From assembly GCA_964500895.1 (NCBI GenBank), contig CAZCQP010000002.1, positions 1,812 to 65,811 of the forward strand: a stretch of 64,000 nucleotides of DNA, written 5' to 3'. Below are positions 1-64,000 of the stretch, in pieces. Numbering within the stretch: position 1 is the first letter of the stretch; every line of letters starts with the position of its first letter. A model generated the notes under the pieces. That model made no database searches. It was not told the DNA's origin and was given only the letters and a program-made list of their open reading frames with translations. The stretch comes from an uncultured Eubacteriales bacterium (GTDB taxonomy: Bacteria; Bacillota; Clostridia; Lachnospirales; JAISER01). Both the position numbers and the translations under genes were made by a program.

Positions 1-137
1 GACCGGCCGAGGGCGCGGAAAGTATTGTTACAAGCAAGCCTATCGGCAGGATGGGGAAGCGTTTTTAAGAGACGAAATAGGAAAGAGATTTCGCAGCGAA
101 TCGATTGTTTATATTGTATAAAAATTGAATGAGCCCG

Positions 138-655
138 CTACAGATTATACGCATACGGTTCCGCAAGCCTTGTCAGCCTGGTGATTTCACCGAGTACCAC
201 TTGTTCAAGAAAATCTATGCGTATGTAGTGGGTGGAAATGTAACTAGGCCGTTTGTCGTATTCCCAAGGATTATTACGGTTTTTCTTTGGCGGAACCACA
301 GGCTTAAAGTTTAGAGCCTGTGCTATGTAGCGGGTATAGTCATCTTCCTAGGCTCTATCCATGACCAAAGGTATCACATCTTCTTGTTTGCCGACTGTTT
401 TCGTGAGGATTGTACCCTGTGGTGCATCGTGAAGCTGCCCCTCGCTAATGTAAATGCCATGCCACGGCTGTTTTCTCATTTGCAGACATCATATGGACTT
501 TTGTGGTTAATCCACCCTTTAGAACACTCTATTGCTTGTTTGTCTCTTTTCGCAAGTATCAGGGTGGACTTTGACTACTGTGGAATCCAGAAATAAGGCT
601 TCTGGTTTTATCTTAAGGATGTCCTGTGCATGTAACACCCGAAACAGCTTTTCTT
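138..655 (-). pseudogene. IS5-family DDE transposase remnant (frameshifted, stop-interrupted, N-terminus missing)
   Basis: Minus-strand translation gives LFLDSTVVKVHPD, GGLTTKVH, SEGQLHDAPQG and DDYTRYIAQALNFKPVVPPKKNRNNPWEYDKRPSY. These lie in at least two frames with in-frame stops, and the track has no intact ORF. Confidence 0.55.
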
Positions 656-750
656 ATTTCTGTTCTCGCCCACTACTTTGATTTTGATTATGCTGTTCGC
701 TACTGTTTTAATTACATTTGACTATAAAACAGTGTCTTAATATTTTCTCG

Positions 751-800
751 AAAAAACAGAGCCGCACCACTGCGTCAGGCAGTGGGGGCGGCTCTGTTTT
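751..800 (-). terminator. Rho-independent terminator downstream of mazEF (bidirectional shape)
   Basis: Long GC-rich hairpin cagagccgc...gcggctctg at 757-796, flanked by an A-run (751-756) and a T-run (797-800). Confidence 0.6.
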
Positions 801-840
801 GGTAAAAATGATAATGGTTGGTAAATGAAGAATCTTTTGT

Positions 841-1164
841 TTAAGCATCAGTAACGGTCATAAAGCTGGTAATCAGCTGCATGGCTTTGGCTAACGTTTC
901 GTCGGGCACAGTCTCTACAAATTCGGCATTTCGGGCCAGTATCTCTACTGTTCGGACTTGTTCACACAGAATGCATCCGGTTGTTTGTGTTTGCCCATTT
1001 AGCGGAAGATGGAACGGGTGCTGCTGCTGGGTTTCTGCAATGGGGCAAACAATAGACATTTTACAAAACGTATTAAACGTATCATTGCTGATAACAAGCA
1101 CAGTGCGCTTATCTTTTTGCCTATGCCCCGTGTGTAGTTTGATAATGGACCCTTGTTTCACCAT
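841..1164 (-). CDS. mazF: MazF/PemK-family type II toxin (endoribonuclease)
   Basis: 107 aa. Has the PemK-like pattern (KRTVLVISND, IVCPI, CEQVRTV) and overlaps the upstream antitoxin gene by 7 nt. Confidence 0.8.
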   Translation of the reverse strand: MVKQGSIIKLHTGHRQKDKRTVLVISNDTFNTFCKMSIVCPIAETQQQHPFHLPLNGQTQTTGCILCEQVRTVEILARNAEFVETVPDETLAKAMQLITSFMTVTDA

Positions 1165-1439
1165 GCCTCACTACCTACAGGCTTTCTCCAATCGCCGTCC
1201 ATTGGTGTATTTGGTTGATGGGCCTCTGCCAGTATGCTGGCAATGTCTTTGTTATAGTATTCCTCTAAATACTTTTCAAGGCTGTTATCGGAATGGGTTT
1301 TCGCCTTCCTTATAACAATTGTATTGTCTTCCACCAAAATTTCCACCGTATCATGTTCGGCTAGGTGAATGTTCTCTAAAATGGCTTTGGGCAAACGTAT
1401 ACCGTGGCTGTTCCCCCACTTTTTAATGGTTGTTTTCAT
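1158..1439 (-). CDS. mazE: MazE/AbrB-fold antitoxin
   Basis: 93 aa. N-terminal SpoVT/AbrB motif TIKKWGNSHGIRLPKAIL, with the gene overlapping mazF. Confidence 0.8.
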   Translation of the reverse strand: MKTTIKKWGNSHGIRLPKAILENIHLAEHDTVEILVEDNTIVIRKAKTHSDNSLEKYLEEYYNKDIASILAEAHQPNTPMDGDWRKPVGSEAW

Positions 1440-1467
1440 AGGCGCACATCCTTTTTATGTATAAGGT

Positions 1468-3684
1468 TTATACCGTAAACTCAAAAACCATTTGGGCCAG
1501 CATTTCGGACTGGCTGTTCAGTTCTTGGGCTGCAGCAGCAGATTCCTGGGATGTTGAGGCGTTGTTTTGAACCACCTCTGCAATTTGGTTAATGCCCACG
1601 GTAATTTGGGAAATGCCCTCGGACTGCTCTTTTGTTGCGGTAAAGATGTTGCTGATAATGCCCGAAACATGGTCGATGTCTGATACAATTTGTTGTAGGG
1701 AGTGAGCGGTTAATTGTGCAGTGTTCATGCCGTCGTTAATTTTGCTTATAATGTTTGCAATCATGGCAGAGGTTTCTTGCGCCGCCTGTTGGCTGCGGCC
1801 TGCAAGGGAACGCACTTCCTCGGCAACAACACCAAACCCCTTACCCTGAGCCCCGGCACGTGCCGCCTCTACGGCGGCGTTCAGCGCCAGCAGATTGGTT
1901 TGGAATGCAATGTCGTCAATCACTTTAATGATTTTAGAAATATTGCTTGAGGCATCTTTAATTTCCTGCATAGACGTTAGCATTTTGGTCATTTCGCTGT
2001 TGCCTTCCCGGGCGCTGGTCATGGATTTTTGTGATAAAGCATTGGCTGTTTGGGCATCTTGGGCGGTGCTGTGGGTTTGTTCATTAATGGTGATGACCGA
2101 GGCATTCAGTTCTTCCACAGCGCTGGCCTGCATACTGGCACCGTTGGCCAGGTCCATGGAAGATTCAGAAATTTGCTTGGCACCACTTAAAACGTTTTCT
2201 GCCGAAGCTTTAATATCGCTGATGGTGGAGCGAAGGGTGCAAGAAATATGGTTAATGGATTTCTTGATGAAATCAAACTGCCCCACATAATCACGTTGGA
2301 TAGACGCCCTTAAATCGCCTGCGGCTAGGGTGCCCAACACTTGTGTCATTTCATTAATATATGCACCGGTAGCTTTCACCATGGTATCGAAAGAATTGGC
2401 CATTTCGGCAAAGCTGCCTTGGTGGTTTTTGTTAATGCTTACGTCAAAGTTGCCCTGGGAAAGCTGGGACAACACCTGGTTGGCCTCATGGATAGGGGTG
2501 TTAACCGCTTGCAGCAGGTTGTTTAAGCCCTGGGTTAGGGCGTTCCAGTCACCGTTATATTTGCTGGCATCTACCTGTGTGTCCAGCTGGCCGCTCATGG
2601 CGGCGTTAATCAAAGCGTTGATGTCACCGCTGACGGATGAAAGGTTGCTTTGCAGTTCTTCAAAATACTGGTTGGCAATGGCTTTTTTCCCGGGTAATTG
2701 GGCAAGCTGGGTATTAAAATCCCCTTCGCCAAATTTGCTAAAGGCTTCCAGCACATGCATGTGGTCGTTTACCAGGGCAGATACAGTGTTGTTGATGGCG
2801 CTGGCTACATTTTGATATTCTCCGTCAAACACATCTTCCGGGATTCTGGCGTCTAGGTCACCTTTTTCCAATTCGCCGGACATCCAGTTAATTTTATTCA
2901 TCAGCAAGAAGATAATATCCCGAAGTCTTATAAAGGACTGTGCCAGCATACCAATTTCATCGTTGCTTTGGTAATTGATGCTGACGTTTAAGTCGCCTTG
3001 GGACATTTTCTGCGCCACATCTTCTAATACCTTCACCGGTGTTTGAATGGATTTGGTTATGAGATAAACCATGCCAATAACCAGCAGCATTCCAGCGCCT
3101 AAAACGCCAATGACTACCCCTATGGCAAAAATGTATGTACTGTGGGCCATGCTCGTTTGTTCGGCGGTTTCAGCATCCTGTGCGGCAGTCATTTCAGTTA
3201 GAACGCTGGCGGCATTGTCTATAGCCGGGGCATACTGGGCCGAAAATATGGCTGTGCCTTCATTCAAAGATTCCACTGTATTTTCTAGGGCCAGGGCATA
3301 AATTTGCTCCCGATAGGGCTTAGCTTCATTAACAATTTTCTCGAACTTGTCAAAGTAAGACGGGTCTAGTTGTGTATTGGCCTTATATGCCTCAACCGCT
3401 GTCATCATATCCGTCCGAGCCTGGTCTGCAGCAGCCATGGCTTGCTTGATTTGCTCTGGATCTGAAACCACAAGGGTTAAAAGTATATTTTTCTGTATTG
3501 CCAACATGTGCCTGCGGATTTGCCAGATGTAGCCCGTGTTTGGGACTGTTTCAAAAGCAAACTGATCTGCAACTTTGGCCATTTTGTTCACGCAAAAAAA
3601 TGCCGATATGCCAAGAATGACAAGCATTGCAAAGACGGTACCAAAGCCAACCATCAATTTTGATTTGATTCTTAAATTTTTCAT
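1468..3684 (-). CDS. Methyl-accepting chemotaxis protein with multiple HAMP-like repeats
   Basis: 738 aa. Has an N-terminal TM, a second TM, repeated HAMP-like segments and a C-terminal signalling domain (AFQTNLLALNAAVEAARAGAQGKGFGVVAEEVRSLA). Confidence 0.9.
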   Translation of the reverse strand: MKNLRIKSKLMVGFGTVFAMLVILGISAFFCVNKMAKVADQFAFETVPNTGYIWQIRRHMLAIQKNILLTLVVSDPEQIKQAMAAADQARTDMMTAVEAYKANTQLDPSYFDKFEKIVNEAKPYREQIYALALENTVESLNEGTAIFSAQYAPAIDNAASVLTEMTAAQDAETAEQTSMAHSTYIFAIGVVIGVLGAGMLLVIGMVYLITKSIQTPVKVLEDVAQKMSQGDLNVSINYQSNDEIGMLAQSFIRLRDIIFLLMNKINWMSGELEKGDLDARIPEDVFDGEYQNVASAINNTVSALVNDHMHVLEAFSKFGEGDFNTQLAQLPGKKAIANQYFEELQSNLSSVSGDINALINAAMSGQLDTQVDASKYNGDWNALTQGLNNLLQAVNTPIHEANQVLSQLSQGNFDVSINKNHQGSFAEMANSFDTMVKATGAYINEMTQVLGTLAAGDLRASIQRDYVGQFDFIKKSINHISCTLRSTISDIKASAENVLSGAKQISESSMDLANGASMQASAVEELNASVITINEQTHSTAQDAQTANALSQKSMTSAREGNSEMTKMLTSMQEIKDASSNISKIIKVIDDIAFQTNLLALNAAVEAARAGAQGKGFGVVAEEVRSLAGRSQQAAQETSAMIANIISKINDGMNTAQLTAHSLQQIVSDIDHVSGIISNIFTATKEQSEGISQITVGINQIAEVVQNNASTSQESAAAAQELNSQSEMLAQMVFEFTV

Positions 3685-4226
3685 TCCCTTCCACCCTTAT
3701 ATGTTTATTTGACAGCATTGTAAACTACCTGATGACTACACTGCATACTGATTTGACCATATGAACCCTTTAAACGCAAAAAGCCAATCACGGTTTTTTG
3801 CACAGTTCAAAAAATGCCGGATTAGCCGTAAAAGATTAGCAAAGAATGTGTAGTATGTTTGCCGTCTTATTGAGCAGCAGACTGTAATTTGTATTTAATT
3901 TCACCGTCATTCCCCTAAATCACGTCTTGCGATACATTATAGCACGTTAAATTGTGTACTTCAACATACCCTGCTAAAATTCACATTCTTTCACACCATA
4001 AAAGATGCCCAAGTGTGAATACAAAATTTGTTTTTTACTTTTAGAACAGTATCTATATTTGAAATATAAATCCAATAATGTTTTTATTTAATTAGGATTT
4101 TGAATTAGATTTTACCCTATGCATACATTTGGGAATGTGCTATAATCCCATGGATAAACAATTGATAAACACAAGGTTTGTTTTATAAAAAATGCATTGG
4201 TGTGATTAACTTAAAATAAAGAGGGG

Positions 4227-5759
4227 ATGGGTATGCCTAAAAAGCAACTGACCAACCTTGGGGTATTAATGGATTTATTAAACATTTCCACCGTGGAATT
4301 GTCTAAGGCCATTGCTATTGAACGCAGCTCCATCAGCAAATGGCGCCACGGTGCCACTAAAATATTAGCGGATATGCCCTATTTTGAAGAATTGGTCAGT
4401 TATATGGTGCAAAAAAACAAACGCATGGGCAATGAATTGCTAGAGAACTTTTTTGAAAGCGTTTATCCTGTGAAGAAACGTTTACATAAGGAATATTTAA
4501 AAAGATGCATTCGTGCTTACCTATTAGATATACCGGATGCAAAAGTATCGGATACGGCTGCAAAACATCAGTTGTCCATCACCAATACCAATACCTCTAT
4601 GATTGTGACCAAGCAAACCGGCGCAACAGGCCGGTTGGAGATGTTTATTGGGTTACTTACAGATGCTGAAAAATTAACCGAACCTTCTGTCATTAGAATA
4701 TTTGAAGCCGAGCAGCTTGAATGGATTTCATGTAACATGCACAATGCGGTTACCTTTTACCAAAAGATTAAAAGTGTTTTAAATGCGGGGCATAAAATAG
4801 AATTTATTTTTCAGGTGCGCTGGGGGCAGGTACCGTCTTTAGAGCTGCACCAAATTTTTTTAGAGCTTATCTTTCATGAAAAGCTGTCTGTTTTTGTTTT
4901 TACATCCAAGGCAAACAAAAACTATATTGGCAGCATGTATATATTGTCTGGGCATACGGCCGTTTTCGGTTTTTATTTCGATGACAATCTGGACAACATG
5001 CTCAGTTACCAGTACACTGACAAGCAGCTTATAGTAGGATGTGAGGCTATACTGGAAAAATATAAAGAGACAGCCCCTCAAGTGATTGTCACCAACAAAC
5101 GGTCTGATTGGGAGAAAATGTTGAATAATATTCATGCCGTTAGATACAGAAGCGGCGCATATTTTCAATCAGGTAAATCCCTCTGCCTATGTACCATGAG
5201 CAAAGCATTGCTGGACGAAATATTGGAAGCCAACAATCTAACCAATGAGCGAAAGCAGCTTTGTTATGATTTTTACTACACGTTTAGGGAAATTGTGGAG
5301 TGCTGCGCCCCAGACCCGGCCAGCGGCTTTTATTACATTTTAGATGAAATTACAGCTCCTTTGGCTTACCCTGTCATTACAAACTACGTGTTATCTGCCA
5401 TCACCGGGCGGCTGGTGCAAATGAGCCGTACACAATATATGCAGCATTTCAAAGACACCGCCGAAATTTTGTTGGCGAAAAAAGAGTATCGGGTTTTGCT
5501 GCACCATACCGCCATTCCTACCATTGTGCCCATATCGTACCCAAAGTCTGTCTGGTACAAAAACGATTGCTGGACGCTTGCCATCAACACGGACAGTTAC
5601 TCTGGAAAGACCAAATTTGTGTACGGCGAAAATATGAAGACCTCTAATGTCTTTGAGTGTTGGTTTCTGGACATTTTGGAGAAAATTCCTGAGCACAAAA
5701 AAGATAACGCCTTTGTGGCGGACCTTTTTATGAAAATTGCAAACGGCCAAAAGGTGTAG
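4227..5759 (+). CDS. Uncharacterised 510-aa protein with N-terminal XRE-like helix-turn-helix
   Basis: The N-terminus LNISTVELSKAIAIERSSISKWRHG is HTH-like and I do not recognise the remainder. RBS agagggga lies upstream, so the start may be the ATG at 4233. Confidence 0.6.
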   Translation: MGMPKKQLTNLGVLMDLLNISTVELSKAIAIERSSISKWRHGATKILADMPYFEELVSYMVQKNKRMGNELLENFFESVYPVKKRLHKEYLKRCIRAYLLDIPDAKVSDTAAKHQLSITNTNTSMIVTKQTGATGRLEMFIGLLTDAEKLTEPSVIRIFEAEQLEWISCNMHNAVTFYQKIKSVLNAGHKIEFIFQVRWGQVPSLELHQIFLELIFHEKLSVFVFTSKANKNYIGSMYILSGHTAVFGFYFDDNLDNMLSYQYTDKQLIVGCEAILEKYKETAPQVIVTNKRSDWEKMLNNIHAVRYRSGAYFQSGKSLCLCTMSKALLDEILEANNLTNERKQLCYDFYYTFREIVECCAPDPASGFYYILDEITAPLAYPVITNYVLSAITGRLVQMSRTQYMQHFKDTAEILLAKKEYRVLLHHTAIPTIVPISYPKSVWYKNDCWTLAINTDSYSGKTKFVYGENMKTSNVFECWFLDILEKIPEHKKDNAFVADLFMKIANGQKV

Positions 5760-5775
5760 GTTTCTTTTTGGCCAT

Positions 5776-5819
5776 AAAAAATCCCTCCATGCGGCTTTTT
5801 GCCTAAAGAGGGATTTTTT
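5776..5819. terminator. Bidirectional hairpin terminator between convergent genes
   Basis: aaaaaatccctc...gagggatttttt is a 12-bp stem whose arms include the A-run and T-run. Confidence 0.6.
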
Positions 5820-5860
5820 ATGCATAACTTGAGGCGTTTTTACGATACTTAGGCCTACAT

Positions 5861-7279
5861 TTAACTGTTGCGCCGTTTCATCCACACCACCAGCCCAGCG
5901 GCCAAAATGGCCCCGGGCAGCACCAGAATGCTTATGGATCCCAGCACCAACACGCTGGCCTGGTTTACCATCAACACCTCTGAATTGGCGGTTTTGGGTG
6001 GAATATATACCGCTTCCCCTTTGTCTTGCAGCCAGTTAACGGCACTTAACAAAAAGCGATAATTGCCGTCCCCTACATAACTGTTCACAGATTCTTCCAA
6101 AATGTAGCTGTTACCCACCACCATCAGCTTGGTGTTATCCGTGGTGTTTCCTGTACCTTCCTTGCGCACCGCCATGGCCAGCACAAAGGGGCCGTCTGTG
6201 TCTCCGGTTTCCTTGCTGATGGACTGCATGTTGGGGCTGGTTTTGGCATACGCTTTCTGGGTGGTTTCCAGTACCGGTTCAAGGGTTACCCCTGTGGGCA
6301 TGGTGTCTGTTTGGGCCACCCCTTGGGCATAAGGCATGAGCACCCGGTAAGAACCTTTCACCATGTCTCCCGCAGCGGCGGTCTGGCCGATAAGGGGCAA
6401 AATGTTTAAAGGGTTGCCCTGCACGTACTGGTTGGGGTCACCTTCTGCCAAGAATGCCCCCCCTTGTTTCACCCCGTACTGGGCCAGCACCCCGGCTAGA
6501 TTGTCCATGGGCCGTTCTAAATGGTCCAAAAGGAACAGCCCTCTTCCCCCGGCTTTGAAATACGCCGATGCTTTCTGAGCTTCCTCTGCCGTCCAGTCTG
6601 TGGCTGGGGTGGTCACCAGTAGCATTCCGCAGTCCGCCGGCACTGCTTCTTTAAACAAATCCACATACAACAGTTCAAAACCGGCCATTTCCAGCCGCCC
6701 TTTAAACTGCTCCGGCAAAGGCACCTCTTCGTGGCCTGTTACCGCATACACCACCGGCGCTTGGGTTAAAGTCACATACACAATGGCGTTGGACACTTGG
6801 GGCTCTACATCTACGCTGACAATTTCCTGCTGAAACGTTTGCATGTTCAGTTCGGCCGTTACCAGGCTGGATGCCGCAATCACCTTTTCCCGCTGGCCAC
6901 TTTTAACAATGATGCTGCCCGGGGCAATTTCCTCCCCGGCTTTTTGAAACTGTGCCGCAAACTGGGGGTTGGTGAGGGGGTCTACAGCCGTCACCTTCAC
7001 ATGGGAAGAATAAGCCGCATATTGGCTCAACATTTCCCGGGCCATATCCATCACCGTGCTTTTGTCTTCATTAAAAAAGAGGGGATAGATCTCTACATCC
7101 TGGGTTAAACCGTCCAAAATGTCTTTTGTTCCTTGGGAAATGGAATACCATTTGTCTTGGGTTAAATCGTAACGCCAATCCAGCTGGGCAACCACCACAT
7201 TCACAGCCACCAGCGCCGCCAGCGCAAACAACAGGAAAGGCCCGGAAACCCCTTTCATTTTAAATGGTAAATTTTTCAT
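5861..7279 (-). CDS. GldG-like ABC transporter auxiliary/substrate-binding component
   Basis: The ORF track gives 5861-7405. I prefer the start at MKNLPFKM (7279), which abuts the stop of the upstream permease gene. Has N- and C-terminal TM helices and the DLTQDKWYSISQGTKDIL motif typical of ABC_transp_aux. Confidence 0.7.
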   Translation of the reverse strand: MKNLPFKMKGVSGPFLLFALAALVAVNVVVAQLDWRYDLTQDKWYSISQGTKDILDGLTQDVEIYPLFFNEDKSTVMDMAREMLSQYAAYSSHVKVTAVDPLTNPQFAAQFQKAGEEIAPGSIIVKSGQREKVIAASSLVTAELNMQTFQQEIVSVDVEPQVSNAIVYVTLTQAPVVYAVTGHEEVPLPEQFKGRLEMAGFELLYVDLFKEAVPADCGMLLVTTPATDWTAEEAQKASAYFKAGGRGLFLLDHLERPMDNLAGVLAQYGVKQGGAFLAEGDPNQYVQGNPLNILPLIGQTAAAGDMVKGSYRVLMPYAQGVAQTDTMPTGVTLEPVLETTQKAYAKTSPNMQSISKETGDTDGPFVLAMAVRKEGTGNTTDNTKLMVVGNSYILEESVNSYVGDGNYRFLLSAVNWLQDKGEAVYIPPKTANSEVLMVNQASVLVLGSISILVLPGAILAAGLVVWMKRRNS

Positions 7280-7280
7280 G

Positions 7281-8153
7281 TTATCGGCCCCCTTTCCGGC
7301 TTTTGTTTTCCAGCACGTAAATGGCGCCAAGCACAAAGGCCGCAGAAAAACTGATGTAGTAAACCAAGTCCGCCCCGTTGAGCACCCCTTTGAAGAAGTT
7401 TTCAAAACGGGTCATAATGGAAAACCAGCTGAAAATTTTAACCAGCAGCCCTTCAAAGTAATCCGGCTTTAACACAAACAAAGCGCCACAAACCCCGGCC
7501 CCTAACGCCAGCAATACCAACGCAGGCCACAGGCTTTTAGATGCTTCATATAAATGGTAAGCCAAAAACAGCAAAAACGCCGCCACCACCACCAACGCCG
7601 CCGCTTTATCTCTGGGCAAAGCACTAATCAGCGCCGGCATGATGTAAAACAGAAACAGTGCGCCAAAAGCACCCACCGCCGCCACCATAGGGTTGTGGGT
7701 TAATGTAGAGATAAACAGCCCCACGCTAATAAATGCAATACCCAGCAGCAGAAAGCCCATATACGTACCCACAATCTGGGGGGTAGGCAGTTTGCCAAAA
7801 GCTGAGGCACACAAAGGAAAAATGACCGTCACGGCAACGGCTATGGCAAACAAAGCCACCGCCGCCACAAACTTGCCCAGCACAATTTGCCAAGTGCGCA
7901 GGGGGGATGTGAACAGCAAATAGTCCGTTTTAAGCTTGGCTTCTTCTGCAAACATACCCATGGTAAGCATGGGCATTACAATAAGCAGCACTATGGTGGA
8001 AGCGGACAACACGCTGGAGTATTCTGGGGAAGCGGAAAACAGGCACACCGCCGTGAAAAAAACCGCCGTCACCAGCACCAAAAAGCTGATGAACACATAA
8101 CCCGTCATGGTGGTGAAATAGCTGTGCAGTTCTTTTTTAATCATGGTTTTCAT
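7281..8153 (-). CDS. ABC-2 type transporter permease (GldF-like)
   Basis: 290 aa polytopic membrane protein, in an operon with the ATPase and the GldG-like gene. Confidence 0.75.
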   Translation of the reverse strand: MKTMIKKELHSYFTTMTGYVFISFLVLVTAVFFTAVCLFSASPEYSSVLSASTIVLLIVMPMLTMGMFAEEAKLKTDYLLFTSPLRTWQIVLGKFVAAVALFAIAVAVTVIFPLCASAFGKLPTPQIVGTYMGFLLLGIAFISVGLFISTLTHNPMVAAVGAFGALFLFYIMPALISALPRDKAAALVVVAAFLLFLAYHLYEASKSLWPALVLLALGAGVCGALFVLKPDYFEGLLVKIFSWFSIMTRFENFFKGVLNGADLVYYISFSAAFVLGAIYVLENKSRKGGR

Positions 8154-9135
8154 GGATTTCCGCCTCCTCTCCCGTTTCTTGGGTTGCCTCTGCTTGCTGC
8201 TCTTTTTCCGTCATTTGCAGGAAGATTTCTTCCAGGGTTAAATCCACTGGTTTCATAAGCATAATGGGCAGGTTGTGCTGGGCCAGGCAGCCAAACACCG
8301 CTTCCCGCACATCTGCTTGATCATTCCCCCAAATGAAAACATCCCAGGTGTCTGTTTCGTATACAGCGTCAAAGGTGGCTTCTTTAATGGTGGGGCAGCT
8401 TTCCAAGGCCTGGGCAATGGCGTTTTGGTCGCCTTTAATGCGCACCAGCAGCTTATGCCCCCGGTTTAAGCTTTCAGACAGCTTCTTGGGGGTGTCTACC
8501 GCCACAATTTTGCCCTGGTTAATGATGATGACCCGGTCACATAAGGCGCTGATTTCCGATAGAATGTGAGAGCTTAAAAACACGGTGCGGTCTTTGCCAA
8601 AGGCTTTTAGCATGTCCCGCAGCTCCATCATCTGCTTAGGGTCGAAACCCACCCCAGGCTCGTCCAAAATAAGCACTTTCGGGTCGCCCACCATAGCCTG
8701 CGCCAAACCCGCCCGCTGGCGGTAACCTTTAGACAAATTTTTAAGCAGCCGCCCAGAAACTTCGGTGAGGTGTACCATTTCTTTTATGTGAGACAGCATG
8801 TCCACCCGAGCCGCTCCCTTGGGCACCCCTTTCATGTCTGCCACAAAGTTTAAATATTCGTCCACTTTCATGTCTGGGTAAAGGGGCGGTACGTCTGGCA
8901 GATAGCCCATGCAGGCTTTGGCTTTCGCTGGTTCTTCCTGCATGTTAATGCCGTTAATAAAAACTTGCCCGGTGGTGGGGGCACTGTAGCCGGTTAAAAG
9001 TTTCATGGTGGTGGTTTTGCCTGCCCCGTTGGGGCCAACAAAACCCACAATTTCTCCTTCTTCAATTTGGAAACTTACGTGGCGCAAAGCCAACTGGCGC
9101 CCGTAACGCTTGCTCAAATTTCTGGCTTCTATCAA
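8137..9135 (-). CDS. ABC transporter ATP-binding protein (GldA-like)
   Basis: Walker A GPNGAGKTT, signature LSKGYRQR and Walker B LILDEP. Confidence 0.9.
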   Translation of the reverse strand: MIEARNLSKRYGRQLALRHVSFQIEEGEIVGFVGPNGAGKTTTMKLLTGYSAPTTGQVFINGINMQEEPAKAKACMGYLPDVPPLYPDMKVDEYLNFVADMKGVPKGAARVDMLSHIKEMVHLTEVSGRLLKNLSKGYRQRAGLAQAMVGDPKVLILDEPGVGFDPKQMMELRDMLKAFGKDRTVFLSSHILSEISALCDRVIIINQGKIVAVDTPKKLSESLNRGHKLLVRIKGDQNAIAQALESCPTIKEATFDAVYETDTWDVFIWGNDQADVREAVFGCLAQHNLPIMLMKPVDLTLEEIFLQMTEKEQQAEATQETGEEAEIHENHD

Positions 9136-9180
9136 CGTTATTTCCCTCCAACATCAATGATATTAAGCCATCATACATGA

Positions 9181-9210
9181 AAAAAAAGGCAAGCGCAAGG
9201 GCGCTTTTGC
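9181..9210 (-). terminator. Putative terminator after the M15 peptidase gene
   Basis: A-run at 9181-9187 followed by hairpin gcaagcgc-aagg-gcgcttttgc, which reads as hairpin plus T-run on the minus strand. Confidence 0.4.
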
Positions 9211-9217
9211 ATAAATT

Positions 9218-9676
9218 TTACGCATTATTGCTGCTTTTTCGTGCTTTTTCCCAAGGCCAAGGGTCGTCTGGCGGCATTTTACCTTGTTGCAGTTCCCGTA
9301 TGGTAAGCCCGCCAGACCATTGAAAATGGGGCATATCCACCAGGGTTTCCCAGTTTCCGCCCCACTCCAGCCCCAGCTCTTGCCCCATATGCCCTGCAAG
9401 GGTTAAAATGGCTTTATAATGCACGCTTCCGGTGATGTGGTAATAAACATCAAAGGCCAGCCCATAATTATGAAAACTTTCCCCGCCCCGGGCGTTGGTG
9501 ATGATGCGGCCCGGTATGTCACGCCCATGCTTGTACAAGGCATCTTGGCTTTCAAAGTCCCGGTAAGTGGAGCTTAGGCCAAGGTGATGCCCCATGTCTT
9601 CCATGCGCCGCAAAAGTTCTGCCGCTGCCCGTTGCATTGGGGGGTATAAATCTGTTATGCTATTGCTGTTTACCAT
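9218..9676 (-). CDS. Peptidase M15 (CwlK/VanY-like cell-wall endopeptidase), no signal peptide
   Basis: Motifs SFHNYGLAFDV and LEWGGNW...DMPHF are typical of the Zn-dependent D-Ala-D-Ala carboxypeptidase/L-Ala-D-Glu endopeptidase fold. Confidence 0.75.
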   Translation of the reverse strand: MVNSNSITDLYPPMQRAAAELLRRMEDMGHHLGLSSTYRDFESQDALYKHGRDIPGRIITNARGGESFHNYGLAFDVYYHITGSVHYKAILTLAGHMGQELGLEWGGNWETLVDMPHFQWSGGLTIRELQQGKMPPDDPWPWEKARKSSNNA

Positions 9677-9688
9677 GCGTTCTCCTCC

Positions 9689-9952
9689 TTACTGGTTAAT
9701 GGTAAAGACATTTTGGCCCTCTGTGCTAATTGTAAAGACCATGGTTGTGGTGGGGTTAATGAAAATACTTAACTGTATGGCAGCAGCATCTTTACGGTTT
9801 CCTGGGTCATAATCTACATTGTAGGGAATGCCGTATTGCATTAAAAGGCTTGTTAAAATGCTGAGTTTACAAAAAGACAGATTACCGTTTAGCAACTGCC
9901 GAAATAAATCTATGGAAAACAAAGCGGATATTTGACTGTCAAATATCGACAT
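9689..9952 (-). CDS. Hypothetical 87-aa protein
   Basis: ORF only. Lies 12 nt upstream of the M15 peptidase gene on the same strand, with no recognisable motif. Confidence 0.35.
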   Translation of the reverse strand: MSIFDSQISALFSIDLFRQLLNGNLSFCKLSILTSLLMQYGIPYNVDYDPGNRKDAAAIQLSIFINPTTTMVFTISTEGQNVFTINQ

Positions 9953-10144
9953 AAAAACCGCTCCTTTCTGTATATCTCTTTATCATATGCGAGGGGTGGA
10001 CGGTTGGTGTCCACACTGAAAGAGTCTTGTTTAAAAGTATTGCGCACAAATATTTACGTCTTGTGACATCTTTATAGGGTGGATGAAAAGGCAAGGGCAA
10101 GCAAAGCCCTTGTTTCCCAACGGTGATGGCATTTTTGCCCATCC

Positions 10145-10191
10145 ACACTATATGTTGACAAATAGAATTAACGTGCTACAATATATAGTGT
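10145..10191 (+). promoter_or_regulatory. Tandem NrdR boxes upstream of nrdJ
   Basis: acactatatgttgaca (10145-10160) and ctacaatatatagtgt (10176-10191) both resemble the 16-bp NrdR palindrome acaCwAtATaTwGtgt. They are spaced 31 bp apart, about three helical turns. Confidence 0.7.
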
Positions 10192-10237
10192 TTTTAACAA
10201 AAGCAATTCATGGATGCATGAATTTGGAGGGAACCAC

Positions 10238-13177
10238 ATGGAACTGGATAGAAAACTGATTCGGCATTTTACCAAAGCATTGGACGACAACAAAAGCCTG
10301 AATAGTGTGTACGATTTATTTAAATGGAAAAAAGTAGACGTGAAGCTGAAAAACCACGCCACCGGCGAATTGCTCACCAACATGACAGACTTGGAGTTTC
10401 CAGAGCATTACAGCCAAAGCGCCTGTGACATCATTGCCAGCAAATATTTTAGAAAAAAAGGGGTACCCGGCCAGCAAGGCAGCGAACATTCCATGCGCCA
10501 GCTGGTACACCGCATGGTGGATTTTTGGGTGGCTTCCCTTGTGGACGAAGGGTTGATTGCCGAAGATACCCGGCACATTGTGTATGACGAACTGGCGTAC
10601 ATGATGCTGGCCCAAATGTGGGCCCCTAACAGCCCCCAATTTTTCAACACTGGGTTAAAGTCTGCCTACAACATCACCGGCCGCTCCCAGGGGCATTATT
10701 ATTACGATGCCGCCACCGGAGAAGTGCTGGAAACAGAAGATGCCTACACCCGCACCCAGGGTTCTGCGTGCTTCATTATTAGCATCGGGGATTCTTTGCT
10801 GGGTGAAAAATCTTTAACAGACCAATTAACCACAGAAACCCTTTTGTTTAAATACGGTTCCGGGGTGGGCACCAACTGGTCACCCATCCGGGCCAAAAAC
10901 GAGCTGTTGTCCGGCGGGGGTAAATCTTCTGGGCTTTTAAGCTTCTTGAAAGTGTCCGACCGCAACGCCGGGGCCATTAAGTCGGGTGGAACCACACGCC
11001 GGGCGGCCAAAATGAACATTTTAAACTTAGACCACCCGGAAATTATGGACTATATCTTGTGGAAGTCCAACGAAGAAAACAAAGTGGTGGCCTTGGGTAA
11101 AATGGGCTATTCCACAGACATTGACGGGGAAGCCTATGAAACCGTGTCCGGACAGAACGCCAACAACTCTGTGCGGGTGCCTAACCGGTTTATGGACGCT
11201 TTAAACACCCCGGAAAAGGATTGGGAAACCAGAGGGCGGATTGACGCCGCTGCTAACGGCAGCCACAAAGTGGGGGCATTGTGGGACAACATTGCCTATG
11301 CTGCTTGGCGCTGTGGAGACCCAGGCATTCAGTTTGACGACACCATCAACGCCTGGCACACTTGCCCTTCCGGGGAAGACGGCAACACTGGGGCAGCCTA
11401 TAACCGCATTAACGCCAGCAACCCTTGCTCCGAATACATGTTTTTGGACGACACAGCTTGCAACCTGGCCAGCATTAACGTGGTGAAGTTTTACGATGAA
11501 AAAACCGGCGCTTTTGATGTGGATGCTTATTTGCATGTGATTAAAATGTCTCAGCTGGTGCTGGAAGCCACCATTCACATGGGCCAGTTCCCTACCAAAG
11601 ACATTGCCAGAAAGTCTTACATGTTCCGCACCACCGGCTTGGGCCTCACCAACCTGGGCACTTTGTTTATGCTCATGGGTCTGCCTTATGATTCAGACGA
11701 AGCCAGACATACCGCCGCCGCCCTCACAAGCATTATGACGGGTTATTCCTATTATGTGTCGGCATTGATGGCGGAAACAGCAGGGCCGTTCCCTTGCTAC
11801 GAATTGAACAAGACCCACATGGCCAAGGTGATTAAAAACCATGCAAGAGCAGCGGCGTACAACGCCAAAGACACCCGTTTTGAGGACATGCCTTACCAGC
11901 CCATCACCATTGACCACAGTGCCTTGGGTAAGCTGAAGCTGGACAATCTGTCCCAGTGCATCAAGCAGGTGTGGAAGGAAACCATTCAGGCGGGGGAAGC
12001 TTTCGGCTACCGCAACGCCCAGGTTTCTGTACTGGCACCAACAGGCACCATTGCCTTTGCTATGGACTGCGCCACCACTTCCTCCGAGCCGTTCTTTAGC
12101 CACGTGGCTTATAAGAAGCTGGTGGGTGGCGGTTTCATGACCATGGTAAACCCGGCCATTCCCACAGCGTTGGCCAAGCTGGGTTATTCTGCCAAGGAAA
12201 TTGCAGACATTACGGATTACGTGATGCAAGCAGATGAAAACGGCATGGTGATAGACGGCAAAATGGAAGGTGCACCCCATTTAAAAGAAGAACATGTGGC
12301 GGTTTTCGATACCGCCAGCAAATGCGGCACAGGCACACGGTTCATTGCACCGGAAGGCCATGTGAAAATGATGGGTGCTTTAACCCCTCACGTCACCGGA
12401 GCCATCAGCAAAACTGTGAACCTACCGGGCGATGCGACCATTGACGACATTAAAAACATTTACCGTCTCTCTTGGGAGCTGGGGGTTAAGGCCATTGCCC
12501 TGTACCGGGACGGCTGCAAAGCTTGCCAGCCTTTAAGCGCCACCGCCGGGCATAAGCAGGAAAAAGATTTTAACAATTATACGTACCAAGAGCTTTTGAA
12601 CTTTGTGGAAACGGAAAAAGTGGTGTACAAACCGTTGCGGGTGAAACCCAGGGGCATTCGCACCGCCCGGGTGCACGAAGCGGCCATTAACGGCTTAAAG
12701 CTGTACATCACCACCTCCTTTTACGAAGACGGGCGGCTGGGGGAACTGTACGTTTCCTGCGGGCGGCAAGGCTCTTTAACCAAAGGGCTTTTGGACAGCA
12801 TGTCCACCACCATTTCGGAAATGCTGCAATATGGGGTTCCTCCTCAAGACATTGCCCGCATGTACCGTGGCCAGAAATACGAACCCAGCGGCATGGTTAC
12901 TGGGCACCCGTACATTAAGTTTGTAGATTCCATTTCAGACTTGATTAGCAAAATTGTGGACATAGAGCTGGGCAATTACGATTACTGCCAAGTGAAGCCT
13001 GAAGGCTGGGGGGAAGCCCATCCAACCCAAAGCATTCAGGAAGTGATAAAGAAACAGTACACCGCCAGCGACTTCCTTCACGGGGACATTTGCCCCCACT
13101 GCAAAAGCAGTAAAATGGTGAAGAACGGCACCTGCAAGGTGTGTACAGAATGCGGCACCACCACCGGGTGTAGTTAA
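10238..13177 (+). CDS. nrdJ: Adenosylcobalamin-dependent ribonucleotide reductase, class II
   Basis: About 979 aa. Has class II RNR motifs (NPCSEYMFLDDTACNLASIN, TVNLP) and a C-terminal Cys4 ribbon CPHCKS...CKVCTECG. Start placed at the ATG 7 nt after RBS ggaggg. Confidence 0.9.
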   Translation: MELDRKLIRHFTKALDDNKSLNSVYDLFKWKKVDVKLKNHATGELLTNMTDLEFPEHYSQSACDIIASKYFRKKGVPGQQGSEHSMRQLVHRMVDFWVASLVDEGLIAEDTRHIVYDELAYMMLAQMWAPNSPQFFNTGLKSAYNITGRSQGHYYYDAATGEVLETEDAYTRTQGSACFIISIGDSLLGEKSLTDQLTTETLLFKYGSGVGTNWSPIRAKNELLSGGGKSSGLLSFLKVSDRNAGAIKSGGTTRRAAKMNILNLDHPEIMDYILWKSNEENKVVALGKMGYSTDIDGEAYETVSGQNANNSVRVPNRFMDALNTPEKDWETRGRIDAAANGSHKVGALWDNIAYAAWRCGDPGIQFDDTINAWHTCPSGEDGNTGAAYNRINASNPCSEYMFLDDTACNLASINVVKFYDEKTGAFDVDAYLHVIKMSQLVLEATIHMGQFPTKDIARKSYMFRTTGLGLTNLGTLFMLMGLPYDSDEARHTAAALTSIMTGYSYYVSALMAETAGPFPCYELNKTHMAKVIKNHARAAAYNAKDTRFEDMPYQPITIDHSALGKLKLDNLSQCIKQVWKETIQAGEAFGYRNAQVSVLAPTGTIAFAMDCATTSSEPFFSHVAYKKLVGGGFMTMVNPAIPTALAKLGYSAKEIADITDYVMQADENGMVIDGKMEGAPHLKEEHVAVFDTASKCGTGTRFIAPEGHVKMMGALTPHVTGAISKTVNLPGDATIDDIKNIYRLSWELGVKAIALYRDGCKACQPLSATAGHKQEKDFNNYTYQELLNFVETEKVVYKPLRVKPRGIRTARVHEAAINGLKLYITTSFYEDGRLGELYVSCGRQGSLTKGLLDSMSTTISEMLQYGVPPQDIARMYRGQKYEPSGMVTGHPYIKFVDSISDLISKIVDIELGNYDYCQVKPEGWGEAHPTQSIQEVIKKQYTASDFLHGDICPHCKSSKMVKNGTCKVCTECGTTTGCS

Positions 13178-13189
13178 GCAATAAAAAAA

Positions 13190-13230
13190 GCGGGGCACTG
13201 TAGGATTAATTTCTCCTTACAGTGTCCCGC
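13190..13230 (-). terminator. Terminator after tRNA-Trp, also positioned after nrdJ
   Basis: Hairpin gcggggcactgtagg...ccttacagtgtcccgc with a T-run on the minus-strand reading. A second perfect hairpin, cctttcggaaa-tgg-tttccgaaagg, lies at 13246-13270. Confidence 0.6.
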
Positions 13231-13277
13231 TTATAAAAAATAAAACCTTTCGGAAATGGTTTCCGAAAGGTTTGCAA

Positions 13278-13350
13278 CAGGGGCAGTAGGACTTGAACCC
13301 ACGACATCAGGTTTTGGAGACCTGCGTTCTACCAACTGAACTATACCCCT
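13278..13350 (-). tRNA. tRNA-Trp (anticodon CCA)
   Basis: Manual cloverleaf: acceptor AGGGGTA/TGCCCCT, D arm GTTC-AGTTGGTA-GAAC, anticodon stem CAGGT/ACCTG with loop CTCCAAA, T arm GTGGG-TTCAAGT-CCTAC. CCA is not encoded. Confidence 0.9.
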
Positions 13351-13376
13351 AAGCTAAGCTAAGTTCAACAGAGGTA

Positions 13377-13405
13377 ATTCTATACCAAAACGGCTTATAA
13401 GTCAA
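13377..13405 (-). promoter_or_regulatory. Sigma-A type promoter for tRNA-Trp
   Basis: Minus strand reads TTGACT, a 17-nt spacer, then TAGAAT, about 25 nt upstream of the tRNA 5' end. Confidence 0.6.
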
Positions 13406-13664
13406 GGCTAAATTTTTTGAATCTGGATTCATAATAAGGAATGCTGGATTTTCGAGCGAATTTTTTGCCAGCTCAGCACGTTTGCTACACAAACGCCGCA
13501 CCTTTGGTGCGTCCGGCCTTCTTGCCGGTGCATCAAGGCAAATTTTCGCAGGAATACCCTTGAGGTATTTCAAGAAAATTTAACGCAGTATGGCATAAAA
13601 TTGGCCGAAAAGGCGGCGTTTTGTTTATGAAGACAGGTTCTAATCTTTGCAGAACGGACGGAAA

Positions 13665-14174
13665 ATGATGAACACACAGCTTAAGAATCTTTCATTAACG
13701 GCTTTATTTACAGCACTTATAGCCATGGCCACCATGGCCATTTCCATTCCTGTTCCCATCGCCCAGGGCTACATCCATTTGGGGGACGGGGTGATTATAG
13801 CCATCAGCTTTTTCTTTGGCTGGCGCAAAGGGGTTGCTTCTGCTGCTATTGGTTCAGCCTTGGCAGACATTTTAACCGGTTATGCCCACTGGGTACTTTT
13901 CACCTTAATCATTAAAGGGTTAATGGCTTTGCTTGTGGCCAAGCTGTGCCGGGCAGACAAGCCTCTTTTCTGCTTTAGAAACATTTCTACCCTTGTGGCT
14001 GCGGAAGTTGTAATGGTTGTGGGCTATTTTTTAGCGGGCATTGTGCTGACGGGCGCACTGGCTTCCTTGCAAAGCATTCCGGCCAACGGCGTGCAGGCCA
14101 TTGGTGGTATGGTCACATTTAGTGTCATTGCAGCCGCCCTAAAAAAAGCCAATGTGGCAAAATATGTTCAGTAA
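13665..14174 (+). CDS. ECF-transporter S-component-like small membrane protein (substrate unknown)
   Basis: About 170 aa with 5-6 TM helices and the GYIHLGDG motif. The track starts at a TTG (13647); I prefer the ATG at 13665 or 13668. Confidence 0.55.
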   Translation: MMNTQLKNLSLTALFTALIAMATMAISIPVPIAQGYIHLGDGVIIAISFFFGWRKGVASAAIGSALADILTGYAHWVLFTLIIKGLMALLVAKLCRADKPLFCFRNISTLVAAEVVMVVGYFLAGIVLTGALASLQSIPANGVQAIGGMVTFSVIAAALKKANVAKYVQ

Positions 14175-14756
14175 TTACAAAAATAGCGAAACTGCGCAGT
14201 ACACCAGCAACAGCCCCATCACCGTATTTAATATGCGGGCATGAGCAGAAAAGGCTTTGCAAAACACGGCCCCAAAAACCGCCCAGCATAGGGTGGACGT
14301 AAACCCGATAAAAGCAAGCATCAGCGCAAAGCCAATAATTTCTGGCCACCCGTTGAAATGGGGCAATATGTAGGCAGACATAGACGTTACCCCATAAATC
14401 ATAATTTTAGGGTTTAAAAACTGTAACAGCATTCCGCTTATGAAAGAGCTGCCTTTGGCTTCTCCTTCACCAATATGCGCACCGCTTTTAAATGTTTTAT
14501 AGGCCAGAAACAGCATATACAGCGCCCCAGCCCCCTGCATAAAGGGTTTCACCACCGGCAGTAGCGTAAATAAGGAATAGCTGAACAAGGCCACCAAAAG
14601 CATAATCACCGAAAACCCGGCCCATATGCCCAGGTTAAACGGGAAGCTTTTCTTAAAGCCCAGCCGGCTGGCATTGGACATGGACATGATGTTGTTGGGG
14701 CCGGGGGTGTAGGCGGTAATGAACACATACATTAGAAACGAATACCAGTTAAACAT
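14175..14756 (-). CDS. LysE/RhtB-family amino-acid exporter
   Basis: 193 aa. N-terminus FITAYTPGPNNIMSMSNASRLGFKKS is typical of LysE-type translocators. Confidence 0.75.
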   Translation of the reverse strand: MFNWYSFLMYVFITAYTPGPNNIMSMSNASRLGFKKSFPFNLGIWAGFSVIMLLVALFSYSLFTLLPVVKPFMQGAGALYMLFLAYKTFKSGAHIGEGEAKGSSFISGMLLQFLNPKIMIYGVTSMSAYILPHFNGWPEIIGFALMLAFIGFTSTLCWAVFGAVFCKAFSAHARILNTVMGLLLVYCAVSLFL

Positions 14757-14794
14757 TGAGCAACCTCCTATACTTACAGAATGGAGCGATACAT

Positions 14795-15325
14795 ATGGAA
14801 CAAGCAGTCATTCGTTTGGCCACAGCAACCGACATTGATGCCATTGAGGGTTTGTATAACGACTTGGCAGACTTTCACGCTGCCAACACAGACTATACAG
14901 GCTGGAAAAAACATATTTACCCCAATCGATCCACCGCCGAGGAAGCGCTTGCCAAGGGTGCACTGTATGTGGCAGACCGGGCCGGCTGCATTGAGGCCAC
15001 CGTTATTTTAAATAGCTACCAACCAGACGCTTACGCCGCCGCAGACTGGCAGATTCCCGCCGAACCATGGGAAATATTGGTCATCCATACATTGGCCGTA
15101 CATCCATTATACCATAGCAAAGGCCTGGGGAAAAGTTTTTTAGCTTTTGCCGAACAATTAGCCCAGGAGCGTAACATGAAAGCCATTCGCCTGGATACGG
15201 CCATGACCAACAAACCGGCAGCCGCTTTATACGAAAAAATAGGTTATCGATTTGCCGGGCTGGTGGATTTGAACTTGGCTTATAACCCCACACAGTTTCG
15301 GTGCTACGAAAAGGCCATTGGATGA
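14795..15325 (+). CDS. GNAT-family N-acetyltransferase
   Basis: Acetyl-CoA binding motif HPLYHSKGLGKSFL. Start chosen at MEQAVIRLA. Confidence 0.75.
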   Translation: MEQAVIRLATATDIDAIEGLYNDLADFHAANTDYTGWKKHIYPNRSTAEEALAKGALYVADRAGCIEATVILNSYQPDAYAAADWQIPAEPWEILVIHTLAVHPLYHSKGLGKSFLAFAEQLAQERNMKAIRLDTAMTNKPAAALYEKIGYRFAGLVDLNLAYNPTQFRCYEKAIG

Positions 15326-15430
15326 CTTGATGGATACGGGATGGTGTTGTTAGCGGGGCCTTTGGAGAAAGTCAATGAAGAAGGCACGGTTTGCGCTGTT
15401 GGAGTGCGCATGTTGGAATTGTTTTTAGAG

Positions 15431-18400
15431 GGAATCATCGCCCTTCCCTTGCGAGGGACGACTGTTGCCCCGGTTCTTATGTGTCCGCTCCTGTAATATT
15501 TCAATCCACGTCCCCTTGCGGGGGACGACTTTCATTTTAACTCTAATTGATTTATGTTTAAAATTTCAATCCACGTCCCCTTGCGGGGGACGACGGGTTT
15601 TTTGCAAGACAATAAAGTCAAATTGATTATTTAAATCCACGTCCCCTTGCGGGGGACGACGGTACACCTCTTTTCATAAATTTTAAATTCGTAAATTTAA
15701 ATCCACGTCCCCTTGCGGGGGACGACGGCCCCAATTTTATCCGCTGGCATATCCTTTGTTTATTTCAATCCACGTCCCCTTGCGGGGGACGACCCGTGCG
15801 GCTTCCCGTTCATCGTCCGTTTGAGCTTATTTCAATCCACGTCCCCTTGCGGGGGACGACCCCTCGTAGTCCTTGTTGATGACAAAGTCCTGTCCATTTC
15901 AATCCACGTCCCCTTGCGGGGGACGACTTGGTGGCATCAATACCATCACGCACAACAGCGGAATTTCAATCCACGTCCCCTTGCGGGGGACGACCACCCA
16001 CACCGTTGCCCTGGTTTTGCTTGGCTTGCAATTTCAATCCACGTCCCCTTGCGGGGGACGACAACATTTCTTCCATTGTTAGACCGGGAAAACATTATTT
16101 CAATCCACGTCCCCTTGCGGGGGACGACCCATTACGGAGGTACAGCTTTTTGATACAAATAACATTTCAATCCACGTCCCCTTGCGGGGGACGACATGCC
16201 CGTTGACCTGGCCCCGCCGAGGGCAGGGAGTATTTCAATCCACGTCCCCTTGCGGGGGACGACGCAATAAGTCCAAGCAATTGCGCAATGGGTGGAAATT
16301 TCAATCCACGTCCCCTTGCGGGGGACGACATGGCTGTTTTTAACTATTCCAATGATTTTTGCATTTCAATCCACGTCCCCTTGCGGGGGACGACTGGATG
16401 TAATTAACGCTAATGCCAGGTGGGACAGCATTTCAATCCACGTCCCCTTGCGGGGGACGACACTGGGCGCGGACGGCTGGGTGGGGGACTTTTATAATTT
16501 CAATCCACGTCCCCTTGCGGGGGACGACCCAAACAGGCAAGGAAATAACCATAGGCGCAAAGGATTTCAATCCACGTCCCCTTGCGGGGGACGACGGGTG
16601 CGCCCGGCGCAACTAAAATCCACCTATCCCCATTTCAATCCACGTCCCCTTGCGGGGGACGACGTCCTCACTCTTCCACTTTCTGATGCGACTTTCGGAT
16701 TTCAATCCACGTCCCCTTGCGGGGGACGACCCGAGTGTACCAGACCGTCGCCGATGAGGATGATTGATTTCAATCCACGTCCCCTTGCGGGGGACGACTG
16801 TCCTGGAGTTACTGATATCGGCATATCTAGCACATTTCAATCCACGTCCCCTTGCGGGGGACGACAATGTAACCTCTTGCGCTCTTGTACAAATTTTGGT
16901 TATTTCAATCCACGTCCCCTTGCGGGGGACGACATCTTATCCTGCGCTTTGAGCCGTCCTTCAAAAAATTTCAATCCACGTCCCCTTGCGGGGGACGACT
17001 TTTGTTTTGTTGCTACGCTGAACTCGTTCTTCTATTTCAATCCACGTCCCCTTGCGGGGGACGACAGTTTCTATTGGTGATGTATACTACAACCAATCTA
17101 TTTCAATCCACGTCCCCTTGCGGGGGACGACGTCCTCACTCTTCCACTTTCTGATGCGACTTTCGGATTTCAATCCACGTCCCCTTGCGGGGGACGACTA
17201 TGGGGCCTGTCCAATCAGCTGGGGTTTAACGATATTTCAATCCACGTCCCCTTGCGGGGGACGACGACGATGGATGATGACCGTTTGGAACTACTGAAAC
17301 ATTTCAATCCACGTCCCCTTGCGGGGGACGACGGGTCGGATTATACGCTACCGAATGTATTAAACATTTCAATCCACGTCCCCTTGCGGGGGACGACACA
17401 ATAAAATACATACCCTTCCCCTTTGGGCGAATTTCAATCCACGTCCCCTTGCGGGGGACGACGATACGGCGGCCATACAGATGTTCTTTACACGTATATT
17501 TCAATCCACGTCCCCTTGCGGGGGACGACTATTCGTCTGGAGCAAATTCTTCCTGGTCGATATTAATTTCAATCCACGTCCCCTTGCGGGGGACGACCAA
17601 GCAGGGGGATAGCAATAGATACTAAGCTCTTTATTTCAATCCACGTCCCCTTGCGGGGGACGACTGTTCTGTTTATTAATACTCCGTAATTTCAACAATT
17701 TCAATCCACGTCCCCTTGCGGGGGACGACCATTTCAAAAGGGTAAGCTAATGGAGGCGATATTCTATTTCAATCCACGTCCCCTTGCGGGGGACGACACT
17801 ATGCTATCTAAGTATAATCAAAAAAAAACAAGATTTCAATCCACGTCCCCTTGCGGGGGACGACTCTTCGCTCATGTCATTTGATATAAATATTTTTATT
17901 TCAATCCTCGTCCCCTTGCGGGGGACGACTGACGATGCTGCCGTTATACCGGGCGTTATGCTATTTCAATCCACGTCCCCTTGCGGGGGACGACGACCAC
18001 TTCATCTTGTGGCATGACCTTGAGGCCATTTCAATCCACGTCCCCTTGCGGGGGACGACATTAGACGGGCAATGGAGGTACAATCGCCTAGTCAATTTCA
18101 ATCCACGTCCCCTTGCGGGGGACGACCCGGATGGACTTGCTACCGGTTGAGGTCAAAGAATTTCAATCCACGTCCCCTTGCGGGGGACGACGGTAAATCA
18201 TAATGGTCTTCGTCATCTATAATAATTTCAATCCACGTCCCCTTGCGGGGGACGACATTCCTGTGGCAAACTCACTTAACGTCTCAACAGATATTTCAAT
18301 CCACGTCCCCTTGCGGGGGACGACATAAGCTCTACAGCATGGCTAAGTACGCCATCAGCAATTTCAATCCACGTCCCCTTGCGGGGGACGACTTAATGAC

Positions 18401-21400
18401 CAAGGTATCCCTAGGTTAATTGACCTATTTCAATCCACGTCCCCTTGCGGGGGACGACAACGTTTAAGCACTGCATTTCCAAATATAATCCCATTTCAAT
18501 CCACGTCCCCTTGCGGGGGACGACTGTAGGATGGGCTGCGTTTTTAAGCGAAATCAAGATTTCAATCCACGTCCCCTTGCGGGGGACGACTTCAATTTGT
18601 TTTGTTCGGACAATTTGTCAACAGATTTCAATCCACGTCCCCTTGCGGGGGACGACTTTATTCGGGGTATTAAACAAATCAAGCTCATTAGCATTTCAAT
18701 CCACGTCCCCTTGCGGGGGACGACAATGCCATAGCCTTTAATATCGGCCATGGCATTTTATTTCAATCCACGTCCCCTTGCGGGGGACGACGTTTGGGGA
18801 TGCGGTTAAGGGCTTGCATTTGTACGATTTCAATCCACGTCCCCTTGCGGGGGACGACGCCTGATTACATGAAAACGCAGGAGCGACTGAATATTTCAAT
18901 CCACGTCCCCTTGCGGGGGACGACTGAACCGTGGCCAGTACGACAATACCGACCAATATATTTCAATCCACGTCCCCTTGCGGGGGACGACAAATATCGG
19001 CCGAACTGGCGTAAGCAGTTATAATATTTCAATCCACGTCCCCTTGCGGGGGACGACATCGTGCCCCCGAAGCCGGTGCCCAGGTAATTAAAAATTTCAA
19101 TCCACGTCCCCTTGCGGGGGACGACCACTTGCAACCCATGACTGCCAAGCAAAAGCCGGAGATTTCAATCCACGTCCCCTTGCGGGGGACGACTGGCTGT
19201 AACATTGGCATCATTGATGACCCCATTAAATTTCAATCCACGTCCCCTTGCGGGGGACGACACCACTCATAAGCCAATTCAAAAATGCAAGTTGCTATTT
19301 CAATCCACGTCCCCTTGCGGGGGACGACAGTTGCTGGACGAATGATTGATATAATTTCAGATATTTCAATCCACGTCCCCTTGCGGGGGACGACAGTTTG
19401 CGCCGACAATCGTAATATGACCGCCGGGATTTCAATCCACGTCCCCTTGCGGGGGACGACGAAACCGACACCGTATTAACGGCAACCTACGAAAACATTT
19501 CAATCCACGTCCCCTTGCGGGGGACGACACCAGTACAGATTGCCTATGTATCTTGCAGATGGATTTCAATCCACGTCCCCTTGCGGGGGACGACGATAGC
19601 ATAACACAGGTTGACGTTCGCCGAGTAAAATTTCAATCCACGTCCCCTTGCGGGGGACGACCTCTGCCATTTCTCATGTATGGCGTCGCCTTCTGCATTT
19701 CAATCCACGTCCCCTTGCGGGGGACGACCCAATCTGGGCTTTTACGTCAACTTGCCTTTCTTATTTCAATCCACGTCCCCTTGCGGGGGACGACAACGAG
19801 GATAGGCTACATAACAAACACAAACGAGCATTTCAATCCACGTCCCCTTGCGGGGGACGACTGGGTTTAAAATCCTCTCAAGCAAGTTTTTGTTTGATTT
19901 CAATCCACGTCCCCTTGCGGGGGACGACTAACATCGAGATGGCATTAGCAAAAGGTGACAAGATTTCAATCCACGTCCCCTTGCGGGGGACGACCTTTTG
20001 TTCAAAGTAACAACTTTTTGTTTACAAGATTTCAATCCACGTCCCCTTGCGGGGGACGACCTCATTGCTGCTTGTCAACGCAGGGTTGTTAACTATTTCA
20101 ATCCACGTCCCCTTGCGGGGGACGACAGCTTACATAGTAGCGCCTATCACCGGAGAAACTATTATTTCAATCCACGTCCCCTTGCGGGGGACGACGAAAG
20201 CAACCCAAAAGCGCCGGTTACTGTATTCAAATTTCAATCCACGTCCCCTTGCGGGGGACGACCTTGCGCTATTTTGTAATTTAAGCGCTGACTGTTCGAT
20301 TTCAATCCACGTCCCCTTGCGGGGGACGACTGCTTAGTTCGTAGCAATCTTCTCCCAAATCGCTATTTCAATCCACGTCCCCTTGCGGGGGACGACTGGA
20401 GGCGCTTAGCGATAAATATGCCGCACTGCAAATTTCAATCCACGTCCCCTTGCGGGGGACGACAATTCTGGCGCTATCAATGCATTGAACTTTAACGATA
20501 TTTCAATCCACGTCCCCTTGCGGGGGACGACGCCAGCAAGTCGACTACAATATCACGGAACACCTCTAGTCGATTTCAATCCACGTCCCCTTGCGGGGGA
20601 CGACACATAAATACGCTGGGGCTTACCTCCTACATCTGGATTTCAATCCACGTCCCCTTGCGGGGGACGACGACGAAGAACCTCGTCAACCAGCATAGCC
20701 TCTTTATTTCAATCCACGTCCCCTTGCGGGGGACGACAATTACCTGTCCTGCTTATTGTTGGATTTTGAGAATATTTCAATCCACGTCCCCTTGCGGGGG
20801 ACGACTCCACGCCTTTTGCCTGACCGTTTGCTCCATTGATTTCAATCCACGTCCCCTTGCGGGGGACGACCCCTTCATCCCTATAAATGTGCTCATCAAA
20901 AATTATTTCAATCCACGTCCCCTTGCGGGGGACGACAAGGCTTTTATGTTTTACATTCCATTCCCGTCAAATTTCAATCCACGTCCCCTTGCGGGGGACG
21001 ACGTAGTTTTGCCGGTGTTAAAAATTCGATTGGTGCAATTTCAATCCACGTCCCCTTGCGGGGGACGACAAGCCTGTCAAATCTGTGGGGGCGTTTTTCA
21101 AGGTATTTCAATCCACGTCCCCTTGCGGGGGACGACAATGTCGATGTCAAACAAGGCTTTAGTGGTCATGATTTCAATCCACGTCCCCTTGCGGGGGACG
21201 ACAGTATTCTTCGCTTGCTGTTGGCAGGCCCTTAACAATTTCAATCCACGTCCCCTTGCGGGGGACGACACGGTTTTAAATTTATCAAGCGTATCCCTCA
21301 ACAATTTCAATCCACGTCCCCTTGCGGGGGACGACATCTATGGATACACCATCAGATAGTATGGTTTTGCATTTCAATCCACGTCCCCTTGCGGGGGACG

Positions 21401-24400
21401 ACGGGTAGGCGCTGGTGCAGAGACGCTTCCTGGCGATATTTCAATCCACGTCCCCTTGCGGGGGACGACCAGACAAGTCATATTGCAGCAATGACTTTGG
21501 GTTATTTCAATCCACGTCCCCTTGCGGGGGACGACCGCCCCGCCATAAGGTAGGGGCTATAATTATATACCATTTCAATCCACGTCCCCTTGCGGGGGAC
21601 GACGGCCATCTTCCAGCAAGTGCGTTAGCCACGGGATGATTTCAATCCACGTCCCCTTGCGGGGGACGACCCAACTGGGTTAACGAGTGTGTCTTTATCT
21701 ATGTTATTTCAATCCACGTCCCCTTGCGGGGGACGACCTTTTAAGTCCTTAGTTATGTGCAACCCTGTTTATTTCAATCCACGTCCCCTTGCGGGGGACG
21801 ACATAAGTCTAACTTTGTTCTCGTGGTTTCTATCAAGATTTCAATCCACGTCCCCTTGCGGGGGACGACCATAACCTCCATAACCCAAATGCAAGAGCGA
21901 GAGCAATTTCAATCCACGTCCCCTTGCGGGGGACGACGCTTGCGCTTCGTTATTTGCGCGTTCTACAGCTTATTTCAATCCACGTCCCCTTGCGGGGGAC
22001 GACTCTGGTTAACATGCGTATCGCTCCTTGTTAGTTTTATTTCAATCCACGTCCCCTTGCGGGGGACGACGCGGATTATTTTGTCGGGGTTATTTATCAT
22101 TAACATTTCAATCCACGTCCCCTTGCGGGGGACGACAATGCCGACTGTAACGGCAGTTACAATATTATTAATTTCAATCCACGTCCCCTTGCGGGGGACG
22201 ACATGGCTTTACATTTAAGCAAAAAGCACGACATAAATTTCAATCCACGTCCCCTTGCGGGGGACGACAAGGTGCGTCCGTTCCGTCCTCATCTATATCC
22301 CAGCATTTCAATCCACGTCCCCTTGCGGGGGACGACTAGCCACCAAAAGATTGTGTTGCTTTTTGAGATAAATTTCAATCCACGTCCCCTTGCGGGGGAC
22401 GACATTTTACCCCTTTCGGCTGTGCAGCCCTTATAAATTTCAATCCACGTCCCCTTGCGGGGGACGACTTGATACTGGTTGCCTTTAATAGCCGTTATTT
22501 TGTATTTCAATCCACGTCCCCTTGCGGGGGACGACTTAGGCTAATGGATGTAATGGGTAAGGGTTGTAATATTTCAATCCACGTCCCCTTGCGGGGGACG
22601 ACTTAGGCGGCAAGACGTTTTTTGAAAAGGCAGTAGAAATTTCAATCCACGTCCCCTTGCGGGGGACGACCTCAACGCTGTTATTACTGTCATGCGTCAA
22701 AACATTTCAATCCACGTCCCCTTGCGGGGGACGACTATTTTGTCGATTATGTTTGGAACTTTATTTCCATTTCAATCCACGTCCCCTTGCGGGGGACGAC
22801 TTTAACTTCAAAGTTTCATAGTTGTCGAGTATTACATTTCAATCCACGTCCCCTTGCGGGGGACGACGTCGCTATCGCAACCCATCCTGCTTGCGCAAGT
22901 GTATTTCAATCCACGTCCCCTTGCGGGGGACGACTCTTTTATCTGGTCCCTTAAGGCTTGTTGCTCATCAATTTCAATCCACGTCCCCTTGCGGGGGACG
23001 ACGTTGGCTTGCTTATGTAATTGTGTCAAACAACAAAGATTTCAATCCACGTCCCCTTGCGGGGGACGACCAAAAACAAAAAACCAGGTTTCAGTTATCC
23101 TCTATTTCAATCCACGTCCCCTTGCGGGGGACGACCCACCACTACTGTCCAATCTTCCTGGATGAGCAATTTCAATCCACGTCCCCTTGCGGGGGACGAC
23201 TCAAGTAGATACCACAAGGATTTTTAGCCAGTATATTTCAATCCACGTCCCCTTGCGGGGGACGACTGGCAGTGAGAGGCGGGGAAATTTCGGTTTGCGA
23301 TATTTCAATCCACGTCCCCTTGCGGGGGACGACTACAACAGGCTTAAATCACTTATGCTGCATGCCAATTTCAATCCACGTCCCCTTGCGGGGGACGACT
23401 AAGGCGCATGAGGCCAACAGAGCAGCCAGAAAATTTCAATCCACGTCCCCTTGCGGGGGACGACTGCAGTAGGATTTAAGCTGGGCTTCAAGGTCTTTGA
23501 TTTCAATCCACGTCCCCTTGCGGGGGACGACGGGTAAGGGTAAGGGTTGTAATGGGGGAGGGAGGATTTCAATCCACGTCCCCTTGCGGGGGACGACGCC
23601 TTGCCGCCAAAGATAACCCATTGCTGTTTAAATTTCAATCCACGTCCCCTTGCGGGGGACGACCCATGTGCCTATTGTTAACCGTGGCAATAGCTTTTAT
23701 TTCAATCCACGTCCCCTTGCGGGGGACGACTAAAGCGTTGCCAATTTCAACCTGTATTTCTTCTATTTCAATCCACGTCCCCTTGCGGGGGACGACTTAA
23801 CTAAAAATTTAAACAGGTGGTGCATTTAATATTTCAATCCACGTCCCCTTGCGGGGGACGACCACACAAGTAACACGCAAGTAACACGCTTAGTAGAATT
23901 TCAATCCACGTCCCCTTGCGGGGGACGACAGCGATTGCTGACATAAGACAATACTTTTCATCAATTTCAATCCACGTCCCCTTGCGGGGGACGACAGCAG
24001 CACTCGTATAATAAACTCCAGCGTACTGGATTTCAATCCACGTCCCCTTGCGGGGGACGACATGTTTTCTTGCGAAATAACGTCCTGTGCTGTTTTATTT
24101 CAATCCACGTCCCCTTGCGGGGGACGACTAAGTCTGGATAAAGAAATTATAAAAACCGGATTTATTTCAATCCACGTCCCCTTGCGGGGGACGACCATCA
24201 AGTCTGGTGTATCAATCTTAAGATTTTTTATTTCAATCCACGTCCCCTTGCGGGGGACGACTCACTGTCGGCCGCATACCCGTTTATGGACGATATTTCA
24301 ATCCACGTCCCCTTGCGGGGGACGACCCCTGCCCCTGAAATTTTTTCTGCTATTGCCATCGATTTCAATCCACGTCCCCTTGCGGGGGACGACGAAATTA

Positions 24401-27400
24401 AGCCTAACGAAGACCGTGAGCTTGGAATTTCAATCCACGTCCCCTTGCGGGGGACGACATTTTTTACCGGCATTGCCGGGGATTACCAAAGCAATTTCAA
24501 TCCACGTCCCCTTGCGGGGGACGACTAAGGCTTTTATGTTTTACATTCCATTCCCGTCAAATTTCAATCCACGTCCCCTTGCGGGGGACGACGGTGTCCG
24601 TGAGCAACATAAAAGCCGCCCTGCATATAATTTCAATCCACGTCCCCTTGCGGGGGACGACTGAAATTAAGCCTAACGAAGACCGTGAGCTTGGAATTTC
24701 AATCCACGTCCCCTTGCGGGGGACGACTCCGCTCGTTGTTTTGTCGTTACTAATTTTTATCATTTCAATCCACGTCCCCTTGCGGGGGACGACATCCATA
24801 GATACTCCAATGCAAGCCTCAATAAATATTTCAATCCACGTCCCCTTGCGGGGGACGACCCAAAGTCCGCCCCGTCTGGCACTACATCTGCTGGATTTCA
24901 ATCCACGTCCCCTTGCGGGGGACGACGCCCTTGAATATTATTCTACTTCCGTTCGGGAACTTATTTCAATCCACGTCCCCTTGCGGGGGACGACCAGAGC
25001 AATACAATACGCTCTTAGGGCTTCCTGCTATTTCAATCCACGTCCCCTTGCGGGGGACGACTCGGAACGAAGCTTATCGATATGCCGTACTGGTTATTTC
25101 AATCCACGTCCCCTTGCGGGGGACGACCGATGCTCTCAAGCGATTCATTCACTGCTTCTTCATTTCAATCCACGTCCCCTTGCGGGGGACGACATAAACG
25201 AGTTCGGGTTTCCTGTTATTAGCAAAGAATTTCAATCCACGTCCCCTTGCGGGGGACGACTGATTCAGAGGCAAGCAATCCTAATTTGCTAACGATTTCA
25301 ATCCACGTCCCCTTGCGGGGGACGACAAAGCTTAACGAAACTACAGTGACGGCCGCACAAATGATTTCAATCCACGTCCCCTTGCGGGGGACGACCGCAG
25401 AACAGTATTGGTCGTGGATTTGTTGATTTTATTTCAATCCACGTCCCCTTGCGGGGGACGACTGATATAATTGCTCGCTACCTCTTAATGCGTTATTATT
25501 TCAATCCACGTCCCCTTGCGGGGGACGACTGACGAAAACAACAACATTAAAGCAGGGTTTAAAATTTCAATCCACGTCCCCTTGCGGGGGACGACAAATT
25601 CTACAACCGCAACGATTGACCGCAGAATCAATTTCAATCCACGTCCCCTTGCGGGGGACGACGGGCGCAACCAAGGGCGAGCTAAAAGCGAATTACAAAT
25701 TTCAATCCACGTCCCCTTGCGGGGGACGACTTCTGCCGCACCTTTTTTGCCAAGCGCTTCACGGAAATTTCAATCCACGTCCCCTTGCGGGGGACGACCC
25801 TTTCCATAACGATAATCGGCCTAGCGCATCCGTATTTCAATCCACGTCCCCTTGCGGGGGACGACGATGACACCGGGCAAGGGTAATTTCTTCCGTATTT
25901 CAATCCACGTCCCCTTGCGGGGGACGACCACAGCAGATAGCGCAGAGCCACGTACAATTAATATTTCAATCCACGTCCCCTTGCGGGGGACGACGTTTGA
26001 CGAGTGTATGAGGGTTTTGAAACCCAATGATTTCAATCCACGTCCCCTTGCGGGGGACGACGTAAAGGGCAATAATAGCCAAACATTTGCCATAACGATT
26101 TCAATCCACGTCCCCTTGCGGGGGACGACTTGTCACAGCTTGACATTGCAAAGATTGAGCTTGACATTTCAATCCACGTCCCCTTGCGGGGGACGACGAC
26201 GCAAGTTGATGTTGATACCGATATTTTAAACATTTCAATCCACGTCCCCTTGCGGGGGACGACATTGGGACACAGCTTCAAAACTGCTGCTGCGGCATTA
26301 TTTCAATCCACGTCCCCTTGCGGGGGACGACGTGTTGCGTTCGCTCAAAACGTTCCAAACTTAACGGATTTCAATCCACGTCCCCTTGCGGGGGACGACC
26401 ACAAGGCGTTTACAATTCAGCAACGCCTATAGAGAATTTCAATCCACGTCCCCTTGCGGGGGACGACAAGCCAAGCAGCCACTTTAGCCGCCGAATATAG
26501 AAATTTCAATCCACGTCCCCTTGCGGGGGACGACATTTGATTCCGCTGATGATGCTATGGCCGAAACTATTTCAATCCACGTCCCCTTGCGGGGGACGAC
26601 ATGGTTACACGCAGTACGCATAAGGAGGCAGGGATATTTCAATCCACGTCCCCTTGCGGGGGACGACAAATGCGTTTGATTTGCCGCCAGATTATTTTCA
26701 ATTTCAATCCACGTCCCCTTGCGGGGGACGACATAAATGGCTGAAACTCACTGGAAAAAACTTAATTTCAATCCACGTCCCCTTGCGGGGGACGACTTGG
26801 TCATGGAGCTGTTAACCTTCCGCCCGCTAGTTTCTGTATCTACGTCGCCTTGTGGGGGTCTAGTATGTTTATTGGGTTTGGAGTACAAAAAAATTTCAAT
26901 TTCAATCCACGTCCCCTTGCGGGGGACGACGCTTCGTCAATTTCGGCTTGTAGTTGTTCGGTTTATTTCAATCCACGTCCCCTTGCGGGGGACGACACTA
27001 GCAGCCGGTGGAATTATTTTATAAGCGAAAAATTTCAATCCACGTCCCCTTGCGGGGGACGACGTGTCATAATCGGCATATTTAGCTTGTTCTTGTTATT
27101 TCAATCCACGTCCCCTTGCGGGGGACGACTAATTGCGTTTGCTGTGATGGCCGCATCATCTGTAGATTTCAATCCACGTCCCCTTGCGGGGGACGACGCC
27201 ACTTGTCAATCTCTGCTTGTGCGTCATCAACATTTCAATCCACGTCCCCTTGCGGGGGACGACCCCCGTCAATTTTTGCTGATCCGGCAACATACGTATT
27301 TCAATCCACGTCCCCTTGCGGGGGACGACCATTGACCAACCGTTCTGACCGAGATTATATTGTATTTCAATCCACGTCCCCTTGCGGGGGACGACCCATA

Positions 27401-28463
27401 TGGCAAATAATTATAGAGGTGATTACATGATATTTCAATCCACGTCCCCTTGCGGGGGACGACAATGTAACTTGGCTAAAGCCACGAATGCGGTTTGATA
27501 TTTCAATCCACGTCCCCTTGCGGGGGACGACAATAAATCACATCCAATTGTTTGTTTCTATTGTGCATTTCAATCCACGTCCCCTTGCGGGGGACGACGG
27601 CGTTATATTGTGCGGTGCTTGTAGTAAAAAACATTTCAATCCACGTCCCCTTGCGGGGGACGACGTTCAATGTAAATCATTAGCAAGTCATCAGACAAAA
27701 TTTCAATCCACGTCCCCTTGCGGGGGACGACTTCGCCCATCGAGCAAGGTCTTTTGTTATTTGCATTTCAATCCACGTCCCCTTGCGGGGGACGACGGGT
27801 GGAGCCAGTGGGAGAGTTTTAACACAATCGGATTTCAATCCACGTCCCCTTGCGGGGGACGACTTTCCTGTAATTTTTTCAAGCTCTGCGGAAAGTTTTA
27901 TTTCAATCCACGTCCCCTTGCGGGGGACGACGGCACGATTATCACCAACCCTTCACATTTACAAAATTTCAATCCACGTCCCCTTGCGGGGGACGACCCT
28001 CATGGGCTGCCGATGCCTGGGCCTGGGGAAAAATTTCAATCCACGTCCCCTTGCGGGGGACGACAATCGAAAAAGGCCCAAGCTACTGCTATTTCGGCGA
28101 TTTCAATCCACGTCCCCTTGCGGGGGACGACATTGCAATGTCACGGAGTTGCCCGAAACAGCAATATTTCAATCCACGTCCCCTTGCGGGGGACGACTTG
28201 TGACGCCACTTTTAGCCTAAACAACAGCATTATTTCAATCCACGTCCCCTTGCGGGGGACGACGACATGATTGGAGACACCAATGATTTGCTTGGTGGTA
28301 TTTCAATCCACGTCCCCTTGCGGGGGACGACTAATTGTCAATAGGTAAATTTGATTATTTATATGATTTCAATCCACGTCCCCTTGCGGGGGACGACTGA
28401 GGCAAGGGACGAATTGCAAGCATTGAAACAGATTTCAATCCACGTCCCCTTGCGGGGGACGAC
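15431..28463 (-). CRISPR. Type I-C-like CRISPR array, 196 repeats (32 bp) and 195 spacers
   Basis: Plus-strand repeat is ATTTCAATCCACGTCCCCTTGCGGGGGACGAC; the minus strand reads GTCGTCCCCCGCAAGGGGACGTGGATTGAAAT. I listed every repeat start by hand, from 15431 to 28432, with spacing of 63-73 bp. Spacers are mostly 33-36 nt. The degenerate terminal repeat at 15431-15462 and the AT-rich leader next to cas2 set the polarity. Confidence 0.97.
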
Positions 28464-28632
28464 AGCAAAAATGCATACATTTAACTATCATTCAAGCAAA
28501 TAAACATACAACAATTACAAAAAACACCTATGACCAAGACAAAACGCCAATTTCCAAGCATGGCAATACCCCAAAACACCTTAATTTCCAGTGCGAAAGA
28601 TGCCCCAAAACCATGTACGCTTAAGGTTCGCA
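28464..28632 (-). promoter_or_regulatory. CRISPR leader
   Basis: 169-bp AT-rich, non-coding segment between the cas2 stop codon and the first (newest) repeat. Contains an internal 35-bp imperfect tandem duplication. Confidence 0.7.
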
Positions 28633-28923
28633 CTACACCATTAAAATGCCCTCCACGTCAAACCCTGGCTTAGCCCCAACATGGGTCACTTTCGTTTTGT
28701 AATTGTTTCCCAAGTTGTAAAAGCGCAGGCTATCCTTTTCCGCATCAATGAGCGCTTCCAGCTTGTGCTTCACCTCGGCCAACTGGGTTGCGTCCAGCAC
28801 GCATTCAAAAACTGAATTTTGAACCCTCTGCCCGTAATTGACACACTGTTTAGCCACCTGCCGCAGCCGTTTGCGCCCCTGGGCTGTTTCTGTGTTCACA
28901 TCATAAGTAATTAAAACAAGCAT
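28633..28923 (-). CDS. cas2: CRISPR-associated endoribonuclease Cas2
   Basis: 96 aa starting MLVLITYDV, a ferredoxin-like Cas2 pattern. The track ORF (148 aa) extends upstream into cas1, so I use the internal start. Confidence 0.9.
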   Translation of the reverse strand: MLVLITYDVNTETAQGRKRLRQVAKQCVNYGQRVQNSVFECVLDATQLAEVKHKLEALIDAEKDSLRFYNLGNNYKTKVTHVGAKPGFDVEGILMV

Positions 28924-28931
28924 CTGTTCAC

Positions 28932-29963
28932 CTACTTCCACAAAAATGGTGGATACGCCTCTAAGTCGCCCCGCAAATGCCGGGCCAGCAGCATGGCTTG
29001 CACGTGAGGCACTAATCCCCACTGTATTTTTTCTTCCAAAAACGGATGGGTAATGGTTTCCTGTTTGCGGGCTTGCCACGCACTTAGAAATGCTTTGCGT
29101 GCGGCATCATCCATAATGACGGCGCCATTTTCCTTTACGGTGAACCCTTTGGCATGAACTTCCCGCTTGTTAATGAGGGAAAGCACAAATCGGTCGGCCA
29201 GGATAGGGCGCATTTCTTCCATTAAATCCAGCGCAAGAGAGATGCGCCCGGGGCGGTCTCGGTGCAAAAAGCCCACGTAGGGGTCTAGCCCAACCCCTTC
29301 TAGCGCCGATGCTACATCGTTTGCCAGCATGGTGTACGCAAAGGAAAGCAGCGCATTCACTTTATCCAAAGGCGGTCTTCGGCTGCGGGTGTGAAATTGA
29401 AAGTCCTCTTTTTGCTGCAAAATCAACTGGTCTATGACACCAAAATACCGAGTGGCACTTTCGCCTTCCAGGCCACGCAATTGCTCAAGGTTTTCACAGT
29501 CTTTGATGGCATCTGTAGATTTTTTAATGAGTGCAGAAGCCTTTTTTAATTGCTCAACGTCAACCCGGGCGGCGTGGTCCCGGGTGGCCCGCTCTATGAC
29601 CCAGCGTGCATTATACAGCTTGCCGATAATCATGTTTTGTGCAATGAACAGGGACTGCTGCTCGTCATCTGAAACCCTGTACTGCTTTTTGCGCAGCAAC
29701 ACATTGCCATGCACTTCCCCCACAATGCGTGCCTGAAACCGGCCGCTGGGGCTTAAAAAGCAAAGGGCAATATTTTTTGCGGCACAGGCCCGCATGAGCG
29801 CTGGGCTTGCGCCTGTGTAGCCAAAAGTTACAATGCTTTCAACATTATGTAAAGGCAAACGGATGACTTCCTGCTCCTCTTTTCGCACGACGATGTTTTC
29901 CCCGTCTAAAGAAAGATAGTGTTCAGGGGTTGTGATATACAACGTGTTCAGCAATTTTCTCAT
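28932..29963 (-). CDS. cas1: CRISPR-associated endonuclease Cas1 (I-C type)
   Basis: 343 aa. N-terminus MRKLLNTLYITTPEHYLSLDGENIVV and conserved C-terminal region (FGYTGASP, LDLMEEMRP). Overlaps cas4 by 4 nt. Confidence 0.92.
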   Translation of the reverse strand: MRKLLNTLYITTPEHYLSLDGENIVVRKEEQEVIRLPLHNVESIVTFGYTGASPALMRACAAKNIALCFLSPSGRFQARIVGEVHGNVLLRKKQYRVSDDEQQSLFIAQNMIIGKLYNARWVIERATRDHAARVDVEQLKKASALIKKSTDAIKDCENLEQLRGLEGESATRYFGVIDQLILQQKEDFQFHTRSRRPPLDKVNALLSFAYTMLANDVASALEGVGLDPYVGFLHRDRPGRISLALDLMEEMRPILADRFVLSLINKREVHAKGFTVKENGAVIMDDAARKAFLSAWQARKQETITHPFLEEKIQWGLVPHVQAMLLARHLRGDLEAYPPFLWK

Positions 29964-30625
29964 GCGTCTGCCTCCCCAATTCTTGTTTGAATATAGTGGG
30001 CCACGGATGCCTTTTTCAGCATTTTAGGAAGGCAAAAGTCCGCCAACGAGCAGGACTTACAGGCTTTGTTAGGCTTACACTTGGGTGTGTGCCCCCGTTG
30101 GTAATGCTGGTGCATTTCTTTCAGCATGTCCTTAGCGGTTTGGCGTAGGGTTTGGGTGAAGGCGACTGGCAGCCTGCGCCTTGTTTCGCCGTAAAACAAA
30201 TAGCCTTCCTGAATATCACAGACAAACATTTCCTCTAAACATAATGCTTGTGCGCACAATTGCAGTTCGTCTGCGTCATTTTGCTTTGGTGCGCCTCGCT
30301 TATACTCCACCGGCACCACACGGTATGTACCATCCCGGCCATGAATGGTGATGCCACTTGCATCTTTCCAAAGCTCCACCACATCGCAGACACCGGATAT
30401 GCCCAGATCCCGGGACATCACCGGCATACTGCGGGTGATCAGCACATCGCCCCGCTTTTCCACAGAAGCTTCATGGGCTTTTTCGTGCAGAAATCTGCCT
30501 TCAAGGGTGAGCACATTTTCCTTCCATGCCTGTTCAACGTGAATCAGCCCCCACTGGCGGCGGCAAAAGGCAAAATGTTGTATGCCCGATAACGGGAGAA
30601 AGTCTTCTTCGTTAAACATCATCAA
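29960..30625 (-). CDS. cas4: CRISPR-associated exonuclease Cas4
   Basis: 221 aa. RecB-like motif (VPVEYKRG), N-terminal Cys (HFAFCRRQW) and C-terminal Cys cluster CKPNKACKSCSLADFC. Confidence 0.9.
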   Translation of the reverse strand: MMMFNEEDFLPLSGIQHFAFCRRQWGLIHVEQAWKENVLTLEGRFLHEKAHEASVEKRGDVLITRSMPVMSRDLGISGVCDVVELWKDASGITIHGRDGTYRVVPVEYKRGAPKQNDADELQLCAQALCLEEMFVCDIQEGYLFYGETRRRLPVAFTQTLRQTAKDMLKEMHQHYQRGHTPKCKPNKACKSCSLADFCLPKMLKKASVAHYIQTRIGEADA

Positions 30626-30784
30626 CCATCCTTAACAGTGGAACCCCCAACGTTTAATCCGCATTGATATAGCATAATTTTACACCAGTTACCATTATTA
30701 TACAACAAAAAATGCATGTATCCATTATCAGTAAAACCTGGTATAATTCTGCCAACCAATTTAATTGAAGGGAAGATAAGCGTG

Positions 30785-31357
30785 ATGCAACTGCTCTTAT
30801 TGTGCGACGGGCAAAGCCAGGACTTTTGCGGCTGCAACCTTGGAGAAGCGGCTGCCGAAGCAGCCCAAAAAGTAGGTTTTGAAACAAAGCGTTTATTGTT
30901 GGATTTTGACCACATACAACCGTGCGTGGGCTGCTTTGACTGTTGGGTGAAGACCCCCGGCCTTTGCATACAAACAAAAGACAACGCCAACAGCATTTGC
31001 CGTGATTTTGCCCGCAGTGATGCGGTGCTACTGCTTTCTAAAGTGACCTACGGCAGCCATAGCCCGGACGTTAAGGCTATGCTGGACCGTATCATTCCCA
31101 ATGCATTGCCATTTTTTGAAACGGTGGAAGGGGAAATGCACCACCCCAAACGCTATGCCAAAGTTCCCAACTGGATTGCTTTTGGCTACGGCAACATGAC
31201 GGATGAAGAAGCGGATACCTTTGCAGCGCTGACGGTGCGCAACAGCCTGCACTTCCACCCACCAAAACGCTGCACCTTGCTCACCCGCAGCGCAGCAGAT
31301 TTACCCCAAGCGTTAGAGGGCTTACAGGCTTTTTTAAAAGAGGAGGGAACAAAATGA
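30785..31357 (+). CDS. Flavodoxin-like / NAD(P)H-dependent FMN reductase family protein
   Basis: Flavodoxin-fold pattern including CVGCFDCWVKTPGLC. Start chosen at MQLLLLCDG. Divergent from cas4. Confidence 0.6.
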   Translation: MQLLLLCDGQSQDFCGCNLGEAAAEAAQKVGFETKRLLLDFDHIQPCVGCFDCWVKTPGLCIQTKDNANSICRDFARSDAVLLLSKVTYGSHSPDVKAMLDRIIPNALPFFETVEGEMHHPKRYAKVPNWIAFGYGNMTDEEADTFAALTVRNSLHFHPPKRCTLLTRSAADLPQALEGLQAFLKEEGTK

Positions 31358-31998
31358 GACGCATTGTAGCCATTAACGGCAGCCCAAAAACCAAAGGGGT
31401 ATCGGCCATGCTTTTGGAACAGCTAGGCGGCCGCCTTCAAGGGAAGCTGGAAATAGAACAAGCCATGAAGCTGCTGAAAACCCCGGAAAAGCTGGCAGAC
31501 ATCCTTTCTGCCGACTGCCTGCTTATTGTGTACCCCCTTTATGTGGATGCCCTGCCTGCACCCCTTCTAAAAGTGCTAACCTTGCTGGAGGAAGCGGCCC
31601 AAACAGTAGCCCAAGACCAGCCCCTGCCAAAGGTTTATGCCCTGTGCAATTGCGGCTATGCAGAGCCACAGCAAATAAGCCTGTCTTTTAAAATGCTTCA
31701 ACATTTTTGCAGCAGGGCCGGGTTAACCTGGCAGCAGGGTGTGGCCATTGGTGCAGGTGGGTTTTTACAGCCCAAAATGAAAGATTTGACTAAAGGCCCC
31801 ACAAAACCAATTGCCCAGGCGCTGGATGCTTTAGCCAAAGCCGTCGATGGCCGGGAAGTGCCCAGCGGCCAGAACGTCTTTACAGCCCCACAAATTCCAC
31901 TGTTTATATACAAGGTAGGGGCCACCCTGTCCTGGCACATTGCAGCCCGGAAAAATGGGGCCAGCGGAAAGCTGAAAGCCAGGCCACACATGGAATGA
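31354..31998 (+). CDS. Flavodoxin-like / NAD(P)H-dependent oxidoreductase
   Basis: N-terminus MRRIVAINGSPKTKGVS is typical of the FMN-reductase fold. Overlaps the upstream gene by 4 nt. Confidence 0.6.
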   Translation: MRRIVAINGSPKTKGVSAMLLEQLGGRLQGKLEIEQAMKLLKTPEKLADILSADCLLIVYPLYVDALPAPLLKVLTLLEEAAQTVAQDQPLPKVYALCNCGYAEPQQISLSFKMLQHFCSRAGLTWQQGVAIGAGGFLQPKMKDLTKGPTKPIAQALDALAKAVDGREVPSGQNVFTAPQIPLFIYKVGATLSWHIAARKNGASGKLKARPHME

Positions 31999-32017
31999 GC
32001 ACCTTGATACACAAGGC

Positions 32018-34843
32018 CTAAATTAGCTTTTGATAAGTTTTCAGCAATTCTTCCCCCACAACACTCACCAGGTGCAATTCAGTGGGGTTGCCGATGCGCT
32101 TGGCGGTTTTCCTTGCCAGCTGATAATGGGCCACCGCTTTGTTTTTGGTGCCGATGTGCAATTCAATAAGGGCGGCATAGGCTTCCGCAGTGGCCAACCC
32201 CCACAGGGCATTAAACGCATGGAAACATTCAATGGCTTGTAGGATGTACCCCTTGGCTTCGGCGTACCGCTGCATTTTATATAGGGTTCGGCCAGCACAG
32301 GAATAAAACACCCCCAGCCCCCCGGCTTTTGGCTGGGTTTCGCTGGCATGGATGGCTTTTTCAAAATATTCAAAGGCGTGGGCGTAGTCTTCTTCGCATT
32401 CGTAACACTCGCCGATGTAGTTGTAGCAAACCGCCACAAACATCTCGTCATAACTGTTGCACTGTTGAATTTGCGCCACGGCTTTCCAGATGGTGTCTTT
32501 GGCTTTGGCATACTGACCTTTTTTCAGTTCATACAGCCCCCGCAGCCGGATAAACAGGCACCGTTCTTCGCAATGGCCGGTGAGCAGGGGCAACAGTTCC
32601 TCTGCTTGTACAATGTAATCAAGCATCACTTGTAAATCATTAATTTGAATGCCGTAATAAATCATTTGTTTAAAATTGTTTAGCAAGTAGGGCAAGTCTC
32701 CCTTTTGCCGGGCATAAGCCATGCTGTGGTTAATGTATGCCAAACCGTGTTCATAATCCCCCAGCCGGATGTAGTACCGCCCCAAAAGAAAATCCGTTTT
32801 CATGCGCACCAAGTCAAAATCTGCATGGCCTTCCCCGGCTTTTTTAATCTCCGAGGCCAGCTGCAAAAGCTGCTGGCTGCTGGAAGTTTCCGGCTTAGGG
32901 TTGCCAATGTCTTCGTAACTGGCAGACATATAGGGGTACGTTTCGTGGTACACAGCATAAAATTCCGTTAAATACTCAATTTTATAAATACAGCTTTGGT
33001 ACACATCGCCACAGGCGTTGTAATGGTAAATGAGCTTGGCACGCAAGTGAAACGTGGGCGTTTGGCTGTACAGCCCTTCGTAATAGGCGGCAATTTTTCG
33101 GTGCAAAATACGGCGCTTACCCACCGGCTGCATGCAGTGAATGTGCAGCCGTATTTTTTCGTGGGTGAAACAGTAAAAGGCTTGTCCCTCCGCCAATTCT
33201 TCTTTTATAAACTGCTGGGCCAGCAACGCTTCAACTGCTCGAAACACCCCCGCTTCATCGGTGCAAAGGCCACACGCCAGCATTTCTTCCAACGTTACCC
33301 CTTTAAAAAACAGTGCCATGGTACACAGCACTTCTTGCTCCTGTTGTGAAAGCACCAAAAACCGCTCTTGAATCATGTTCACAACCTTTGCCGAAAGCCC
33401 GGTTTGATAGCCTTTGTCTCGGATGGTTTCCAGCAGTTGTGTTAAAAACAAGGCGTTGCCTTCCGTGTCTTTGTAAATTTTATAAAGAATCCCCGGCCTG
33501 TCTTTCAGTTCCGGCAACCAGGCACAGGCAAACTGGGCGGTTTGGGCCTTGGTAAAGCGTTCCAAGGTTATGGTAAGCACCTGGGTGGTTTTTTCCAAAG
33601 CCTGCATAAACAGCCCCATGTTGGGCTGCCGATGGTTTCGGCAGCAAAGCAAAAAAGACATGCTGCGGTTGTTGCATTTGCGGATGATGGTTAACAAAAC
33701 CCGCTGGCTGGCAGCATCCATCCACTGCAAATCGTCAATGGCCAAAACAATTTTTTTGCCTGGGTTATTGGCTGTTAATTGGGCAAAGAGGGCTTCGAGT
33801 GCTTTTAAAAACCAGCCTTCATTCATGTTTTCGTGGGCCACCGGTTGTTCAAAAGGCGCATGAAGCAAACCGTTAAGCTGTGCCAGCAAATCATACCACA
33901 CGCAAAAGCTGGCAGAGGATTCATTTTGAAAGCAGGTGGTTTTGATGATAAGATACCGACTGTTGTCCAGAATGCGTAAGGTTTGGTTAAACAAAGCGGT
34001 CTTACCCACACCCGCCTCCCCAACAAGCAGCACCGGCTTTCCGGCATCTTCGGACAAACCGCTTAAACAATGGGTGGCGGTGTACAGCTCTGTATCCCGG
34101 CCCCAGAACATGGGGGCCGCTTCTTGCGGGGTGTGCTGGGCATATTCCCGCATTTCCATAATCTGTTCAAAAAGCTCTGTGGTTTTACGTTCCGGTTTTT
34201 CTCCTAAGTCCCGTTCTAAGATTTGTTCCAGCATGTTGTAGAGCATGATGGCCTGGTTGTATTGCCCCAGGGAAATATAAAGCTGCATCATCTCCCGGTA
34301 TGTTTGCTCACTGTACACATCGTTCTGGGAAATCAGCGTAATATAGCGCTGCAACTCCTCGTCCAAACTTTCGCCGGACTTGTTTTTAATGCGTTCTTTC
34401 AGTGCATGAACATACATGGCCTTGTAGTGTTTGCGTCGGCCTTCCACCCATTCTTCAAATTCCAGGCAGTTTTTAATGTAGAAACAATCTAAAAAATCCC
34501 CTTTGTAGGCCTCCACCACGTTGTTTTTGGTGATGTTGTCTGTGTCGATGACAATGTTGGCCAAGGGGTTTAATTCTATAATGCCGTTGCCTACGGCGAG
34601 AATGGTGTCCTCGCCCAATGTTTTCCTTAAACTATACAAAATGTCCCGCAGCCGGTTTCTGGCGGTTTTTTCATCGTTATCCGGCCAGAACAACCGCATC
34701 ACTGCCTCCCTGGTCATCATTTTATTGATGCAAAGGGCATAAAAAAGTGCCTCTGCCTTTTTGTACCGGAAACTGACGAAGGTTTGGTCTTGGTCCCACT
34801 TTACATAGGGCGTGCCCATTAGCGAAACGGTTAGGGGTTTCAT
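32018..34843 (-). CDS. Large SARP/AfsR-like regulator: winged-helix + BTAD + STAND P-loop NTPase + TPR
   Basis: N-terminal OmpR-type wHTH/BTAD-like segment (FRYKKAEALFYAL...RLFWPD...ARNRLRDILYSLRK), Walker A GEAGVGKT and a long C-terminal TPR-like helical repeat region. Start chosen at M23 behind RBS aaggag. Confidence 0.7.
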   Translation of the reverse strand: MKPLTVSLMGTPYVKWDQDQTFVSFRYKKAEALFYALCINKMMTREAVMRLFWPDNDEKTARNRLRDILYSLRKTLGEDTILAVGNGIIELNPLANIVIDTDNITKNNVVEAYKGDFLDCFYIKNCLEFEEWVEGRRKHYKAMYVHALKERIKNKSGESLDEELQRYITLISQNDVYSEQTYREMMQLYISLGQYNQAIMLYNMLEQILERDLGEKPERKTTELFEQIMEMREYAQHTPQEAAPMFWGRDTELYTATHCLSGLSEDAGKPVLLVGEAGVGKTALFNQTLRILDNSRYLIIKTTCFQNESSASFCVWYDLLAQLNGLLHAPFEQPVAHENMNEGWFLKALEALFAQLTANNPGKKIVLAIDDLQWMDAASQRVLLTIIRKCNNRSMSFLLCCRNHRQPNMGLFMQALEKTTQVLTITLERFTKAQTAQFACAWLPELKDRPGILYKIYKDTEGNALFLTQLLETIRDKGYQTGLSAKVVNMIQERFLVLSQQEQEVLCTMALFFKGVTLEEMLACGLCTDEAGVFRAVEALLAQQFIKEELAEGQAFYCFTHEKIRLHIHCMQPVGKRRILHRKIAAYYEGLYSQTPTFHLRAKLIYHYNACGDVYQSCIYKIEYLTEFYAVYHETYPYMSASYEDIGNPKPETSSSQQLLQLASEIKKAGEGHADFDLVRMKTDFLLGRYYIRLGDYEHGLAYINHSMAYARQKGDLPYLLNNFKQMIYYGIQINDLQVMLDYIVQAEELLPLLTGHCEERCLFIRLRGLYELKKGQYAKAKDTIWKAVAQIQQCNSYDEMFVAVCYNYIGECYECEEDYAHAFEYFEKAIHASETQPKAGGLGVFYSCAGRTLYKMQRYAEAKGYILQAIECFHAFNALWGLATAEAYAALIELHIGTKNKAVAHYQLARKTAKRIGNPTELHLVSVVGEELLKTYQKLI

Positions 34844-34921
34844 AGCCATTGCTCCTTGTCCATTCATGAAGTTTTGGCCGCCGGAATAAGACAAACCGGC
34901 GGCCTGCAAGGGACGTATGTA

Positions 34922-36334
34922 TTAGAATGGGCCGTATCCTGTCTGCACGGCAATCACCAGGAATACACAGGCGATGACGCACCAGAGTAAAAACAACGGC
35001 AGGAAAAATTTCACCCATTTGTTCCAGGAAATGTTGCTCATGGCCAAAGCGGCCATGAAGTAGCCGGAAGTAGGGGAGAGGATGTTGGTGAAAGCATCGC
35101 CGAACTGGTAAGCCAGAACAGCGGTTTGCTTGGTGATGCCCACCAATTCTGCTAAAGGTGCCATAATGGGCATGGTGATGGCCGCCTGGCCGGAGCCTGA
35201 AGGCACAATGACGTTAAAAATATCTTGCACAACAAACATACCAATGGCGCTTAACTGTGGTGGCATTCCTTTTAAGGCGCTGGCCATGCTGTAAATGATG
35301 GTGTCCATAATGGAGGCATCGGTCATGACCACGGTGATGGCTCTGGAAAAGCCAATAATAAGGGCGGCAAACATCATGGTAGCCGCACCGGCCACAAATT
35401 CCTTGGCAATTTCATTAATTTTAAGCCCGCCAACAATCCCGGCCACAATGCATAACAGCAGGAAAATGGCACTTAATTCGTCAATGTAAAAACCAAATTT
35501 CACCACGCCCACCACAATGGCCACAATGGCGGCTGCAAAGGACAGCAGCACCAGTTTGTGCCGGGTGGTGAAGGTGGGCACGGCGTCTAAATCTGCCGTA
35601 AACGTGGAGTTTTTATCTTCCACATACATGGAACTTAATTCAGGGTTTTTCTTAACTTTCTTGGCATACAGCATCACATAAATCACAGAGGTGAGGGTGA
35701 GTGCCACATAGGCCCATGCCCGCAAACCAATGCCGGAGAAAGGTGGAAGCCCTGAAATGCCCTGGGCAACCCCTACGGTGAAGGCGTTGGTCATGGCACC
35801 GGCAAAACCTGCGCCGCCGCCCACCAGCAAAATGGCTGTACCGGTGATGGAGTCGAACCCCAGCGCAATGCAAATGGGAACCATAATGGGAATGAAGGCC
35901 AGAAATTCCTCGGCATTGCCGATGAAGGTGCCCCCAAGAGAACAGATAATCATAATAACTGGAATGAGCAATAGCTCTTTCCCAGACATTTTTTTGCAGA
36001 TATTGGCCATGCCCACGTCAATGGCACCGGTGCTTTGAATAATTTTCACTGCGCCGCCAATGAAGAACATGAAGAAAATGATGTAGGCTGCGCCCTGCAT
36101 ACCTTTGGGCACTGCCAACAGCAAATCCATAAAGCTGGTAGGGTTTGAATCTACCGCATGGTAGGATAGGGGGTCTACGATATTTCGTCCTGTGGCTTCA
36201 TCCAGCACCCGGTCGTACTGACCGGCAGGCACGATGTAGGATGCAACAGCCGCCACAATAATGAAGATGGCAAGCAGCACCAGGGGGTCGGGCATTTTTA
36301 TTCCGGCTTTCTTTCCAGTTGTTTCGGCAGACAT
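34922..36334 (-). CDS. YfcC-family (DcuC-like) membrane transporter
   Basis: 470 aa polytopic membrane protein with N-terminus PDPLVLLAIFIIVAAVASYIVPAGQYDR, typical of YfcC. Confidence 0.7.
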   Translation of the reverse strand: MSAETTGKKAGIKMPDPLVLLAIFIIVAAVASYIVPAGQYDRVLDEATGRNIVDPLSYHAVDSNPTSFMDLLLAVPKGMQGAAYIIFFMFFIGGAVKIIQSTGAIDVGMANICKKMSGKELLLIPVIMIICSLGGTFIGNAEEFLAFIPIMVPICIALGFDSITGTAILLVGGGAGFAGAMTNAFTVGVAQGISGLPPFSGIGLRAWAYVALTLTSVIYVMLYAKKVKKNPELSSMYVEDKNSTFTADLDAVPTFTTRHKLVLLSFAAAIVAIVVGVVKFGFYIDELSAIFLLLCIVAGIVGGLKINEIAKEFVAGAATMMFAALIIGFSRAITVVMTDASIMDTIIYSMASALKGMPPQLSAIGMFVVQDIFNVIVPSGSGQAAITMPIMAPLAELVGITKQTAVLAYQFGDAFTNILSPTSGYFMAALAMSNISWNKWVKFFLPLFLLWCVIACVFLVIAVQTGYGPF

Positions 36335-36356
36335 GTAAAACCCTCCTCAAATTTTT

Positions 36357-37544
36357 TCATTGAAGCAAATCTAATGCAGCCTGTACAAAAAGCGCAGTAC
36401 CTTTGTAAATGACGCTATCGTCAATTGCAAATTTACTGTTGTGGTGAAAGTAGGTCACTCCGTCCTCGAAGTGGGCCTGGGGGTTGCACAGGAAGAAATA
36501 ACATCCCGGCACCCGTTCAAAGAAAAATGCCGCATCCTCGCCGCCCATCAATCCCTCCTCCATCATATGTATGGTGTCTTCAGCAAACATTTTCCTGGCC
36601 GAAGTTAAAAATGATTGTACCACACTTTTATTGTTAATTAAAGGGGGATAGCCGTCTAAAAATTCCAGTTCAAACTCACAGCGCATACTCATGCCAAGGC
36701 CTGTAAGGATTTCCCGTATTCGCTTAAAAATATAACTGCGCAGTTCTAAAGTGGCACAGCGGATGGTGCCCCGAAGTTCCGCTTCATCGGGAATGACGTT
36801 AAACGTGCCACGCCCGGCTTCCACGCTGGCTAGGGTGATAACGGCCGCTGCGGAAGGTTTAATCTCCCGGCTGATGATGTACTGCATGTTGTTAATGGCC
36901 AGTGCAGCAATGGCCACCGGGTCTATGCAAATTTCCGGTGTTGAACCGTGGCCCCCCTTGCCTTTAATCACAATGCGCACTTGATCGTCGGCGGCAAAGG
37001 TGTTGCCCATGCTCACCACGATTTCACCGTTTTTGTAGTTGCCGCCCACGTTTCCCACATGCAAAGCCAGCATGTAATCCACCTTGGGGTCTTCCAGCAC
37101 ACCGTCTTGCACCATGGGGTAAGCACCGCCAGGGCCTTCTTCCCCCGGCTGGAAAATAAGCTTCACTTGCCCTTCCATGGTGTCTTCCCGCTCTTTAAGC
37201 ATCTTGGCGGCACCCAGCAAAATAGCCGCATGGGCGTCGTGGCCGCAGGCGTGCATGTTTTCGTTTTCAGAGGAAAAAGGCAAACCGGTTTGCTCGGCCA
37301 CCCGCAAGCCGTCAATGTCTGCCCGCAAAGCCACCACTTTGCCGGGTTTATTGCCAATGACCGCCGTAATGCCTGAATGGTTTCTGTAGGTTTGGTATGT
37401 AATGCCCAGGTTATCCAGCTGTGTTTTGATGTAGTCGGCTGTTTTGGGCAAAACAAGCCCGCATTCTGGAAATTTGTGCAGTTCCCGCCGCCAGTTGATG
37501 ATTTGCGGGCTTAGATCACGGGCCTGTTGGAATATGGCATTCAA
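36357..37544 (-). CDS. M20D-family amidohydrolase (N-acyl-L-amino-acid amidohydrolase-like)
   Basis: 395 aa with metal-binding motif MHACGHDAH and GEEGPGGA. Confidence 0.85.
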   Translation of the reverse strand: MNAIFQQARDLSPQIINWRRELHKFPECGLVLPKTADYIKTQLDNLGITYQTYRNHSGITAVIGNKPGKVVALRADIDGLRVAEQTGLPFSSENENMHACGHDAHAAILLGAAKMLKEREDTMEGQVKLIFQPGEEGPGGAYPMVQDGVLEDPKVDYMLALHVGNVGGNYKNGEIVVSMGNTFAADDQVRIVIKGKGGHGSTPEICIDPVAIAALAINNMQYIISREIKPSAAAVITLASVEAGRGTFNVIPDEAELRGTIRCATLELRSYIFKRIREILTGLGMSMRCEFELEFLDGYPPLINNKSVVQSFLTSARKMFAEDTIHMMEEGLMGGEDAAFFFERVPGCYFFLCNPQAHFEDGVTYFHHNSKFAIDDSVIYKGTALFVQAALDLLQ

Positions 37545-37579
37545 TGGGCCGCCCCCCTGATTTTTTTAGATTTGGCAAT

Positions 37580-37763
37580 GAGGGGTTATATGCAAATATA
37601 ACCCCTCACGCAATATGGGACAAAGACCTTGGGAAACTTTTTCGAGAAAAAGTTTCCCAAACCCTTCAAAAAGCTTTTTAGGAAAATGCAGCTTTGCTGC
37701 ATTTTCAAGAAGTTCTTTGCTTCTTTCTTTCAAGAAAGAAGTAGGGTTCGGGGCAAAGCCCCG
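37580..37763. repeat. Cluster of five consecutive perfect hairpins/palindromes in the hutU-M20 intergenic region
   Basis: 37580-37607 gaggggttatat-gcaa-atataacccctc; 37631-37658 gggaaactttttcgagaaaaagtttccc; 37682-37706 gaaaatgcagc-ttt-gctgcattttc; 37720-37741 cttctttctttcaagaaagaag; 37749-37763 cgggg-caaag-ccccg. Confidence 0.8.
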
Positions 37764-37778
37764 AGGTCGGCCCTTGTT

Positions 37779-39497
37779 TTATCTTACATATTTGCCTTCT
37801 GGCCCGAAGGTCACTTTGTCTGCCGGTTCCCACCACAGCGGAATCTTAATGCCTTCGCTGGTCAGCTTGCCTTTGCCGTTGCACACGTCTTTGGCAATTT
37901 GATACCCAGCCTGGGCATGGCGCACAACGCCGATGCCGGAGTCTACGGTCATACAAGCTTCCAGGCGCAGGGCTGCTTCTTCTGTGCCGTCTGCAATCAT
38001 GGTTACGCCGGTGTGTACCGCTTCACCCATGGAGTAGTTGGCTTGAATGGCAATCAGGTCGCACATGCCTGCACAGTTGAGCAGGGCGTTTAAGTATGGC
38101 CAGTCGGAAATAAGGTCGCCGCCGTCCATCATGTTTTCCGATTCAAAGGTGGGGTTTACGATAGAGCCGGAGTCCAGGTTGTCTCTGGAGAAAGCCACGG
38201 GCCCTTTAATTTCGCCTTTTTTAATCAGCTCGTTCACTGCAAGGCCAAACCGTTTTCTTTGTCCAAAACCCATGTAACAAATACGTGCGGGCAGTGCTTC
38301 AATGGGCAGGTTCTTTCTGGCCAGTTTAATCCAGCGTTCCACCAGCGGGTCACCGGCGCAAACTTCAAGCGCCAGGTCATCCAAGCGGGCCAAGTCACTG
38401 GCTTCACCGGAAATACAGGTCCATCTGAAGGGGCCTCTGCCTTCGCAGAACAGCGGGCGGATGTATGCGGACACAAAGCCCGGAATTTGTTTGGCTTCTT
38501 CTGGTGCCATGCCGGCATCCATACACTCTTTCCGAATGCTGGTACCGTATTCAAACACTTCGGCGCCTTTTTTGGACATGGCAATCATAGCCCGCAGTTG
38601 CCGCTGCATGGTGTCTCTGGCATCTTTTAAATAAGCCACCCTGTCACGGCCACGGTATTCGTCTGCTTCTTCCCCGGTGTAGCCGGAAGGAATGTAGGAG
38701 ATGGGGTCATGGCATGGGCACATTTCGCTCACGATGTCTGGCATAAAGTCGTCCCGCTTCAGCACTTCCTCGTAAATGTCTGCTGCATTGGCGTACAGGC
38801 CGATGCCGATGGGTTTCTTTTCTGCCACATGTTTTTTAGCAATGGCAATGGCTTCGTCCAAGGTGTTTACCATTACGTCCATGTAGTTCTTTTCAATTCT
38901 TCTTTTAATGACACGTTCGTCAGCGTCCACCACAATGGCCACGCCGCCGTGCATTTTCATGGCCCAGGTCTGGTTGCCGCCCATGCCGCCAGCACCGGCT
39001 GTTAAATAAATTCTACCAGTCAGGTCGTTATTGAAGCTTTTGATGGCGATGGCAGACAAGGTTTCAAATGTGCCTTGAATAACCCCTTGGGTGCCTATGT
39101 ATTCCCATGGTGCAGCGGTGTATTGGGCAAACATGGTCAAGTTTTTATCTTGCAGGTCGTAGAAGGTTTCCCATGTGGCTTTCATGATGTTGGTGGTGGC
39201 CATCACCACCCGGGGGGCCAGTTTGTGGGTTTTAAACACAGCCACCGGCATACCGGATTGCACCACCATGGTCTCGTCGTTTTCCAGCTCTTTTAATGTT
39301 TGCACAATGGCATGGTAAGATTCCCAGTTGCGGGCGCATTTGCCGTTGCCGCCGTAAATAACCAGCAGTTCAGGAATTTCTGCGTTTTCCATGTTGTTTT
39401 CCAGCATACGCAGGATGGTTTCTTGCTTCCAGCCCTTGCACCGTAAGGTGTCGCCACGTTGGGCCTTTACGGAATATAATACTTCAGCTTTTGCCAT
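37779..39497 (-). CDS. hutU: Urocanate hydratase
   Basis: 572 aa, full-length urocanase pattern (GGMGGNQ, NYMDV, WEPADKV region). Confidence 0.92.
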   Translation of the reverse strand: MAKAEVLYSVKAQRGDTLRCKGWKQETILRMLENNMENAEIPELLVIYGGNGKCARNWESYHAIVQTLKELENDETMVVQSGMPVAVFKTHKLAPRVVMATTNIMKATWETFYDLQDKNLTMFAQYTAAPWEYIGTQGVIQGTFETLSAIAIKSFNNDLTGRIYLTAGAGGMGGNQTWAMKMHGGVAIVVDADERVIKRRIEKNYMDVMVNTLDEAIAIAKKHVAEKKPIGIGLYANAADIYEEVLKRDDFMPDIVSEMCPCHDPISYIPSGYTGEEADEYRGRDRVAYLKDARDTMQRQLRAMIAMSKKGAEVFEYGTSIRKECMDAGMAPEEAKQIPGFVSAYIRPLFCEGRGPFRWTCISGEASDLARLDDLALEVCAGDPLVERWIKLARKNLPIEALPARICYMGFGQRKRFGLAVNELIKKGEIKGPVAFSRDNLDSGSIVNPTFESENMMDGGDLISDWPYLNALLNCAGMCDLIAIQANYSMGEAVHTGVTMIADGTEEAALRLEACMTVDSGIGVVRHAQAGYQIAKDVCNGKGKLTSEGIKIPLWWEPADKVTFGPEGKYVR

Positions 39498-39557
39498 GAA
39501 AATTCCTCCTAAAATGATTATATGAAATGGGTGTGCGTCACCCCATTGTTACTGATG

Positions 39558-40877
39558 TTATCTAAAAAAGAAGTAGACGAAAGGTGTGGCCAGCAGCAGA
39601 GACAAAACAATCCGCTCGAACCAAACGATAACGATTTGCTTTAAACTGATCTTAATTTCGGTGCCCAAGATACAGGGGATAGCCCCGGAGAAGAATAACA
39701 CTTCCGATACACAAACAATGGCCATCACTGCTTGGGTTTTAAATGCGGTTTCTCCAATAATGCCCGCTGGCAGGAACATATCCGGCAGCGTTAGCGCCAA
39801 GCCTTTGGCCATAACCATGGCATCCGGGCCAAAGCCCAGCAGTTTGGTTAGAGGCAGGAAGATGTAGCCCAGCACATCAAAAACCGGTGTAAACTTGGCC
39901 AACACAAGGCCTAAAAAACCTACGGAAAGCAGGGTGGGGGCAATGGAGAGGGAGAGCCGCAACCCATCTTTAAAGTTTTTAACAATGCCGCCTACAATGT
40001 CTGGGGCATTTTTACAGGCATGTAAGCCTTCTGTAACGGCTGTAGCGGCCAGCTTGCCTTTAGGGGCCTCTGGTTCCGGCTTCACCGGTACATCGCCGTA
40101 GGTTAAGTCGGACATGCTGCGCAAGGGGAACAGCCGTGTGGTGATGGCTGTGACTAAAAAGGTGATGACCAAGGTGCCCCAGAAATACACGTTCCATCTG
40201 TCCATAAGCCCCAAAGTTTTGGCCACGATAATCATAAAAGTAGCGGAAACCGTGGAAAACCCTGTGGCAATGATGCTGGCTTCTTTGTTGGAATAGTAGC
40301 CTTCCTTGTACACCTTGTTGGTGATGAGCAGCCCAACGGAATAGCTGCCCACGAAAGAGGCCACAGCGTCAATGGCGGACCGCCCCGGTGTTCTCCACAC
40401 CGGCCGCATGATGGGGCGCATGAACACCCCTACAAATTCCATAAGGCCGTAGTTCATGATAAACGCCAGGAAAACCGCCCCAATGGGCACCAAAATGCTA
40501 ACGGGAATAACCACCTTCAAAAACACGAAGGGCATCATGTCTGGGGTGTGGATGCTTTCCGGCCCAAGCTTAAAGGCCGCCACAAACACCAGGGGAATAC
40601 CAATGATTTTAAGCACAGTAAAGACAAGGGTTACCGTATCTTTGCGCCAGGTTTTGTTGTAAAAGGGCAGTGCCGCCCCAAGGCACACCATCACAATGGC
40701 GTAGACTGTTCCAAAAAATGGCCAACTGCGCATCCATGTAACGATGTGGTCAATGGGAATGGTTTGCGCACCGTTTAAGGTGATGGGGATAAAAAACATA
40801 AAGATACCCAGTGCGTTAAGGAGAATGAATATAAGTACAGTTCCGCTTTGTACACCATTATTCTTTTCTGCCATCAA
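39558..40877 (-). CDS. YjiH/nucleoside-recognition (GATE) domain membrane protein, possible hut-linked permease
   Basis: 439 aa polytopic membrane protein lying between hutH and hutU. The family assignment is tentative. Confidence 0.5.
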   Translation of the reverse strand: MMAEKNNGVQSGTVLIFILLNALGIFMFFIPITLNGAQTIPIDHIVTWMRSWPFFGTVYAIVMVCLGAALPFYNKTWRKDTVTLVFTVLKIIGIPLVFVAAFKLGPESIHTPDMMPFVFLKVVIPVSILVPIGAVFLAFIMNYGLMEFVGVFMRPIMRPVWRTPGRSAIDAVASFVGSYSVGLLITNKVYKEGYYSNKEASIIATGFSTVSATFMIIVAKTLGLMDRWNVYFWGTLVITFLVTAITTRLFPLRSMSDLTYGDVPVKPEPEAPKGKLAATAVTEGLHACKNAPDIVGGIVKNFKDGLRLSLSIAPTLLSVGFLGLVLAKFTPVFDVLGYIFLPLTKLLGFGPDAMVMAKGLALTLPDMFLPAGIIGETAFKTQAVMAIVCVSEVLFFSGAIPCILGTEIKISLKQIVIVWFERIVLSLLLATPFVYFFFR

Positions 40878-40938
40878 AAACCCTCCTTCTTACAATACCA
40901 ACGCCTGCAACCTCCAATGTTTTTTCTTTAGTTTAGTC

Positions 40939-42468
40939 TTACTTCAGCCCGCCCACGGCTTCTTCCACAGCGGCCAGCAGCTTGCCGGAAGAAAGTAAGC
41001 CATACAGCACTTGAATGTCCCCGTAAAATGCCCGGTCGCTGTCCATGTAGGGCACCACACTGCGCACCGCATCGTAAACCGCTTTGGTGCCGGGTGCCAG
41101 CTTTGCGCTGTCTTTAAAATCTGCCGCCTGTGCCCCACACATGGCTTCAATGGCCAGCACTTGAAAAGCATGTTCCACAATGGTTCCGGCTTTTCTGGCG
41201 GCAATGGTGCCAAAACTTACATGGTCCTCCTGGTTGGCAGAGGTAGGGATGGAATCCACACTGGCGGGGTGCGCCAACGTTTTGTTTTCAGACACCAGCG
41301 CCGCTGCGGCGTATTGGGGAATCATAAAGCCGCAGTTAATGCCTTCTTCAGGGGTTAAAAACCCAGGTAAGCCGCTAAGGGTGGGGTTTACCAGCCGCTC
41401 GATGCGCCGTTCAGACACATTGGCGTATTCGGCAGAAGCAATGGCCAGTGTGTCCATGGCGATGGCCACCGGTTGGCCGTGGAAGTTGCCCCCAGAATAC
41501 ACGTCCCCGTTATCCGGGAAAATAAGCGGATTATCCGTAGCGGCATTGATTTCCGTGCTGATTACACTCTGCACGTAGTCCATGGCCAGGCGGCTTGCCC
41601 CGTGAATTTGGGGAACACAACGCAAGGTGTAGGCATCTTGGTTTCTTTTCTGCCCTTGCCGGGTGGTTAGCTGGCTGCCATTAAGCATATGGCGCATATT
41701 TTCTGCCACGTCCATCTGCCCTTGGTGGGGGCGCACTTGATGGATTCTGGGGTCATAAGCGTCCACAATGCCTTCCAAGGCATCGGCGGTTAAGGCGGCG
41801 ATAGCGTCTGCAGTTTTGGCCAGGCACAGGGCATCGTAAATGGCCAGTGCCCCAACCCCCATCATGGCGCAAGTGCCATTAATAAGTGCCAGCCCTTCTT
41901 TTGCTTTTAAAGTGACGGTTTCTATACCGGCAGCTTCCATGGCTTCTTTGCCGGACATCACTTTTCCTTTGTATTCCGCTTCCCCTCTGCCCAGCATGGG
42001 CATCACCATATGGGCCAGTGGGCATAAATCCCCGCTGGAACCCACAGAGCCTTTTTGGGGAATGACAGGGTGCACCCCTTTGTTCAACATATCAATCAGT
42101 GTTTGCACGGTTTCAAGCCGGATGCCGGAGAAACCTTTGGCCAGGGCGTTTATACGAAGAAGCGCAATCGCCCGCACCACATCGGTGGCAAAGGGTTCGC
42201 CCAGCCCGGAAGCATCCGCCAGAATTAAATTTAATTGAAGGGCTTCCAGCTTGTCATCGGCAACGGCAATGTTTTCAAACTTGCCAAAGCCTGTGTTAAC
42301 GCCGTAAACCACCTTTTTTTCCCGAATAACTTTTTCAATAATGTCCCGGGAAATATGTATCTTTTCTTCTGCCTGGGGGGACAGTGCCACTTCCGCACCG
42401 CACCGTGCAACGGTAGCCACCGCTTCAATGGTCAGGCTTTCGCCGTCGCACAAAACCTTCTCTAACAT
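40939..42468 (-). CDS. hutH: Histidine ammonia-lyase
   Basis: MIO-forming motif GSVGSSGDL. Start chosen at MLEKVLCDG behind RBS gaggcgggg; the track ORF extends 18 codons further upstream. Confidence 0.92.
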   Translation of the reverse strand: MLEKVLCDGESLTIEAVATVARCGAEVALSPQAEEKIHISRDIIEKVIREKKVVYGVNTGFGKFENIAVADDKLEALQLNLILADASGLGEPFATDVVRAIALLRINALAKGFSGIRLETVQTLIDMLNKGVHPVIPQKGSVGSSGDLCPLAHMVMPMLGRGEAEYKGKVMSGKEAMEAAGIETVTLKAKEGLALINGTCAMMGVGALAIYDALCLAKTADAIAALTADALEGIVDAYDPRIHQVRPHQGQMDVAENMRHMLNGSQLTTRQGQKRNQDAYTLRCVPQIHGASRLAMDYVQSVISTEINAATDNPLIFPDNGDVYSGGNFHGQPVAIAMDTLAIASAEYANVSERRIERLVNPTLSGLPGFLTPEEGINCGFMIPQYAAAALVSENKTLAHPASVDSIPTSANQEDHVSFGTIAARKAGTIVEHAFQVLAIEAMCGAQAADFKDSAKLAPGTKAVYDAVRSVVPYMDSDRAFYGDIQVLYGLLSSGKLLAAVEEAVGGLK

Positions 42469-42622
42469 CCTATGCCCCGCCTCTCGCTTTAAGCATTTGT
42501 TCGCTTGTATTTGTTTTATCATAAATTATAGGTTTAATTCGTCTGCAAACTGTCTGCAATTATGTAAATGCACAAATTTAGTTAAGTTTAATAAAATAAT
42601 TTGTTGGTTTTTGTTTAAATTT

Positions 42623-43498
42623 TTAAGAATAGATTTGCTCCATAGAGAAATTTGTCACCCTTAAGTAAAAGCGTAGCACTTCTTCCAATGCATATAGGGG
42701 TACCGGCCCTACCAGCTCTGTACCTGCAACAGATACCCCATAGGAAGCGGCTTCCGACTTGATGGTTTCAAAAACCCGGTGGATGGGGGTTTTTTCATAG
42801 TTGGTCAAATTCATAGAAATTTGGGCAATGCCTTTTTCCTCTAGCATCAGGGCAATGGCCCGCACGCATTGATAGCCCCCCGTGGCATGGCGAACAGCCT
42901 TCACAATCTTTTTGGCCACGTCCAGGTCGGCTGTGTTTAAGTTCACGTTAAAGGCCACAAGAGGGAAACGCACCCCGGTCACTGTGCCGCCGCTTTTGGG
43001 CACAAAGTTTTTGGGGCCTTCGTCTGGCACCCAATTAGGGTCTTGCATCTTTTCGCAAAGTCCTTCGTATTCCCCTTTGCGGATGGATACCAGGTTTTTC
43101 CGGTGCTCTGCTGTGGCCGCTTCTTCATAGTAATACACCGGCACACCCAGTTCCCCTAAAAATTGGCCAAAGGCACGGGCAATTTCCAGCGCTTCGCTTA
43201 TTTCCACATTTTTAACAGGGATGAAAGGCACCACATCCACAGCGCCCATTCTGGGATGGCTACCTTTGTGGGTGGTCATGTCGATGAGCTCAATGGCTTT
43301 GGCGGCCAGTTTTTTTGTGCCCTCCAGCACTTGTTGGGGTTCCCCTCTGTAAGTGAATACGGTGCGGTTGTGGTCTCCGTCTGCATTCATGTCAATGAGC
43401 TCCACCTCTGCCCCGGTGAGCAGCGCTTGCTTCACCGCCTCAATTTTTGCCATGTCTCTGCCTTCGCTAATGTTTACTTCTGCCAGCAATACTTTCAT
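42623..43498 (-). CDS. Glutamate formimidoyltransferase
   Basis: 291 aa. MKVLLAEVNISEGRD and the HPRMGAVDVVPF motif of the FtcD N-terminal domain family. Confidence 0.85.
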   Translation of the reverse strand: MKVLLAEVNISEGRDMAKIEAVKQALLTGAEVELIDMNADGDHNRTVFTYRGEPQQVLEGTKKLAAKAIELIDMTTHKGSHPRMGAVDVVPFIPVKNVEISEALEIARAFGQFLGELGVPVYYYEEAATAEHRKNLVSIRKGEYEGLCEKMQDPNWVPDEGPKNFVPKSGGTVTGVRFPLVAFNVNLNTADLDVAKKIVKAVRHATGGYQCVRAIALMLEEKGIAQISMNLTNYEKTPIHRVFETIKSEAASYGVSVAGTELVGPVPLYALEEVLRFYLRVTNFSMEQIYS

Positions 43499-43517
43499 TT
43501 TAGTTCGCTCCTCTCTT

Positions 43518-44075
43518 TTATTTTAAATTTTCCAATGCACTTTGAAATTGCTCTAAAATCTGTGGGTCTTTAATTAATGGCATGTTGGCTTCCACATTCA
43601 GCACGCAGCCTTTCACCCCGGCTTCCGACAAATAGGCGGCGCTTAACAAATCGGAGCTTGCCGCCGGGTTGGCGTTGCCTTCTAACCCCTTGGCCAGTGC
43701 GTGGGCACGCTTGCACATTTGGCCATTTTCGCAGGGAACGGTTGCCGCTTGAATGCCCGCCGCCTGAATGGCTTGTGCCCGTTTTTGCTTTTCTTCGTCT
43801 GTGTTTTTGGGCAGGGCGTAAGCGTCTTTTATCATGCAGTAGGCTTCGGTGTCTTTTATGGCACCTTCCATTAGCTTTTGGGCTAAACTGTCCGCTTCTG
43901 CCACAATGGCTTCATAATCTTCTACGGTTAGGTTCACCGGCTTTTTCATAGAAAGCTTAGCCACCATGCCCACCATGCCAGCGGCCATGGCCCCAGCAAT
44001 GGCAGATGCAGAGCCGCCCCCCACCGTGAAATTATTAGAATCCACCACCAGTTTTAAAATGTCTGCGTTCATCAT
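43518..44075 (-). CDS. Formimidoyltetrahydrofolate cyclodeaminase-family protein
   Basis: 185 aa with GGGSASAIAGAMAAGMVGMV, typical of the FtcD C-terminal-like cyclodeaminase family. Confidence 0.8.
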   Translation of the reverse strand: MMNADILKLVVDSNNFTVGGGSASAIAGAMAAGMVGMVAKLSMKKPVNLTVEDYEAIVAEADSLAQKLMEGAIKDTEAYCMIKDAYALPKNTDEEKQKRAQAIQAAGIQAATVPCENGQMCKRAHALAKGLEGNANPAASSDLLSAAYLSEAGVKGCVLNVEANMPLIKDPQILEQFQSALENLK

Positions 44076-44175
44076 AAAACCTCGCTTTCACATAAATGCA
44101 TTATAAATAATAGCTATACAACAAATATTTATGCATTTAGTTTATACACGAAGCGTTGTCAAAACATCTGCATAC

Positions 44176-44199
44176 AAAAAACCGCCTTAAAAAAGGCGG
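44176..44199 (-). terminator. Rho-independent terminator after argH
   Basis: Minus strand reads ccgcc-ttttttaa-ggcgg followed by tttttt. Confidence 0.6.
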
Positions 44200-44224
44200 A
44201 TTAAGTCGTACACTTTTGTTTTTA

Positions 44225-45610
44225 TTAAGACAGCATCTCCAATTTGGTTCTAACAAAAGCAATCTGCTTGTCCACACACTGGGGGGCAGGGCCGCCCTGA
44301 ACGTTGCGGTTTTTAATGCAGGTTTCCAGCTTAATTGCTTCAAACACATCGGCGTCAAACAAGGGGGAAAACGCCTTGTATGCTTCCAAGCTTAGTGTTT
44401 CCAGGGTGCTGTTGTTTTCAATACAATGGGCCACCAGCTGGCCGGTGATTTGGTAGGCGCTGCGGAAAGCCACCCCTTTTTTGGTTAAATAATCGGCGCA
44501 GTCTGTGGCGTTAATGAAGCCCTTGGCGGCTGCTTCCCGCATGGCTTCAGGAAAGATACGCATGGTATCCACCATGGGGATAAAGGCGGTTAAACAAAGC
44601 TTGGTGGTATCTAACGCATCAAACAGCGCCTCTTTATCCTCTTGCATATCCTTGTTATAAGCCAGGGGAAGGCCTTTCAGCATGGTGAAGAGGGTGGTGC
44701 AGTGGCCAAACACCCGCCCAGCTTTTCCTCGTACCAATTCCGCCACGTCCGGGTTTTTTTTCTGGGGCATAATGCTGGAACCTGTGGCGAAGGCATCGTC
44801 CAGCTCTATAAATTTAAATTCCCACGAACACCAAAGAATGATTTCTTCTGAAAAACGGGAAAGGTGCATCATTAAAATAGAGAGGGCAGAACATATTTCA
44901 AGGCAAAAATCACGGTCTGAAACCCCGTCTAAGCTGTTTTGGGTGGTTCGGGCAAAACCCAGCGCCTGTGCTACCATGTCACGGTCTATGGGGTAGGTGG
45001 TGGCGGCAAGAGCACAGCTGCCCAAAGGCATTTCGTCCATGCGGGCCAGCCCGTCTTGCAGCCGGCCAATGTCTCGCAGCAGCATTTGGGCATAGGCCAT
45101 CAAGTGATGGGCCAGGGTAATGGGTTGTGCCCGCTGCAAATGGGTATACCCTGGCATCACCGTGTTTAAGTTTTCTGCTGCTATGCGGCACAGCACTTCA
45201 AGCAGTGCTTGAATGAGCGTTATAATCTCTTGGGCTTCATCCCGCAAGTATAGGCGAAGGTCTAAAGCCACTTGGTCGTTACGGCTTCTGGCAGTGTGCA
45301 GCTTTTTGCCAGCCTCACCAATGCGGGCGGTCAGTTGGTTTTCCACAAAGGTATGAATGTCCTCCGCTTGGGTGTCGAAAGCCAGCGTGCCCCCTTCAAT
45401 GTCTGAAAGGATGGCTTTTAACCCAGCTACAATAGCGTCACTGTCTTCTTTAGGGATGATGCCCGTTTCACTCAGCATGGCCCCATGGGCCATGCTGCCA
45501 ACAATGTCTTGTTTGTACATTTTACAGTCAAAGGCAATGGAAGCGTTTAATTGGTTCACCGTTTCATCGGCTTTTTTTTTAAAACGCCCTGCCCACAGTT
45601 TATCCGTCAT
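44225..45610 (-). CDS. argH: Argininosuccinate lyase
   Basis: 461 aa with fumarate-lyase signature GSSIMPQKKNPD. Its start codon overlaps the argG stop (TAATG). Confidence 0.93.
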   Translation of the reverse strand: MTDKLWAGRFKKKADETVNQLNASIAFDCKMYKQDIVGSMAHGAMLSETGIIPKEDSDAIVAGLKAILSDIEGGTLAFDTQAEDIHTFVENQLTARIGEAGKKLHTARSRNDQVALDLRLYLRDEAQEIITLIQALLEVLCRIAAENLNTVMPGYTHLQRAQPITLAHHLMAYAQMLLRDIGRLQDGLARMDEMPLGSCALAATTYPIDRDMVAQALGFARTTQNSLDGVSDRDFCLEICSALSILMMHLSRFSEEIILWCSWEFKFIELDDAFATGSSIMPQKKNPDVAELVRGKAGRVFGHCTTLFTMLKGLPLAYNKDMQEDKEALFDALDTTKLCLTAFIPMVDTMRIFPEAMREAAAKGFINATDCADYLTKKGVAFRSAYQITGQLVAHCIENNSTLETLSLEAYKAFSPLFDADVFEAIKLETCIKNRNVQGGPAPQCVDKQIAFVRTKLEMLS

Positions 45611-46833
45611 TAGTGTCCTGCTTTCTGATCCAGCATTGCTTTCACTTTGATAGGAAGTCCCAGCAAATTGATGAATCCTTTAGAATCATTTTGGTCGTAA
45701 GCGTTGTTGTCGTCGCCAAAGGAGGCAATGGCTTCATTGTATAAAGAGTAGGGGGAGGTAACACCGGCATTAATGATGTTGCCCTTGTACAGCTTCAGCT
45801 TAACCTCGCCGGTAACCGTTTGCTGTGTTTGCTGAACAAACGCCCACAGCGCCTCCCGCAGGGGGGTGTACCACTGGCCGTTGTATACCAGCTCTGCAAA
45901 TTTGTGGCCAATGCCTTGCTTGTAGTGCATGGTCTGTTTGTCTAGGCAAATGCTTTCCAGTACGTGGTGGGCGTGGTATAAAATGGTGCCCCCTGGTGTT
46001 TCATAAACCCCCCGGGACTTCATGCCCACCAGCCGGTTTTCCACAATGTCTATGATGCCAATGCCGTTTTCTGCACCCAGTTGGTTCAGCAAGGTTACAA
46101 TCTCTGAACCTTTCAATGTTTTGCCATCCACAGCCACAGGTGCGCCATTTTCAAAGGTGATGCTCACATAGGTGGGAACGTCTGGGGCTTGTTCTGGGGT
46201 TTTGCACACACACAACATTTTGTCATACAGGGGTTCGTTGCCGGGGTCTTCCAGTTCCAGCCCTTCGTGGGAAAGATGCCACAAGTTTTTGTCCCGGGAA
46301 TAGTTGGTTTCTTTTGTGAAAGTTAAAGGCACGTTGTGTTTGGCGGCATATTCCATTTCGTCCTCTCTGGACTTAAGCTCCCAAACCCGCCAAGGGGCAA
46401 TCACTTCCATGTGGGGCGCAAATGCCTTAATGGAAAGCTCAAACCGCACTTGGTCGTTGCCTTTGCCTGTGCAACCGTGGGCAATGGCGTCTGCCCCTTC
46501 TTTCATGGCAATGTCCACCAAATACTTGGCAATGACCGGCCGTGCAAAGGACGTGCCCAGCAGGTATGTATCCTCATAGACAGCACCTGCCATCAAGGTT
46601 GGGAAAATGTATTCATCCACGAATTCATCAATCATGTCCACAATATATAGCTTGGATGCACCAGTTTTCAGGGCCTTTTCCTCAAGGCCTTCAAATTCTT
46701 CGTCTCCCTGGCCCACGTTACCGGCCACTGCAATCACTTCACAGCCATCATAGTTTTCCTTCAGCCATGGAATGATGACCGATGTATCCAAACCACCTGA
46801 GTATGCCAATACAATCTTGTTAATCTTTTTCAT
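45610..46833 (-). CDS. argG: Argininosuccinate synthase
   Basis: Starts [18 protein letters not shown] (ATP-PPase motif) behind RBS aaaaggag. The track ORF carries a 23-codon upstream extension that I reject. Confidence 0.93.
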
Positions 46834-46866
46834 AATAACCGCTCCTTTTATTATATAATTTTTTAT

Positions 46867-46921
46867 AAAAAAAACAAACAAAACAAAAAGCGACCTCAGC
46901 ACAAAATGGCTTCAGTCGCTT
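46867..46921 (-). terminator. Intrinsic terminator located between the arg promoter/leader ORF and argG (candidate attenuator)
   Basis: Minus strand reads aagcgactgaagc-cattttgt-gctgaggtcgctt followed by tttgttttgtttgtttttttt. It sits about 35 nt upstream of the argG RBS. Confidence 0.6.
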
Positions 46922-46954
46922 GTGTTTTGTTTGTTGGTTGGGAGGATGTTCCGC

Positions 46955-47056
46955 TTACTCTCCTTCGCTAAACACACAAGAAACTAAAGCCTGCATACGG
47001 CGGCGCAGACCTAATACGTTTACTTGTGAAGTTACAGCAACATTAAGATTCAGCAT
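46955..47056 (-). CDS. Candidate 33-aa leader peptide with three consecutive Arg codons
   Basis: RBS taaggag, 7 nt, then ATG. Peptide is MLNLNVAVTSQVNVLGLRRRMQALVSCVFSEGE, with CGC CGC CGT at 46997-47005. Same frame as the C-terminal part of the 60-aa track ORF. Confidence 0.35.
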   Translation of the reverse strand: MLNLNVAVTSQVNVLGLRRRMQALVSCVFSEGE

Positions 47057-47076
47057 GTTCAAACTCCTTAAACAGC

Positions 47077-47137
47077 ATTGCAATATAAATGCATATACTT
47101 TGCTGTTTACTATACTGTTGTTTTTTAAAAATGTCAA
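47077..47137 (-). promoter_or_regulatory. argGH promoter with an ARG-box-like palindrome
   Basis: Minus strand reads TTGACA (47132-47137), a 17-nt spacer, then TATAGT (47109-47114). Just downstream is TATGCATTTATATTGCAAT (47077-95), a TGCA-N7-TGCA AT-rich palindrome resembling ArgR/AhrC operators. Confidence 0.5.
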
Positions 47138-47426
47138 TAGTTTTTTGCAATGCTCATGTTCGTTTCATAAACAAGCCAAAACATTTAGAAGTAACGAATC
47201 ATCCAGAAGCGTAGCCAACACGTTACCATCTATTGCTATAATTTCGCCTAAATCGCCAGCATTTTCACGCATAATATCAGCCATTGCGGACCCGTCGGCA
47301 TCTCTGTTAACCATATTCAATATGCGGCTTAGCGTTGGTTTGGACGAAATGCTTTTTATGTGGTAATGTTTGCTGTAAAAAGCTATCTTTTACTGCATCA
47401 ATTTTCGTGCATCTTATCCCAATGAA

Positions 47427-47912
47427 TTATTTAACTAAAAATAGTTGGATGTATCTATCTTTTATATTTTGGGGATTGACCAAGACTTTAACAATAAAAT
47501 TTTCAGGGTTAGCGCTAATATTGTAATAAAGCAATTTGCTTTCATCAATAAGTACATTGCCAATTTCATTTTCGTAACGTACTGTAACTGTAAATGGGTG
47601 TGACTTTTTTTTTGAGAATCCGCCATACCCTATATATGTTCCATGAAAAGATATATCGTTGTTGTATTTAACCCCTATAACCTGGGCCTCGTAACTAATT
47701 CCTTTTTTCTGCAATCGCATTTTACGCTTGGCCTTAAAATAAAAATAAAGATAGCAAAGAAAGAGCCTGGCCAGTGGTAATAATATTTCTGTTATCACCG
47801 CTTGTTTCATTAAAACAGTAACTACCACCCATAATAAGTCTATGAGCATCACAAGTGTAAGCACAGTAACAACAAAATAAAACCCTCTATAACCGTATCT
47901 CAATTCTTTCAT
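47427..47912 (-). CDS. Hypothetical membrane protein (two N-terminal TM helices plus a beta-rich C-domain)
   Basis: 161 aa ORF in a locally AT-rich segment. Resembles DUF3592-type architecture, but this is not verified. Confidence 0.45.
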   Translation of the reverse strand: MKELRYGYRGFYFVVTVLTLVMLIDLLWVVVTVLMKQAVITEILLPLARLFLCYLYFYFKAKRKMRLQKKGISYEAQVIGVKYNNDISFHGTYIGYGGFSKKKSHPFTVTVRYENEIGNVLIDESKLLYYNISANPENFIVKVLVNPQNIKDRYIQLFLVK

Positions 47913-47965
47913 ATCTTTGCCTTTCGGTTAGTTTGCAAAGTTAACATATTGCCCTAATATTACAA

Positions 47966-48139
47966 TTTAGAACCTGTATTCAATAATGGGTTGCCCGCAT
48001 TTGAAATGGCGATTTTTCGCCATTCGAGGCGCAGCGATGCAGGCATAATAAAACAAATTATGGCAAGCCGCTGCAACAAAGAAGGGCGGGATAATTGCTT
48101 TCAAAGGCAGATGACAGCTTATTGCATACAGGTTCTTAG
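47966..48139. repeat. ~174-bp AT-rich element bounded by 19-nt imperfect inverted repeats (MITE-like or structured RNA)
   Basis: tttagaacctgtattcaat (47966-47984) against attgcatacaggttcttag (48121-48139), with 16 of 19 positions complementary. Contains an internal hairpin aatggcga-tttt-tcgccatt. Confidence 0.45.
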
Positions 48140-48268
48140 TATAGTACAACAAGCGGCCGCGTTCAAGCACCATTTTCATGGCTCCTACAGATTTAGCCAG
48201 AGTTTTACCTTATGGTCTGAATAGGACAAAATATCTTCAGTGTCGTCTCGAAAAAGTTTCCCAAGGTT

Positions 48269-48460
48269 TTACGTTTGCTCTTGTTTAACCACCACTTTTT
48301 TGATGCCCTTTTCAAACTGGCTGCGGGGCAACATCACCATATGGCCGCAGGTTTGGCAGCGGATTTTAAAGTCCATGCCCATGCGCAAAATTTCCCATAT
48401 TTGCCCACCGCAAGGGTGGCTTTTTTTCATTTGAACCACGTCACCAATTGAAAATTCCAT
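48269..48460 (-). CDS. DUF951-family small protein
   Basis: 63 aa: MEFSIGDVVQMKKSHPCGGQIWEILRMGMDFKIRCQTCGHMVMLPRSQFEK. Confidence 0.75.
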   Translation of the reverse strand: MEFSIGDVVQMKKSHPCGGQIWEILRMGMDFKIRCQTCGHMVMLPRSQFEKGIKKVVVKQEQT

Positions 48461-48464
48461 GTTA

Positions 48465-49286
48465 TCACATCCTAAGTTTCGTTTCGTCTATGGTGTAGGG
48501 CAGGGGCGGGCAGGGCGGGTCGATGCCTTCCTTTTCAAACCGAACTTTAATAAGCCTGCGCAACGCCCGCTCCACACTCCAGTTTTTCCCCACCTGGCAA
48601 TCTGCGTTAATGCGAATGGTCAGCGCCCAGTGGTCCATAGAAGAAACCCCTAAAACGGTGGGGGTTGTTAAAAGGCCGTCTGCTTTGGCGTTGGCCATTT
48701 CATCTTCCAAAATAGCCAGTACTTTTTCCAAGGGGGCTTGATAGGGCACTTTCACTTCCACCACCGCCCGGTTGTAGGCCTTGCTCATGTTGGTCACCAG
48801 CCGGATGGTGCTGTTGGGGAAAATATGTACGTCCCCTTCAAAGCTGCGAATGATGGTGGTGCGCAGGCCAATGGATTCTACTGCGCCGGATTTACCATTA
48901 ATTTCAACCATGTCCCCCACCTGAAACTGGTTTTCAAACAAAATGTACATGCCGGTGATAAAGTCTTCAATGATGCCTTTCGCGCCAAAGCCCAAAGCGA
49001 TAGAACCCACCCCAGCCACAGCAAGAATAGATTCCATAGAGGCCCCGAATACCGCCAGTAACTGCACAGCCATAAAGAAGTAAACCCCATATTTCACCAC
49101 ACTTACCAGCACGGTAGACAAAGTGTCGTAATTGTTTTGAGGGAACTTCTTCTTTGAAGCGGCAAAAAAAGAGCGGATAATCTTTTTGCAAACCACCGTA
49201 ACCAGTAGGCCTCCAAAAACGATGGCCAAAACACTGGATAATTTAAAAAATATTTCTGATAAAACAGGTAAAAGATTGTCAGGCAT
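48465..49286 (-). CDS. MscS-family mechanosensitive channel
   Basis: 273 aa with 3 TM helices plus the conserved beta domain GDMVEINGKSGAVESIGLRTTIIRSFEGDVHIFPNS. Confidence 0.85.
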   Translation of the reverse strand: MPDNLLPVLSEIFFKLSSVLAIVFGGLLVTVVCKKIIRSFFAASKKKFPQNNYDTLSTVLVSVVKYGVYFFMAVQLLAVFGASMESILAVAGVGSIALGFGAKGIIEDFITGMYILFENQFQVGDMVEINGKSGAVESIGLRTTIIRSFEGDVHIFPNSTIRLVTNMSKAYNRAVVEVKVPYQAPLEKVLAILEDEMANAKADGLLTTPTVLGVSSMDHWALTIRINADCQVGKNWSVERALRRLIKVRFEKEGIDPPCPPLPYTIDETKLRM

Positions 49287-49312
49287 ATAAGGAACGCCCC
49301 TTTAAAAATGAA

Positions 49313-50233
49313 TTAAGATGTTATCAACCGCTGGGCCAGATACACAGCCCCCATTTCTGCTTTTTCCCGGGCCAGTACCACGTGAGCCTGGGGAAATTCT
49401 TTTTTTATCTGGGCTGTAAAACCCTCACGAATGTTGTTGTTCAGCAAGAAAACAGAACCCGCTAAAACCAGTGGGCCTTGGGTCATTTTGCAGCGCAAAA
49501 TAAGCGCTCTGGCCATTTCATATAAGTCGTTGACAGCATCCTGCTCAATTTGCTTGGCGTGAGGGTCCCCACCTTCTGCTGCGTACTTGATGATGGGTGC
49601 CAGTTCTGATATTTTATTTTTGCTGAAATGTTCGCTGTACATGTAACCGGTAAGCTGGCGCAGGTCTGTCATAGAAAAATGGGTGCACACCTTTTCCAGA
49701 AGCCCGCTGCTGGGCAAACGATCGTCATAAGCTTTCAGGGCGTACTGTATAGCGGCAATGCCCATGCCGTAACCAGAGCCAACCCCGTCTAACAAGTGGC
49801 CCCATCCGCCACAATGGTGGGTGCGCTGGTGGGCGTCTAAAGCATAGGCACGGGCATCGGTGGCGGCCACCACTAAAATGCCCGGTTCCCCTTTGGTTTC
49901 CGTGGCCAGCATGATATTCAAGTCTGTGGTAACCAAAAGGGGGCAGTCGAAGCCCAAATGTTTAAATATGTTGCTGTACGTTTCCTCTGTTTCGGGGGTT
50001 ACGTCACCGGCAATACCCAGGCAAATGCTTTTCACATGGGCAGGGGTTGTGTTTGTAAACCTGCCAAATTCCTGGATGAGCCTGGTGAGGTGGTCTTGCA
50101 CTTGTTCCCAAGGCCACTTGTGCAAATCAATGGAATTGCCCATGTGGCGGCCCACCACCTTTTGGGTCTCGGTGTTGTCCATACCCACCAGCCTGCTGTA
50201 AGCGCTGCTGCCGTCTATGCCTAATGCAATCAT
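49313..50233 (-). CDS. BadF/BadG/BcrA/BcrD-type ATPase (N-acetylglucosamine-kinase-like)
   Basis: 306 aa ASKHA-fold with N-terminus MIALGIDGSS and GGWGHLLDGVGSGY. Confidence 0.7.
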   Translation of the reverse strand: MIALGIDGSSAYSRLVGMDNTETQKVVGRHMGNSIDLHKWPWEQVQDHLTRLIQEFGRFTNTTPAHVKSICLGIAGDVTPETEETYSNIFKHLGFDCPLLVTTDLNIMLATETKGEPGILVVAATDARAYALDAHQRTHHCGGWGHLLDGVGSGYGMGIAAIQYALKAYDDRLPSSGLLEKVCTHFSMTDLRQLTGYMYSEHFSKNKISELAPIIKYAAEGGDPHAKQIEQDAVNDLYEMARALILRCKMTQGPLVLAGSVFLLNNNIREGFTAQIKKEFPQAHVVLAREKAEMGAVYLAQRLITS

Positions 50234-50395
50234 GCCATAACCCCTTTCGTCTGTATATGCAGGATTATATCCAATTTTTACTTATGCTATTATGATAGCA
50301 CATGTTGGCAGGCGAATCAATTTTTAAATTGTGTTGTTACATGTGGTTGTTTTGATGCATAATACTACGATAGCAACAAACAGGAGGTGAAGCGT

Positions 50396-50944
50396 GTGTT
50401 TGGCAGACACAAAAAATGGGAGAAGATGTTTGACGGGTTGTGTCAGGCGTATTATGAAAAAATATTGGGTTATTGTTATGCGGTGTTGGGGGATGAAACA
50501 GCGGCCCGGGATTGTACCCAGGAGGTGTTTCTGGTGGCGTGCCAAAAAAGTGAACAGCTGGCGGCACATCCTAACCCTGGCGGTTTCCTCTTTCAAACTG
50601 CTAAAACATTGGTGAAGAAAACACGCAGAGAAAGTTTCATGCGTTTAATGCGTGAACAAGAAGTGGATGAACAAATAGTGGGCTTGGTAGATGCCCATGC
50701 AGACATTGCAAACCAGCTGGATAAGCAGATTATTGCAGAGGATTATGTAGAGGCGGTGCTGGAACAGTTGCCGGAGGACAAGCTAAAGCTCTACACCTTA
50801 TATTACATGGGCAAGCAAACCATGGCGGAAATTGCACAGCAGCTGGGCATGGAAGAAGCGGCGTTAAGGATGCGTTATGTGCGTTTGCGGCGTGAGATGA
50901 AAGCCATCGTGGCAAAGGTGTGTGAAAATAATTTTGACTACTAA
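50396..50944 (+). CDS. Sigma-70 family (ECF-type) RNA polymerase sigma factor
   Basis: Has a region 2-like segment (YEKILGYCYAVLGDETAARDCTQEVFL) and a region 4 HTH (QTMAEIAQQLGMEEAALRMRYVRLRREM). The start is uncertain: GTG at 50396 or ATG at 50426. Confidence 0.75.
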   Translation: MFGRHKKWEKMFDGLCQAYYEKILGYCYAVLGDETAARDCTQEVFLVACQKSEQLAAHPNPGGFLFQTAKTLVKKTRRESFMRLMREQEVDEQIVGLVDAHADIANQLDKQIIAEDYVEAVLEQLPEDKLKLYTLYYMGKQTMAEIAQQLGMEEAALRMRYVRLRREMKAIVAKVCENNFDY

Positions 50945-51022
50945 AAGCTCCGTTACAAATGATGATAAGCTACATATTAAAGTGAACACATTGGCCAATG
51001 TTGTGAAAGGAGGGGTTCTTCC

Positions 51023-51892
51023 ATGCAAGAAAAGCAACGGGTGTTAAAAGAACTGGACACAGCCATTGATGCCATGGATATGGCAAGCATTGAACGTGGC
51101 CTCAATACTTTGCAAGAACTGGAACACCAGCCCGTCAAGGCGGAAAATGTACAGGACTTTGCCGCCCGCATCAAAAACTTAAACAGAGAGGATAAGATGA
51201 AAATGAAACCATCTAAAACCATGAAAGTCGCTTTGGTTGCTGCTATCGTCAGCGCTATGGGCATTACGGCTTATGCAGCCAATGAATTAAAGGTATTTTC
51301 CTTTGCCAAAGGAGACAAATATGTTACGGTGACCACCACGGAGGATATGACCCAGGAAGAAGCAGAAGCCATGGTGAAAATGAGCGAAGGAGGCGTTCAG
51401 CCGGCGGACGCAGATGTTAAAATGATGGTGGAGCCGGACAGTCTGATGTTTGAATCGGTGGAGCAGGCGGAAAAGGATATGGACATGAACGTGATTTTGC
51501 CTGAAACCATGCCGGAACTGCCTGTGTCTGAAATAATGGGGCAAAAGTTGGATTTTGGGCATGTAGAAAACCGTATGCTTTGGATCACTTATGGAGACCC
51601 GGAGGAAAGAGCGTTTGGATTGACCGTTGGGAGAGAGGTTGTTAAGTCGACAGAGCCGGTTATTGGCTATTCCGCCAGTGACATGGATGAGGGCAGCTTA
51701 GGCTCCTACACCAGCAAAAATGGCACGGTGTTCACCACGCTAACCGAAAGCGATGACGCCAGTGAAAGAACAGCCCATATTGCAACGGTTCAAGTAGGAG
51801 AATACGAATATACGCTGGTATTCTTTGGGTTTGATGATGCGGAACGCCTAGCCATTATTGATAGCGTGGATTTGTCTGCCTATGCCCAATAA
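51023..51892 (+). CDS. Putative anti-sigma factor / membrane-anchored partner (DUF4367-like)
   Basis: 289 aa with a single TM (VALVAAIVSAMGITAYA). Sits immediately downstream of the sigma factor gene. Confidence 0.5.
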   Translation: MQEKQRVLKELDTAIDAMDMASIERGLNTLQELEHQPVKAENVQDFAARIKNLNREDKMKMKPSKTMKVALVAAIVSAMGITAYAANELKVFSFAKGDKYVTVTTTEDMTQEEAEAMVKMSEGGVQPADADVKMMVEPDSLMFESVEQAEKDMDMNVILPETMPELPVSEIMGQKLDFGHVENRMLWITYGDPEERAFGLTVGREVVKSTEPVIGYSASDMDEGSLGSYTSKNGTVFTTLTESDDASERTAHIATVQVGEYEYTLVFFGFDDAERLAIIDSVDLSAYAQ

Positions 51893-51958
51893 CATGAAGC
51901 AATAGACAACCTGTGCTCCGGCTGGTATAATGGGCAAAAAACTCGGAGGACACAAGCG

Positions 51959-52453
51959 ATGTCTGTGGAACGTGTGAAAGCTTATTTATCCCGGTGGCAG
52001 TTGGACACTGCTGTATTGGAAATGCCCGACTCCACCGCCACTGTTCAGGAAGCGGCGAAAGCCTTGGGCACAGAACCGGCCCGTATTGCCAAAACATTAT
52101 CTTTTCAAGATGCAGGCAATGGGCTGGGCGCCATTATTCTGGTGGCTGCGGGTGATGCTAAAATCGATAACCCTAAATTCAAGGTGGCTTTTGGGCAAAA
52201 ACCTAAAATGTTGTCCTTTGAAGAAGTGACGGAAAAGACCGGCTTTCAAGTGGGCGGTGTGTGCCCCTTTGCGCTGCCGGAAGGGGTTAGGGTTTATCTG
52301 GATGTTTCCTTAAAACGTTTTGAGTCCGTTTATCCTGCCTGTGGCAGCTTAAATTCTGCCATTCAACTGGCGTTGGAACAGCTGGAAATGTGTACACCCT
52401 GCATGGGTTGGGTGGATGTATGCAAGGGATGGCAGCCGGAAGATGAAGCGTAG
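51959..52453 (+). CDS. YbaK/EbsC-family aminoacyl-tRNA deacylase domain protein
   Basis: 164 aa with the pattern KTLSFQD...GGVCPFALP, typical of the YbaK/ProRS-associated domain. Confidence 0.7.
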   Translation: MSVERVKAYLSRWQLDTAVLEMPDSTATVQEAAKALGTEPARIAKTLSFQDAGNGLGAIILVAAGDAKIDNPKFKVAFGQKPKMLSFEEVTEKTGFQVGGVCPFALPEGVRVYLDVSLKRFESVYPACGSLNSAIQLALEQLEMCTPCMGWVDVCKGWQPEDEA

Positions 52454-52547
52454 TTGGCGCACTGCAAAGCAGTGCGTAGGGTGGGGCGGCCAGCCATTGA
52501 ACCGCCGCTGGTGCAAATGAGCCGCCCCAGCCAAGAACAAGGCCGCC

Positions 52548-52703
52548 AGGCGGCCAGATGTCTAACTGCCGATGATGTAACTGAGCCGCCAATGTTTAGG
52601 TAACAATGGCCGCCTAGCCGCCGAATACTTCGGTTGCCAGGCGGTCATATGCCATGGTTTGGGCGGCGCAATTAAAAAAAGCGGCCGAAATATACTGGCC
52701 GCC
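52548..52703. repeat. Diverged third copy of the GC-rich GGCGGCCAG/CTGGCCGCC-bounded element
   Basis: aggcggccagatgtctaactgccgatgatgt matches the 5' end of the 62-kb units at 26 of 31 positions. A 9-nt inverted partner, ctggccgcc, lies at 52695-52703. The surrounding 52470-52710 region is dense in GGCGGCC/GGCCGCC motifs. Confidence 0.55.
52674..52702 (-). terminator. Terminator after the DUF1015 gene
   Basis: Minus strand reads gcggcc-agtatatttc-ggccgc followed by ttttttt. A second perfect hairpin, ccggctgtg-cttg-cacagccgg, lies at 52711-52732. Confidence 0.6.
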
Positions 52704-52741
52704 CATTCCCGGCTGTGCTTGCACAGCCGGAAACTTTTCTT

Positions 52742-53980
52742 TTATGACAAAGTATGTATCAATAACCCGCTTCTAAGCTTAGGTTCAAACCAAGTAGATT
52801 TAGGGGGCATGAGCCGGTCTTCATCCGCCACGGCCATCAGCTCTGCCATAGACGTGGGATAAAGTGCAAAGGCCACTGCCATTTCACCGCTGTCCACACG
52901 GTCTTTTAAGGCACCCAGGCCACGAATGCCACCCACGAAGTCAATACGCTTGTCGGTACGGGGGTCACCAATGCCCAGCACGGGGGCCAGCAAATGGTTT
53001 TGCAGCAAGGAAACATCCAGCCCTTCCACACTATCGGCAGATATAATGTGGCTTTTGGCTGCAAGGGTGTACCACTGGCCTTGCAAGTACATGGAAAAGG
53101 TGTGGAGCGCTTTTGGAGTGGCCATCTCTGCCGGGGATACTTCAAAGTTTGCGCTGATGGTTTCTAAAAAGCTTTCCGGTGTAAGGCCGTTTAAGTCCTT
53201 CACCAGCCTATTATAGTCCATGATGTACAGTTCTTCATCTGGGAACGCCACAGCCAGGTAAAAGTTAAATTCAGCGTCTGGAGCAAAGCTTGGGTTTTCT
53301 TCCCGGCGTTTAAGCCCCACCTTCACCGCAGATGCATTACGATGGTGGCCGTCTGCAATATACATACAGGGAACCTGTTCAAAGCCTTGGGCCAAAGCGG
53401 CCAAGGCTTTTGCATCGTCCATCACCCACACTTTGTGGGCAATGCCGTCTTCTGCCACAAAGTCATACACCGGGGCATGTGTTCCTTTCCATTGGGTCAT
53501 AATGCTTTGAATATCCGCCTGGTTTCTGTAGGCCAGAAAAATAGGGCCTGTATTGGCATTTAAGGTTTCCACATGGCGAATGCGGTCTTGTTCTTTATCT
53601 ACCCGGGTCAGTTCGTGTTTTTTAATGGTACCGTTCAGGTATTCGTCAATGGCGGCACAGCCCACCAAACCGGTTTGGCTGCGGCCGTTCATGGTCAGCT
53701 CATAAATGTAGTACAGCGGTTTATCGTCTGAAATTAAAACCCCGTCTGCCTGCATTTTTTCAAAATTTTCTTTGGCTTTGGCATAAACCCTATCATCATA
53801 TAAGTCAATGGCTGGGTCCAAGTCGATTTCAGCCTTGTCTACGTGCAAAAAAGAATGGGGGTTGCCTTTCACCATTTCCCGGGCCTCGTCACTGCTCATT
53901 ACGTCATAAGGCAGAGCAGCCACAGCCTTGGCGTATTCCGGGGCAGGGCGAATGCCTTTAAATGCTTTAAATGTCGCCAC
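52742..53980 (-). CDS. DUF1015 domain protein (serA/serC-associated)
   Basis: 412 aa with N-terminus MATFKAFKGIRPAPEYAKAVAALPYDVMSSDEA, characteristic of DUF1015. Confidence 0.8.
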   Translation of the reverse strand: MATFKAFKGIRPAPEYAKAVAALPYDVMSSDEAREMVKGNPHSFLHVDKAEIDLDPAIDLYDDRVYAKAKENFEKMQADGVLISDDKPLYYIYELTMNGRSQTGLVGCAAIDEYLNGTIKKHELTRVDKEQDRIRHVETLNANTGPIFLAYRNQADIQSIMTQWKGTHAPVYDFVAEDGIAHKVWVMDDAKALAALAQGFEQVPCMYIADGHHRNASAVKVGLKRREENPSFAPDAEFNFYLAVAFPDEELYIMDYNRLVKDLNGLTPESFLETISANFEVSPAEMATPKALHTFSMYLQGQWYTLAAKSHIISADSVEGLDVSLLQNHLLAPVLGIGDPRTDKRIDFVGGIRGLGALKDRVDSGEMAVAFALYPTSMAELMAVADEDRLMPPKSTWFEPKLRSGLLIHTLS

Positions 53981-53992
53981 GTTGTTCTCTCC

Positions 53993-55153
53993 TTAAATGG
54001 TTCTAACGGCAATGATGCCGTCCAGCTTACGAATTTCTTCCGCCACGGCCTCCATGTCCCCACCGTCCACGTCAATCATGGTGTAGGCGTGGTCGCCCTT
54101 GCTTTTATTCAGCATGTTATCAATGTTCATGCCTTTTTGCGCCAGTGCTGTGGTGATGGAACCTACCACATTAGGCACATTGCGGTTCATGATGCATATC
54201 CGTTTTTTGCCCACATAAGGCATGTAGCAGCTTGGGAAGTTTACAGAATTTTCAATGTTGCCGTATTCTAAGTAGTTTTTAAGCTCGATGGCGGCCATTT
54301 CAGCGCAGTTGTCTTCGGATTCCGGAGTGGATGCACCCAAATGGGGAATGGTGATGATGTTTTTGTGGCCCAGCAGTGTTTCGTTGGGGAAGTCTGTCAC
54401 ATAAGCGCCCACGGTGCCGTTATCCAGAGCGGCAATCATGGCTTCATCGTCCACCAGCTCACCACGGGAAAAGTTCAGAATGCGCACCTCTTTTTTCATC
54501 CGTGCCAAGGTGTCTTTGTTAAACATCTTACGGGTATCGTCGTTGAGGGGTACGTGGATGGTGATATAGTCGCAGTTTTCAATAATCATGTCAATGCCGT
54601 CGGCCCGGCGAACGCTCCGGGAAAGGCTCCAGGCTGCTTCCACAGACATGAAGGGGTCGTAGCCGTACACTTCCATGCCCATGGCGTTGGCGGCGTTGGC
54701 CACCAATACACCAATAGCACCTAAACCAATAACACCAAGCTTTTTACCAAACAATTCCGGCCCAACAAAGGTGCTTTTGCCTTTTTCCACCAGCTTGGCC
54801 ACGCCGGTTTCCCCTTGCAGCCCTTGCACCCAGTTCACCCCGTCAATGATGCGGCGGGAAGAAAGCAGAAGCCCGGCCATTACCAGTTCACGAACGGCGT
54901 TAGCGTTAGCGCCTGGGGTATTAAACACCACCACACCAGCTTCGGTGCATGTGTCTATGGGAATGTTGTTTACCCCGGCACCTGCTCTGGCCACGGCCTT
55001 TAAACCGGCGGGCAAAGGCATGTCGTGCATGTTATAGCTGCGCAACAAGATGCCGTCTGGGTTTTGTTCGTCGGATGTCACTTGATAGTGTTCTTCCGGT
55101 AACCGGCACAAGCCGATTGGCGATATGTTATTCAGTGTTAAAATTTTATACAT
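53993..55153 (-). CDS. serA: D-3-phosphoglycerate dehydrogenase with C-terminal ACT domain
   Basis: 386 aa with NAD-binding GVIGLGAIG, catalytic region and an ACT-like C-terminus. Confidence 0.88.
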   Translation of the reverse strand: MYKILTLNNISPIGLCRLPEEHYQVTSDEQNPDGILLRSYNMHDMPLPAGLKAVARAGAGVNNIPIDTCTEAGVVVFNTPGANANAVRELVMAGLLLSSRRIIDGVNWVQGLQGETGVAKLVEKGKSTFVGPELFGKKLGVIGLGAIGVLVANAANAMGMEVYGYDPFMSVEAAWSLSRSVRRADGIDMIIENCDYITIHVPLNDDTRKMFNKDTLARMKKEVRILNFSRGELVDDEAMIAALDNGTVGAYVTDFPNETLLGHKNIITIPHLGASTPESEDNCAEMAAIELKNYLEYGNIENSVNFPSCYMPYVGKKRICIMNRNVPNVVGSITTALAQKGMNIDNMLNKSKGDHAYTMIDVDGGDMEAVAEEIRKLDGIIAVRTI

Positions 55154-55198
55154 GGATATCCCCCGCTTTATTGGACTCTTTCAAAACTTACACGAAGT

Positions 55199-56278
55199 TT
55201 ACTTATTCGCCACTTCAAATTGCTTCATAAAAGCCACCAGCTTTTCCACCGCTTCCAAGGAAACAGCGTTGTAAATGCTGGCCCGCATACCGCCCACGCT
55301 TCTGTGGCCTTTTAAGTTTACAAACCCAGCGGCAGCGGCTTCTTTTATAAATTTAGCATCAATGTCTTCGTTGCCGGTCACAAAAGTCACGTTCATCAAG
55401 GAACGGTCTTTGGCTTCGGCAGTGGCTGTAAACAGCTTGGATTCCTCTAAATAGCCGTAAAGCAGAGCGGCTTTTTCTATGTTAATTTTTTCCATGGCAG
55501 CAACGCCACCTATAGATTTAAGCCATTCAAACACAAGCTTGGCAATGTAAATGCCGTAGGTTGGGGGTGTGTTGTGCATGGAGTCGTCTTTGGCGTGTAC
55601 CTGGTAATCTAGCATGGTGGGGGTGATGTCCATGGCGTGGCCTAAAAGGTCTTCACGGATAATAACCACGGTGACACCTGCTGGGCCAATGTTCTTTTGT
55701 GCACCGGCATAAATAAGCCCAAACTTACTGACGTCGTATACTTCGGATAAAATGCTGCTGGACATGTCTGTAACCAAGGGCACACTGCCTACATCCGGCA
55801 AAGTGGTAAACCGGGTGCCGTAAATGGTGTTGTTCATGGTGATGTGTACATAATCTGCGTCTTTTGAGAAGGCGGAAGCATCCACCTGAGGTATGTAACT
55901 GAAGTTTTTATCTTCGGAAGAAGCCACCACGTTCACCGTGCCGTAACGTTTTGCTTCTTGGATGGCTTTTTTAGCAAAGGCACCAGTTTTAAGGTAGTCG
56001 GCTTTTTTGTTTTGAAACAGATTCAAGGGCACCATAGAAAACTGCAAACTTGCGCCGCCCTGTAAAAAAAGCACCCGATAGTTTTCGGGAATGGCCATCA
56101 GTTCAGTGAGCAGTGCTTTGGCTTCATCGAAAATTTCCAAATACATTTTGGAACGATGGCTCATTTCCATCACAGACATACCGGAAGTTCCGTAGGCCAC
56201 CAATTCTTTTTGGGCTTTTTCCAGCACCTCCACCGGCAACGCCGACGGTCCGGGAGAAAAATTAAAACAACGGTTCAT
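55199..56278 (-). CDS. serC: Phosphoserine aminotransferase
   Basis: Starts MNRCFNFSPGPSALP behind RBS ggagg. The track ORF carries a 55-codon upstream extension that I reject. Confidence 0.9.
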   Translation of the reverse strand: MNRCFNFSPGPSALPVEVLEKAQKELVAYGTSGMSVMEMSHRSKMYLEIFDEAKALLTELMAIPENYRVLFLQGGASLQFSMVPLNLFQNKKADYLKTGAFAKKAIQEAKRYGTVNVVASSEDKNFSYIPQVDASAFSKDADYVHITMNNTIYGTRFTTLPDVGSVPLVTDMSSSILSEVYDVSKFGLIYAGAQKNIGPAGVTVVIIREDLLGHAMDITPTMLDYQVHAKDDSMHNTPPTYGIYIAKLVFEWLKSIGGVAAMEKINIEKAALLYGYLEESKLFTATAEAKDRSLMNVTFVTGNEDIDAKFIKEAAAAGFVNLKGHRSVGGMRASIYNAVSLEAVEKLVAFMKQFEVANK

Positions 56279-56380
56279 AACAATACCTCCATAAACGCCT
56301 TTAAATTTTTCATATTGTACTACAGATTTTAGCACAGCACAACAACAAAACGTGAAAAAATAAATTAAAGTATGGAAAAT

Positions 56381-56409
56381 AAAAAACCCGCACCGTGGGA
56401 CGGGGCGGG
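56381..56409 (-). terminator. Terminator after the DUF1540 gene
   Basis: Minus strand reads cccgccccg-tccca-cggtgcggg followed by tttttt. Confidence 0.55.
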
Positions 56410-56423
56410 CAAATGTTGAGTGC

Positions 56424-56588
56424 TTACATGGATGCGCTTTCAAAGCTGTCGCATTCGGTTTCTTTCTTGCTGTGGCAGCTAGAGCCTTGGCAGGAACTAC
56501 CCACCATAATATCGTTTAAGGTACAATATTGCTTACCTTCATTGAATTTGCAGGAAGAAACGTGGCATTTAATGGTTTGACCGGACAT
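56424..56588 (-). CDS. DUF1540-like small Cys-rich protein (54 aa; below the track's apparent ~60-aa size cutoff)
   Basis: RBS ggaggtg, 6 nt, then ATG. Peptide is MSGQTIKCHVSSCKFNEGKQYCTLNDIMVGSSCQGSSCHSKKETECDSFESASM. Confidence 0.65.
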   Translation of the reverse strand: MSGQTIKCHVSSCKFNEGKQYCTLNDIMVGSSCQGSSCHSKKETECDSFESASM

Positions 56589-56663
56589 GTTTTCACCTCC
56601 AGAGTTTTATGTGTTCAGTATGTGCCGTTTAACTCTGGAGTATGCATATGCTCAAACATGTCT

Positions 56664-57086
56664 TTATACCGAAATTTTGGAAAAAATAAGCGGCAGGGTG
56701 TAGGGGGTGGCCTCTGTAATGTGTAAAGCGTCGCAAGCTTTATTCACAGCGTCCAATTTCAAATTGTATATGTAAGAAATGTCTTCTCTGGAATATGTGA
56801 AAGGCGAGCCGCAATCCAATTCCCGCTGGTACAGGCGGCAAATGTTGCTTTCCCCTTGGGACATCACCTTTAAAAAACTGCGGCGGGTAAGACGCTTTAC
56901 ACCCAGCTGACGTAAATGACGGGTAATGTCTTCCGGCTTCATGTCTAAAAGCCTGGCTGCTTCCCCTAGGTTTAAGTCTCCTTCAGCAGTTTTAATGAAC
57001 ACGTCAATGTCCTTAAACCTGGTGTAAATGTCTGTCACATACGTTTCCAGATAGTTATGGTGGCGTGATTTAATTTCCCTGTGCAT
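56664..57086 (-). CDS. Hypothetical protein with central helix-turn-helix
   Basis: 140 aa. LNLGEAARLLDMKPEDITRHLRQLGV resembles an excisionase/MerR-type HTH. Confidence 0.45.
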   Translation of the reverse strand: MHREIKSRHHNYLETYVTDIYTRFKDIDVFIKTAEGDLNLGEAARLLDMKPEDITRHLRQLGVKRLTRRSFLKVMSQGESNICRLYQRELDCGSPFTYSREDISYIYNLKLDAVNKACDALHITEATPYTLPLIFSKISV

Positions 57087-57346
57087 GAACGCCCCTCCTT
57101 ATAATGCTTCAACGTTGTAAACTTGAAACCATTGTAACGCAGATGCACGTATAAATCCACCTGTAAAAACTGGAATGTGGTCAAATTGCTGTAAAAAGAA
57201 TGCATCACTTGTAAAAAAATAGATAATTATGTAAAGAAAATATTTGCATATAAACCCAGTGATTTACATATCACCAAAATGCCGGTTGTACATAATATAG
57301 GGTAAAGAGAGAGGGAATATTGATATTATTTTAAGGAGGATGTAAA

Positions 57347-57508
57347 ATGGCTGCTTTCGAGCTGAACAAGCAACATCATGAAAAAGATTGTGATGACGTA
57401 CAAGGCGTAAGCTTAGACCCCAGACGACTCCGTGAAGAGTGCATCATTGCACTGAAAGTATACGATAGTTGCAGACAGCCGGACTGCAAGCACTTACACC
57501 TTTTTTAG
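57347..57508 (+). CDS. Small Cys-rich ORF (53 aa), possibly the 5' fragment of a longer gene
   Basis: Strong RBS aaggagg, 7 nt, then ATG. Peptide is MAAFELNKQHHEKDCDDVQGVSLDPRRLREECIIALKVYDSCRQPDCKHLHLF. The stop lies 18 nt before the small ORF that precedes the recombinase. Confidence 0.45.
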   Translation: MAAFELNKQHHEKDCDDVQGVSLDPRRLREECIIALKVYDSCRQPDCKHLHLF

Positions 57509-57526
57509 CATGACGGGAAGGGGTGC

Positions 57527-57730
57527 ATGAACATGAAAAAAACAAAACAAAGCATGGTGCGTGTTAAGCGGTATGTGCAGGTGTTAACCCCTCAGGGGGA
57601 TGTGACCCGAACCATAGACTTGCAATCGGTTTCTAAAGAGGAAGAAGACAGGTGGCTGGCGTGCGTTTTTCAACAGGCAATGGAGCGGCTGGGGTATGCG
57701 CCTGTTGAAAGAGATGGGAAGGTTTTATAA
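57527..57730 (+). CDS. Hypothetical 67-aa protein immediately upstream of the recombinase
   Basis: ORF with RBS ggaagggg. Its end lies 13 nt before the recombinase start codon. Confidence 0.4.
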   Translation: MNMKKTKQSMVRVKRYVQVLTPQGDVTRTIDLQSVSKEEEDRWLACVFQQAMERLGYAPVERDGKVL

Positions 57731-57743
57731 GGAGGTTGCGCCC

Positions 57744-59216
57744 ATGGCCATTGCGGCGGTGTATATAAGGGTTTCCACCGAAGACCAAACCGAATTTTCC
57801 CCAGAAGCCCAGTTAAGGGCCATAGGGCAATATGCGGAAAAAAACGGATACACCATAGAGGAAGATTTTATTTTTAGAGACGAAGGCATTTCCGGCAGGC
57901 GTGCAGACAAACGCCCGGCCTTTCAAAAAATGGTGGCCATGGCTAAAAGGAAGCCAGCGCCTTTTCGGGTAATATTGGTGCATAAATTTGACCGTTTTGC
58001 TCGATCACGGGAAGACAGCATTGTGTATAAGTCTTTGTTGAAACGGGAGTGTAACATTAAAGTGGTGAGCATTACGGAACAGCTTGAAGACGACAAGTTT
58101 TCGGTCATCTTAGAAGCCATGTTGGAAGCCATGGCGGAATATTACAGCCTGAACTTGTCCGAGGAAGTGAAAAAAGGGATGACGGAAAAAGCACGGCGGG
58201 GAGAATTACAAACCCCGGCCCCTTTTGGCTATCGCATGGTGAACGGACTACTCACCCCCCAACCGGAAGAAGCAGAAATGGTGCGTGAAATTTTTAGGCT
58301 TTATGTGAACGAACGCTTGAACTTGCGGTCCATTGCCAAGCACATGAACGGGCAGGGCTGTAAAACGAAACAAGGGAACAGCTTTGACACCCGAAGCATC
58401 ACCTACATTTTGTGTAACCCCACATATACAGGCAAAATGCGCTGGACTCCCACCGGCCCGGCAGCCAGCAGGTTTCATTTTGATAACCCGGACACTTGGG
58501 TGCTGGAGGGCAAACATCCAGCCATTGTAGGGGAACAAATGTGGCAGGAGGCCAACCGGCGCATCCGAGCAGACAAAAAGCAGAAAATTCCCTTGTATAC
58601 ACGGGATGGCAACGTGCAGACCCACTGGCTGCGGGGGGTGTTGCGCTGTGGCCATTGCGGAACCACCCTGTCTTACGGGAAAGGAGCTGAAGGCAAGCAA
58701 GGGGCTTACCGATGCAGCAAATATTTAACCGGGGGGTGCCCACAACCCCAGCGCATCACCGTGGGCAAAGCGGAACAAGCGGTACTGGATGTTTTACAAA
58801 AAGATGGTGCAGCGGTGCCTCCCATAGTTTTCCAAAAAAACAATACCCATTTACAGGAACAACAAGACACATGGATGCGCTGTAAAAAAATGATCACCAA
58901 GCTGCAAGACCGGCTGGAAAAAGCACGGGAACTGGTGCTGGCGGGAATAGATACAACAGAAGAATATAGGCAAAACAAACTAAAGATAGAGCAGCAAATG
59001 AAGGAAACCATAGAAAAAATGCAGACCATAGAACAGCAGCAAAAGATGCAGCAGGAAGAAAGGGAAGAAAAAAGGGTTGGTTCGGTGGCAGATATTCTGT
59101 TATCCCAAGCCAGCTTGACAGAAAAAAACAATGCCATCCGGCAATTGGTAAGTCAAATGGTTTATGATAAACAAAATGAAACGTTAGATATTTATTATTA
59201 TGCAGTAGAAACATAA
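57744..59216 (+). mobile_element. Large serine recombinase (resolvase N-domain + recombinase domain + zinc ribbon + coiled coil)
   Basis: N-terminus MAIAAVYIRVSTEDQ carries the catalytic Ser motif. Also has FDRFARS, a recombinase domain, a Cys-rich ribbon (CGHCGTTLSYG...YRCSKYLTGGC) and a Q/E-rich coiled coil. Start chosen behind RBS aaggagg. Confidence 0.88.
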
Positions 59217-59220
59217 ACCT

Positions 59221-59236
59221 TGGCATGAAATATGCA
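59221..59236 (+). promoter_or_regulatory. Candidate sigma-54 (-24/-12) promoter
   Basis: TGGCAT-gaaat-ATGCA against consensus TGGCAC-N5-TTGCW, with correct GG-N10-GC spacing. Lies 41 nt upstream of the next start codon. Confidence 0.5.
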
Positions 59237-59276
59237 TGTATAAACCAGCAGAGAAAAATTAGAAGGAGAGATACAA

Positions 59277-60038
59277 ATGAATCATATCATTGAAAGATTA
59301 AAAACATTACAGGGGCACACAGGATTTTATTATAAAAATATGGTTACGGGGGAAACATTGGCCTATCAGGAAAACGACACCTTTACCCCGGCCAGCATCA
59401 TTAAGCTGCCCATGCTTATGCAAATTTTTCGCATGGCGGCCAAAGGGGAAGCGGATTTAACTGAACGCATTAAAATCCGGCATGAAGACAAGGTGCCTAG
59501 TTGCGGGGCGCTTAACAGATTTACCGATGAGCCGGTGGTGGATATACGCACCTTATGCAACCTGATGACAATCATTAGCGACAACACCGCCACCAACGTG
59601 CTCATTTCCCATTACGGTACAGAGCGGCTGAATAAAGGCTTTGAGGAAATGGGCCTTGAAAAAACCAGAGTGAACCGGCGGTTATTTGATATGGAATCTG
59701 CCAGAAAAGGCATTTCAAACTATATAACGCCAAAAGAAATCGGTCAGCTATTGGAACAACTTTACAACCGTACTTTTGTGAATGAGGCCGTTTCACAAGA
59801 TATATTAAACATTTTACTGGAACAGCAGTTTGACCATAAAATTCCCGGCATGTTACCTCCCGGCACAAAGGTGGCCCACAAAACAGGGGAAGATGATGAC
59901 ATTTCCAACGATGTGGGCATTGTATACGCCAAAGCACCATTTGTGGTTTGCTTTGTGTCCAATAAAACCATCAACCATCCGTTTAATATGTTCATTCGGG
60001 AAACAACCTTAGAACTGTTTAACCAGTGCAATCAATGA
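59277..60038 (+). CDS. Class A beta-lactamase-related serine hydrolase
   Basis: 253 aa with SxxK (ASIIKLP), SDN (ISDNTATN) and KTG (HKTGED) motifs. No obvious signal peptide. Confidence 0.7.
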   Translation: MNHIIERLKTLQGHTGFYYKNMVTGETLAYQENDTFTPASIIKLPMLMQIFRMAAKGEADLTERIKIRHEDKVPSCGALNRFTDEPVVDIRTLCNLMTIISDNTATNVLISHYGTERLNKGFEEMGLEKTRVNRRLFDMESARKGISNYITPKEIGQLLEQLYNRTFVNEAVSQDILNILLEQQFDHKIPGMLPPGTKVAHKTGEDDDISNDVGIVYAKAPFVVCFVSNKTINHPFNMFIRETTLELFNQCNQ

Positions 60039-60107
60039 CCAAGTGTGGTATAATGGATGCAGAAATATAAGTTTGCAATTTTCTGTTTATCATGATGAGG
60101 TGACCAC

Positions 60108-61952
60108 ATGCTGGAAGCAACGCAAGTTGTAGAAAAACTTATGAACAACATGGGGCGGGGCTTGGTTTACATTAACCGTGAGCAACGCATTTTAATATGC
60201 AATCAAAAAGCCAGAGCCATTACAGGCATTGATTTTGACCATACCAATACCCACGAAGGCGGGCAGTTGGCTCCCGGCGACATTGTTATTATCACCGATA
60301 ACGATTTGGGTGACGACGACGGGGATTTGACCTCGGAGGATTTAAGCCTGATTAATATTAGCGATAAAGGCATTAACCAAAGGGACATGTTCATTGGGGT
60401 TGGCGTGTATAAAAACAGAAAAATTGAACCGTCTTATAAATATGTGCGGGAACACCAGCTGCGCACACCCTTTGAACTGGATGTGCATTATTTAGGCTTC
60501 CACATTGTGGCCACCATCGATACCATTAAAAAGATGATGAGCATTCAAGTGAACGGCAAAGTATTTGCCATGAATTTCTACAATGCCGTGGGGCATATGG
60601 TAGTGATTAACGGCAGCAACGGCCGGATTAAATTTTTTCAAATGCCGGGGTACAGTGTGCGGAAGGAATCCATTGGCGTGTTGCTACGGGGCGGCCAGTT
60701 TTTGGCAAAAAACAGTGATTCGGGTTTCTCCATTATCGGCCAAAAAATGTTGAATGTGTTTGAAGAAAGCCCGCTGACCCAAAAGGTGATTGAATTATTT
60801 AATGGGCAGAAAGAACCCATTAAAGATACCTTATATGAAATTAACCGGCGGCCGTTTATTTGCTCATTAATGCCCTCATTTGCAAAAGATAACCCAGAGG
60901 TTGTGGAAGGTGTTTTTATCATCTTGCAGGATGCCACCGAACTGGAAGCCATGCTGGAGGACAGAAACCGCATCATTGCGCAGATTGAGAAGAAAAACCA
61001 TGAACATAGCACCTTTCGTAACGCCTACCCTGAGGATGCGTTTCAAGACTTTGTGGGTGACGGCCCGCTAATTCAAGATGTGAAGTATTTGGCCTATAAA
61101 GCTTCCCAGACCAAGTTTAATGTGATCATTACCGGGGAGAGCGGCACAGGTAAATCCCACCTTGCCAGGGAAATTCATGATTTGCAGAACAAAGACGGTG
61201 CTTTTGTGGAAGTGAACTGTAGCACCATTGCACCTACCCTGTTTGAAAGCGAATTGTTCGGCTATGTGGGCGGGGCGTTTACCGGGGCGGCTTCTGGAGG
61301 GAAGGCTGGTTATTTTGAAGCGGCAAACAAAGGCACCATCTTTCTGGATGAAATCGGCGAAATTCCTCTGGACATTCAGGTAAAGCTGTTGCAGGTGTTG
61401 CAAAGCAAAACATTGTACAGGGTAGGTTCATCCAAGCCGGTGCATGTGGATGTGCGGGTGATTGCTGCCACCAACAAAAATTTGGAGCAGGAAGTGGAAA
61501 AGGGCAGTTTTAGAAGCGATTTGTACTACCGCATCAATGTTTTTCCCATTGAAATACCCCCGTTAAGGGAACGCAAAACAGATTTGTACGTGCTCATTAA
61601 TCAAATATTGCAAAAAACATGTAAACGGTATGAAGTGACACCCAAACAGTTTTCCGGTGAAGCTTTTCGTAAAATGCTGGCCTATAGCTGGCCCGGCAAC
61701 ATTCGGGAGTTGGAAAACATAATTGTTAGGGCCATTACGTTATGCGAATCCAACTTGATTTACCCAGAGCATATTAGCCTTACCGGCCAGAAAAATCCCA
61801 AGTCTATGAAAGAACGGTTGCAGGACGAAGAAGTGCGCATCATGCAGGAAGCCTTGATGCGTCACAACGGCGATAAACAGAAGGTGATGCATGAACTGCA
61901 AATGTCTAAATCTGTGTTTTACGAGAAATGTAAGCGGTATGGCATTGGATAG
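60108..61952 (+). CDS. Sigma-54-dependent transcriptional activator (bEBP) with N-terminal sensor region
   Basis: AAA+ domain with GESGTGKSHLA, the GAFTGA loop (GGAFTGA), an ESELFGY-type motif and a C-terminal Fis-type HTH. Confidence 0.9.
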   Translation: MLEATQVVEKLMNNMGRGLVYINREQRILICNQKARAITGIDFDHTNTHEGGQLAPGDIVIITDNDLGDDDGDLTSEDLSLINISDKGINQRDMFIGVGVYKNRKIEPSYKYVREHQLRTPFELDVHYLGFHIVATIDTIKKMMSIQVNGKVFAMNFYNAVGHMVVINGSNGRIKFFQMPGYSVRKESIGVLLRGGQFLAKNSDSGFSIIGQKMLNVFEESPLTQKVIELFNGQKEPIKDTLYEINRRPFICSLMPSFAKDNPEVVEGVFIILQDATELEAMLEDRNRIIAQIEKKNHEHSTFRNAYPEDAFQDFVGDGPLIQDVKYLAYKASQTKFNVIITGESGTGKSHLAREIHDLQNKDGAFVEVNCSTIAPTLFESELFGYVGGAFTGAASGGKAGYFEAANKGTIFLDEIGEIPLDIQVKLLQVLQSKTLYRVGSSKPVHVDVRVIAATNKNLEQEVEKGSFRSDLYYRINVFPIEIPPLRERKTDLYVLINQILQKTCKRYEVTPKQFSGEAFRKMLAYSWPGNIRELENIIVRAITLCESNLIYPEHISLTGQKNPKSMKERLQDEEVRIMQEALMRHNGDKQKVMHELQMSKSVFYEKCKRYGIG

Positions 61953-62002
61953 AAAAAAGGCTGCAAGTTGCCTATGAAAGGCAAGCGTGCAGCCGGAAGG
62001 GG

Positions 62003-62379
62003 AGGCGGCCAGAAGTGTGACTGCCGATGGTATTACCAGCGCCGCCTCTGCCGTGGCCAATGGCCACCCATGCTACCCAATAGTTTGTACGTGCAACAGG
62101 TAGTCGGGGCGGCCAGTCGCCTAAGGTTAAGGCGGCTCAAGTATGTAAGCGGCCTGTGATGTCTGGCCGCCTTAGCGCTGGGCAAAGCCCAGCTTAAAAA
62201 CCGTAGAGAAGGCGGCCAGAAGTGTGACTGCCGATGGTATGCCAGCGCCGCCTCTGCCGTGGCCAATGGCCACCCATGCTACCCAAAAGTTCGTGCGTGC
62301 AGCAGGTAGCCAGGGCGGCCAGCAGCCAAAGGTTAAGGCGGCTCAAGTATGTAAGCGGCCTGTGATGTCTGGCCGCCTT
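62003..62379. repeat. Tandem pair (period 207 bp) of a ~171-bp GC-rich element with 11-12-nt terminal inverted repeats
   Basis: Unit 1 spans 62003-62173 and unit 2 spans 62209-62379. Each begins (A)AGGCGGCCAGA and ends TCTGGCCGCCTT. The first ~78 nt and last ~55 nt are nearly identical between units, while the central ~45 nt diverge. Confidence 0.85.
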
Positions 62380-62392
62380 AGCGATGCGCAGT

Positions 62393-63493
62393 TCACTCGG
62401 TATATATACGAGGTGGTCTTCCGGCAATACGGGCGACGATCTCGTTTTTGTTTGTACCAGCCAGTTTAGAGGCCTCTTCGATGGACATGGTGTTGTCACT
62501 GCCGTCACCGTAAATAATGGCCAACTCCCCTTCTTTGGCATGGGGCACCTGGGTTAAGTCTACCATACACTGGTCCATGCAAATGACGCCGATGATGGGG
62601 CACTTTACCCCTAAAATGGTCACATAGCCTTTGTCCCGCATGTTTCTGGGGTAACCATCTGCATAACCGAAAGGCACGGTGCCAATGACCGTGTCACAAG
62701 GGGCTTTCCATAAATAATCGTATCCCACACCTTCTCCAGCAGCCACAGGCCGCACTTGAGAAAGGTGGCTCACAAATGTCAATGAGGAAACCACGTCCAG
62801 ATGCCCTTTATGAAAGCCGCGTAGCCCATAAATCAGTGCCCCAGGCCGCACCATGTTCATGTGGTATTCTGGGTAATCCACCAGCGAGATACTGTCGCAT
62901 ACGTGTTTATAGCGGAATTGTGCCCCGCCGTCTTCAAGCTGTGCGGTGATGGCATTAAAGCGTTCCACCTGCTTTAAGTTTTCCTCGTCATTCACCAAAG
63001 CCAGATGAGAAAAGACCCCTTCTACTTTTAAGTAAGGCAGTTTACAAATGGCCAGCAGTTCATCCACGTTATCGGTGCCCAACCGGTGAAAGCCGGTGTC
63101 TACTTTTAAATGGACGGTAGCTTGGGTATGTTTTTCCCGGGCTAACTCGTTTAACACGGTGGCTTGCTCTAAAGAGAAGATGGTTTGGGTGATGTTGTTT
63201 TCCACCACATAAGGCAACAGCCGGTTGGGGGTATGGCCTAAAATAAACAGAGGGTATTCGGCATACGCTTGCCGCAATTCTAATGCTTCTGTTAAAGTAG
63301 CCACGGCCAGATAAGTAGCACCGTGTGCCATTAGGGTAGGGGCGATGCCCACAGCCCCGTGGCCGTAGCCATTGGCCTTCACCACGGGCATAACGGCTAC
63401 GTCTTTGCCCACCATGCCTTGAATGAGGTCCATGTTGGTGCCGATGGCATTTAAGTGAACCTGAACGTAAGTGTCTCTCAGGATTGATGTCAT
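62393..63493 (-). CDS. alr: Alanine racemase
   Basis: 366 aa with PLP-lysine motif VVKANGYGHG. Confidence 0.9.
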   Translation of the reverse strand: MTSILRDTYVQVHLNAIGTNMDLIQGMVGKDVAVMPVVKANGYGHGAVGIAPTLMAHGATYLAVATLTEALELRQAYAEYPLFILGHTPNRLLPYVVENNITQTIFSLEQATVLNELAREKHTQATVHLKVDTGFHRLGTDNVDELLAICKLPYLKVEGVFSHLALVNDEENLKQVERFNAITAQLEDGGAQFRYKHVCDSISLVDYPEYHMNMVRPGALIYGLRGFHKGHLDVVSSLTFVSHLSQVRPVAAGEGVGYDYLWKAPCDTVIGTVPFGYADGYPRNMRDKGYVTILGVKCPIIGVICMDQCMVDLTQVPHAKEGELAIIYGDGSDNTMSIEEASKLAGTNKNEIVARIAGRPPRIYTE

Positions 63494-64000
63494 TGTTCAT
63501 TTCCTTTCTTGTGGTTTAAAAGGGCCAAAACCCCCATCACTTCCATTAACATGCCCACTTTCATGGCGCTTTCGTCTGGGTTAAACCATTCGCTGTGCAA
63601 AGTTTGGGGATGTGTTTCGTTGGGGCTTTTGGTGCCGATGTTAAAGTATAAGGCTTTGGTGGCGTTTGTAAAGTAGGAAAAATCATCGGCGCCTAAGCTG
63701 GGCTCGGGCATAAAATGAATGGCCGATTTGGGCAAATGGCTGTACGCCACTTCTTTAATGATTTCCTGCACGTCATCGTCGTTAACCAACGCCGGGTAAC
63801 TGTCTTTAAAAACAATGTCAGCTTTTGCACCGAAAGCCTGGGCGGTTTGGGTGGCCACCAGTTGCACCTTTTCTTTCAGCAGTGCTCGGGTGTCGTTATC
63901 CAGGGCACGAATAATGCCGGAGAGCAGCACCTCTTTAGGAATGACGTTGTTGGCGTGTCCCCCATGAAATTGCCCCACCGTCACCAAACCAGCGTTAGTA
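63490..64000 (-). CDS. M20D-family amidohydrolase, 3' part (gene continues beyond the window end)
   Basis: The C-terminal region VTVGQFHGGHANNVIPKEVLLSGIIRA is typical of M20D amidohydrolases. Overlaps the alr start by 4 nt. Confidence 0.7.
   Translation of the reverse strand, partial: TNAGLVTVGQFHGGHANNVIPKEVLLSGIIRALDNDTRALLKEKVQLVATQTAQAFGAKADIVFKDSYPALVNDDDVQEIIKEVAYSHLPKSAIHFMPEPSLGADDFSYFTNATKALYFNIGTKSPNETHPQTLHSEWFNPDESAMKVGMLMEVMGVLALLNHKKGNEQ

Follow-up and report, generated by a model that had tools for sequence, protein, structure and literature searches.

The window (the whole 64-kb stretch of DNA that was analysed) contains, on the minus strand, a CRISPR array with 196 repeats (32 nt each) and 195 spacers (31–41 nt), together with a leader and an adaptation module, cas4, cas1 and cas2, which is the only cas content of the locus beside the array. 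Repeats are numbered from the leader end. The features are as follows:

15431..28463, minus: CRISPR array; consensus repeat GTCGTCCCCCGCAAGGGGACGTGGATTGAAAT
15431..15462, minus: terminal (trailer-end) degenerate repeat, no. 196; 11/32 mismatches, 5΄ half kept, 3΄ half diverged
15629..15726, minus: repeats no. 193 and 192 with the intervening spacer; read ...GGATTTAAAT (G28 to T)
17898..17929, minus: repeat no. 159; U22 to A, forward-strand copy reads CCTCG
26832..26863, minus: mid-array degenerate repeat, no. 25; 10/32 mismatches
28464..28632, minus: leader, 169 nt, A+T-rich; aligns with the leaders of five relatives
28464..28471, minus: junction motif TTTTTGCT, adjoining the first repeat
28503..28511, minus: –10-like motif TGTATGTT within the leader
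28591..28633, minus: conserved leader element GTGCGAA-N29-TTCGCAC, overlapping the cas2 stop codon
28633..28923, minus: cas2 (96 aa); TIGR01573 77 bits, PADLOC best Cas2c with 147.5 bits
28932..29963, minus: cas1, type I-C (343 aa); TIGR03640 511.5 bits against a cutoff of 385, PADLOC Cas1c 555 bits
29960..30625, minus: cas4 (219–221 aa); TIGR00372 125.5 bits, PADLOC Cas4c 309 bits
30697..30724, minus: promoter-like site, TGGATA and TATAAT 16 nt apart, some 70 nt before cas4; consensus match only
30716..31998, plus: two FMN-reductase-like genes; PF03358 barely over threshold

Anatomy, type and length of the array

A fuzzy search of the window with the consensus repeat recovered 194 copies between positions 15498 and 28463, of which 191 were exact and three carried one substitution. 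With the two degenerate copies, this gives the 196 repeats and 195 spacers between 15431 and 28463 that the first-pass annotation had counted. That annotation had also listed five deviating copies. Two of these are the degenerate repeats, and the three single-base variants (the copies at 15629 and 15695, both of which carry ATTTAAAT, and the copy at 17898) were found where it had placed them. The repeats were spaced 63–73 bp apart throughout, and the sole gap of 134 bp is the site of degenerate copy no. 25. When an independent repeat finder sorted units of two repeats and their spacer according to spacer length, it obtained families of 71, 61, 36 and 22 copies, in agreement with the count. TRF was rejected as a repeat counter, since the unrelated spacers caused it to report the array as numerous overlapping fragments. 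Callers that work from seeds would probably divide the array in two at the mid-array degenerate copy, with about 171 repeats in one part and 25 in the part abutting it; since these would share repeat, strand and register, they would not be unrelated arrays. The locus has the general properties of CRISPR arrays, namely direct repeats within 23–55 bp, mostly unique spacers of similar length, and a leader at one end with a degenerate repeat at the other.

The array is of type I-C and in minus-strand orientation. Its degenerate terminal repeat lies at the end far from the leader, and the array is located downstream of cas2 in the same orientation, an arrangement shared with 80 relatives. The repeat folds into a 2-nt overhang, a 7-bp stem, a 5-nt loop and an 11-nt UGGAUUGAAAU tail (–12.9 kcal/mol), which bears out the earlier description of a minus-strand repeat with a 7-bp stem and an ATTGAAAT tail. 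Characterized I-C repeats are identical to it in overhang, stem, loop and tail and in U22-G23-G24; these three bases are recognized by Cas5c, and U22 is the first base past its cleavage site (PMC8524198). The type assigned in the first-pass annotation also agrees with the Cas1c score on TIGR03640 and with PADLOC, whose best models for the three genes were Cas1c, Cas2c and Cas4c. The hairpin of repeat no. 25 cannot form, and UAG stands in place of the consensus UGG directly past the stem; because this repeat is unfoldable and no. 159 lacks U22, some units would escape processing. The consensus repeat matched no Rfam family at either threshold, and the exact repeat had no match among species-representative genomes. 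An exact-repeat search of metagenome contigs returned one match, a 3-kb human-gut contig, which was unusable for a comparison of spacer turnover: it carries a ...GAAAC repeat variant, different spacers and an unrelated flank.

Alignment of the leader with those of relatives showed that the leader–repeat junction is also conserved, and an exact copy of the GTGCGAA-N29-TTCGCAC element occurs in 30 of 83 related loci. Minus-strand transcription of the array is predicted to start from the 169-nt leader downstream of cas2.

We compared the length of the array with those of 31 complete arrays that adjoin related Cas1c genes, which had a median of 27 and a maximum of 84 repeats; the present array exceeds the median by a factor of about 7 and the maximum by a factor of 2.3. 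The earlier statement that it is exceptionally long therefore holds against related arrays, in whose far tail it lies, but the length is not unprecedented: in one relative, Ornatilinea apprima P3M-1, a I-C array comprises at least 142 repeats and is still running at the end of the fetched DNA, and arrays of Haliangium ochraceum DSM 14365 contain 587 and 189 spacers (PMC7145573, PMC8047081). These two species likewise have a single array of well over 100 spacers with highly uniform repeats. The present array is shorter than the record-length arrays, and it is paired with an adaptation module only. It is a real, unusually long but otherwise ordinary type I-C array, belonging to a known system and not to a new mechanism. 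The first-pass annotation attributed the length to very high acquisition activity or unusually low spacer loss, either of which may apply. Arrays of such length are useful records of past infection and bear on the limits to array size, such as crRNA dilution, autoimmunity and spacer loss.

Adaptation genes and the missing effector genes

The adaptation genes are intact, with no sign of decay in their predicted products. Of the highly conserved columns, Cas1 retains every one (151) and Cas4 38 out of 39; those of Cas4 include four cysteines and D79/E105/K107, which we read as putative Fe-S ligands and nuclease motif, respectively. The site at 30697..30724 is a possible promoter of cas4-cas1-cas2, although promoter-like sites in the region upstream of cas4 are no more frequent than in shuffled sequence.

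The closest relatives are two I-C (Dvulg) loci of Clostridia from MAGs, L002 and L003, whose Cas1 proteins are 85% and 84% identical to that of the window. These loci and the characterized I-C systems of Bacillus halodurans, Streptococcus mutans and Desulfovibrio vulgaris contain Cas1c, Cas2c and Cas4c, as here, and share with the window the 32-nt repeat (2-nt overhang, 7-bp stem, 5-nt loop and 11-nt tail starting UGG). Also shared are the position of the array after cas2 on the same strand, a conserved leader and spacers of 33–36 nt. However, the arrays of these relatives are several times shorter, and their cas4 is preceded by cas3, cas5c, cas8c and cas7, which are missing in the window. Immediately before cas4, cas7 is present in all but one (L069) of 75 related loci for which the upstream sequence suffices, and where the upstream sequence is long enough, cas3-cas5c-cas8c lie ahead of cas7-cas4. 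An intact adaptation module parted from the effector genes is rare, at about 1 in 75 related loci.

We found no gene or remnant of cas3, cas5c, cas8c or cas7 anywhere within the 64-kb window by family scans and tblastn, which covers 15 kb on one side of the locus and 35 kb on the other. The family scans, in which neither cas6 nor cas5c was detected, covered every non-nested open reading frame of at least 140 aa, with the hut and arg genes (37.8–46.9 kb) and the last open reading frame named by eye instead. Type I-C systems have no cas6, as processing is the task of Cas5c. The tblastn searches of the window with Cas3, Cas5c, Cas8c and Cas7 from four relatives yielded nothing better than E = 0.2. 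Furthermore, the 132 267-bp source contig is not the location of any of the top 120 relatives of a close Cas7c. Because the signature effector genes are absent from the window, the locus is a I-C array with an adaptation module and not a complete I-C system.

Homology to L002 ends at the start of cas4, and the two FMN-reductase-like genes sit where relatives have cas7, cas8c, cas5c and cas3, which places the boundary of the cas locus there. The junction between cas4 and the FMN-reductase-like genes is real: both this junction and the trailer junction are 100% identical in an independent contig, L001.

Two other loci were considered as sources of the missing effector. A second I-C locus from the same sequencing run, L085, was rejected as a source in trans, since its GC content of 35%, compared with 50% here, indicates another organism. 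Another relative, L086, has 50% GC; it is unsupported as the missing module, as it has its own cas4 and cas1, which show only 72% DNA identity, and is itself decaying. In L086, cas3 is truncated and cas8c is frameshifted.

Origin and targets of the spacers

The spacers are mostly 33–36 nt long. An all-versus-all comparison identified 192 distinct spacers; only three are repeated, and no blocks are duplicated. In the pairs sp57/sp61 and sp59/sp113, the two copies share the same 5΄ end and differ by 1 nt at the 3΄ end, which fits separate integrations with a fixed PAM-side end rather than duplication or assembly error. The mean GC content of the spacers was 43.1%, compared with 47.8% for TTC-flanked 35-mers of the host, and none of 10 000 resamples reached the observed mean. 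The spacers are thus not a random sample of host DNA, and their GC content below that of the host suggests a foreign origin.

The first-pass annotation had proposed that the spacers be searched for targets, the PAM and self-targeting. We compared the 195 spacers with 50 697 INPHARED phage records and found no convincing protospacer; the best match covered 31 of 34 nt in a methyltransferase gene of Enterococcus phages (E = 0.06). All 195 also lacked a match in 72 556 PLSDB plasmids. IMG/VR was scanned with exact seeds from eight spacers, namely the three acquired twice and sp1, sp3, sp4, sp8 and sp37, again with no match, and only chance 16–18-mers were shared with 1.1 Mb of fetched loci. The PAM is presumed to be 5΄-TTC. 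Outside the array, the window offers 51 kb of host DNA, in which the longest match to any spacer was 17 nt and none was a real self-match. Because the 192 distinct spacers lack a match in the phage and plasmid collections and in the eight viral-contig scans, they point to an uncharacterised set of mobile elements.

Interpretation of the locus

We consider it highly likely that this is a I-C array grown by Cas4-Cas1-Cas2 at the leader end, which could confer immunity only through an effector module acting in trans. Growth would proceed by one repeat-spacer unit per step at the side of position 28463, and the adjacent intact Cas4-Cas1-Cas2 would be the integration machinery behind it. A minus-strand transcript from the leader would then contain, for each repeat, a 7-bp hairpin followed by UGGAUUGAAAU, and Cas5c of type I-C would cleave at the 3΄ base of the hairpin to give a crRNA with an 11-nt 5΄ handle. 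Cas5c, Cas8c and Cas7 would assemble on this crRNA, and Cas3 would be guided to matching DNA. The four interference genes would have been removed or displaced exactly at the start of cas4. Since they are absent from the locus, immunity would arise only if a I-C effector module exists elsewhere in the genome. We infer that acquisition is ongoing and that processing and interference take place in trans.

The interference module might instead be gone from the genome altogether, leaving the array as a silent record, either a fossil or one that is still extended. This would also explain the length of the array, because the costs of autoimmunity and crRNA dilution, which normally cap array size, would be removed. 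The absence of effector genes from the 64-kb window and of a close Cas7c from the 132-kb source contig, the break that falls exactly at the start of cas4, the effector decay in L086, and the presence of the unprocessable repeat no. 25 and the U22A repeat no. 159 within the array are all consistent with such a loss. However, the adaptation genes are undecayed, the leader is conserved, and the spacers are foreign in composition, with none matching the 51 kb of host DNA. Acquisition without interference is expected to lead to an accumulation of self-derived spacers, although this test is weak because the window is a small part of the genome. Moreover, distant arrays often match cas genes encoded in trans (Bernheim et al., PMC7145637), and in such distant or partial organizations the array and the cas genes for its use likewise lie in separate loci. 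As the array and usable cas genes are not in one locus here, the array could function only with cas genes supplied in trans. The partial cases commonly described are either cas-free arrays or effector modules that rely on a borrowed adaptation module, whereas here adaptation stays and the effector is missing. An effector in trans is somewhat more likely than a complete loss, which we regard as a possible but unlikely account. We place still less trust in the form of this reading in which the adaptation module, freed from its effector, keeps recording and has reached 195 spacers as nothing selects against length or useless spacers; this form is quite doubtful. In a weaker version, a non-cognate effector encoded elsewhere may read the array. 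If the genome were indeed wholly without effector genes, the locus would be a natural case of acquisition uncoupled from interference.

Two further explanations concern the integrity of the array itself. The leader-side 24 spacers with cas4-cas1-cas2 might have recombined into an older array of about 170 spacers without cas genes, the degenerate repeat no. 25 being the former terminal repeat of the leader-side part. Ten changes in one repeat among 191 identical copies are not explained by point mutation, degenerate copies are typically terminal repeats, and such a junction would also account for a cas locus that ends exactly at cas4. We nevertheless consider this improbable: the repeats on either side of no. 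25 are identical, spacer length and GC content are unchanged across it, the spacing is kept with no remnant of a leader or flank between the parts, and the changes are spread over the whole repeat, unlike those of the true terminal repeat at 15431, which fall in the 3΄ half. The same odd repeat could be a seam if the length were an assembly artefact, inflated or rearranged, for example, by the stitching of arrays from co-existing strains or by looping via repeated spacers. The length rests on one assembly, apparently derived from a metagenome, and an identical Cas1 is confined to one 132-kb NCBI contig and one contig of a run in which contig numbers go up to 50 000 and the 35%-GC relative is also present. 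In the only other assembly (Logan contig L001, k = 31), the entire array is collapsed to a single repeat, and the three repeated spacers create identical stretches of 99 nt that short reads resolve poorly. However, the 192 distinct spacers include no duplicated multi-spacer block, register and spacing are perfect across the array, and both flanks are independently confirmed. Standard assembler k-mers exceed a 32-nt repeat, so that unique spacers yield a linear path, and alternative strain arrays would appear as graph bubbles and not as serial concatenation. The 1-nt length difference seen in two of the repeated spacers is biological and does not reflect an assembler loop. We therefore regard an artefact as very improbable.

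The locus appears to come from a poorly sampled, Oscillospiraceae-like lineage, a rough placement drawn from ArgH homologues and Cas1 relatives; the best match to the ArgH of the window is only 72% identical.

Architecture and type of the array

Searching with the repeat given in the first-pass annotation, with up to six substitutions tolerated, we recovered 194 copies between 15498 and 28463, of which 191 were exact and three carried one substitution. Start-to-start distances were 63–73 bp with a single exception, a 134-bp gap that holds a degenerate repeat (26832–26863, 10/32 mismatches); another degenerate repeat (15431–15462, 11/32 mismatches) closes the array. With these two copies, the total of 196 repeats and 195 spacers at 15431–28463 agrees exactly with that annotation, which had also correctly placed the three single-base repeat variants:

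15629, single-base repeat variant
15695, single-base repeat variant
17898, single-base repeat variant

Spacers were 31–41 nt long (33–36 nt for 189 of them). An independent repeat finder returned repeat-spacer-repeat families of 71, 61, 36 and 22 members, which agree with the spacer-length classes, so that an automated check is consistent with the count. An all-against-all comparison yielded 192 distinct spacers, just three being repeated, and no repeated block.

The array is transcribed from the minus strand, as three features indicate. The repeat has the sequence GTCGTCCCCCGCAAGGGGACGTGGATTGAAAT there, the terminal degenerate copy is found at the low-coordinate end, and the high-coordinate end adjoins a leader followed by cas2, cas1 and cas4, all on the minus strand:

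28464–28632, minus strand, leader, 169 nt, A+T-rich
28591–28633, minus strand, 43-nt element GTGCGAA-N29-TTCGCAC, approximately 170 nt upstream of the first repeat
28633–28923, minus strand, cas2
28932–29963, minus strand, cas1
29960–30625, minus strand, cas4

The cas genes beside the array are of type I-C, which bears out the I-C assignment in the first-pass annotation: Cas1 scored 511.5 bits against TIGR03640, the I-C model (cutoff 385), and the best PADLOC models for the three genes were Cas1c, Cas2c and Cas4c. The repeat fold points the same way. The repeat RNA is predicted to form a 2-nt overhang, the 7-bp stem previously claimed, a 5-nt loop and an 11-nt tail (–12.9 kcal/mol), an architecture identical to that of the characterised I-C repeats of B. 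halodurans, S. pyogenes, X. oryzae and S. mutans (PMC8524198). The consensus repeat also contains U22-G23-G24, which lies just past the cut site and is read by Cas5c in I-C repeats (PMC8524198).

Repeat no. 25 from the leader, the copy in the 134-bp gap, differs at ten positions from the 191 identical copies elsewhere, and both of its neighbours are perfect. Its hairpin cannot form, and it has UAG where the others have UGG. This repeat may mark the junction left by an old recombination, although spacer length and GC content are unchanged across it. A seed-based caller would probably split the array here into two abutting arrays in the same register, which are hence not unrelated. The two spacers beside repeat no. 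25 would remain fused as one unprocessed unit.

The leader could be aligned with those of five relatives, which have in common the junction TTTTTGCT beside the first repeat and the 43-nt element overlapping the cas2 stop. This element, with 7-nt inverted ends and an internal AAG..ACAT, has exact matches in 30 of 83 related I-C loci, the majority from Firmicutes. It also occurs at position 1149 of L007, 742 of L008 and 13937 of L050 (all comparison loci); since it is present at second arrays away from cas2, it is part of the leader rather than of cas2. In addition, the TTGAAA tail of the repeat looks like a –35 hexamer, and a spacer with a –10-like hexamer 16–18 nt further on creates a promoter-like site. 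There were 24 such consensus matches in the array (17 on the transcribed strand), compared with 14.1 ± 4.0 in shuffles; these are possible candidates for internal promoters of the 13-kb array.

Length of the array and origin of its spacers

For the 31 arrays of related loci that were complete within the fetched DNA, the median was 27 repeats and the maximum 84. A further 36 related arrays end at a contig end or at the 10-kb fetch limit and therefore give lower bounds, among them arrays with no fewer than 82, 81 and (in Ornatilinea apprima) 142 repeats:

11501–20958, Ornatilinea apprima P3M-1 (L015, NZ_LGCL01000016.1), I-C array of at least 142 repeats, running on at the end of the 10-kb flank

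Ornatilinea apprima is a cultured organism with another very long I-C array. A bacterial array typically has fewer than 50 spacers, and arrays with more than 100 are described as relatively rare; Haliangium ochraceum holds the record with 587 spacers and has a second array of 189 (PMC7145573, PMC8047081). The 195 spacers therefore lie in the far tail of array lengths, yet with precedents; the earlier wording 'exceptionally long' is overstated.

Spacer GC content was 43.1% (s.e. 0.7), compared with 47.8% in host 35-mers following TTC; in 10,000 resamplings of host sites the mean was never as low, and no spacer matched the other 51 kb of the window. Because of these two results, the spacers are not a random sample of host DNA. 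Among 50,697 phage records we found a single weak spacer match (31/34 nt, E = 0.06, in a methyltransferase gene), and 72,556 plasmids, eight IMG/VR scans and the fetched related loci contained no target. The TTC PAM accordingly still stands as an expectation.

Adaptation genes without neighbouring effector genes

The adaptation genes look functional, judging from conserved residues. Cas1 has retained every one of the 151 columns with conservation of at least 97% in a set of 116 homologues, and Cas4 keeps 38/39 of those at least 95% conserved, including four cysteines and the triad D79/E105/K107, which we read as putative Fe-S cluster ligands and a nuclease motif, respectively. A promoter-like site (consensus match only) lies approximately 70 nt upstream of cas4. 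Two protospacers were each acquired a second time (sp57/sp61 and sp59/sp113), with equal 5΄ ends and 3΄ ends 1 nt apart, the pattern that separate integrations would leave if the PAM-side end is cut with precision. In type I-C systems, Cas4 has a role in defining the PAM-side end of the spacer. Duplication or an assembler loop would not yield the 1-nt 3΄ difference in these pairs. A rough birthday-type estimate from three coincidences among 195 spacers gave a sampled pool of approximately 6,300 sites, roughly a few hundred kb of target DNA.

A search with one genome per species found 80 loci encoding relatives of this Cas1, the closest being two MAGs (85% and 84% identity). In related loci cas3, cas5c, cas8c and cas7 lie upstream of cas4, as determined by family models for L003 (one of these MAGs) and by tblastn over all loci, and three further relatives from read-archive assemblies have the same upstream genes. 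Where enough upstream sequence was available, cas7 was directly upstream of cas4 in 74 of 75 loci (the exception being L069). Homology of the window to its closest relative, however, ends exactly at the cas4 start, past which are two FMN-reductase-like genes on the opposite strand, followed by a large regulator and by histidine-utilisation and arginine-biosynthesis genes:

32018–34909, minus strand, BTAD + AAA_16 + TPR protein, STAND-like regulator, 963 aa, three genes from cas4 (marginal PADLOC match, E = 6e-4)

No further cas gene emerged from family scans of the large ORFs to either side (those for histidine utilisation and arginine biosynthesis, and the last ORF, were named by eye), and tblastn searches using effector proteins from four relatives gave no match in the window better than E = 0.2. 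Only an adaptation module therefore accompanies the I-C array at this locus. An independent contig from SRR10912416 (L001) matches 32281–28432 at 100% identity and reproduces the cas4/FMN-reductase junction, so this junction did not arise by misassembly of the source record.

The evidence best supports a normal I-C array, which would have been built at its leader end by Cas4-Cas1-Cas2. An artefact of assembly is an improbable cause of the array's length, given unique spacers, a perfect register and confirmation of both flanks, even though the source evidently comes from a metagenome and the array is collapsed in the one other assembly. In that other assembly (L001, k = 31) the first repeat is joined straight to the last spacer, reducing 13 kb of array to one repeat, which illustrates how such arrays disappear from short-k assemblies.

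Defensive use of this leader-built array would require cas5c, cas7, cas8c and cas3 to act from elsewhere in the genome, and we give such function in trans a somewhat better than even chance. The window is approximately half of the 132,267-bp NCBI source contig, and none of the best 120 relatives of a close Cas7c lies on that contig. It is possible, but rather doubtful, that interference has been lost and the array is silent or memory-only. What makes the locus of interest is chiefly the combination of a very long array and intact adaptation genes with no interference genes in cis; that interest is modest unless the genome turns out to lack effector genes entirely.

Host lineage and other features

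The exact repeat was absent from 185,579 species-representative genomes, and the best ArgH homologues, labelled Oscillospiraceae or Ruminococcus, were only approximately 72% identical; the host therefore belongs to a poorly sampled clostridial lineage. Two related loci were also noted:

2462–3121, L082 (human gut metagenome contig ORMO01011087), array with the same repeat
4563–9368, L086 (GCA_964546895.1, contig CAZJLW010000137.1), I-C locus of a 50%-GC MAG

In L082, three trailer-side repeats end in ...GAAAT like those of the window, and all later copies in ...GAAAC, a base change in a leader-proximal repeat that was then propagated; its spacers and flank are unrelated to the window's. L086 has an effector module in decay: of cas3 just a C-terminal piece of 261 aa is left, and in cas8c a 410-aa ORF is followed by a frameshift. 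Its cas5c, cas7 and cas4 have remained intact, and its cas1 is truncated where the contig ends; at the DNA level, cas4 and cas1 of L086 are only 72% identical to the window's genes.

Elsewhere in the window, a 510-aa ORF in a 40%-GC stretch (4227–5759, plus strand) had no match in Pfam, NCBIfam or PADLOC. The region 56000–62000, with lower GC content (43–46%) and strong AT skew, is possibly an integrated element:

57696–59216, large serine recombinase
59277–60038, class-A beta-lactamase-like gene, below the family cutoff

Between the genes for a sigma-54-dependent regulator and alr, a 206-bp unit is repeated 1.9 times at 92% identity (62003–62390).

What the first reader, a model, noticed from the sequence alone, without database searches (positions are those of the whole stretch)
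20937..24695. Same protospacers acquired twice with a 1-nt length difference at the leader-distal end
Two spacer pairs show this. The spacer at 20937-20970 (aaggcttttatgttttacattccattcccgtcaa, 34 nt) recurs 54 units later at 24526-24560 with one extra t at the low-coordinate end (35 nt). The spacer at 24394-24426 (gaaattaagcctaacgaagaccgtgagcttgga, 33 nt) recurs 4 units later at 24662-24695, again with one extra t at the same end. Neighbouring spacers differ, so these are independent acquisitions and not segmental duplications. In both pairs the leader-proximal end, which is PAM-proximal in type I crRNAs, is fixed and the distal end varies. That fits Cas4-defined PAM-end processing with looser trimming of the other end. 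Repeated sampling of the same protospacer is also what primed adaptation or strong hot-spots produce. Priming would imply that an interference complex was present when these spacers were acquired.
Basis: partly seen in the sequence, partly recalled or inferred. Interest (0 to 1): 0.55.

Follow-up and report, generated by a model that had tools for sequence, protein, structure and literature searches.

The report
Repeat-sampled spacers in type I-C array
A very long type I-C CRISPR array holds three spacers that were each captured twice, and two of the pairs differ by one base at the end that the capture machinery is already known to trim loosely, so this is an ordinary, already described behaviour.

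Summary
Spacer 20937-20970 recurs at 24526-24560, and 24394-24426 recurs at 24662-24695. Each later copy has one extra T at the low-coordinate end. The neighbouring spacers are unrelated. A third pair, identical in length (16664-16698 and 17132-17166), was not mentioned.

The array has 195 32-nt repeats and 194 spacers and is read on the minus strand from a leader beside cas2-cas1-cas4. Cas1 matches the type I-C model.

In 51 other I-C arrays (1,517 spacers) I found 5 same-protospacer pairs of unequal length. All 5 share the leader-proximal end and none shares the distal end. With this window that makes 7 of 7.

No target was found in any collection, so the PAM, the identity of the extra base and priming remain untested.

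The effector genes cas3, cas5c, cas8c and cas7 are absent from the 64-kb window, although the closest relative checked (L002) has them directly upstream of cas4.

Verdict: real, explained and already known. Interest is low.

The parts
15431..28463 (-). Type I-C CRISPR array. It has 195 copies of a 32-nt repeat (minus strand GTCGTCCCCCGCAAGGGGACGTGGATTGAAAT) and 194 spacers of 31-41 nt (mode 35). A further degenerate terminal repeat lies at about 15431-15462, with one more spacer at 15463-15497.
   Evidence: 191 of 195 repeats are identical. Variant repeats are at 15629, 15695, 17898 and 26832.
28464..28632 (-). Leader, the A+T-rich stretch between the cas2 stop codon and the first repeat.
   Evidence: The same junction is present in an independent short-read contig, L001.
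28633..28923 (-). cas2 (96 aa)
   Evidence: TIGR01573 at 75 bits and PF09827 at 93 bits. The gene call on L001 is 96 aa.
28932..29963 (-). cas1, type I-C (343 aa)
   Evidence: TIGR03640 cas1_DVULG at 511.5 bits (cut-off 385), matched over its full length.
29960..30622 (-). cas4, standalone (220 aa)
   Evidence: TIGR00372 at 125.5 bits and PF01930. The gene call on L001 is 220 aa.
20937..20970 (-). Pair 1, older copy (unit 82 from the low end, 113th from the leader), 34 nt.
24526..24560 (-). Pair 1, newer copy (unit 136, 59th from the leader), 35 nt. It is the same sequence plus one base at the leader-distal 3' end (T on the plus strand, A in crRNA sense).
24394..24426 (-). Pair 2, older copy (unit 134, 61st from the leader), 33 nt.
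24662..24695 (-). Pair 2, newer copy (unit 138, 57th from the leader), 34 nt. It is the same sequence plus one base at the leader-distal 3' end.
16664..16698 (-). Pair 3, older copy, 35 nt. It is identical in sequence and length to 17132-17166.
17132..17166 (-). Pair 3, newer copy, 35 nt.

Best explanation
These are independent captures of the same protospacer sequence by a type I-C Cas4-Cas1-Cas2 adaptation complex. Cas4 cuts precisely next to the PAM, so the PAM-side end is identical in both copies. That end becomes the leader-proximal 5' end of the spacer in the crRNA. The other 3' end is trimmed by host exonucleases against the Cas1-Cas2 footprint. This ruler is imprecise and gives spacers of 33-37 nt, so two captures of one protospacer often differ by a base or two at the leader-distal end. 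That trimmed end is joined to the 5' end of the old repeat. Repeated capture reflects non-uniform sampling, either through acquisition hot-spots or through priming by an existing matching spacer. Shown here: the duplicates, the polarity of the array, the type I-C identity of the adaptation genes, and the generality of the pattern in other I-C arrays. Inferred: the PAM, that the extra base is copied from the target, and the enzymology, which is taken from published work on other I-C systems.
For: The duplicates are exact and their neighbours differ. Polarity is clear. cas4-cas1-cas2 and a 169-bp leader lie at the high end, and a degenerate terminal repeat lies at the low end. All 51 arrays downstream of related cas1-cas2 genes read GTC...GTGGATTGAAAT/C on the cas strand, with spacers mostly 33-37 nt. 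Cas1 passes the I-C-specific model. In the comparison set of 41,391 intra-array spacer pairs there are 7 identical duplicates, 5 length variants that share the 5' end and 0 that share the 3' end. The window adds 1 identical and 2 5'-anchored pairs. Seven of 7 gives a binomial p of 0.008. From the window's own length distribution, two independent captures would have the same length with probability 0.27 and differ by one base with probability 0.43. One same and two different is therefore what is expected. T is not over-represented as the first base of the longer spacers, which argues against untemplated addition. Rao et al. [quoted passage not shown] Dhingra et al. 2022 show that Cas4 processes only the PAM end, that the non-PAM end is probably trimmed by cellular exonucleases, and that it integrates at the leader-repeat junction (bioRxiv 10.1101/2022.05.30.494039).
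Against: No protospacer was found for any of the 194 spacers. It is therefore not shown that a TTC PAM flanks the fixed end or that the extra base matches the target. The two copies of a pair could come from two related elements rather than one. The effector genes needed for priming are not in the window.
Confidence: 0.85

Rival explanations
1. The duplicates mark primed (interference-driven) adaptation. The older pair-1 spacer (20937-20970) matched a returning invader, and Cascade-Cas3 fed fragments to Cas4-Cas1-Cas2. A burst of spacers was then acquired from that invader, including the same protospacer again and the pair-2 protospacer twice within five units.
For: Units 134, 136 and 138 interleave the two duplicated protospacers within five consecutive acquisitions. 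A matching spacer already existed 54 units deeper. Priming and hot-spots are documented in type I-C. Spacer G+C content shows a weak lag-1 autocorrelation along the array (0.115, p = 0.044), consistent with bursts from one source.
Against: No target is available, so the clustering and strand bias that define priming cannot be examined. No homologue of cas3, cas5c, cas8c or cas7 was found in the 64-kb window. Naive acquisition at a hot-spot during one prolonged encounter gives the same picture. There is no evidence that pairs 1 and 2 come from the same element.
Confidence: 0.3
2. A single repeat-spacer unit was copied by recombination or replication slippage within the array. A one-base indel then arose at the repeat-spacer junction.
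For: Adjacent identical duplicates that look like unit duplications do occur in other I-C arrays (L025 units 35/36 and 42/43, L036 2/3, L070 7/8). There is also a block duplication in L052 (units 20-21 and 23-24).
Against: The copies here are 4, 7 and 54 units apart, and none of the intervening or flanking spacers is duplicated. Unequal recombination copies contiguous blocks. It would require two separate indels, each exactly at the junction, both adding the same base on the same side. The 194 non-degenerate repeats of the array carry no indel.
Confidence: 0.03
3. The duplicates are an assembly artefact. Arrays of two co-existing strains, each having captured the protospacer once, were merged into one 13-kb consensus.
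For: The organism is known only from metagenomic data. The one public contig with the identical Cas1 is a 4.4-kb short-read contig in which the whole array is collapsed to a single repeat. This shows how hard the array is to assemble.
Against: The array has regular spacing, near-perfect repeats and no repeated blocks. A merge of two strain arrays would normally duplicate runs of shared older spacers, not three isolated units.
Confidence: 0.04
4. The two copies of a pair come from two different but related invaders, or from paralogous loci, that share the 33-34 nt sequence. They would then be separate samplings of homologous sites rather than re-sampling of one site.
For: Pair 1 is separated by 54 acquisitions, which suggests separate encounters. 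Other arrays hold near-duplicates with 1-2 mismatches that must come from variant targets (L015 43/52, L052 20/23, L031 1/2).
Against: The copies are identical over all 33-34 shared bases. This reading would not change the mechanism, which is a fixed PAM end and a variable distal end.
Confidence: 0.2

Closest known systems
Legionella pneumophila type I-C adaptation (Rao et al. 2017, RNA 23:1525, PMC5602111)
   Same: Both have a 32-nt repeat class and native spacers of 33-37 nt with a mode of 35. [quoted passage not shown] The window's length distribution (33-37 nt, mode 35) and its 5'-anchored duplicates match this.
   Different: That work used deep sequencing of laboratory acquisitions from a known plasmid, with the effector present and a known TTC PAM. 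Here the events are fixed in a natural array, the targets are unknown, and no effector genes lie nearby.
Type I-C Cas4-Cas1-Cas2 prespacer processing (Lee et al. 2019 eLife, PMC6519985; Dhingra et al. 2022, bioRxiv 10.1101/2022.05.30.494039)
   Same: The gene set is the same: standalone cas4, an I-C cas1 and cas2. Their model has Cas4 cutting only the PAM end, exonucleases trimming the non-PAM end, and the non-PAM end integrating at the leader-repeat junction. This predicts exactly the asymmetry seen here.
   Different: No biochemistry was done on this system. I did not compare its proteins with those studied in these papers.
Complete type I-C (Dvulg) loci of the nearest relatives (L002-L005; Clostridia-class metagenome-assembled genomes)
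   Same: Cas1 is 73-85% identical. In the four loci the repeat is 32-33 nt and ends in GTGGATTGAAAT, the array lies downstream of cas2, and L003 and L005 show the same spacer length range.
   Different: L002 carries cas3-cas5c-cas8c-cas7 directly upstream of cas4, confirmed by family models. L003-L005 have upstream ORFs of matching sizes and order. In the window cas4 is preceded by two divergently oriented FMN-reductase-like genes, and no homologue of the four effector genes was found anywhere in the 64 kb.

Membership tests
Type I-C CRISPR-Cas | Cas1 of the I-C clade | tested here: met
   TIGR03640 cas1_DVULG scores 511.5 bits against a cut-off of 385, with a full-length match.
Type I-C CRISPR-Cas | Standalone Cas4 and Cas2 next to Cas1 | tested here: met
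   TIGR00372 scores 125.5 bits and TIGR01573 scores 75.3 bits, in the gene order cas4-cas1-cas2-leader-array.
Type I-C CRISPR-Cas | A repeat of about 32 nt ending in GTGGATTGAAAT/C on the transcribed strand, with spacers of 33-37 nt | tested here: met
   The minus-strand repeat is GTCGTCCCCCGCAAGGGGACGTGGATTGAAAT. 51 arrays beside Cas1 relatives have the same architecture. BLAST hits fall on the arrays of the D. vulgaris Hildenborough megaplasmid. No Rfam CRISPR-DR family matched.
Type I-C CRISPR-Cas | Effector module cas3, cas5c, cas8c (csd1) and cas7 (csd2) | tested here: not met
   tblastn with all ORFs of at least 120 aa on the cas strand of 80 related loci gives no hit in the window outside cas4, cas1 and cas2, apart from unrelated housekeeping genes. 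The L002 query proteins were confirmed as Cas3, Cas5c, Cas8c and Cas7. Pfam annotation of the remaining ORFs of at least 140 aa shows only housekeeping genes. The rest of the genome was not available, so the genes may lie elsewhere.
Type I-C CRISPR-Cas | 5'-TTC PAM beside the leader-proximal end of protospacers | not testable with these tools
   No protospacer was found in phage or plasmid records, IMG/VR, JGI metagenomes, the window, the fetched loci or the protein collection.
Primed adaptation | A pre-existing spacer matching the element from which new spacers are taken | tested here: inconclusive
   The older pair-1 spacer predates its second copy by 54 units. Whether neighbouring spacers come from the same element is unknown.
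Primed adaptation | Cascade and Cas3 present | tested here: not met
   They are absent from the 64-kb window. The whole genome was not available.
Primed adaptation | New protospacers clustered around the priming site with a strand bias | not testable with these tools
   No target sequence was found.
Segmental duplication within a CRISPR array | A contiguous block of units copied, with copies identical including length | tested here: not met
   The neighbours of every duplicated unit are unrelated. Two of the three pairs differ in length.

The most novel reading that the evidence does not exclude
The locus may be an adaptation-only type I-C module (cas4-cas1-cas2 plus leader) that lost its effector genes yet kept adding spacers. 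On this reading the 194-spacer array with near-perfect repeats and fully redundant spacers records acquisition that is no longer filtered by interference. Spacers already matching the invader perfectly did not stop the same site from being captured again.
Probability: 0.12. Interest if true: 0.5.

Novelty: already known. Interest (0 to 1): 0.12.

Why it matters
The finding adds little. It is a clean natural example of a property of type I-C adaptation that has been measured in the laboratory: a precise PAM-side cut and an imprecise PAM-distal ruler. The small survey done here (7 of 7 unequal duplicates anchored at the PAM side across 52 arrays) shows that fixed natural arrays record the same asymmetry. 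Such duplicates could in principle be used to orient arrays, or to infer which end is PAM-defined in uncharacterised subtypes. The absence of effector genes next to a very long, well-kept array is the more interesting point. It cannot be judged from 64 kb.

Tried and rejected
1. Target search by DNA. I ran the whole array by megablast, and both halves by blastn, against 50,697 phage records. I ran the whole array by megablast and its leader-proximal part (20800-28463) by blastn against 72,556 plasmids. The only hits were to the repeats of other I-C arrays, plus chance hits.

I searched the full pair-1 and pair-2 spacers, both 20-nt halves of each, a 24-mer of pair 3 and a 24-mer of the newest spacer. 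Nothing was found.

3. JGI metagenome contigs. 24-mers of pair 1 and pair 2 gave nothing, so neither the targets nor this array are in that collection.

4. Self-targets. All spacers against the rest of the window and against the 81 fetched loci gave only chance matches of 12-18 nt.

5. Target search by protein. A concatenate of the open-frame peptides found 1 candidate, with E above 10. I then built an X-padded profile that keeps the seven peptides sharply defined. Local tests showed that exact matches to the five 11-residue peptides would score E of 0.3 or better at the collection's size; the two 10-residue peptides would be borderline (E about 4 and 13). The real search found 12 candidates and none with E of 10 or less.

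6. Other copies of the array. The exact Cas1 occurs only on one 4.4-kb Logan contig (SRR10912416), where the array is collapsed to one repeat. No strain comparison was possible.

7. Targets for the five unequal duplicates of the comparison arrays. There was no phage match.

8. Untemplated addition of T. This is rejected because T is not enriched as the first base of the longer spacers.

9. General sharing of short words between neighbouring spacers. There is none.

10. Rfam gave no CRISPR-DR match.
Full report
WHAT IS THERE

The finding lies inside a very large CRISPR array. A 32-nt repeat (plus strand ATTTCAATCCACGTCCCCTTGCGGGGGACGAC) occurs 195 times between 15498 and 28463. Of these, 191 copies are identical, three carry one substitution (15629, 15695, 17898) and one is badly degenerate (26832-26863, 10 mismatches in ungapped comparison). 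A further degenerate repeat at about 15431-15462 ends the array at the low-coordinate side. The 194 spacers are 31-41 nt long: 22 of 33 nt, 61 of 34, 69 of 35, 36 of 36 and 3 of 37.

POLARITY AND TYPE

Directly beyond the high-coordinate end lie a 169-bp A+T-rich leader (28464-28632) and, on the minus strand, three genes:
- cas2 (28633-28923; TIGR01573, 75 bits);
- cas1 (28932-29963; the I-C-specific model TIGR03640, 511.5 bits against a cut-off of 385);
- a standalone cas4 (29960-30622; TIGR00372, 125.5 bits).

Read on the minus strand, the repeat is GTCGTCCCCCGCAAGGGGACGTGGATTGAAAT. I fetched 80 loci around Cas1 relatives and parsed the array in 51 of them. All but one lie downstream of cas2. 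In every one the repeat on the cas strand has this form (GTC...GTGGATTGAAAT/C, mostly 32-33 nt), with spacers mostly 33-37 nt. The array is therefore transcribed on the minus strand and new spacers enter at the high-coordinate end. The low-coordinate end of each spacer is its leader-distal 3' end in the crRNA. In type I systems the PAM flanks the 5', leader-proximal end. This is established knowledge, and restates for I-C that the non-PAM end integrates at the leader-repeat junction.

THE OBSERVATION

Both pairs are exactly as described.
- Pair 1: 20937-20970 (34 nt) and 24526-24560 (35 nt), 54 units apart.
- Pair 2: 24394-24426 (33 nt) and 24662-24695 (34 nt), 4 units apart.

In each pair the copy nearer the leader has one more base at the leader-distal end (T on the plus strand, A in crRNA sense). 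There is also a third pair, 16664-16698 and 17132-17166. These are identical 35-mers 7 units apart.

No neighbour of any duplicated unit resembles the neighbour of its partner, so these are not block duplications. The 194 non-degenerate repeats have no indel. A one-base sequencing error falling exactly on the junction, twice, is therefore not credible.

IS THE PATTERN GENERAL?

The 51 comparison arrays hold 1,517 spacers and 41,391 intra-array pairs. Among these pairs I found:
- 7 identical duplicates;
- 5 duplicates of unequal length: L011 units 2/7 (33 and 36 nt), L015 58/72 (36 and 35), L022 12/13 (35 and 34), L027 38/40 (34 and 33) and L054 2/21 (37 and 33).

All five unequal pairs share the leader-proximal end, and none shares the distal end. 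With the two pairs in the window that makes 7 of 7 (binomial p = 0.008).

The duplicate rate in the window (3 in 18,721 pairs) is no higher than in the comparison set (12 in 41,391). From the window's own length distribution, two independent captures would have equal length with probability 0.27 and differ by one base with probability 0.43. One equal and two unequal pairs is what is expected.

T is not enriched as the first base of the longer spacers, so nothing suggests an untemplated addition.

MECHANISM

The asymmetry is the published behaviour of type I-C adaptation. Rao et al. [quoted passage not shown] They also found that native spacers are 33-37 nt with a mode of 35, and that a sequence-dependent hot-spot is sampled repeatedly. 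Dhingra et al. 2022 (bioRxiv 10.1101/2022.05.30.494039) showed three things:
- Cas4 cleaves only the PAM end;
- the non-PAM end is probably trimmed by cellular exonucleases;
- the trimmed non-PAM end integrates first, at the leader-repeat junction.

That last step places the non-PAM end next to the older repeat copy, which is the end that varies here. The best explanation is therefore two independent captures of one protospacer sequence, with a Cas4-fixed PAM end and a loosely trimmed distal end (confidence about 0.85).

WHAT COULD NOT BE TESTED

I found no target for any spacer in any of the following:
- phage and plasmid records;
- IMG/VR, using all eight scans;
- JGI metagenome contigs;
- the window itself and the fetched loci;
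- the 5.8-billion-protein collection, searched with a purpose-built profile. Local tests showed it would detect an exact match to the five 11-residue spacer-encoded peptides; the two 10-residue peptides were borderline.

The organism is an uncultured member of the Bacillota. The nearest Cas1 proteins, 84-85% identical, are from Defluviitaleaceae and Eubacteriales genomes assembled from SRP242652. The exact Cas1 occurs only on one short-read contig of SRR10912416, in which the array is collapsed to one repeat.

PRIMING

Units 134, 136 and 138 interleave the two duplicated protospacers, and a matching spacer for pair 1 already existed. This fits a primed burst. It fits repeated naive sampling of hot-spots during one encounter equally well.

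The closest relative (L002) has cas3-cas5c-cas8c-cas7 directly upstream of cas4, and L003-L005 have upstream ORFs of matching sizes and order. The window has no homologue of any of these four genes. Instead, cas4 is preceded by two divergent FMN-reductase-like genes, and the rest of the window is housekeeping. The same cas4 junction is present in the independent Logan contig. The effector genes may lie elsewhere in the genome, or they may have been lost after these spacers were acquired. Neither possibility can be settled from 64 kb.

VERDICT

Novelty: already known. Interest: low.

Noticed in passing
window 28633-31998, compared with L002-L005: The locus has only cas4-cas1-cas2. The effector genes cas3, cas5c, cas8c and cas7 sit directly upstream of cas4 in the closest relative checked (L002). 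They are missing here and have no homologue anywhere in the 64 kb. Two divergent FMN-reductase-like genes start about 90 bp from cas4. Even so, the array has 194 spacers and near-perfect repeats.
   Followed up: partly
window 16664-16698 and 17132-17166: There is a third same-protospacer pair: identical 35-nt spacers 7 units apart with unrelated neighbours. The finding did not mention it.
   Followed up: yes
window 24593-24629: This 37-nt spacer lies between the newer copies of pairs 1 and 2. It contains a 12-mer (AACATAAAAGCC) that is the reverse complement of part of its neighbour, pair 1. Directly before it is an 8-mer (CCGTGAGC) shared with its other neighbour, pair 2. The flanks do not align. 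About 1.4 chance 12-mers are expected across the whole array, but the adjacency is odd (post hoc p roughly 0.001). I have no explanation.
   Followed up: partly
window 26797-26898: One repeat deep inside the array (about 26830-26863, roughly 24 units from the leader) is heavily degenerate and about 2 nt longer. On the minus strand it ends in ...GATACAGAAAC, like a terminal repeat. This may be the scar of an old array end or of recombination with another array. All three duplicate pairs lie on the older side of it.
   Followed up: no
window 22536-22570 and 23532-23565: Two spacers share a 16-mer (GGGTAAGGGTTGTAAT) but diverge on both sides of it. This suggests targets with a repeated or variant motif rather than one site.
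   Followed up: no
window pairs plus L011, L015, L022, L027 and L054: In 6 of the 7 unequal-length duplicates the copy nearer the leader (the newer one) is the longer. This is not significant (two-sided p = 0.125), and I know of no mechanism for it.
   Followed up: partly
L015 units 71/79 and L031 units 1/2: Other I-C arrays show the other published acquisition errors. One is a near-exact capture of a single site in opposite orientations (a flip with a 1-nt shift). The other is a pair shifted by one base at the PAM side, in which the longer start adds a C, as expected for a -1 slip from a TTC PAM.
   Followed up: no
window 57696-60038: A large serine recombinase gene is followed by a class A beta-lactamase-family gene, with a 206-bp tandem repeat (1.9 copies, 62003-62390) about 2 kb further on. 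This may be a small mobile insertion and is unrelated to the array.
   Followed up: no

Follow-up and report, generated by a model that had tools for sequence, protein, structure and literature searches.

A heavily decayed, non-functional repeat in perfect register inside a 196-repeat type I-C CRISPR array

The window analysed here, a stretch of DNA of 64,000 nucleotides, carries a very long CRISPR array together with its leader and the neighboring adaptation genes:

15431-28463, minus strand: type I-C CRISPR array of 196 repeats of 32 nt and 195 spacers of 31-41 nt (mode 35)
15431-15462, minus strand: true terminal (trailer-end) repeat #1, mismatched at 11/32 positions, all but one of which fall within RNA-sense positions 18-32
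28464-28632, minus strand: leader, whose TTTTGCT end adjoins the first repeat and which holds the conserved inverted repeat GTGCGAA...TTCGCAC
28633-30625, minus strand: adaptation genes cas2 (28633-28923), cas1 (28932-29963) and cas4 (29960-30625)

[quoted passage not shown] The consensus repeat in the minus-strand sense, GTCGTCCCCCGCAAGGGGACGTGGATTGAAAT, forms a stable stem-loop (7-bp stem, MFE -12.9 kcal/mol). Since type I-C arrays were defined by direct repeats of ~32 nt ending in ATTGAAA(N) and by spacers of ~33–37 nt, the spacer lengths (33–36 nt for 189 of the 195) and the repeat agree with this type. In addition, the adaptation genes match the profiles TIGR01573, TIGR03640 and TIGR00372, and Cas1 is of type I-C (TIGR03640, 511 bits for a cut-off of 385). 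The leader is conserved with those of relatives, as every related leader ends in TTTTGCT beside the first repeat. The repeat belongs with a family of 51 I-C arrays adjoining Cas1 relatives; an identical one occurs in none of the 80 loci (kept from Cas1 relatives in genome_contigs) that formed our comparison set, and in metagenome_contigs the exact consensus was found once, in a human-gut contig (L084) whose organism and spacers are different. None of the effector genes cas3, cas5c, cas8c and cas7c lies within the 64-kb window; in the closest relatives (L004 and L005), cas3-cas5-cas8c-cas7 stand upstream of cas4, and the effector genes of the present array may be located elsewhere in the genome. 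Note that a 124-aa ORF upstream of cas4, considered as a cas7 remnant, was rejected because it is antisense to an FMN-reductase gene.

The repeats of this array are nearly uniform, 191 of the 196 being perfect. Repeats #4 and #5 have one common C>A change and #38 a single A>T change, giving 3 substitutions in 6,176 nt for the internal repeats other than #172 (n = 193). In the terminal repeat #1, the first 17 nt are almost unchanged, and the hairpin still folds (-11.9 kcal/mol). Repeat #172, counted from the left and hereafter called D, is the center of a dead unit with the following parts:

26765-26796, minus strand: perfect repeat #171, older-side boundary of the dead unit
26797-26831, minus strand: spacer between D and repeat #171 (older side), 35 nt, RNA sense ACTAGCGGGCGGAAGGTTAACAGCTCCATGACCAA
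26832-26863, minus strand: degenerate repeat #172 (D), RNA sense CTAGACCCCCACAAGGCGACGTAGATACAGAA, with 10/32 substitutions
26864-26898, minus strand: spacer between repeat #173 and D (younger side), 35 nt, RNA sense TGAAATTTTTTTGTACTCCAAACCCAATAAACATA
26899-26930, minus strand: perfect repeat #173, younger-side boundary of the dead unit

The window letters at 26830-26863 are GTTTCTGTATCTACGTCGCCTTGTGGGGGTCTAG, and both this sequence and the rank of 172 are exactly those given in the sequence-only reading. That reading had also counted more than 10 differences from the consensus; its statement of heavy degeneracy holds, but the ungapped count is exactly 10, and the alternative 34-nt parse (26830-26863) gives 8 substitutions plus a 2-nt insertion. 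The mismatches (positions 1, 3, 5, 11, 17, 23, 27, 28, 30 and 32) are scattered over the whole repeat, the longest stretch of pure consensus is at most 5 nt, and the substitutions comprise 3 transitions and 7 transversions, a mixed spectrum that favors neither adenine nor cytosine (hand count). D in its register agrees with the consensus at 22/32 nt, a resemblance that is not due to chance (P = 2.4e-7). We took as a functional I-C repeat one with the stem-loop and with the invariant 5′ GTC, G/C stem and 3′ GTGGATTGAAA handle; D has lost the stem-loop (MFE -1.5 kcal/mol, z = -0.24, vs -12.9 for the consensus), as the broken hairpin claimed earlier implied, and is changed at six family-invariant positions (1, 3, 17, 23, 28 and 30). 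Moreover, Rfam gave no CRISPR-DR match at D and a weak CRISPR-DR9 match at every neighboring repeat. Both flanking spacers measure 35 nt (33 and 35 nt under the 34-nt parse), and as the commonest spacer length here is also 35 nt, the register is kept, as had been stated; likewise, the perfect neighbors that had been described extend to 133 older and 24 younger repeats. D is a real, heavily decayed, non-functional repeat in perfect register, 24 units from the leader and 171 from the real trailer. None of its changes is found in the 24 younger repeats, which indicates that D never was the leader template repeat.

An exact-protein look-up of Cas2 and Cas1 returned three short-read contigs of the same strain (L001–L003). 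Of the collapsed array, L001 and L002 retain the leader, a repeat, the oldest spacer and the terminal repeat, so that terminal repeat #1 and the last spacer recur there, while L003 ends within the first repeat. An artefact of assembly or consensus, for instance a mis-polished long-read consensus where strains differ, could be suspected since the unit was found in no independent sequence, since the array is collapsed in the only other assemblies of the strain and since D, at 24 units from the leader, falls in the zone in which spacers that vary between strains typically yield to shared ones. We nevertheless regard it as quite improbable. Indeed, the window is 100% identical to the short-read contigs over 3,850 + 621 nt of array flanks (4.4 kb), showing that the consensus is accurate at least in the flanks, the 191 perfect repeats with their C5 and G5 runs are free of errors, and consensus errors, which are mostly indels and not ten substitutions as in D, would strike the strain-variable spacers rather than the shared repeat.

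If D is taken as a true sequence, the first question is whether it decayed where it stands. The earlier argument that point mutation would hardly strike one repeat so often is fully supported by the numbers: ten changes fall in one repeat of an array with 191 perfect ones, and 3 changes in 193 repeats against 10 in D give a Poisson probability of ~1e-25, which makes independent in-place mutation impossible. Gradual neutral decay of one internal repeat, although consistent with scattered mismatches bearing no sign of constraint, is accordingly next to negligible, as the 170 positionally older repeats are nearly all perfect and as D, being deletable between its flanking perfect repeats, could not have outlived them in place. 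A single local event, either a break repaired from a diverged template or one-step clustered mutagenesis, with the flanking spacers being original, is a better candidate, yet still an unlikely one. It would account for changes confined to ~34 nt between perfect neighbors and for the 2-nt indel that accompanies the substitutions in the best alignment, and the nearby spacer #170 is the only 32-nt spacer of the array. However, error-prone repair does not generally yield ~30% substitutions, mismatches at both extreme ends of the repeat mean that a templated patch must reach into the spacers, and no template exists within the window. The mixed substitution spectrum (given above) also led us to reject hypermutation of D, whether adenine-directed (of the diversity-generating retroelement type) or of the deaminase type.

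Comparison with related arrays bears on the origin of D. Among ~1,075 repeats in related arrays, we observed at most single-base indels, ~4 edits or one internal deletion, while recognisable terminal repeats of these arrays carry 4–16 mismatches and the array's own terminal repeat 11/32; the degeneracy of D is within the terminal-repeat range and outside the internal-repeat range. This is in line with the earlier remark that such decay typically marks the trailer end, and with I-C averages of ~4 mutations per 1000 nt in internal repeats and ~55 per 1000 nt in terminal repeats (PMC12839519). Apart from D, only terminal repeats show such deep decay in the array's family; the reading in which D was decayed before it reached its present position is favored. 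Moreover, D is 10 differences away from its own array's repeat and 12 or more away from each of 51 other I-C consensus repeats, which speaks against the import of a foreign repeat, the second possibility raised by the sequence-only reading. Like degenerate terminal repeats, D is a recognisable yet heavily substituted repeat copy; unlike them, it is internal, with a perfect repeat one spacer length on. In the terminal repeats of the present array and of L010, L016, L028 and L054, the leader-side half is kept and the trailer-side half is decayed, a pattern that D does not follow. Terminal repeats with scattered changes are also found in L004 (8 changes, hand count), L009 and L024, and the scatter in D consequently weakens its reading as a relic terminal repeat without excluding it.

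The earlier proposal was that two arrays had been fused. In its strict end-to-end form, repeats #173–196 and D would have been a separate array, joined to the older array #1–171 by deletion of its own trailer and of the leader of the older array. Decay at the terminal-repeat level is what such a fusion would predict for D, and the locus has been rearranged before (cas3-cas5-cas8c-cas7 being absent here and present in the closest relatives). In addition, a fusion-type precursor exists in L052 (Paenibacillus brevis), where two same-orientation I-C arrays lie downstream of one cas operon; they differ from the present case in having different repeats and being 1,277 nt apart, whereas here the repeat is the same and no non-array DNA lies between. 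The spacer beside D is also peculiar: the first 6 RNA-sense nt of the younger-side spacer (window 26893-26898) copy the last 6 nt of repeat #173, the spacer ending in ATTTCA and the next repeat starting with ATTTCA. This overlap, proposed earlier as a junction scar, is indeed present and is the largest of the array (the runner-up being 4 nt), but with an array-wide expectation of ~0.05 for overlaps of at least 6 nt it is only marginally unusual and was taken as a coincidence. Against the fusion, the gap between D and #171 is exactly the modal 35 nt, which a random deletion would rarely give. These 35 nt before repeat #171, which end in ...CCATGACCAA, lack the conserved leader end TTTTGCT and resemble neither the trailer nor related loci. 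Furthermore, the repeat is identical on both sides of D with no variant marking either half, the spacers of the two sides do not differ in length (P = 0.88) or GC (P = 0.51), and the 5′ half of D is mutated where the own terminal repeat has kept its 5′ half. With no leader remnant, with scattered mismatches, and with identical repeats and spacers alike in length and GC on both sides, the two-array fusion was not upheld and has little probability left; there is no positive evidence for reading D as a seam between arrays. Note that a literature search on array fusion returned nothing relevant.

Altogether, we tentatively propose, with a confidence falling just short of an even chance, that D is a pseudo-repeat of the array's own repeat family that had already decayed and was placed by repeat-mediated recombination. 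D would have descended from this repeat family, its decay preceding its arrival at the present position, and repeats escaping array turnover (trailer-end repeats or those of a decaying array) would be the source. The perfect repeats on either side of D may then have served for a recombination that either joined a repeat-spacer block downstream of D or imported a spacer-D-spacer cassette; in both versions, exchange through the flanking repeats preserves the 67-nt register automatically. In bacterial genomes, short imports by recombination are usually recognised by substitutions that crowd together while the sequence on both sides is identical. As no stretch of pure consensus in D exceeds 5 nt, the exchange points must lie outside D, in the flanking perfect repeats or beyond, and for the same reason the candidate of D as a crossover product of a terminal and a normal repeat was rejected. 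Several observations nonetheless count against this recombination route. No donor sequence was found: the 27-nt core of D is absent from metagenome_contigs and viral_contigs and was not found as a donor in the fetched loci or in the rest of the window, and the 102-nt block, D, both spacers and the trailer gave nothing beyond chance against all fetched loci. The route also moves the puzzle to the donor, in which D would likewise have needed a good repeat one spacer downstream. In addition, the scatter of D is unlike terminal repeat #1, the spacers are alike in length and GC on both sides and have no targets found, and the other assemblies of the strain (L001–L003) do not resolve the unit. A related reading, possible but unlikely, is that D once closed an array of its own and has been preserved as its end, the 170 older units having been added behind it in register through recombination between repeats. 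Were this true, whole blocks of CRISPR memory could pass from one array into another, each splice remaining as a datable seam, and such splicing would have occurred in an array with only cas4-cas1-cas2 at its locus.

For the pseudo-repeat that we favor, a consequence for guide production is predicted. Cas5c (also called Cas5d), the I-C processing nuclease that recognises the repeat hairpin, should not cut D, as expected from a repeat with no stem-loop and a mutated handle. With the handle lengths of published I-C work, the two flanking spacers would be locked in an unprocessed piece of ~134 nt (11 + 35 + 32 + 35 + 21) and would not yield working guides, so that the array probably expresses no guides from 2 of its 195 spacers. 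One could then ask whether D was retained for a function, as a processing stop silencing a self-targeting spacer, as a recombination barrier or as an internal promoter or terminator. Mutated repeats adjoining self-targeting spacers were reportedly described by Stern et al. in 2010. Here, the flanking spacers of D score 16 and 17 against the rest of the window, within the null of all spacers, no promoter-like or terminator-like site occurs at D on either strand, and one or two changes would have sufficed to block processing. As for a barrier, mutated repeats have been proposed to reduce deletion rates (PMC12839519, PMC8047081), but D would still be removable by recombination between #171 and #173, and a retained functional element appears very improbable.

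The search for targets was negative at each scale: the whole array had no match in phage and plasmid records, five spacers had none in viral contigs, and the two spacers flanking D had none in phages, plasmids, viral contigs or the fetched loci. Two ORFs spanning D (95 and 161 aa) had no record on look-up, and a homology search with the 95-aa ORF matched only ORFs of arrays with the same repeat, the peptide of D being present in 0 of the 8 top matches inspected; one match (P0004) led to a locus of another organism (L085). In L084 and L085, a switch from GAAAT to GAAAC takes place inside an array bearing the same repeat as the present one. Such propagated variants resemble D as repeat polymorphisms usable as historical markers; they spread to later units, whereas D is a single unit.

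Exactly this class of repeat has been described with CRISPRDetect (PMC4869251), which handles degenerated repeats that lie inside arrays, where they are concealed in over-long spacers or split the array; the examples come from Salmonella enterica and from Carboxydothermus hydrogenoformans, in which another tool splits an array in two. These examples are mostly indels or partial repeat deletions, whereas D keeps its length and has about one third of its bases substituted. The dead internal repeat is a known kind of array blemish, probably placed by recombination, and D alone changes nothing known about CRISPR biology. In practice, array finders would either break the present array in two, with 171 repeats in one part and 24 in the other, or list a ‘spacer’ of 102 nt. 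Given long-read arrays of sister strains, the D unit would be a handy fixed marker for the history of this very long array, and it could also serve to test the movement of spacer blocks between arrays. The spacer-D-spacer unit is marked by the k-mers TATCTACGTCGCCTTGTGGGGGTCTAG, CCGCCCGCTAGTTTCTGTATC and GGGGGTCTAGTATGTTTATTGG.

The degenerate repeat (#172, counted from the left) lies inside a type I-C CRISPR array whose repeat reads ATTTCAATCCACGTCCCCTTGCGGGGGACGAC on the plus strand and GTCGTCCCCCGCAAGGGGACGTGGATTGAAAT on the minus strand, the latter being a classic type I-C repeat with an ATTGAAA(N) end and a 7-bp stem-loop (-12.9 kcal/mol). The locus comprises the following features:

15431-28463, minus strand, type I-C CRISPR array of 196 repeats of 32 nt and 195 spacers
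15431-15462, true trailer repeat (#1), 11 mismatches
28464-28632, leader of 169 nt, between cas2 and the array
28633-28923, minus strand, cas2
28932-29963, minus strand, type I-C cas1 (TIGR03640 at 511 bits)
29960-30625, minus strand, cas4

Since the cas genes and the leader stand at the right on the minus strand, the array is transcribed from right to left, with the youngest spacers at the right end and the trailer at the left, the polarity already proposed by the sequence-only reading. Note that the leaders of the window and of six comparison loci (L004-L007, L016 and L028) have in common an inverted repeat, GTGCGAA-(~30 nt)-TTCGCAC, that immediately follows the cas2 stop, and that leaders of this I-C clade have an invariant TTTTGCT adjoining the first repeat.

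The sequence of #172 is exactly as first read, and its heavy degeneracy holds, but the ‘more than 10’ differences come to 10 mismatches out of 32 in the ungapped alignment (26832-26863), or to 8 mismatches and a 2-nt insertion in the earlier 34-nt parse (26830-26863). The in-register identity of 22/32 (P = 2.4e-7) is far above chance, and #172 is thus a true relative of the array repeat. The hairpin has been lost (-1.5 kcal/mol, z = -0.24, versus -12.9 kcal/mol for the consensus), in agreement with the broken stem described before, and #172 is altered at six positions that are ≥95% invariant among 51 related I-C repeats. The Rfam family CRISPR-DR9 has weak minus-strand matches to all neighbouring repeats and none to #172, where no promoter-like or terminator-like site was found either. 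The spacers beside it measure 35 and 35 nt (33 and 35 nt with the 34-nt parse), the modal length of the array, so that the register is kept, and the neighbours are perfect on both sides (#39-171 and #173-196), both as claimed; the only deviating repeats in the whole array are #4 and #5 (shared C>A), #38 (A>T), the terminal repeat and #172. Independent point mutation was rightly considered unlikely, since 3 substitutions are found across the 6,176 nt of the 193 other internal repeats, a rate that gives ten independent changes in one repeat a probability of ~1e-25. Gradual decay in place is excluded, as hardly any change is seen in the 170 repeats that are older by position, and #172 would also have had no protection from deletion between perfect neighbours. 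A one-step local event of some kind is unlikely.

The decay of #172 was compared with 80 loci from a scan for Cas1 relatives, the closest of which (84–85% identity) are found in uncultured Clostridia MAGs; none of the 80 has a repeat identical to that of the window array. Among ~1,075 repeats of related arrays, irregularities of internal units are limited to loop single-base indels, ~4 edits in each of a few units at the trailer end and a single internal deletion, and none of the repeats has a third of its bases substituted. The recognisable terminal repeats of these arrays differ from their own consensus at 4–16 positions, and that of the closest relative (L004) is, by our own count from the sequence, changed at 8 scattered positions and broken in its stem. 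In a survey that left out repeats with more than nine mismatches, internal repeats of I-C arrays have ~4 and terminal ones ~55 mutations per 1000 nt (PMC12839519). Taken together, #172 displays a level of decay otherwise seen only at array ends. The proposed import of a foreign functional repeat is disfavoured by distance, since #172 is nearest to its own array's repeat (10 differences, versus at least 12 to each of 51 other I-C consensus sequences). The repeat of the window occurs in arrays of two human-gut contigs (L084 1-660 and L085 1-2225, minus strand), in which the oldest 2–3 units end in GAAAT, all younger ones end in GAAAC and the younger spacers invariably end in GT; this pattern would fit a leader-proximal repeat change copied into later units, or a repeat 2 nt longer.

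Decay at the array-end level would also be expected if two independent arrays had been joined end to end with #172 as the seam, and a comparable precursor arrangement exists in Paenibacillus brevis (L052, 11527-14534), where one cas operon is followed by two same-orientation I-C arrays separated by 1,277 nt, although these two arrays have different repeats. However, a second leader should leave a trace, and the TTTTGCT with which all related leaders end directly before the first repeat is absent from the 35 nt before #171 (the perfect repeat on the older side), which end in CCATGACCAA and resemble neither the trailer nor any sequence of the related loci or the window. In addition, a deletion would need to leave exactly a spacer-length gap by chance, and the repeat is identical on both sides of #172, with no difference between the spacers of the two sides in length (P = 0.88) or GC content (P = 0.51). 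The mismatches of #172 are evenly distributed over positions 1–32, whereas terminal repeat #1 is almost intact over its first 17 nt and decayed at positions 18–32, a difference that only weakens the idea of end-to-end joining, as mismatches are scattered in the terminal repeats of some relatives too. We regard such a joining of two independent arrays end to end as quite improbable. The 6-nt overlap formerly taken as a ‘junction scar’ is present at #173 (the perfect repeat on the younger side), where the spacer begins with TGAAAT after a repeat ending in TGAAAT (RNA sense), and is the largest in the array, but ~0.05 such overlaps are expected per array, and it points to no mechanism.

No independent sequence of the #172 unit was found, which speaks for an assembly or consensus artefact. 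Such an origin is nevertheless very doubtful, because three public short-read assemblies contain contigs of the same strain that match the window at 100% along 3,850 and 621 nt of array flanks, indicating an accurate consensus, because a repeat rich in C and G runs is free of errors in 191 copies, and because ten substitutions are not the usual error type. In two of these Logan contigs (L001 and L002, from the SRR10912415/16/18 set L001-L003), the 13-kb array is collapsed to the leader, one repeat, the oldest spacer and the terminal repeat; in the third (L003), the sequence breaks off within the first repeat.

Densely clustered substitutions flanked by identical sequence usually signal the import of a short segment by recombination. 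We tentatively favour the explanation that #172 decayed elsewhere beforehand and was brought in by repeat-mediated recombination. The unit would first have decayed while it formed the end of an array or belonged to a decaying sister array, and recombination between repeats would then have carried it to its present site, keeping the register automatically. This explanation overlaps with the fossil-terminal-repeat idea of the sequence-only reading but needs no end-to-end joining of two independent arrays. A crossover inside the repeat itself is ruled out as the origin of #172, since its longest pure-consensus stretch is at most 5 nt; any exchange points would thus fall within the perfect repeats on either side or farther out. 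In I-C systems, the stem-loop of the repeat is what the processing nuclease recognises, and cleavage takes place at its base. As #172 has no stem-loop and a mutated handle, cleavage there should fail, and the two flanking spacers would stay in one piece of ~134 nt and probably be lost as guides. Degenerated internal repeats that pose as over-long spacers or split arrays are a described annotation problem (PMC4869251), and reviews treat the interplay of repeat polymorphisms with deletion and array collapse (PMC8047081). #172 is a new, rather extreme instance of this known phenomenon in an uncultured Clostridia genome.

Several spacers are related in pairs (#19/#26, #83/#137, #135/#139 and #137/#138; e.g., 16664-16698 with 17132-17166, and 20937-20970 with 24526-24560): one is duplicated identically, two others are re-acquired with a 1-nt shift, and the neighbouring #137 and #138 have ~12 nt in common, on opposite strands. 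These pairs suggest that one target was sampled repeatedly or by primed acquisition. No targets were matched by the whole array among phage and plasmid records or by five spacers among viral contigs. Spacers of outlying length are found at 20532-20572 (41 nt), 25866-25896 (31 nt) and 26733-26764 (32 nt), the last lying one unit from #172.

The locus is arguably more notable than #172 itself, with 196 near-perfect repeats accompanied by cas4-cas1-cas2 alone and no cas3, cas5, cas8c or cas7 anywhere in the 64-kb window. In the closest relatives (L004 and L005), cas4 is preceded by ORFs of 719, 219, ~570 and ~297 aa, which, judged by size and order only, would correspond to a complete cas3-cas5-cas8c-cas7 set. 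The effector module has either been lost from the locus or acts from elsewhere in the genome. Divergent FMN-reductase-like genes begin ~90 nt upstream of cas4 in the window. Farther along, a 206-nt tandem repeat (62003-62390; 1.9 copies, 92% identical) lies between sigma-54 activator and alanine racemase genes, and a large serine recombinase gene adjoins a class A beta-lactamase-family gene (57696-60038), a pair that may represent a small mobile insertion.

Follow-up and report, generated by a model that had tools for sequence, protein, structure and literature searches.

How does a type I-C CRISPR-Cas locus come to consist of cas4, cas1 and cas2 beside a 195-spacer array, with no interference genes at hand, and is such an array still extended or used? 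The question is raised by a locus near the middle of a 64-kb window, the whole stretch of DNA that was analysed, from an uncultured Eubacteriales bacterium. On balance, this is probably an ordinary type I-C locus from which the four effector genes were deleted, leaving a stand-alone adaptation module with its leader and array.

The adaptation module

The genes of the module all lie on one strand:

28633-28923, minus strand: cas2, 96 aa (PF09827, E=3.5e-27; PADLOC Cas2c, E=3e-44)
28932-29963, minus strand: cas1 of type I-C, 343 aa (TIGR03640, the NCBIfam Cas1c model, 511.5 bits against a cutoff of 385)
29960-30619, minus strand: cas4, 219 aa (PF01930; PADLOC Cas4c, E=2.7e-92)

Pfam, NCBIfam and PADLOC agree on these genes, for which Cas1c, Cas2c and Cas4c are the top-scoring PADLOC models, and the joining of a cas4-cas1-cas2 operon to a 195-spacer array, described in an earlier note made from the sequence alone, stands. 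The locus thus has the subtype-specific Cas1c of type I-C together with Cas4 and Cas2, in the order cas4-cas1-cas2, with a 4-nt overlap between cas4 and cas1. Homology to relatives places the start of cas4 at the ATG at 30619 and not at 30625, as was proposed earlier.

All three genes are full length, as the note had held, and their catalytic and Fe-S motifs align with the solved type I-C Cas4-Cas1-Cas2 complex. Cas1 is collinear with the Cas1 of PDB 8D3L over 343 of 343 residues (E=1e-152). Cas4 aligns with its counterpart in the same structure over 214 residues (E=4e-77), including the N-terminal Cys, C-x2-C-x5-C, CDVVE and VEYK; the Fe-S cysteines and RecB-type motifs are kept.

The nearest relatives by Cas1 (84-85% identity) are two loci, L002 and L006, found in the metagenome-assembled genomes (MAGs) GCA_964545475.1 (L002/L011) and GCA_964392115.1 (L006/L012), both from study SRP242652. 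Values of dN/dS for the adaptation genes are 0.04-0.08, with cas1 at 0.04 against L002, and the distance of cas4 to an outgroup locus (L014) is 0.305, compared with 0.320-0.327 for the effector-bearing relatives. By these sequence measures, the adaptation genes are under neither accelerated evolution nor relaxed constraint.

The array, its repeat and the leader

Downstream of cas2 lie the leader and the array:

28464-28632, minus strand: leader, 169 nt
15431-28463, minus strand: CRISPR array, 196 repeats and 195 spacers, leader-proximal end at 28463 and trailer end at 15431
26832-26863, minus strand: internal degenerate repeat, matching at 22 of 32 positions, no longer forming the hairpin, about 25 units in from the leader
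15431-15462, minus strand: degenerate terminal (trailer) repeat, 8 substitutions and 2 indels relative to the consensus

The near-perfect homogeneity of the repeats that had been noticed is borne out: 194 repeats are 32 nt long, and 191 of these are identical, reading GTCGTCCCCCGCAAGGGGACGTGGATTGAAAT in the orientation of the cas genes. Spacers are 31-41 nt. Degeneracy of the trailer repeat is usual for the oldest repeat of an array. The repeat folds into a hairpin with a 7-bp stem (-12.9 kcal/mol) followed by an 11-nt tail, UGGAUUGAAAU. A 32-nt repeat with a hairpin and an 11-nt tail is the canonical type I-C shape, and the repeat here conforms to it in length, in its stable hairpin and in a tail ending in AUUGAAA(C/U). 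The repeats of the relatives have the same architecture, with compensatory changes in the stem and an identical tail, GUGGAUUGAAAU.

Nucleotide alignment with L006 extends through the leader, which shares with the L002 and L006 leaders its start, TGCGAACC.TAAGCG, and the junction motif TTTTGCT|GTC; the leader is intact, as had been supposed. Selection that continues to maintain the locus for use would leave the adaptation genes intact and the leader conserved as well, a counterpoint to the deletion account.

A search for the repeat in IMG/VR gave zero matches. In metagenomes there was one (L091), the trailer of a human-gut array that carries the AAAC variant of the repeat on a contig without cas genes.

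Loss of the effector genes

The two closest relatives have complete cas3-cas5-cas8c-cas7-cas4-cas1-cas2 operons, as do nearly all of the 80 related loci from representative genomes whose length is sufficient to reveal the operon. In the window, Pfam searches gave no match to cas3, cas5c, cas8c or cas7, and tblastn with the Cas3, Cas5, Cas8c and Cas7 proteins of the two closest relatives reached a best E of 0.2. The large open reading frames are all metabolic, regulatory or transport-related, and the claim that neither side of the locus holds interference genes is upheld. Of a complete type I-C system, the locus thus lacks Cas3 (the HD nuclease-helicase) and the Cascade genes cas5c, cas8c and cas7.

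The comparison with related strains that the earlier note had proposed is informative about how this came about. The nearest relatives have the full effector set upstream of cas4, and nucleotide homology between the window and L002 begins exactly at cas4. Complete operons in the closest relatives, together with homology that starts at this point, therefore indicate that the effectors were deleted from a complete operon. A short piece of that operon is left:

30624-30647, minus strand: cas7 vestige, the last 8 codons (GVPLLRMV), in-frame, stop codon lost, directly upstream of cas4
30629-30633, minus strand: Shine-Dalgarno-like AAGGA inside the vestige, putatively serving cas4

In the relatives, cas7 ends at an equal distance from cas4 with GVTLLRMI*, GITLLRMV* or GVTLMRMI*. 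Six of the eight residues of the vestige are identical to the relatives' ending, and the motif G[VI].L[LMTV]RM[VI] is unique to this site across all six frames of the 64 kb. Contrary to the statement that no cas7 remnant was present, the C-terminus of cas7 can thus still be read here, although tblastn found no other effector remnant in the window. Judged from the sequence, the 8-codon vestige is the right-hand scar of an effector deletion, and the premise that effector genes were lost gains support from it as well as from the complete operons of the nearest relatives.

The ancestral locus would have had the full cas3-cas5-cas8c-cas7-cas4-cas1-cas2 operon. A single deletion of about 5.5 kb would have taken cas3 through cas7, except for its last 8 codons, and brought cas4 up against the promoter region of a flavodoxin-like operon unrelated to it. 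The deletion is probably recent, at least when set against the divergence from the nearest relatives. Synonymous sites between the lineages are saturated (dS > 2), and the identity of six of eight residues in a vestige that is untranslated argues for a late deletion despite this. However, the vestige may persist as the carrier of the cas4 ribosome-binding site, which weakens the argument for recency.

Junction and flanks

Beyond the vestige, the locus meets genes that lie outside the system:

30697-30724, minus strand, toward cas4: promoter-like TGGATA-16-TATAAT, matching at 10 of 12 positions, in an AT-rich intergenic region that also serves the divergent flavodoxin-like operon
30716 or 30785 to 31357, plus strand: first FMN-reductase/flavodoxin-like gene (PF03358, weak match)
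31354-31998, plus strand: second FMN-reductase/flavodoxin-like gene (PF03358, weak match)

The two flavodoxin-like genes are followed by metabolic genes on the cas side, and the array side is flanked by GNAT, LysE, ECF-S, tRNA-Trp and nrdJ; the gene content of both flanks is as originally described. The tRNA-Trp is the only Rfam match in the window. As for the promoter-like character of the gap, a suitable site was found, but such sites are not above chance: their count in the region does not exceed the shuffle expectation, so TGGATA-16-TATAAT is a candidate only.

Reconstruction of the deletion from the flanks was sought, and no synteny was found between the flanks and related loci. The junction was also examined for repeats, direct or inverted, as a possible mechanism of the deletion, and none was convincing.

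An abrupt junction of this kind might be an artefact, the contig being chimeric at about 30.6 kb while the true genome has the effectors there. The source is a MAG, and related strains with complete operons are present in the sister samples SRR10912415, -17 and -18. Nevertheless, run SRR10912416 as assembled independently in Logan (L001) carries the identical locus and spans the junction at 100% identity over 3,850 nt, starting in the gene that follows the second flavodoxin-like gene and reaching the first repeat. The junction has no repeat able to mislead an assembler, and a degenerate vestige with a lost stop codon is unlike the product of a chimeric join. Misassembly, which had been named as something that would undercut the observation, is thus scarcely credible. 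In that second assembly, the gene caller starts the first flavodoxin-like gene 23 codons further in, at the alternative start listed above.

Spacers and the question of continued acquisition

The array had been thought to look alive, and the features cited for this are present. Three protospacers were acquired twice within the array, and in two of the three pairs the spacers have a common 5' end and 3' ends that are 1 nt apart. The repeated acquisition that had been noted is thus real, with a frequency normal for type I-C: there are 3 pairs in 192 spacers here and 21 pairs in about 1,500 in related complete systems. Arrays of at least 92-115 spacers, counted within 10-kb flanks, are also common in those systems. 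Duplicated spacers and array length, being no different in related complete systems, are uninformative about acquisition after the loss and were rejected as marks of it. What was seen as liveliness is either equally present in complete systems or predicted by a recent deletion.

These observations bear on the suggestion that the locus is a long-lived memory-only one, in which acquisition went on long after the effector was lost, so that much of the array is unused memory from after the loss. In its favour are the intact adaptation genes and leader and the long array with its three protospacers acquired twice; adaptation genes alone may also be enough: Kieper et al. 2018 reportedly found that they suffice for acquisition in heterologous hosts. 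However, duplicates and long arrays are as much a feature of related complete systems, and a cas7 vestige that can still be read points to a recent loss. Naive acquisition should also sample the chromosome, and none of the spacers has a match in the 51 kb of host sequence that the window contains, although this is a weak argument from 51 kb only. A long history of acquisition without an effector is accordingly quite improbable.

Under the deletion account, most or all of the 195 spacers would predate the loss of the effector. Cas4-Cas1-Cas2 should still be able to insert PAM-selected spacers at the leader, but transcripts of the array would be neither matured nor used without Cas5c, Cas8c, Cas7 and Cas3. 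The locus would then be interference-dead, unless a second, non-cognate type I-C effector elsewhere in the genome adopts the array.

Searches for protospacers gave none for the whole array in INPHARED (near and distant modes) and PLSDB, none for five spacers in IMG/VR, and none for all spacers in the window and the fetched loci. The PAM is expected to be 5'-TTC. The array has no spacers in common with those of L002 and L006.

Could the crRNAs be processed and used by a partner that is not of type I-C and has escaped recognition? This third scenario of the earlier note has found no support. Its sole basis is the absence of known effectors from the window. The genes around the locus have domains of ordinary metabolism, transport or regulation, PADLOC assigns none of them to a defence family, and truncation of a canonical operon explains the locus fully. 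Such a partner is very unlikely.

An effector in trans

A further explanation is that the genome has a second type I-C system or effector elsewhere, whose Cas5c processes the repeats and whose Cascade and Cas3 use the 195 spacers, the local redundant copy having been lost. Among the arrays of complete genomes that lie far from cas genes, 75% agree in subtype with a cas cluster in trans, and a common route proposed for this state is that a genome with two similar cas loci loses one of them but keeps the array that belonged to it (PMC7145637). The repeat retains the canonical hairpin and the handle GGAUUGAAAU, which is common to many type I-C systems, the constraint on the adaptation genes has not been relaxed, and effector-only type I-C loci exist in the family (e.g., L057 and L081).

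On the other hand, no Cas7c of at least 75% identity could be assigned to either the source MAG or SRR10912416, with the coverage of the source genome being uncertain: three peptide patterns specific to the window had no match among the genome contigs scanned, and exact look-ups of proteins from the window gave a 4.4-kb Logan contig or nothing. Matches at that threshold with an NCBI source all come from other identifiable genomes, and three matches found only in Logan come from other runs. The tracing covers cognate-like effectors (at least 75% identity) and not divergent ones. Nor do the related effector loci of representative genomes have the repeat or composition of the window: among 54 with usable flanks, the best tetranucleotide correlation with the window is r=0.80, whereas pieces of the window reach at least 0.90. 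Tracing and composition are indirect evidence and argue only against a cognate-like effector in trans. Use of the array in trans is less likely than not. A second type I-C effector in the genome, or an unbinned contig carrying one, would also be a counterpoint to the deletion account.

Implications

At face value, the locus matters little. It is a well-preserved case of a class 1 locus breaking along a module boundary, with a scar that would date the loss as recent, and partial loci of this sort are already known. It also holds a caution for annotation, as neither a long array nor homogeneous repeats nor duplicated spacers prove that a system works today.

A more consequential case would be an organism without any type I-C effector in which Cas4-Cas1-Cas2 is under selection and still extending the array, so that the locus is memory-only, with spacers that nothing uses or that something other than Cascade reads. 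This is unlikely. If true, and taken with a sibling lineage (L008) in which cas3 and cas8c are decaying, this would suggest recurrent selection against interference, and for adaptation, in this clade. Should the genome truly be effector-free, this locus and the decaying sibling would be natural material for asking whether a cell that has lost interference keeps its adaptation module in working order, and why interference genes are lost again and again. Autoimmunity, anti-CRISPR pressure and tolerance towards mobile elements that benefit the host are candidate causes.

Comparison with known systems

The nearest known loci, L002 and L006, resemble the one described here in Cas1, in Cas2 (83-87% identity) and Cas4 (75%), in their leader motifs and in the architecture of their repeats. 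They differ in encoding Cas3, Cas5, Cas8c and Cas7, which the locus here is without, and their flanks are unrelated, with about 39% GC compared with 47-48% for the flanks in the window.

The sibling locus L008/L013 (GCA_964546895.1, study SRP242652) belongs to the same clade, with a Cas1, part of which is on the contig, about 84% identical to that of the window and a Cas7 82% identical to that of L002. It too has lost its interference capacity while keeping cas4 and cas1. In contrast to the single deletion proposed here, it has decayed piece by piece: of cas3 only residues 453-719 are left, cas8c carries a frameshift and an internal deletion, and cas5 and cas7 are intact. The truncated cas3 and disrupted cas8c of L008 therefore indicate that effector decay recurs in the clade.

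The solved type I-C Cas4-Cas1-Cas2 complex (PDB 8D3L, 8D3M, 8D3P and 8D3Q) comes from a system with the same cas4-cas1-cas2-leader-array order and a 32-nt repeat. We take these structures to be those of bioRxiv 10.1101/2022.05.30.494039, presumably from Bacillus/Alkalihalobacillus halodurans. In that reference system, cas3-cas5-cas8c-cas7 lie directly upstream, according to PMC6519985, whereas the last 8 codons of cas7 are what remains here.

Koonin and Makarova (2019, PMC6452270) have documented stand-alone adaptation modules as a category, and the locus shares these features with them: intact cas1 and cas2, here with cas4, beside an array, and an effector module absent from the locus. It differs from them in that a scar points to its origin by deletion, and the absence of an effector is a finding on the locus, not on the whole genome. 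Distant or orphan arrays (Bernheim et al. 2019, PMC7145637) are similar in having no adjoining interference genes and in possibly suiting a cas cluster elsewhere. Such arrays usually have no cas genes nearby, whereas this one has kept a complete adaptation module.

Organization of the locus

The locus derives from a type I-C operon in which a deletion, probably a recent one, removed cas3 through cas7 and left adaptation genes, a leader and a long array:

15431-28463, minus strand, CRISPR array (pattern search)
15431-15462, decayed terminal repeat at the end of the array
169 nt between array and cas2, minus strand, leader
28633-28923, minus strand, cas2 (Pfam; best PADLOC model Cas2c)
28932-29963, minus strand, cas1 (Pfam; best PADLOC model Cas1c)
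29960-30619, minus strand, cas4 (Pfam; best PADLOC model Cas4c)

The cas1 product scores 511.5 bits against the NCBIfam Cas1c model TIGR03640 (cutoff 385), which assigns it to subtype I-C, and can be aligned over its whole length to the Cas1 of a solved type I-C complex (PDB 8D3L, E=1e-152). Cas4 aligns with its counterpart in the same complex (E=4e-77) and conserves the N-terminal cysteine, the C-x2-C-x5-C motif and the RecB-type motifs. Cas4-Cas1-Cas2 forms a PAM-selecting integration complex (PMC6519985), and crRNA processing in type I-C systems is carried out by Cas5, in place of Cas6 (PMC7049708; PMC3973291). With cas3 and the Cascade genes missing, the locus does not qualify as a complete system; by membership it is the half of a type I-C system that serves adaptation, and it would work as such. 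The remaining cas genes have a dN/dS of 0.04-0.08 against relatives, and the dN of cas4 to an outgroup locus (0.305, vs 0.320-0.327 in lineages keeping their effectors) indicates no faster evolution in the window.

The 32-nt repeat, GTCGTCCCCCGCAAGGGGACGTGGATTGAAAT when read along the minus strand like the cas genes, was found in 194 copies by pattern search, 191 of them identical. It forms a 7-bp hairpin, after which comes an 11-nt tail, UGGAUUGAAAU, the canonical shape of a type I-C repeat. A 102-nt gap in the array consists of a spacer, a degenerate repeat (26832-26863) and another spacer; with this and the terminal repeat included, the array has 196 repeats and the 195 spacers counted in the earlier note. 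Leader motifs, including TTTTGCT at the leader-repeat junction, are common to the window and its two closest relatives, L002 (GCA_964545475.1) and L006 (GCA_964392115.1).

The degenerate repeat, about 25 units from the leader in an otherwise uniform array, matches at 22 of 32 positions and has lost the hairpin. Since ten changes are unlikely to arise by point mutation, it is possibly the product of recombination with an array of foreign origin. A human gut metagenome contig (ORMO01011087.1, 2462-3121) also has the window's repeat, in the trailer end of an array next to LytTR/histidine-kinase-like genes, and the repeat family is thus present in the human gut. Most copies there end in AAAC, and just the last three in AAAT.

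Absence of interference genes

That no interference genes flank the locus was borne out over the 64 kb. All large ORFs in the other 51 kb have ordinary functions, among them an MCP, an ABC transporter, NrdJ, an ECF S-component, LysE, GNAT, two FMN-reductase-like proteins, a BTAD/AAA/TPR regulator, DcuC, hut genes, argG, argH and serine-pathway genes. Searching the window by tblastn with Cas3, Cas5, Cas8c and Cas7 of the two nearest relatives gave a best E of 0.2, and PADLOC found no defence proteins among the neighbours of the locus.

Elsewhere in the window, a large serine recombinase (57696-59216, plus strand) is directly followed by a class A beta-lactamase-family gene (59277-60038, plus strand), a pair that may be a small mobile element (57696-60038). 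The intergenic region that separates a sigma-54 activator gene (60108-61952, plus strand) from alanine racemase (62393-63493, minus strand) contains a 206-bp direct duplication (62003-62390; 1.9 copies, 92% identical).

A cas7 vestige in front of cas4

The two closest Cas1 proteins among 5.8 billion sequences, those of L002 and L006, are 85% identical to the window's, and both belong to complete cas3-cas5-cas8c-cas7-cas4-cas1-cas2 operons. Whether relatives carry effector genes before cas4, a point raised earlier, is answered by these two operons, in which cas7 directly precedes cas4. At the nucleotide level, the window's homology to L002 begins exactly at cas4, whose start, by alignment of the preceding regions with relatives, is the ATG at 30619, not 30625 as formerly placed. 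The 24 nt in front of cas4 (30647-30624, minus strand) encode GVPLLRMV in frame, and cas7 of the relatives ends at the same position with GVTLLRMI, GITLLRMV, GVTLMRMI or GVTLTRMV, each followed by the stop. The motif G[VI].L[LMTV]RM[VI] occurs a single time in the six frames of the 64 kb, at this vestige, contrary to the earlier statement that no cas7 remnant exists. The vestige is preceded by a stop codon two codons away, and further upstream the sequence is AT-rich and unrelated to cas7. The in-frame match to the relatives' cas7 ends shows that the effector genes were deleted from a full operon, with a right breakpoint at about 30648.

Synonymous sites between the window and its relatives are saturated (dS > 2), yet the vestige, though no longer translated, retains six of eight identical residues, which suggests that the window and its relatives had separated long before the deletion took place. 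A new ribosome-binding site could also have put constraint on the vestige, which now contains a Shine-Dalgarno-like AAGGA, and so have helped to preserve it. A promoter-like site (30724-30697) points toward cas4 but is not above chance.

A misassembly at 30.6 kb would undercut this reading. However, a Logan contig of run SRR10912416 is 100% identical to 32281-28432, and beyond 28432 its array is collapsed onto the far flank (15529-14909), so that a second assembler recovers the locus with the same border on either side. There are no repeats at the cas4 junction, and an artefact is scarcely credible.

Function of the array

The array had been described as looking alive, and its near-identical repeats, leader motifs, intact cas genes and three protospacers acquired twice stand. 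In two of the three pairs, both copies begin at the same 5' position and only the 3' end is shifted, by 1 nt, indicating independent acquisitions, not duplications within the array. These features do not discriminate, as related complete systems are alike: such pairs occur at the same rate next to complete I-C operons (21 per about 1,500 spacers at 33 related loci, vs 3 of 192 here), and several of those arrays reach at least 92-115 spacers within the 10-kb flank, so a long array is normal in this group. Long-continued acquisition without an effector is improbable, and an unknown partner for the array more improbable still.

No spacer matched the non-array part of the window, and no protospacers were found in INPHARED, PLSDB, IMG/VR (five spacers) or the fetched loci. 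The INPHARED entry MT838203.1 (5.6 kb, 'Bacteriophage sp.', human faeces) matches through I-C-like repeats only and thus itself contains a CRISPR array.

Another I-C effector could serve the array in trans: in a survey of arrays, 23% lay far from any cas genes, and for 75% of these distant ones a matching cas cluster was found in trans (Bernheim et al., PMC7145637). However, every cognate-like Cas7c (at least 75% identity) with an NCBI source was assigned to an identifiable genome other than the window's, and the three Logan-only matches that were looked up came from runs other than SRR10912416. The same results speak against an inversion by which the operon was simply moved elsewhere. The window's repeat occurs in none of the 80 recovered related effector loci, and among the 54 whose upstream flank could be used, no flank resembles the window in tetranucleotide composition (best r=0.80, vs at least 0.90 for 7-kb window pieces). 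This evidence concerns cognate-like effectors; the genome may have a second I-C system that is divergent, or the effector may lie on an unbinned contig. Service in trans is a real but rather unlikely alternative. Somewhat favoured is an interference-dead remnant, with an array inherited from before the deletion and adaptation genes that have not yet decayed.

Comparison with related and known systems

Nearly all sufficiently long loci among the 80 related ones in representative genomes are complete. The third-closest relative, from the same study (GCA_964546895.1, contig CAZJLW010000137.1, 4542-7374), is a decaying I-C locus: of cas3 only residues 453-719 are left, and cas8c carries a frameshift besides an internal deletion, while cas5, cas7, cas4 and cas1 are intact. 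Two Phascolarctobacterium MAGs have 7.5-kb and 2.3-kb insertions between cas7 and cas4. The flanks of the two closest relatives (about 39% GC, vs 47-48% in the window) share no synteny with the window; the locus is horizontally mobile, and the window's I-C lineage is exchanged between unrelated Clostridia.

Two loci are the mirror image of the window, with effector genes and no adaptation genes: L081 (1-3391) has cas5-cas8c-cas7 directly followed by an array, and L057 (1655-7043) has cas3-cas5-cas8c-cas7 with no array within 10 kb. Together with the decaying locus, they indicate that loss at module boundaries, of interference in particular, is recurrent in this clade. It has been discussed that, where a genome has two similar cas loci, one may be lost while its array is kept (Bernheim et al., PMC7145637), and stand-alone adaptation modules occur in numerous genomes, stand-alone effector modules even more often (Koonin and Makarova, PMC6452270).
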